Below the pieces are notes generated by a model. The model was not told the DNA's origin. It made no database searches and was given only the letters and a program-made list of their open reading frames with translations. A stretch of DNA of 15,010 nucleotides from an uncultured Pirellulaceae bacterium. GTDB taxonomy: Bacteria; Planctomycetota; Planctomycetia; Pirellulales; Pirellulaceae. The stretch covers positions 1 to 15,010 of the forward strand of contig CAYYHV010000161.1 in NCBI GenBank assembly GCA_964471695.1. The letters run 5' to 3'. The position numbers were made by a program, and so were the translations under genes. Positions 1 through 15,010 of this stretch are shown piece after piece (the first letter of the stretch is position 1; each line of letters opens with the position of its first letter).

Positions 1-1861
1 GACACCAATCTACGTTCAATCTGATAAGCGACTGAACGACGAGCAATATCGACTGGTAGTGGCTCGATCCGGTATCACAATATCGGCCGCGACCCTAAGA
101 GGCTTGGCCAGATCGACGGCTACGCTCATTCAGGTGATTGGTAATCACGCATCGGGAAGCATTCCGTGTTGTGAAATCAACGATTCTCCTCAATGTTCCT
201 ACCGCAGCTTTATGATGGATATCGGGCGAAATGCGCATAGCATCGAATGCCTCCATGAGACCATTGATTTGCTTTGGTATTACAAAGTCGATTCGTTACA
301 CCTCCACCTTACCGATGATCAACGATTCGCTTTTCCCTCTAAAGCGTTTCCCAAGTTGACTACGCAGCGGGGCAGTATAGCGTGGGATGAGTTTGCCGAT
401 CTTGAGGCTCAAGCCCGCTTGCTTGGCGTTTACATTATTCCCGAACTGGACGTCCCAGGACATTCAACGATCTTGCGCCGTGAATACCCAGACATCTTTG
501 GAAAATCTCCCTCCGATCTCGCGCAATCGGCCAAGTCGATAAAAGGATTGAAAACGCTTCTCACGGAGATGATCGAGCTATTCCCGAGTTCTCCCTACAT
601 CCATATTGGCGGCGACGAAGCTTACGGAGTCCCCGACGATACGCAACGATCGTTGATCAACGATCTCAACGCCTTTCTCAAAACGAAAAACAAAACGACG
701 CTCGTTTGGGAAGGCCCCCCTCAAGGAAAAGGGGCAAGCCGCGTGGATCCTGAGGTGATTCATATCAATTGGCGGACGATCAACTATCCAGCCGACAAGA
801 TGGTCGATGCCGGGCATCCAGTCGTCAACGCAGCCTGGGACCCGCTGTATATTGTCGATCACTATCCTCGCAACAACTTCACGATGGCATCGCCTGAGCG
901 AATCTATTCTCGTATGAAGCTGGAACGATTCGCCCACTTCAACCCCGACATCCCGACTTTCTCTCGTCCCGTCATGGTTCCGCCAACCAAGCGACTGATC
1001 GGGTTCTGCATGCCTTGGTGGGAAGGTCGCGAGGAGAATTTTTTCTCCATGATCGAACCGCGTATCGCGGCCTTTGCGGAAGTGGCTTGGGATCCAGGTC
1101 GAGAGCGCAATTATGACGCCTTCGCCCAGCGCGTTGCCACTACCGAAGCCTTCCGCCAACGGTTGTTCCACCCCGTTCGCATCACGGCTGAACCAGTCCG
1201 ACTGGAGCGCGAAGGCGTCTTTGATGATCGTACCAACATCCGTTTTCAATCAGACACAGCCGGAACAATTCGTTACACAGTCGACGGTAGTTTGCCGACA
1301 GTTGCCGCGAACGTAAGCAGTGGCGAACTGACCCTTGACAAGTCGACTCAGCTGCGAGCCGCACTGTTTCAAGACGGCAAGAAAATCGGCTTCGATACCC
1401 GCCGAAAGTTCACCAAGGTGACTCCGGAAGAAAACCTGGCGCTCGGCAAGCCGGTCAAAACGAATGTCAGCTCAGGCCCAGTGTTCTCCGTGGATCGTTT
1501 GACCGACGGCGGCACAGGCAACCTCGACTACTTTGTCGGCTATCCAGCCAAACCCAACCCGATCGAATTGACAATCGACCTTGAGGCAACCTATCCCGTG
1601 AACCGCGTTGTCGTCCACGCATTTCACAACGGGCGTGCATGGGAATCCTATAGGGTCCAAGTCTCACGGGATGGCAGCCGCTTTGAAACCGTTGCGGATC
1701 GCTCAAAGAAGCCGACCGAGTTTCTCCCCAAGGTCGTCCATGATTTTGACTCGAGAGACGCACGCTATGTCCGTATCTTGACCAAGGGATGTCAAGATAA
1801 CGTCTTCTCCGCATTCTCCCGCATCACGGAAATCCAAGTCTTCCAGGCCCCGTTGGAATAG
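1..1861 (+). CDS. Glycoside hydrolase family 20 (beta-N-acetylhexosaminidase-like) protein, 5'-truncated by the window edge. Catalytic (beta/alpha)8 domain followed by a hexosaminidase C-terminal-like beta domain and a C-terminal F5/8 type C (discoidin-like) domain
   Basis: The frame is open from nt 2 to the stop at 1859-1861. The ORF-track start at 59 is a GTG with no in-frame stop upstream, so the true start lies outside the window. GH20 hallmarks read directly in the translation: 'YRSFMMDIGRN' (R-x-x-M-x-D-x-x-R), 'HLHLTDDQ' (nt ~299-322), 'ELDVPGH', and 'IHIGGDEAYG' (the H-x-G-G-D-E catalytic Asp-Glu pair, nt ~602-628). The last ~150 aa ('DGGTGNLDYFVGYPAKPNPIELTIDLEATYPVNRVVVHAFHNGRAWESYRVQVSRDGSRFETVADRS') follow the pattern of an F5/8 type C / discoidin domain. 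Confidence 0.8.
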   Translation, partial: TPIYVQSDKRLNDEQYRLVVARSGITISAATLRGLARSTATLIQVIGNHASGSIPCCEINDSPQCSYRSFMMDIGRNAHSIECLHETIDLLWYYKVDSLHLHLTDDQRFAFPSKAFPKLTTQRGSIAWDEFADLEAQARLLGVYIIPELDVPGHSTILRREYPDIFGKSPSDLAQSAKSIKGLKTLLTEMIELFPSSPYIHIGGDEAYGVPDDTQRSLINDLNAFLKTKNKTTLVWEGPPQGKGASRVDPEVIHINWRTINYPADKMVDAGHPVVNAAWDPLYIVDHYPRNNFTMASPERIYSRMKLERFAHFNPDIPTFSRPVMVPPTKRLIGFCMPWWEGREENFFSMIEPRIAAFAEVAWDPGRERNYDAFAQRVATTEAFRQRLFHPVRITAEPVRLEREGVFDDRTNIRFQSDTAGTIRYTVDGSLPTVAANVSSGELTLDKSTQLRAALFQDGKKIGFDTRRKFTKVTPEENLALGKPVKTNVSSGPVFSVDRLTDGGTGNLDYFVGYPAKPNPIELTIDLEATYPVNRVVVHAFHNGRAWESYRVQVSRDGSRFETVADRSKKPTEFLPKVVHDFDSRDARYVRILTKGCQDNVFSAFSRITEIQVFQAPLE

Positions 1862-1934
1862 GCAACGCCACCCGACCGGCTAACGCGTCCGAGAGCGCCT
1901 TATGCTCAATGGACAGACCATGAACTTAACTTAC

Positions 1935-2543
1935 TTAGATGGACACCGTTTCATTGATCATTTGGATTGTGCGATCTCCATCCTCGTCGACTTTGAGCAC
2001 CGATCTCGAACAATTGTCCAATAGCGGCTCCTTCCACATCTGTGAAAGTTCCATACCGAGGTAATGAGCCAAGATGGCTTTGAGTATTCCACCGTGACTG
2101 ACGACTAGTACCTCGCCTGAACTCTCGTTACTGATAATCTGCTCAATCGACTGGACGCCACGATCCTGCAACTCGCAGAATCGTTCAGCCCCTTCCACAT
2201 AGAAGCGGTCTGGGCGCGACATAAAGTTCTCAAACTGAGTCGGATCGGATTCGCGAAACTCCGACCATAGCCGTTGTTGCCACGGCCCCATATAGATTTC
2301 TCTCAGGTCATCAATTTCAGCTACAGGCAGTGCAAGATTTGCGTTGAGAATTTCCGTCGTTTGTCGAGCCCGCAGATTGGAACTCGAGTAGACCGACGTG
2401 ATTCCAAGTCCCTCGATGGTTGGTCGCAGCGATTGTGCTTGAAGACGCCCCGTATCATTCAGAATGGAATCAAATTGCCCTTGGACTCTGGATTCTCTAT
2501 TGAAGTTGGTTTCGCCATGGCGAACCAAATGAAGTTGCAACAT
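1935..2543 (-). CDS. Histidine phosphatase superfamily (branch 1, phosphoglycerate-mutase-like) protein. Could be alpha-ribazole-phosphatase/PhoE-like; the subfamily cannot be resolved by eye
   Basis: 202-aa ORF. The N-terminal '[12 protein letters not shown]' carries the R-H-G phosphohistidine motif at residues 8-10. A second conserved His lies in 'VLVVSHGGILKAIL'. Size and motif spacing are typical of the PGAM-like family. It is convergent with the GH20 gene. Confidence 0.85.
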   Translation of the reverse strand: MLQLHLVRHGETNFNRESRVQGQFDSILNDTGRLQAQSLRPTIEGLGITSVYSSSNLRARQTTEILNANLALPVAEIDDLREIYMGPWQQRLWSEFRESDPTQFENFMSRPDRFYVEGAERFCELQDRGVQSIEQIISNESSGEVLVVSHGGILKAILAHYLGMELSQMWKEPLLDNCSRSVLKVDEDGDRTIQMINETVSI

Positions 2544-2736
2544 CGCTGAAAAGTGCCTTGCCTGAGTATTTGACGACTTGACCGAAAGTGATCAAGCCAG
2601 TTCCGCAGGATATCAAATACTCAAACTCTTCGCGATCTGGGGGCACGTAACTCTCGAGGAGATACGTAGCCAAACCTTGAGCTAGTCCCCAATCCAAGAG
2701 CATCGACCGGCTCATTGATCCCCAGTCGGACCTCAT
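2497..2736 (-). CDS. Hypothetical small protein (79 aa), possibly translationally coupled to the upstream DUF1559 gene
   Basis: Its ATG (2736-2734 on the minus strand) overlaps the TGA stop of the DUF1559 gene (2735-2733) in an ATGA arrangement. No recognisable motif. Its last ~15 codons overlap the start of the histidine-phosphatase gene in another frame, which lowers confidence. Confidence 0.3.
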
Positions 2737-3836
2737 TCGGAAATGTGCGGTTCAATCTGGAATCCAGAAACGCCGCCACGCTTGCCGTTTGGCGTCATAT
2801 GCGATTTGTAGACAACACGATCTATACCATTGGCCAGCGTTTTGACAGAACCGTCGACCATTGCAACAGTCACTCCACCAGGGTGACTGGAGGAAAGAAA
2901 CGGTTGCACTTCCGCATCGTCGACGTTGGGCAAGCCGCTCGGTCCATTTCCTTGCGGCGGATCGGCGTAGTTTGTCGCATTCGTAGCTTCGGTATCAACG
3001 GGAAACACAAAGGCACAATTGATAATTGATGGATTCGTCCAATTGTGCTGCAGAGCGATACGGGTTCTGGCAAAACCCGTGCGATAGTTTTCGCCGAACA
3101 AGATCGTATGACTGGTTCCGTCATACATTTTGTCAATTGATAAACTGTAGTTCTTATCCCGGACCTGTACCCAAGAGACTCCCGTGCCACGTGTAATTCT
3201 CGAGTCCTGCCGGTCGAGTAATTCCCCATTCTGATTCCAATCGATTGGCACATTGTTGTGTGAGTGCATACTCTGAACCGGCGGTAGTGATCCAGAGCGA
3301 TCTGCTCGATCGTAATCTCGAATGATCTCCATACTCGCTACACCAGCATTGATGACGTACACCAAATCACCTGGTGCTCGATTTGGTTTGCCCGGACACA
3401 AACCTGCTTCGAGATCATTCTGACCAATCGGCTTGTTCATCAAATCGGACCATGGCACATTAAAATCCCATTGACTGTAGAGATTGTTCTCCTCCAAATA
3501 CGGAAGCAGTGTCACGACCCAACTGTGTCCGGGCGAACAAAACGTTTCGTGAGCCGATGGACCACCACCGCCCGGTGTGCCGGGCCCAACGGGTTGAAAT
3601 TTCCCATAGGCCGGAATCTTCTGACGAGCAGCATTCGCGTAGTTTGCAGATGCCAGATGAAGTTGATGAAGCTTGTTCTTGCATTGCACAACCCTGGCGG
3701 CTTCTCGAGCCGATTGAACGGCCGGCAGCAGGAGCGCAACAAGAATCCCAATAATGGCGATGACCACCAGCAATTCGACCAAAGTGAATGCTGTTCGATT
3801 AAATTCACGTGAGCGCAGCCGCAAAGATGTTGTCAT
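2733..3836 (-). CDS. DUF1559 / prepilin-type N-terminal cleavage-methylation domain protein (pseudopilin-like, H-x9-DG family typical of Planctomycetes)
   Basis: The N-terminus '[53 protein letters not shown]' is a classic type-II-secretion/type-IV-pilin-like leader plus hydrophobic helix, followed by the conserved DUF1559 core. The C-terminus contains '[17 protein letters not shown]', an exact H-x9-DG motif. Confidence 0.9.
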
Positions 3837-4318
3837 CAGAATTGCCCTTTAAAAAACAGTTTCTCCTTGAGCCGTCCGACAGACCGGAAGGCAACGACTT
3901 GGATATGCCCTATTCACCAGATGCCTGAATTCGCGAATAGAGCCCAATGACTTAAACTCAACCCGCCCCGTCAAACTAGGTAAGCGACTCTCGACTCTGA
4001 CGTTCTCGCGACATCGTTTGTCTCGCACCCGACAACTTATTCGCCTCGACGCCAGGCCCCCAAAAAAGACTCAAAACACCGGGGAAAACTGAGCGCAAAC
4101 GACTTCATGACAAACATGGCGTGATTTTGTCGCTTGAATTTGTGAGGGACGAAGTGATCTTCTCAGCCGCAGCCGATGGAAATCGAACCACAACATGTGG
4201 GCGGCAAAGAAGAAAAGATTTGGCGCGCCCCGACGTCGTCAATTACGCCTTACAAGTGTCGTACTTCATTTGGTTTTGGACACGGGTTTTAACTCGACTC
4301 CAACGAACTGAGGATCGT
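3837..4318. promoter_or_regulatory. Divergent intergenic region expected to hold promoters for the DUF1559 gene (-) and the NfeD-like/flotillin operon (+). No confident -35/-10 assignment
   Basis: A ~480-nt non-coding gap between divergently oriented genes. A GAGGA (4310-4314) lies 4 nt upstream of the ATG at 4319. Promoter hexamers cannot be called reliably by eye in this taxon. Confidence 0.3.
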
Positions 4319-5044
4319 ATGGAATTCATTCGATTGTGTTTCGCACCGGCGACGGCACCATTCACCCTACTGTTGGGACTGGTGGTACTCTACTGGTGCA
4401 TGTGTATCCTCGGCGCTGTCGGAATGGACACGCTGGATTTTGATCTCGATGTCGACGGCGACGTTGACCTCGATCTTGATTTTGATGTCGACGCGGATGT
4501 CGATCTCGATGTGGACGCAGGCTTGGATGTGGATGCAGACGCCGATGTAGAAGTCGACGGCTTACCCACCTGGGTTTGGGTTCTAAAGTTTTTCAACCTT
4601 GGCGAAGTTCCGCTGACGATTCTGCTCAGCATGTTGATCTTCTGCCTGTGGGCAATGAGCCTGACGTTGAACGCAAAATGGAATGTTTCGCAGGAATTGG
4701 GCATGTCTTTGCTTCTGCTGATTCCCAATGTGCTCACCAGCTTGTTGACCACGAAGATTCTGACGGCTCCCTTCCGTCCCATCTTCAAGCGTGCAAAAGA
4801 AGGGATCGCGGCTCCACTACGAATCGTGGGTAAGCGAGTGTTTGTGACGACAGGCGAAGTCACCGACTCGTTCGGTCAGGCAGAACTCTGCCAGGCTGAA
4901 GAGTCGTCGGATGGCCCAATCACTTTGAATATTCGCAGCCGTGATGGCTTGCGTTTAACCAAAGGCGACGAGGCGCTGGTTGTCGATCACGATGCAGATT
5001 CGGATACGTTTTTCGTTGTTCCCTTTGATTTGGGAGTGAATTAA
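4319..5044 (+). CDS. YqiJ/NfeD-like (short NfeD homologue) integral membrane protein with a C-terminal OB-fold-like domain. Partner of the downstream flotillin
   Basis: Start chosen at ATG 4319, preceded by GAGGA. The ORF-track start at 4121 would add a 66-aa non-hydrophobic extension with no support. Predicted hydrophobic helices: 'FTLLLGLVVLYWCMCILGAV', 'WVWVLKFFNLGEVPLTILLSMLIFCLWAMSL' and 'MSLLLLIPNVLTSLLTTKILTAPF'. The C-terminus 'RIVGKRVFVTTGEVTDSFGQAELCQAEESSDGPITLNIRSRDGLRLTKGDEALVVDHDADSDTFFVVP' matches the beta-barrel pattern of NfeD/YuaF/YqiJ C-terminal domains. Stop TAA (5042-5044) directly abuts the ATG (5045) of the flotillin gene. Confidence 0.7.
   Translation: MEFIRLCFAPATAPFTLLLGLVVLYWCMCILGAVGMDTLDFDLDVDGDVDLDLDFDVDADVDLDVDAGLDVDADADVEVDGLPTWVWVLKFFNLGEVPLTILLSMLIFCLWAMSLTLNAKWNVSQELGMSLLLLIPNVLTSLLTTKILTAPFRPIFKRAKEGIAAPLRIVGKRVFVTTGEVTDSFGQAELCQAEESSDGPITLNIRSRDGLRLTKGDEALVVDHDADSDTFFVVPFDLGVN
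4427..4561 (+). repeat. Cryptic hexanucleotide-period coding repeat (GAT/GAC-NNN)n. It encodes an alternating Asp-hydrophobic tract 'DTLDFDLDVDGDVDLDLDFDVDADVDLDVDAGLDVDADADVEVDG' inside the NfeD-like gene
   Basis: Direct reading: repeated 'gatgtcgac' / 'gatctcgat' units, with several GTCGAC sites. Asp occupies every second position for ~45 residues. The antisense strand gives the S/T-rich shadow ORF 4390..4863. Confidence 0.85.
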
Positions 5045-7264
5045 ATGCTTGCTACGTTACCCCTTGGATTGGCCTCGGAAATTTTCACCATCGCGATATC
5101 CTTCGTGATTCTCGTCTTGGTGGGTGCCACGGCCATGTTTATCAAACTTTATCAGAAGGTGGATCAGGGCACTGCTCTGGTCAAAAACGGGTTTGGTGGA
5201 GCCACGGTCAGTTTCACGGGCATGATGGTAATTCCCATTTTGCACCGTTCGGAACGTATGGACATCTCCGTCAAGCGGATCGAAATCTATCGCCACGGCG
5301 ATACGGGTTTGATCTGTATGGACAACATTCGTGCCGACATCAAAGTCGTGTTCTTTGTGCGAGTCAACAAGACTGCCCAGGACGTGATGCGAGTCGCCCA
5401 GTTGCTGGGTTGTAAGCGAGCTTCGGATGAAGCGGAACTGGTCAAACTGTTTGACGCCAAGTTCTCTGAAGCCTTGAAAACGGTTGGTAAACAATTTGAG
5501 TTTGTCGACCTTTACAACTCGCGAGATCGCTTTAAGGACGAAATCCTGAAGACCATCGGCACGGACCTCAATGGTTATGTGCTCGATGACGCTGCGATTG
5601 ACTATCTGGAACAGACGCCGATCGACATGCTGAATAAGGACAACATCCTTGATGCGGAAGGTATTAAAAAGATCACGGACTTGACGGCTCAACAGCAGGT
5701 CCTGGCCAATAACATTCGACGTGATCGCGAAATGACGATCACGAAGCAGGATGTTGAAGCCAAGGAAGCCATCCTGCAGCTGGAACGTCAACAAGCCGAG
5801 GCTGAAGAGAAGCAGAAGCGAGAGATCGCCGAAGTGACTTCGCGGCAAACGGCCGAAGCCGAGATCGTAAAACAGCAAGAGCGATTGCGATCCGAACAGG
5901 CTCGTATCGCGGCTGAGGAAGAAATCCAGGTCGCCGAAGAGAATAAGCTACGACAAGTCATCGTGGCTCAAAAGGCAAAAGAACGTACGACGGCAGTCGA
6001 AACCGAACGCGTCGAGCGGGACCGAGCCCTTGAGGCGACCGAACGAGAACGACTTGTTACGCTGGCGGAAATCGACAAAGAAAAGTCGGTCGAAGTCGAG
6101 CGCAAGGCGATCCAGGATGTGATTCGGGAACGAGTCGCCGTGGAACGCACCGTCGTCGACGAAGAGGAAAAGATCAAAGATACCCGCGAATTCGCGACTG
6201 CAGAACGAGCCAAACAGGTTGCTGTTACGGCTGCCGAGATGCAGGCCGAACAGGAACTGGTAAAAGAGATCAAGGCTGCCGAAGCGGCCAAGCAAGCCGC
6301 GGAACACGAAGCCGAGCAGGTCCTTATTACGGCCGAGGCTCGACGAGCTGCTGCCGAGAAGGATACCGAAGCCAAGAAGCTACACGCCGAAGGCATCACC
6401 GCTACCACAGCGGCTCCGGGATTGGCACAAGCCGAAGTGATTGCCGCAACTGCTTCCGCCAAGGAAAAGCAAGGTGTGGTCGAAGCCATTATCCTGCAAC
6501 GCAAGGCAGAAGCCGAAGCGCAAGGATTGGCTGCGAAAGCCGAAGCGATCGAGAAGGAAGGTACTGCTGAAGCCAAGGTCCTCGAACTCAAGTTCAAGGC
6601 CGATGCGGATGGTATCCGAGAGAAAGCCGAAGCGATGAAGCAACTCGATATGGTCGGCCGCGACCACGAGGAATTCAAATTGCAGCTTGAGAAAGAGCAA
6701 GCCGTCGAACTGAAGGAGATCGAGGCTCAAATGGAAATCGCGACTCGCCAAGCCGAAGTTATGAGCGCTGCTCTCAAATCGGCAAGAATCGACATCGTCG
6801 GCGGCGACAGCAATTTCTTCGACAAGATCGTCGGCTCGATTGCCAACGGCAAATCCGTCGATCGGCTGCTGGAGAATAGCAACGCCTTGAATGACGTGAA
6901 GCAAGCCTTCCTCGGAAATGGCTCGGCGAACGGCACCAATGGCAATAGTGGTACCAACGGCCAAGCGAGTCCCAACGGCATTGGCAGCATTGCCGAAACC
7001 CTGGGCCTCACGGGCTCAGGCGGCTTGACCGACAAACTGCGAGACATCGCAGCTCGGTTAGGCATCGGTGCGGAAGATATCAAGACGATGTCCGTAGCGG
7101 CTTTGATCAGCCAGATGATGGCTCGATCGGATGACCGCGGCGAACAGTCCGAACTGAAAAAGCTGCTCAAAGCAGCCAAGCAGATCGGCGTTGAAAAAGA
7201 ATCGGCTGCATCCGTTGTAGAAAAACTCGGTGAATCCGACAGCGAACCAGTTGCGACCAGTTAA
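5045..7264 (+). CDS. Flotillin-family SPFH/band-7 protein (YqiK/FloT-like) with an unusually long central coiled-coil
   Basis: N-terminal hydrophobic helix 'IFTIAISFVILVLVGATAMFI', then an SPFH core ('GTALVKNGFGGATVSFTGMMVIPILHRSERMDISVKRIEI', 'NIRADIKVVFFVRV'). Next comes a ~250-aa E/A/K/Q/R-rich heptad region ('EAKEAILQLERQQAEAEEKQKREIAEVTSRQTAEAEIVKQQERLR...'), characteristic of flotillin EA-repeats. The tail is G/N/S-rich. Tight TAA-ATG junction with the upstream NfeD-like gene, the canonical nfeD-flotillin operon arrangement. Confidence 0.9.
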   Translation: MLATLPLGLASEIFTIAISFVILVLVGATAMFIKLYQKVDQGTALVKNGFGGATVSFTGMMVIPILHRSERMDISVKRIEIYRHGDTGLICMDNIRADIKVVFFVRVNKTAQDVMRVAQLLGCKRASDEAELVKLFDAKFSEALKTVGKQFEFVDLYNSRDRFKDEILKTIGTDLNGYVLDDAAIDYLEQTPIDMLNKDNILDAEGIKKITDLTAQQQVLANNIRRDREMTITKQDVEAKEAILQLERQQAEAEEKQKREIAEVTSRQTAEAEIVKQQERLRSEQARIAAEEEIQVAEENKLRQVIVAQKAKERTTAVETERVERDRALEATERERLVTLAEIDKEKSVEVERKAIQDVIRERVAVERTVVDEEEKIKDTREFATAERAKQVAVTAAEMQAEQELVKEIKAAEAAKQAAEHEAEQVLITAEARRAAAEKDTEAKKLHAEGITATTAAPGLAQAEVIAATASAKEKQGVVEAIILQRKAEAEAQGLAAKAEAIEKEGTAEAKVLELKFKADADGIREKAEAMKQLDMVGRDHEEFKLQLEKEQAVELKEIEAQMEIATRQAEVMSAALKSARIDIVGGDSNFFDKIVGSIANGKSVDRLLENSNALNDVKQAFLGNGSANGTNGNSGTNGQASPNGIGSIAETLGLTGSGGLTDKLRDIAARLGIGAEDIKTMSVAALISQMMARSDDRGEQSELKKLLKAAKQIGVEKESAASVVEKLGESDSEPVATS

Positions 7265-7288
7265 GGTCACAACAGGTGTTTTAAAAAT

Positions 7289-7335
7289 GGCGAGGGCGGT
7301 GCAGGATGCGTGGAACCCCAGACACGCACCTCGCC
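7289..7335 (+). other. Imperfect GC-rich hairpin ~25 nt after the flotillin stop (no U-tract)
   Basis: Outer stem ggcgagg (7289-7295) / cctcgcc (7329-7335). Nested stem gcgtg (7308-7312) / cacgc (7323-7327). Read from sequence. Confidence 0.4.
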
Positions 7336-7342
7336 GCCCAAA

Positions 7343-7376
7343 CCGCCGGTGACTACTGGAAGCGGCGGCTACCGCC
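7343..7376 (+). other. Hairpin ccgccg (7343-7348) / cggcgg (7363-7368) with a 14-nt loop 'gtgactactggaag', plus an alternative pairing partner ccgcc (7372-7376)
   Basis: Read from sequence: the middle segment can pair with either flanking segment, giving two mutually exclusive conformations. Confidence 0.4.
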
Positions 7377-7523
7377 TAATCGCACACGCATTAACCCCGA
7401 AGGGGTGGCAGCCCAGTTGCTGTCGCCTCAACGAGGCTGGAGTTAAGATAACCAACGCAATCACACGGCTGACGCCGTGGGCTATGTGCTGTCGCCACTC
7501 CGTGGCTGTTACGAATTAGAGTA

Positions 7524-7590
7524 GTGAGCGGCGAGGCGTTAGCCGCCGGTGGACACTGCAGATACCGGCGGCTGGGTCCTTACCGCTCAC
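7524..7590 (+). other. 67-nt two-tier GC-rich hairpin (candidate RNA structural or protein-binding element), ~77 nt upstream of the giant ORF start
   Basis: Outer stem gtgagcgg (7524-7531) / ccgctcac (7583-7590), 8 bp. Symmetric 10x10 internal loop. Inner stem gccgccgg (7542-7549) / ccggcggc (7565-7572), 8 bp. 15-nt loop 'tggacactgcagata'. The inner hairpin is a near-copy of the hairpin at 7343-7368: 'ccgccggtgactactgga...cggcggct' versus 'ccgccggtggacactgca...ccggcggct'. Confidence 0.55.
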
Positions 7591-7666
7591 GACGGCCATA
7601 TAGTTTTCGATCTAATGCACAGAACCTGGAACACGGTTCGCCTAACACAAGGAAAGCGAAAAAAAG

Positions 7667-10600
7667 ATGTCCAATAGCAATGCGGACAACACTCATCTTC
7701 CAATGAATGACGAAGTCCAGTCGAAACAAGCTGAACCCAATCGACTGGAAAGCTCCACCTACGACATCATTCGCAATCGCTTGAACAATCAGTCGGATGA
7801 TCTGCGCACGCGACTTGAAGGACTCAATACCAGCCGACGAGATGTGTTCGGTGCCATTGAAACGAAGCTTTTGGCATCTGACCGCATTACGACCGAAAAC
7901 AACTGTGTTCCTCGAGATATGGTCGCGATCGGCGATCGGTTTATCTTTGGTTACAACGTCAACTTTGGATTGAAGACCGAAGTCCAATTACCCGATGTCT
8001 TTGCGATCCACTCGTTTCGTGATAACACGTTTCACGCCGAGTCACTGGAACTCATCGACGATGCGCAATTCCGAGAGGATTTTGCCCAGGTGTTTCGCTA
8101 CTACAAGCGAATTCGCTTTGGCCAGTTTTTCGTCAACGGTCCCAACTTGTACATGGTGTTTCCCTTTGGAACCACTGCGGCTGATATCAAGGTCTTCAAG
8201 TGGGTCATCGAAGGTGACCGACTGCGTTACATCGACGCGCGTAGCGAGCATGAAGTCCGCTATCCGACTCAGCACGAATTCCGCTGGGTGCGTACCCATC
8301 TTGATCAACATCGTGAAGGCATCCATCCGCACGTATCGATTGAGGACCGTATCTTCGTAGAAACGGTCGGCGGCGACCTCACGATCAAGGTAGAAGACAA
8401 CACCGAATCAGGGCAGGGCATTTATGCCGAGGATGTAGTTGATCCGGATCAAAACCTGGCCGACGCTGATATTTTCTATTCGGTGATTGAGAATATCATC
8501 CTGCTGAAGATCCGTCCCTACGGAGAGGAAGCCTACCGCTACATCGTCTATAACGACAAAATCCGACAGGCTCGTCGAGTCGATTCGATTGAGAACGCAT
8601 GTGTCCTGTTACCGGAAGGTCACGGCCTGATTTTCTCCAACGGATACTATCTACAAACGGGTGAGTACAAGGAATTTGACAGCGGGACGACGGACTTGCA
8701 GTTCTATCGCCGAGTCGTCTCGACCAACGGCGAAGACTTTCTGTTTGTTTTCAATAACCCGGATACCGGTACGTATGTACTGCTTTCTTACAACGTCATC
8801 ACACAGCAAGTCGCGACTCCCATCAGTTGCCATGGGTACTCGTTGTTTGATAACGGCAACCTCGTATTCTTCAAATCGGGGCACGAGGCGCAGAAGCACC
8901 ATACCTTGCAGATCTGGCAAACGCCGTTTGTCGGTGAGCAGTTTACGCAACACGTCAACACGGACTCGTTCCTTTACAAGATCGGCAACCCGGACATCGT
9001 GCGCGGCATGGCCGAATGTTACGAAATCCTGGCGTTAATCGCGAAAGACGATTCCTACTCGGGACTTTATCACGACCTCGCCAAAAAATCGGGCGACGTC
9101 CTTGATACCTACTTTTGGACGACTTCTGATGAAGCCGGCAACCTGGCCCTTTCGCTGGAAGAGATTCGCTCCACCGCGAATGCCGCCATTGGTGAATTCG
9201 AAAAAGTCCAGCGGGCTCGGCGCGAAACCGAAACGCAGTTTAATGAGGCTTCGTCCGATGCCAATCGGGTTGTGTCCGCGGTTCGCAGTCGCAGGTATGA
9301 CCATATCGACGACTTTGTCGCCGCACTGGCTGATCTTCGAAAAGTGCGTGGCGCTGTTGTTGGATTGCGCCAACTACGATTCATTGACGAACAAGCAGTT
9401 GCCGAGCTCGAACAGTCGATCGCGGAACAGACGGAACGCGTCTCGTTTCACTGCGTCGAGTTTCTGCTGCGCGAAGATTCACTCGTCCCTTATCGCAAGC
9501 GTGTTGAAGCACAGAGGGCTGCGATTGACGAAGTAACAAAAGTCGCGGAAGCCAAAACGCTGGAGGAAGAAATCGACTCGACGGCTGGCGATCTCGATAT
9601 GCTGATTGATGTGATCAGCAACTTGAAGATCGACGACGCCACGCAACGCACGTCGATCATCGAGTCGATATCCGCGATCTACTCACGATTGAACCAGTCT
9701 CGCGCCGCCTTGAAAAAGCACTCCAGCCAGTTGATGGCTGTGGAGGGTGAAGCCGAATTCCACTCGCAAACTAAGCTGCTCGAACAGACGGTTGTGAACT
9801 ATCTTGACGTTTGTGACTCGCCGGAAAAATGCGACGAGTATCTGACCAAGATGATGGTCCAGATCGAAGAGCTTGAAGGTCGATTCGCAGAGTTCGATCA
9901 TTTCCTGACGGAGCTCGTGGATCGCCGACAACAAGTCTACTCGGCGTTTGACAGTCGCAAAGTTGCATTAGTCGAACAGCGCAACCGGCGTGCGACTTCG
10001 ATGATGAGTGTGGCTGAACGTATCCTCAAGGGGATTGAAACGCGAGTCGCCCAACTCGACGAAATCAATGACATCCACAGCTATTTTGCTGCTGATTTGA
10101 TGGTGGACAAGGTCCGCAACCTGATCGACCAGCTTACGGAGCTCGGCGATTCCGTCAAAGTGGATGACCTGCAGAGTCGCCTGAAGACTGTCCGTGAAGA
10201 CGCGATCCGGCAATTGAAGGATCGCAAGGAACTGTTCGTCGATGGCGAAAATATTATCCAACTGGGGCGACACCGTTTTTCGGTGAACACGCAACCGTTA
10301 GATTTGACCACCGTCGTTAAAGACAACCAGATGTTCTACCACCTGACGGGCACCAACTTCATGGAGCCCATCATGGACGCTGAGCTTCTGGAGACCGTCG
10401 AAGTCTGGAATCAGACGACAGTGGCCGAGAACACTGACGTTTACCGAGCCGAGTACCTCGCGTACCAGATGCTGCGAGATCGCAGTTGGTTGGCAGACGC
10501 AAGTTCGGACGCATCAGGCCAATCGGAAACTTACGATTTGACCGCCGAATCGCTGCTGCCGCGCGTCCAGGCGTATATGGCTTCGCGCCACACGGAAGGA

Positions 10601-13021
10601 TACATGAAAGGTGTTCACGATCACGATGCAGCGATACTGCTTGCCGCCTTGTTGGAAATGGAATCGACTCTTGGCGCATTAAAATACCCAACCCAATCCC
10701 GAGCCCTCGCAAACGTTGTCTGGAAACATACACGTACGACGGATGCTGCGCTGGCACAAAAACTCACTGCGGAAATGATGGCTCGCGGAGCAATTCAGAG
10801 AGCATTTGGAACCGATACGCTTCCGATGCAATCCAAAGACACCAACGATCGGCTGTACGCGCAAGTCCGCGGACTAGTCCAGGAATACTGTGAATCCGCA
10901 ACGCACTTTGATCCCATCCACATTAACGACGCGACGACTTTCCTCATCGAAGAAGTCGCGGCGGGACGATCGCCGTTTGCAATCAGCGAAGACGCCCAAA
11001 CACTGAACGAGGGCTTTTTGCAACAACTCAAACGAGACAAGTCGTCAGATGCGTTCATCGAGTCGCGTACGGCTCTAGTTGGTTCGAGCTCTGCTAACAC
11101 CTTTGACGAATTCATACTCGTTCGGACGTGGTTGAATGCATACGTTGATCGACGTGGAGAATCCGCCGATGCACTCGTACTGGACGAAGCTGCGGCTGCA
11201 CTGACCGTCATCGCAGGCAATGCCACGCCGACGGTCCTGTCTGGTTCGTCACATCGCGAACTCACAGGGATGCTGGGCGATCACGCTTGCGTAAAGAACG
11301 ATGTGTATACATTGGTGTACGATCAATTCGCAAATCGCCTGCAGCGATTTGAACGCACGGTCGTTCCACAATTCACAACATACCAAGCCCGCAAGAAGCA
11401 ACTGGTCGAGTCGCGCAAGGAATCGCTGCGACTGGACGAGTTTAAACCTCGCGTGCTCACCTCATTCGTACGCAACCGCTTGATCGACGAAGTTTACCTG
11501 CCCATGGTTGGTGACAACCTGGCCAAACAAGTCGGCGTCGTCGGCGACCAGAAGCGTACGGACTTGATGGGCCTACTGCTGCTCGTTTCTCCTCCTGGTT
11601 ACGGAAAGACGACATTGATGGAGTACGTCGCCAACCGATTGGGACTGACTTTTATGAAAATCAACGGACCGGCCATCGGTCACGCTGTGACTTCGCTCGA
11701 CCCAGCCGAAGCCGGTAATGCGAGTGCTCGCGAGGAGATTGAGAAGCTGAACCTGGCGCTTGAAATGGGCGACAACGTGATGATTTATGTCGACGATATC
11801 CAACACTGCAACCCTGAGTTCTTGCAGAAATTTATCTCGCTCTGTGACGCACAGCGCAAGATCGAAGGTGTATTCCATGGCAAGACTCGACGCTACGATC
11901 TTCGTGGTAGAAAAGTCGTTGTGGTCATGGCGGGCAACCCGTATACCGAAAGCGGACAGAAGTTCCAGATTCCAGACATGCTGGCTTCGCGAGCCGACAC
12001 GTACAACCTTGGCGACGTCACGGGCGGCCACCAGTCCGCTTTTGCACTGAGCTACCTGGAAAATGCGATTACGTCGAACCCGACGCTTAGCACGCTTGCC
12101 AGCCGCAGCCAATCGGACGTTCTCTCGGTGATCGAGATGGCAAAGAACGGTTCCGCCGAAGGTATTGAGCTGGAAGGAAATTATTCGCCAGAACAGTTAA
12201 CGGAGTTTACTTCGGTCATCGACAAACTGCTGAAGGTGCGCGACGTGGTGCTCCGGGTAAACGAGCAATATATCGACTCGGCAGCACAAGCCGACGAGTA
12301 TCGTACCGAACCTGCGTTCAAGCTCCAGGGCTCGTACCGCGACATGAACAAGATGGCGGAAGCCGTCGCGGCCATTATGAATGAGGATGAATTATCGTTA
12401 CTCATCCAATCGCATTACGAAAACCAGGCTCAGACGCTGACGGCCGATGCCGAAGCCAACTTGCTGAAGCTTCATGAAATCCAAGGCACGTTGTCTGATG
12501 AACAACGAGAACGCTGGGAGTCCATATGCTCAACATTCAGCCGCAACTTACTGTTAGGCGCTGCGGGGGACGACAAGTTTGCCAAAATCGTTGGCCGGCT
12601 TAGCGATTTCACGAAGGGATTGGATGAAATCCGTACCGTTATCGCTTCCGGCATGTCGCAAATGGCAGAAGCCCAGGCGGCGGACACAACAAGCGACCAG
12701 TTTGCCGAAGCAACGGCTCACCTGGCGAGGTTCACCGAAGGCCTGGAAGGCATTCAACGGTCGCTCACCGACGGTATTTCTCACATGGAAGCCGCCGCCG
12801 AGACACCTGCACCGCCTCAGGAGATGCGAGTCTTCTATCGTGTACCACGTCCGTTCCTCGAAATCATTAAGGCTCAGTTTGCAATCATGAAAGGCTGGTT
12901 GGAACCGATCACGGAGCTTACCCAGCAATCACAGATCAACACGGCCGAACTGCGCAAATCGCTCGACAGCGCGACGGAACAGTTCTCCAAGATGGTTTCT
13001 GAACTGGAGCTGCAAGAATAG
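7667..13021 (+). CDS. Giant (1,784 aa) multidomain protein. Beta-rich N-terminal region, long alpha-helical/coiled-coil middle, and a single C-proximal AAA_5-type (MoxR/McrB/midasin/dynein-related) ATPase module. Family not recognised
   Basis: Uninterrupted 5,355-nt ORF with coding-like composition. Every antisense ORF is short. N-terminal ~60-490 aa are rich in aromatic/beta-type residues ('FIFGYNVNFGLKTEVQLPDVFAIHSF', 'YMVFPFGTTAADIKVFKWVIEGDRLRYI', 'FLFVFNNPDTGTYVLLSYNVIT'). Residues ~500-1000 are helical, rich in E/R/L/Q. The P-loop ATPase lies at residues ~1300-1480 (see the domain feature below). The C-terminal ~300 aa are helical. Confidence 0.9.
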   Translation: MSNSNADNTHLPMNDEVQSKQAEPNRLESSTYDIIRNRLNNQSDDLRTRLEGLNTSRRDVFGAIETKLLASDRITTENNCVPRDMVAIGDRFIFGYNVNFGLKTEVQLPDVFAIHSFRDNTFHAESLELIDDAQFREDFAQVFRYYKRIRFGQFFVNGPNLYMVFPFGTTAADIKVFKWVIEGDRLRYIDARSEHEVRYPTQHEFRWVRTHLDQHREGIHPHVSIEDRIFVETVGGDLTIKVEDNTESGQGIYAEDVVDPDQNLADADIFYSVIENIILLKIRPYGEEAYRYIVYNDKIRQARRVDSIENACVLLPEGHGLIFSNGYYLQTGEYKEFDSGTTDLQFYRRVVSTNGEDFLFVFNNPDTGTYVLLSYNVITQQVATPISCHGYSLFDNGNLVFFKSGHEAQKHHTLQIWQTPFVGEQFTQHVNTDSFLYKIGNPDIVRGMAECYEILALIAKDDSYSGLYHDLAKKSGDVLDTYFWTTSDEAGNLALSLEEIRSTANAAIGEFEKVQRARRETETQFNEASSDANRVVSAVRSRRYDHIDDFVAALADLRKVRGAVVGLRQLRFIDEQAVAELEQSIAEQTERVSFHCVEFLLREDSLVPYRKRVEAQRAAIDEVTKVAEAKTLEEEIDSTAGDLDMLIDVISNLKIDDATQRTSIIESISAIYSRLNQSRAALKKHSSQLMAVEGEAEFHSQTKLLEQTVVNYLDVCDSPEKCDEYLTKMMVQIEELEGRFAEFDHFLTELVDRRQQVYSAFDSRKVALVEQRNRRATSMMSVAERILKGIETRVAQLDEINDIHSYFAADLMVDKVRNLIDQLTELGDSVKVDDLQSRLKTVREDAIRQLKDRKELFVDGENIIQLGRHRFSVNTQPLDLTTVVKDNQMFYHLTGTNFMEPIMDAELLETVEVWNQTTVAENTDVYRAEYLAYQMLRDRSWLADASSDASGQSETYDLTAESLLPRVQAYMASRHTEGYMKGVHDHDAAILLAALLEMESTLGALKYPTQSRALANVVWKHTRTTDAALAQKLTAEMMARGAIQRAFGTDTLPMQSKDTNDRLYAQVRGLVQEYCESATHFDPIHINDATTFLIEEVAAGRSPFAISEDAQTLNEGFLQQLKRDKSSDAFIESRTALVGSSSANTFDEFILVRTWLNAYVDRRGESADALVLDEAAAALTVIAGNATPTVLSGSSHRELTGMLGDHACVKNDVYTLVYDQFANRLQRFERTVVPQFTTYQARKKQLVESRKESLRLDEFKPRVLTSFVRNRLIDEVYLPMVGDNLAKQVGVVGDQKRTDLMGLLLLVSPPGYGKTTLMEYVANRLGLTFMKINGPAIGHAVTSLDPAEAGNASAREEIEKLNLALEMGDNVMIYVDDIQHCNPEFLQKFISLCDAQRKIEGVFHGKTRRYDLRGRKVVVVMAGNPYTESGQKFQIPDMLASRADTYNLGDVTGGHQSAFALSYLENAITSNPTLSTLASRSQSDVLSVIEMAKNGSAEGIELEGNYSPEQLTEFTSVIDKLLKVRDVVLRVNEQYIDSAAQADEYRTEPAFKLQGSYRDMNKMAEAVAAIMNEDELSLLIQSHYENQAQTLTADAEANLLKLHEIQGTLSDEQRERWESICSTFSRNLLLGAAGDDKFAKIVGRLSDFTKGLDEIRTVIASGMSQMAEAQAADTTSDQFAEATAHLARFTEGLEGIQRSLTDGISHMEAAAETPAPPQEMRVFYRVPRPFLEIIKAQFAIMKGWLEPITELTQQSQINTAELRKSLDSATEQFSKMVSELELQE
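11540..12110 (+). other. AAA_5-type ATPase module inside the giant ORF (Walker A, atypical Asp-Asp Walker B, NP sensor-1 motif)
   Basis: Walker A 'LLLLVSPPGYGKTTLMEY' (SPPGYGKTT = nt 11588-11614). Walker B 'NVMIYVDDIQHCNPEFLQKFISL' (VMIYVDD = nt 11777-11797). Sensor-1 region 'KVVVVMAGNPYTESGQKFQIPDMLASRADTYNL' (~nt 11915-12010). This aligns by eye to the MoxR/midasin consensus 'hhhDEINRAPPxxQSALLE ... hhhhATQNPxExEGTYPLPEAQLDRF'. Confidence 0.7.
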
Positions 13022-13048
13022 CGCGTACCATCACCGGCGGGCGCAGCG

Positions 13049-13090
13049 AAAAAAAACGCCGTCGCAACTCGAAATTGCGACGGCGAAAAT
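13049..13090. terminator. Bidirectional rho-independent terminator between the convergent giant ATPase gene (+) and the Calx-beta/dockerin gene (-)
   Basis: Perfect 11-bp stem cgccgtcgcaa (13057-13067) / ttgcgacggcg (13075-13085) with a 7-nt loop 'ctcgaaa'. It is flanked by A8 (13049-13056), which reads as U8 after the hairpin for the minus-strand transcript, and by 'aaaatt' on the other side. Located 28 nt after the + gene stop and 31 nt after the - gene stop. Confidence 0.75.
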
Positions 13091-13115
13091 TCTGAATGCT
13101 ACGTGGTCAACTCAC

Positions 13116-15010
13116 TTAAGCATTGACATCATAATCTGCGAATACCGCAGCCCGAACGTCATAGCGCTTGACTTCAGGCCGAGATACGGACGCAACGTTC
13201 GACATCACAATCACGGGCTGGTCGGAAACCGATGAGACTGCTGAATCCGCACTTTGGAATTTATTGGCATTCCAACTGTTGAAATCGAGAACATCGACGA
13301 CACCGTCCGCATTGAAATCAGCACTACACCAACCTGTGCCGGTCGTAAACTTATTGGCATTCCAAACGTTAAAGTCCTGAACGTCTACGGCTCCGTCGAG
13401 GTTCGCATCGCCGTGTAGATACGGATTGCCCGAAGCAAGATTTGCCGCCCCGGCCTCGGCCAACCACAATTCGAGATCCTCATTCGTTAGTGACCCGTCA
13501 CCACTAAGGTCAAATTGCATGCCGCCTGCTGTTTGGCCAGCGATGGCTTGTACAAGCGCGTCGACATCGCTACAGGCGTAGAAGCCGTCGCCATCAAAGT
13601 CGCCGGAGTTTGACGACTCGTCGTCATTGATGATCGTCGCCGTTTCCATAATGCCGGCGTCCGCGAGCACCAAGTCGAATGTTTCATCAGCCTCAAACTG
13701 CGAGTCCCCGCTGACTTGGACCGTTATCGACTTTTGAACTTCACCCGCCGAGAAGCTGAGCGAACCGCTTGGCAAAACGCCACCGACGAAATCGGCGGCA
13801 TTAGCAGGCGATGCTCCGCTGCCGGTGATTTCCCAATCAATCGTCGATGGAAAAGCCGTGACGCCCTGACGAGAAACCGTAAACGTAAAGTCCGTAGTGC
13901 CAGAATCGCCTTCGATTTGATCAACATCGGCACCACCAGGAATCGCGACCTGGCGAGTCGACCAACTGGTAATGCTCAAAGGATACTGGGCAAGCTGATC
14001 CCAACTGCTACCGTCGAACGAGTACTCAAGCACGACTTCTTCGCCGTCTTCAGGATTCTCGCCTCCGTTAACATCACTTCCATAAATGATATCGAAGGAA
14101 AGCATATCGCCGACATCTGGCGAAATGAAACGCGAAGTCGCGAATCGTGAATTGCCGCCCGTGAAGTACAAGGCGTTTCCGTCCGAACCGTTGAAATCAT
14201 TCTCCGCGGTGCCGCCAGAAATCTCTACCCACTCGCCGGAATCAATGTCTGGATCAAAGTCATCACCGAATTCACCGCTGGCTAGCTCGACGTTGTCGAT
14301 CCCCCAGTTGTCAAAGTCGCCATCCGAGTTGTCAAGTTGACGCCACCGCACTTGAGGGCCAGCATTGATCACGTATCCGACGTCATCATTCAGAATTGTA
14401 CCCGTCGCTCGCGTTGAAGTACCAAGCGTTACCAAACCGTCGCTGCTGGCACTCGTCAGCAAGACACCAAACGTCTCGTCTGATTCTCCCATAGCATCAG
14501 GACTGACTTGTACCGTTACCGTCGCTGTGGACTCGCCACCCCCGAAGGTTATCTGGCCCGATGGAAGTGTGTTTCCGATAAAGTCACTCGCGTCAGCCGA
14601 CTCCGCAACGACTTCCCAATTCACAGTACTGGGCAATGCCAGTCCGCCTTGCCGAACAATTTCAAAACTGACTTCGCTGAGGGGGTTTGTGTCGATGCCC
14701 GCGGGCAGTGCTACGTCGATCGATGTCCAGACTTTATTGGTTTGCGAGTCGACGGTTTCGACAAGCTGCCAATTGGAACCACCATCAAGCGAGTACTCGA
14801 TGACGACGTCTTCACCTTCATCAACGTTCTCCCCGCCATTGGTGCTATCACCGAAGATGATATCGAACGACAAAATATCGCCAGGTTGAGCATTTTGGAA
14901 ATTGGAGACTGCCGTACGATCAGGAGCTCCGCTGAAGAATAGAGAACGACCACCCGCACCACCAAACTGCGTGTTCACCGTGCCATTGGTGATCTCAGAC
15001 CAGACGGCGT
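13116..15010 (-). CDS. Secreted/cell-surface-type repeat protein, 5'-truncated by the window end. Two tandem copies of a ~260-aa module, each ending in a Calx-beta-like domain, followed by C-terminal dockerin-type (DxDxDG) repeats
   Basis: The frame stays open upstream of the ORF-track GTG at 14978 ('...AVWSEITNGTVNTQFGG' reads through to the window end). The sequence before the GTG repeats the internal module start 'EWVEISGGTAENDFNGSDG', so the gene begins outside the window. Internal duplication: 'FDIIFGDSTNGGENVDEGEDVVIEYSLDGGSNWQLV' versus 'FDIIYGSDVNGGENPEDGEEVVLEYSFDGSSWDQLA'. Calx-beta-like segments: 'FIGNTLPSGQITFGGGESTATVTVQVSPDAMGESDETFGVLL' and 'FVGGVLPSGSLSFSAGEVQKSITVQVSGDSQFEADETFDLVL'. 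Dockerin-like repeats: 'DFDGDGFYACSDVDALVQAIAG', 'DLSGDGSLTNEDLELWLAEAG', 'DANLDGAVDVQDFNVWNANKF', 'DFNADGVVDVLDFNSWNANKF'. Confidence 0.8.
   Translation of the reverse strand, partial: AVWSEITNGTVNTQFGGAGGRSLFFSGAPDRTAVSNFQNAQPGDILSFDIIFGDSTNGGENVDEGEDVVIEYSLDGGSNWQLVETVDSQTNKVWTSIDVALPAGIDTNPLSEVSFEIVRQGGLALPSTVNWEVVAESADASDFIGNTLPSGQITFGGGESTATVTVQVSPDAMGESDETFGVLLTSASSDGLVTLGTSTRATGTILNDDVGYVINAGPQVRWRQLDNSDGDFDNWGIDNVELASGEFGDDFDPDIDSGEWVEISGGTAENDFNGSDGNALYFTGGNSRFATSRFISPDVGDMLSFDIIYGSDVNGGENPEDGEEVVLEYSFDGSSWDQLAQYPLSITSWSTRQVAIPGGADVDQIEGDSGTTDFTFTVSRQGVTAFPSTIDWEITGSGASPANAADFVGGVLPSGSLSFSAGEVQKSITVQVSGDSQFEADETFDLVLADAGIMETATIINDDESSNSGDFDGDGFYACSDVDALVQAIAGQTAGGMQFDLSGDGSLTNEDLELWLAEAGAANLASGNPYLHGDANLDGAVDVQDFNVWNANKFTTGTGWCSADFNADGVVDVLDFNSWNANKFQSADSAVSSVSDQPVIVMSNVASVSRPEVKRYDVRAAVFADYDVNA

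Follow-up and report, generated by a model that had tools for sequence, protein, structure and literature searches.

The window analysed here, a stretch of 15,010 nucleotides from an uncultured Pirellulaceae bacterium, carries three consecutive genes on its plus strand, coding for a small YqiJ/YuaF-like membrane protein, a flotillin and a giant AAA+ protein (Table 1), and the order of this triad on one strand is conserved across at least ten phyla, with flanking genes that vary from locus to locus. We think it probable, though far from certain, that the products of the three genes work together at the cytoplasmic membrane as a single module, associated with flotillin, driven by ATP and serving membrane maintenance or stress. 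In regard to novelty, the original prediction had presented the locus as a candidate novel module, which did not hold, as the same operon, often extended by CesT/Tir-PspA, has already been described (Ravi et al., mSystems 2024, PMC11237479). The prototype in that work is the neighbourhood of Dokdonia donghaensis ANH61663.1, and the window agrees with the published operon in all three proteins, in the order of their genes and in the strand. The full form of the published operon includes the CesT/Tir-PspA dyad and a LexA-like regulator, whereas no PspA or CesT/Tir homologue and no LexA-like regulator was found in the window, which thus represents the abbreviated form; operons without the dyad are widely distributed according to the same authors (PMC11237479). 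Their description does not include the structured stretch of 402 nt that separates flotillin from the giant gene in the window.

Table 1. Position, strand and basis of the features of the triad and its borders in the window.
Feature	Position	Strand	Basis
Upstream intergenic region, presumed promoter region	3837..4318	.	ORF map and sequence
YqiJ/YuaF-type (short NfeD-like) membrane protein, 241 aa	4319..5044	+	Translation, profile comparison
Flotillin (SPFH) protein, 739 aa	5045..7264	+	Band_7, homology to E. coli YqiK
Structured spacer, 402 nt, cluster of GC-rich hairpins at the flotillin-giant junction	7265..7666	+	Fold, repeats
Hairpin repeat TGCTGTCGCC-N7-GGCTG, copy 1	7418..7439	+	
Match to Rfam RF01687, Acido-Lenti-1	7462..7507	+	38.0 bits
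Hairpin repeat, copy 2 (3' hairpin of the Acido-Lenti-1 match)	7487-7508	+	
Giant AAA+ protein, 1,784 aa, DUF3686/DUF7902 family	7667..13021	+	Pfam
Predicted propeller-like domain, aa 67-418, about 7 four-stranded blades, inside DUF3686 (aa 45-483)	7865..8920	+	
Long helical/coiled-coil region, aa 435-860	8969..10246	+	AF2 secondary structure, Pfam
DUF7902, aa 604-686, inside the long helical region	9476-9724	+	Pfam
Single AAA+ module, about aa 1290-1500	11534..12166	+	
Strong hairpin followed by T8, terminator of the convergent gene 13116-14978 (-)	13057..13085	-	

The open reading frames of the triad confirmed the coordinates that had been proposed for them. On its 5' side the cluster is flanked by a divergent DUF1559 gene (2733-3836, minus strand), which forms the upstream bound, and on its 3' side by a convergent gene, whose terminator hairpin marks the boundary of the operon. 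The plus strand of the upstream intergenic region showed no sigma-70-like site, so the promoter placed there is a presumed one.

The linkage of the three genes was quantified on 70 loci of giant-protein homologues with sufficient upstream DNA, belonging to ten phyla. A flotillin gene was found upstream on the same strand in 68 of them, at most 1.6 kb from the giant gene in 66 and at 1.7-2.4 kb in 2 more, and no SPFH gene was present within 8 kb upstream in the remaining 2. A YqiJ-like gene lies 5' of flotillin in at least 59 of the 68 loci. Giant homologues are thus enriched next to SPFH/NfeD genes, which had been set beforehand as a check, and such conservation of gene order supports a functional link between the giant protein and flotillin. 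The giant family is present in at least 568 species genomes, and the triad also occurs in records of Hymenobacter, P. fluorescens pQBR103, Streptomyces, Deinococcus, Proteus and Vibrio, the last two being records without annotation in which we recognised it by our own ORF calls and jackhmmer.

The distance between flotillin and giant genes lies between -11 nt and about 2.4 kb, with a median of 132 nt, and the junction carries unrelated inserts. At the short end, in two Clostridia loci, the two reading frames share 11 nt when each is taken from its earliest possible start codon; at the long end, inserts of 0.5-2.4 kb hold transposases, toxin-antitoxin-like pairs or lipoproteins. Since the junction tolerates insertions of this size, the giant gene may often have its own promoter. 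Extended loci include PspA in 22 cases, a CesT/Tir-like gene in 17 and a LexA-like regulator (HTH plus S24 protease) in 16, the regulator being encoded on the opposite strand wherever its position was listed, and loci of Bacteroidota reproduce the full operon of Ravi et al. together with the LexA-like regulator gene.

The first protein of the triad has three hydrophobic segments, with an acidic (D-x)n loop between segments 1 and 2, and a C-terminal beta domain. Its start codon at 4319 is preceded by GAGGA at a distance of 4 nt and has the same position in homologues. Scans of the full-length protein against Pfam and NCBIfam gave zero matches, and its identity was settled by profile comparison, where a profile of the window protein and 18 syntenic homologues matched E. 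coli YqiJ with a probability of 95.9% and E=6e-9 (hhalign). Among these 19 proteins the Pfam family YqiJ_N was found in 4 (weakly in the window protein, E=0.28) and the NfeD-type C-terminal domain PF01957 in 2 (also weak, best E=0.0049). The YuaF structure (PDB 2k14) matched over the expected region, again weakly (E=0.46), and the Hymenobacter orthologue bears the NCBI family name DUF1449. The stop codon of this gene and the start codon of flotillin touch (...AAT TAA ATG CTT...), so that the anticipated NfeD/YqiJ-flotillin pair with a TAA-ATG junction is indeed present. Likewise, in E. coli yqiJ-yqiK and B. subtilis yuaF-floT a small NfeD-like gene with three transmembrane segments lies directly 5' of flotillin; in E. 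coli, however, no giant ATPase follows yqiK, and sibD/ibsD are found there instead.

In the flotillin, an N-terminal hydrophobic anchor (about aa 14-34, FTIAISFVILVLVGATAMFI, as read from the translation) is followed by the SPFH domain and then by a long helical region rich in Glu and Ala, and the C-terminal tail is variable and of low complexity. Full-length scans against Pfam and NCBIfam returned zero matches, which we attribute to the composition filters of HMMER, and Band_7 (PF01145) was detected on aa 1-252 (E=1.5e-8). The Flot domain (PF15975) had no Pfam match on three overlapping segments of the protein or on three homologues. BLASTP against E. coli YqiK gave 30% identity over 444 aa (E=2e-45), with homology that continues past the SPFH domain along the Glu/Ala-rich coiled coil, and a conserved IDIVGG..FFD block (aa 581-595) aligns with the C-terminal region of YqiK. 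YqiK is shorter (553 aa), and the window protein belongs to a separate and tightly conserved subfamily of giant-adjacent flotillins of 640-740 aa, with a column identity of 0.6-0.8 across phyla and with segments, at about aa 480-520 and 540-575, that are missing from YqiK.

The giant gene has AAGGAAAG 8 nt 5' of its ATG at 7667. The statement that its product fits no characterised family had to be revised, as Pfam places it in a large family, itself uncharacterised, with matches to DUF3686 (E=6.8e-183), DUF7902 (E=1.6e-28), AAA (E=1.4e-7) and AAA_5 (E=6.3e-7). DUF3686, DUF7902 and a C-terminal AAA therefore stand on one polypeptide within the range of 1,600-1,900 aa, and the same set was found in 120 of 120 homologues among the matches listed. 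Homologues fall into more than 5,600 clusters, and identity across phyla amounts to 46-55% over about 1,650 aa. In regard to architecture, AF2 models with pLDDT of 86.3 and 79.5 gave a beta-rich region at aa 67-418 and long helices at aa 435-860, and together with Pfam they bore out the expected layout of a beta-rich N-terminal region, a long coiled coil and a lone AAA module on the C-terminal side. The N-terminal domain appears propeller-like in these models, an assignment resting on low TM-scores, and Foldseek matches of the propeller and the helical arms include the clathrin terminal domain, IFT-A and ROD.

The AAA+ module carries a Walker A motif GYGKT (K1314), a Walker B motif 'DD' (D1376, D1377), the sensor-1 residue N1424 and the arginine R1442, all invariant among homologues. 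Its nearest folds are CbbQ, NorQ, dynein and midasin, leading over the Clp/HslU clade by only about 2 Z units, and a beta-hairpin precedes sensor 1 (aa 1399-1410 in the AF2 model). Judged from the model, the module is of the MoxR/dynein/midasin type. The helix-2 insert of MoxR proteins is not evident in the model, as none is visible in its DSSP string. MoxR proteins are about 300 aa long and act with a VWA-domain partner. Unlike these proteins (CbbQ, NorQ, RavA), the giant protein has 1,784 aa, with propeller and helical arms, and no VWA gene was found among the larger ORFs of the window, so that both the fold comparison and the ORF scan agree with the predicted MoxR/midasin-class AAA lacking a VWA partner gene. 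Furthermore, Walker B is DD in the giant protein and DE in the MoxR class, and ATP turnover may for this reason be slow or switch-like.

The spacer at the flotillin-giant junction bears on the first of the alternatives, according to which the neighbouring genes work independently in this genome and the spacer insulates the giant gene, which would be transcribed separately, perhaps under the control of a riboswitch-like leader. The spacer is 3x the median length and strongly structured: its plus strand folds with -175.2 kcal/mol (z=-5.55, with 0 of 100 shuffles as good), its minus strand with z=-2.69, and it contains repeats and inverted repeats. It also holds a match to a curated RNA family, Acido-Lenti-1, which exceeds the gathering score of 37 by a small margin (E=5e-7 over the region, 1.1e-5 over the whole window), and two copies of a hairpin repeat where 0.03 would be expected by chance. 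In addition, whole genes have been inserted at this junction in other lineages, where separate expression of the giant gene is possible. On the other hand, neither a terminator-like nor a promoter-like site was found on the plus strand of the spacer, and its small ORFs are not credible, the candidates being implausible and arginine-rich. Seven other Planctomycete loci gave no match to Acido-Lenti-1, and the hairpin repeat was absent from each of 86 further loci that encode the giant protein, so a conserved riboswitch-like leader was rejected. Related copies from metagenomes reached 37.6-44.1 bits, and the motif is found on unrelated contigs in sets of 2-3 copies of alternating orientation. Such an arrangement is typical of dispersed REP-like repeats and not of a gene-specific leader. 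The spacer sequence is a window-specific cluster of Acido-Lenti-1-type hairpins that behave like dispersed REP-type repeats, and the suggestion of a structured leader of about 400 nt stands as to the structure and falls as to membership in the module. We propose that the spacer would be a lineage-specific insertion of REP-like hairpins which at most tunes the relative expression of flotillin and ATPase. The conserved linkage would stand even with separate transcription, and we regard independence of the neighbours as unlikely.

Alternatively, the triad could be a membrane-associated anti-phage or conflict system, in which a flotillin/YqiJ scaffold detects the disturbance that phage cause in the membrane, with the giant ATPase as sensor or effector. 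Members on plasmids or megaplasmids in Hymenobacter, pQBR103, Streptomyces and Deinococcus, the patchy spread over ten phyla among flanking genes that are unrelated between loci, the toxin-antitoxin-like and transposase inserts at the junction and the LexA-like regulator genes would all be in line with such a role. However, PADLOC (PADLOC-DB v2) gave zero matches for the YqiJ-like protein and the flotillin, and its sole match for the giant protein was a weak, P-loop-level one to IetA (E=4.5e-5). The triad proteins showed no effector domain of the nuclease, protease, pore or NADase kind, the partners are homologous to the housekeeping envelope-stress proteins PspA and YqiK, and the identity of the giant protein across phyla would, as a general expectation, be unusual for arms-race genes. 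Nothing relevant on an anti-phage role of flotillin was found in the literature searched, and we consider a defence function improbable.

Finally, that the giant protein is a DNA-repair ATPase whose proximity to flotillin is unrelated to membranes seems to us highly improbable, as this reading draws on database names (Pfam DUF3686 "ATPase involved in DNA repair"; NCBI "DNA repair ATPase") and on a weak RuvB_N match confined to the Walker A region (E=2.9e-5), whereas the protein has a contiguous single MoxR/dynein-type AAA+ module and not a split ABC/SMC head as in SbcC or Rad50, Pfam detected no nuclease or DNA-binding domain in it, no SbcD-like gene lies nearby in the window or the neighbourhoods viewed, the conserved neighbours in 68 of the 70 loci are membrane proteins, and the name found no support in the literature searched. 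The name "DNA repair ATPase", which has spread to thousands of database entries, is thus probably a misnomer, and it probably arose from coiled-coil similarity to SbcC-type proteins.

For the membrane module that we favour, the mechanism we infer would start from the YqiJ-like protein and flotillin, which by analogy with solved SPFH-NfeD and HflK/C-FtsH assemblies would together make up an oligomeric scaffold anchored in the membrane. The giant protein, which is cytosolic, would oligomerise through its MoxR/dynein-like AAA+ ring, its propeller and long helical arms would engage the scaffold or its clients, and the energy of ATP would go into building, remodelling or taking apart flotillin assemblies. 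In loci that also encode PspA, the giant protein may also act on PspA/ESCRT-III-like assemblies, and the outcome would be a function in membrane maintenance or envelope stress. QmcA-YbbJ, cited in PMC13086221, is a precedent for an SPFH-NfeD co-complex, and HflK/C-FtsH is a precedent for an SPFH scaffold working with an AAA+ machine. FtsH, however, is a membrane-anchored AAA protease of the classical clade, whereas no protease domain or transmembrane segment was found in the giant protein. ATP-dependent, chaperone-like membrane dynamics has been proposed for the operon by Ravi et al., who also drew an analogy to Vps4/ESCRT-III (PMC11237479). The concept shared with that system, PspA being the bacterial ESCRT-III homologue, is an AAA+ ATPase that remodels a membrane-bound polymer, and the parallel extends to the 22 related loci in which PspA is encoded.

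It is also conceivable, as a more specific and more doubtful version of this proposal, that the giant protein is a dedicated ATP-driven machine for the assembly or disassembly of flotillin cages, as Vps4 is for ESCRT-III, or like the clathrin uncoating machinery, in which case the propeller and helical arms would dock on the co-occurring flotillin subfamily.

The conceptual gain of our study is small, since the association was published in 2020 and 2024. In the literature searched, no mention was found of DUF3686, PF12458, DUF7902 or 'DNA repair ATPase' together with flotillin, and the giant ATPase is not mentioned in the SPFH paper on P. aeruginosa or in the 2009 paper on SPFH evolution. Our additions are counts for the synteny, the assignment of the AAA+ module on structural grounds to the company of MoxR, dynein and midasin, the recognition of a flotillin subfamily that co-occurs with the giant gene, and the distinction between the conserved module and a REP-like spacer that is peculiar to the window.

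Much work has been devoted to bacterial flotillins, but their biochemical function is still disputed. The module represents a conserved, linked ATPase partner for flotillin in at least 568 species and ten phyla, and some of its hosts, such as Proteus mirabilis, Vibrio campbellii and P. fluorescens with pQBR103, should suit genetics. If the giant protein does act as a dedicated machine for flotillin cages, bacterial flotillin microdomains would have an energy-dependent turnover cycle, and the ATPase would offer the first enzymatic handle on bacterial flotillin function.

Regarding the linkage between the giant AAA+ gene and flotillin, 80 loci were collected from species-representative genomes (Planctomycetota, Verrucomicrobiota, Kiritimatiellota, Omnitrophota, Bacteroidota, Desulfobacterota and Clostridia), together with 2 more Planctomycete genomes and 6 plasmid or chromid records (Bacteroidota, Gammaproteobacteria, Actinomycetota and Deinococcota), and the ORFs of all of them were searched iteratively with the window proteins as queries. 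Among the 70 loci offering 2.5 kb or more of upstream DNA, to which the synteny count was limited, a same-strand flotillin homologue was found within 1.6 kb upstream of the giant gene in 66 and 1.7-2.4 kb upstream in 2 further ones; only two loci (L029 and L064) had none within 8 kb upstream. Flotillin follows a YqiJ-like gene in no fewer than 59 of 68 loci, and outside the module the neighbouring genes vary. When each ORF is extended to its earliest possible start codon, the flotillin and giant ORFs share 11 nt in 2 Clostridia loci. The giant-adjacent flotillins form a tightly conserved subfamily of 640-740 aa (column identity 0.6-0.8 across phyla) with segments missing from E. coli YqiK, and no ATPase of the giant type is encoded at the E. 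coli yqiJK locus. Conserved synteny, this subfamily and the lack of the ATPase in E. coli therefore strongly support linkage, and the giant protein is likely to be linked functionally to flotillin. The association put forward in the original prediction thus held when tested on other genomes, with flotillin upstream on the same strand in 68/70 loci.

The window triad, once regarded as a candidate novel module, belongs to a system type published before and is not a discovery. Ravi et al. (mSystems 2024, PMC11237479; bioRxiv 2020), in work that is computational throughout, described operons joining CesT/Tir-PspA to three further genes, one of them encoding a 3-TM protein with YqiJ and YuaF as prototypes, and the Dokdonia neighbourhood in their supplement shows exactly the order of the triad with an upstream opposite-strand HTH and protease regulator. 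The loci collected here reproduce this operon: 22 have PspA, 17 a CesT/Tir-like gene and 16 a gene for a LexA-like regulator, the last on the opposite strand in the loci where its position is listed. Since no PspA or CesT/Tir gene is found in the window, its operon represents the abbreviated form. No experimental work on any module member was found in the literature. Among the extended forms, those of Bacteroidota (L003 1580-3690) have CesT/Tir-like, PspA and LexA-like (HTH and S24 protease) genes before the triad. On the P. fluorescens plasmid pQBR103 (L004 1-4110), the genes ahead of the triad encode PspA, a rhomboid protease, DUF2491, DUF350, DUF1190 and a glutathionylspermidine synthase homologue, a run which, rhomboid aside, we take to resemble the E. 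coli yjfJ-yjfC operon.

Coordinates of the triad, its flanks and the repeats and inserts compared
Feature	Position	Strand	Remark
YqiJ-like gene	4319-5044	+	241 aa
Flotillin gene	5045-7264	+	739 aa
Giant AAA+ gene	7667-13021	+	1,784 aa
DUF1559 + N-methylation motif protein, divergent	2733-3836	-	brackets triad on one side
Secreted Calx-beta/Reelin-subrepeat/dockerin protein, convergent	13116-14978	-	brackets triad on other side
Strong terminator hairpin	13057-13085		ends convergent gene
GH20 hexosaminidase with F5/8 type C domains	59-1861		flanking gene
Histidine phosphatase	1935-2543		flanking gene
Acido-Lenti-1 (RF01687) match	7462-7507	+	38.0 bits; gathering score 37
Second Acido-Lenti-1 3' hairpin	7418-7439	+
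Junction insert, L028	5662-6186
Junction insert, L048	6802-7251
Junction insert, L051	7386-7939
Junction insert, L026	6595-7893
Junction insert, L025	6666-7752
Junction insert, L042	6630-7796
Clustered Acido-Lenti-1 copies, metagenomic contig L088	2812-3014
Clustered Acido-Lenti-1 copies, metagenomic contig L089	797-1103
Clustered Acido-Lenti-1 copies, metagenomic contig L090	8480-8698

The YqiJ-like and flotillin genes of the window abut (TAA-ATG), and the genes around the triad seem to have no relation to the module; DUF1559 with an N-methylation motif is typical of Planctomycetota, the phylum from which the window comes. The 241-aa product is marked by three hydrophobic segments, an acidic loop of (D-x)n type and a beta region at the C-terminus. 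Pfam YqiJ_N gave E=0.28 on this protein alone, and together with its 18 syntenic homologues YqiJ_N was matched in 4/19 and NfeD in 2/19, while a profile built from all 19 matched E. coli YqiJ with a probability of 95.9% (E=6e-9). The 739-aa protein contains an SPFH domain (E=1.5e-8, N-terminus scanned alone) and shares 30% identity with E. coli YqiK across 444 residues (E=2e-45), so that the NfeD/YqiJ-flotillin pair recognised initially is borne out. The acidic loop, located between TM1 and TM2 (aa 38-85, window 4430-4570), consists of alternating Asp-X, DFDLDVDGDVDLDLDFDVDADVDLDVDAGLDVDADADVEVD, and loops of the same kind, highly variable in length, are found in YqiJ-like homologues of many phyla; it could bind cations.

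The spacer between the flotillin and giant genes (7265-7666) had been read as a structured leader of the module. Its structure is real (z=-5.55 on the + strand, z=-2.69 on the - strand), but its membership in the module is not, as the hairpin motif occurs in 0/86 other giant-encoding loci and no Acido-Lenti-1 match was found in 7 other Planctomycete loci. No credible ORF was detected in the spacer, nor any promoter-like or terminator-like site on its + strand. Acido-Lenti-1 is entered in Rfam as an sRNA (RF01687). A metagenome scan revealed motifs of this type in 5 contigs, none of which encodes the module, and clustered copies occur in the window (7418-7508) and in 4 unrelated metagenomic contigs, three of which hold 2-3 copies within 150-300 nt in alternating orientation; the hairpin stems in the metagenomic contigs show compensatory differences. 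Because clustered alternating copies with compensatory stems are found in contigs without the module, Acido-Lenti-1 looks, judging by sequence, like a REP/BIME-type dispersed repeat and not a discrete sRNA gene or gene-specific leader. REP elements occur inside E. coli operons, and by analogy the spacer hairpins could stabilise the upstream flotillin message, leaving scaffold in excess over the ATPase. The motif is reportedly sometimes located near group II introns; an RVT_1 reverse transcriptase gene lies directly downstream of the giant gene in one Planctomycete genome (L001 15583-17082), and none is present in the window. In other loci the spacer ranges from -11 nt to ~2.4 kb (median 132 nt) and can hold IS200/RAYT-like transposases, toxin-antitoxin-like pairs or small lipoproteins (N-terminal sequences read by eye). 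Insertions at this junction recur across other lineages, with the genes on both sides intact.

It is unlikely that the triad genes are transcribed or work independently in the window genome, and even that would leave the conserved association standing. Less probable still is a membrane-associated defence system: carriage on plasmids, a patchy distribution and mobile inserts close by favour it, but the high conservation, the absence of an effector domain and the PADLOC result all count against it. Such alternatives overlap with each other and with the main reading, and their likelihoods are not additive.

The giant protein, initially considered unassignable, has a family: it carries Pfam DUF3686 (aa 45-483, E=6.8e-183), DUF7902 (aa 604-686, E=1.6e-28) and AAA/AAA_5 (aa 1304-1434), with >5,600 homologue clusters, at least 568 species-representative genomes encoding a homologue, and best homologues in Pirellulaceae, Mariniblastus and unclassified Planctomycetota. 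AlphaFold2 models (pLDDT 86.3 for aa 1-600, 79.5 for aa 585-1784) predict a disordered N-terminus followed by one long helix and then ~7 beta units of four strands each (aa 67-418). Very long helices come next (aa 435-860), and after them a small beta domain, a helical domain, the AAA+ module at about aa 1290-1500 and a C-terminal tail that is helical. Walker A GYGKT, sensor-1 N1424 and R1442 are invariant. Walker B is 'DD' instead of 'DE' (D1376-D1377, window 11792-11797) in all aligned sequences (23/23 Planctomycete, 10/10 cross-phylum), which, on sequence grounds, suggests that ATP hydrolysis is slow or switch-like, or that the catalytic base is a different one. The MoxR/midasin class assigned from the start proved correct, and no VWA partner gene was found in the window. 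The family is named 'ATPase involved in DNA repair' in Pfam and "DNA repair ATPase" at NCBI, yet such a role is highly improbable, as the protein lacks the split ATPase head of SbcC/SMC, no linked nuclease was found, and no paper was found behind the name. With domain content, gene neighbourhood and literature all giving no support, the label has probably spread by error to thousands of database entries.

Conserved co-location and order, the co-occurring flotillin subfamily, the intact AAA+ site, the propeller and coiled-coil modules and the frequent PspA are the observations on which a mechanism can be built. The YqiJ-like protein and flotillin would form a membrane-anchored oligomeric scaffold, modelled on the solved QmcA-YbbJ and HflK/C assemblies. 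The giant ATPase might grip this scaffold or its clients via its propeller and arms, and spend ATP on assembling, remodelling or dismantling it, in membrane maintenance or envelope-stress handling. This ATP-driven handling, drawn by analogy, is a tentative proposal; linkage and mechanism taken as a whole are fairly likely. The original prediction is accordingly confirmed as an observation and partly supported in interpretation, right in linkage and AAA+ class and wrong in novelty, family-less status and leader membership. The flotillin/giant-ATPase module merits experimental work, since it gives an enzymatic way into the function of bacterial flotillins.
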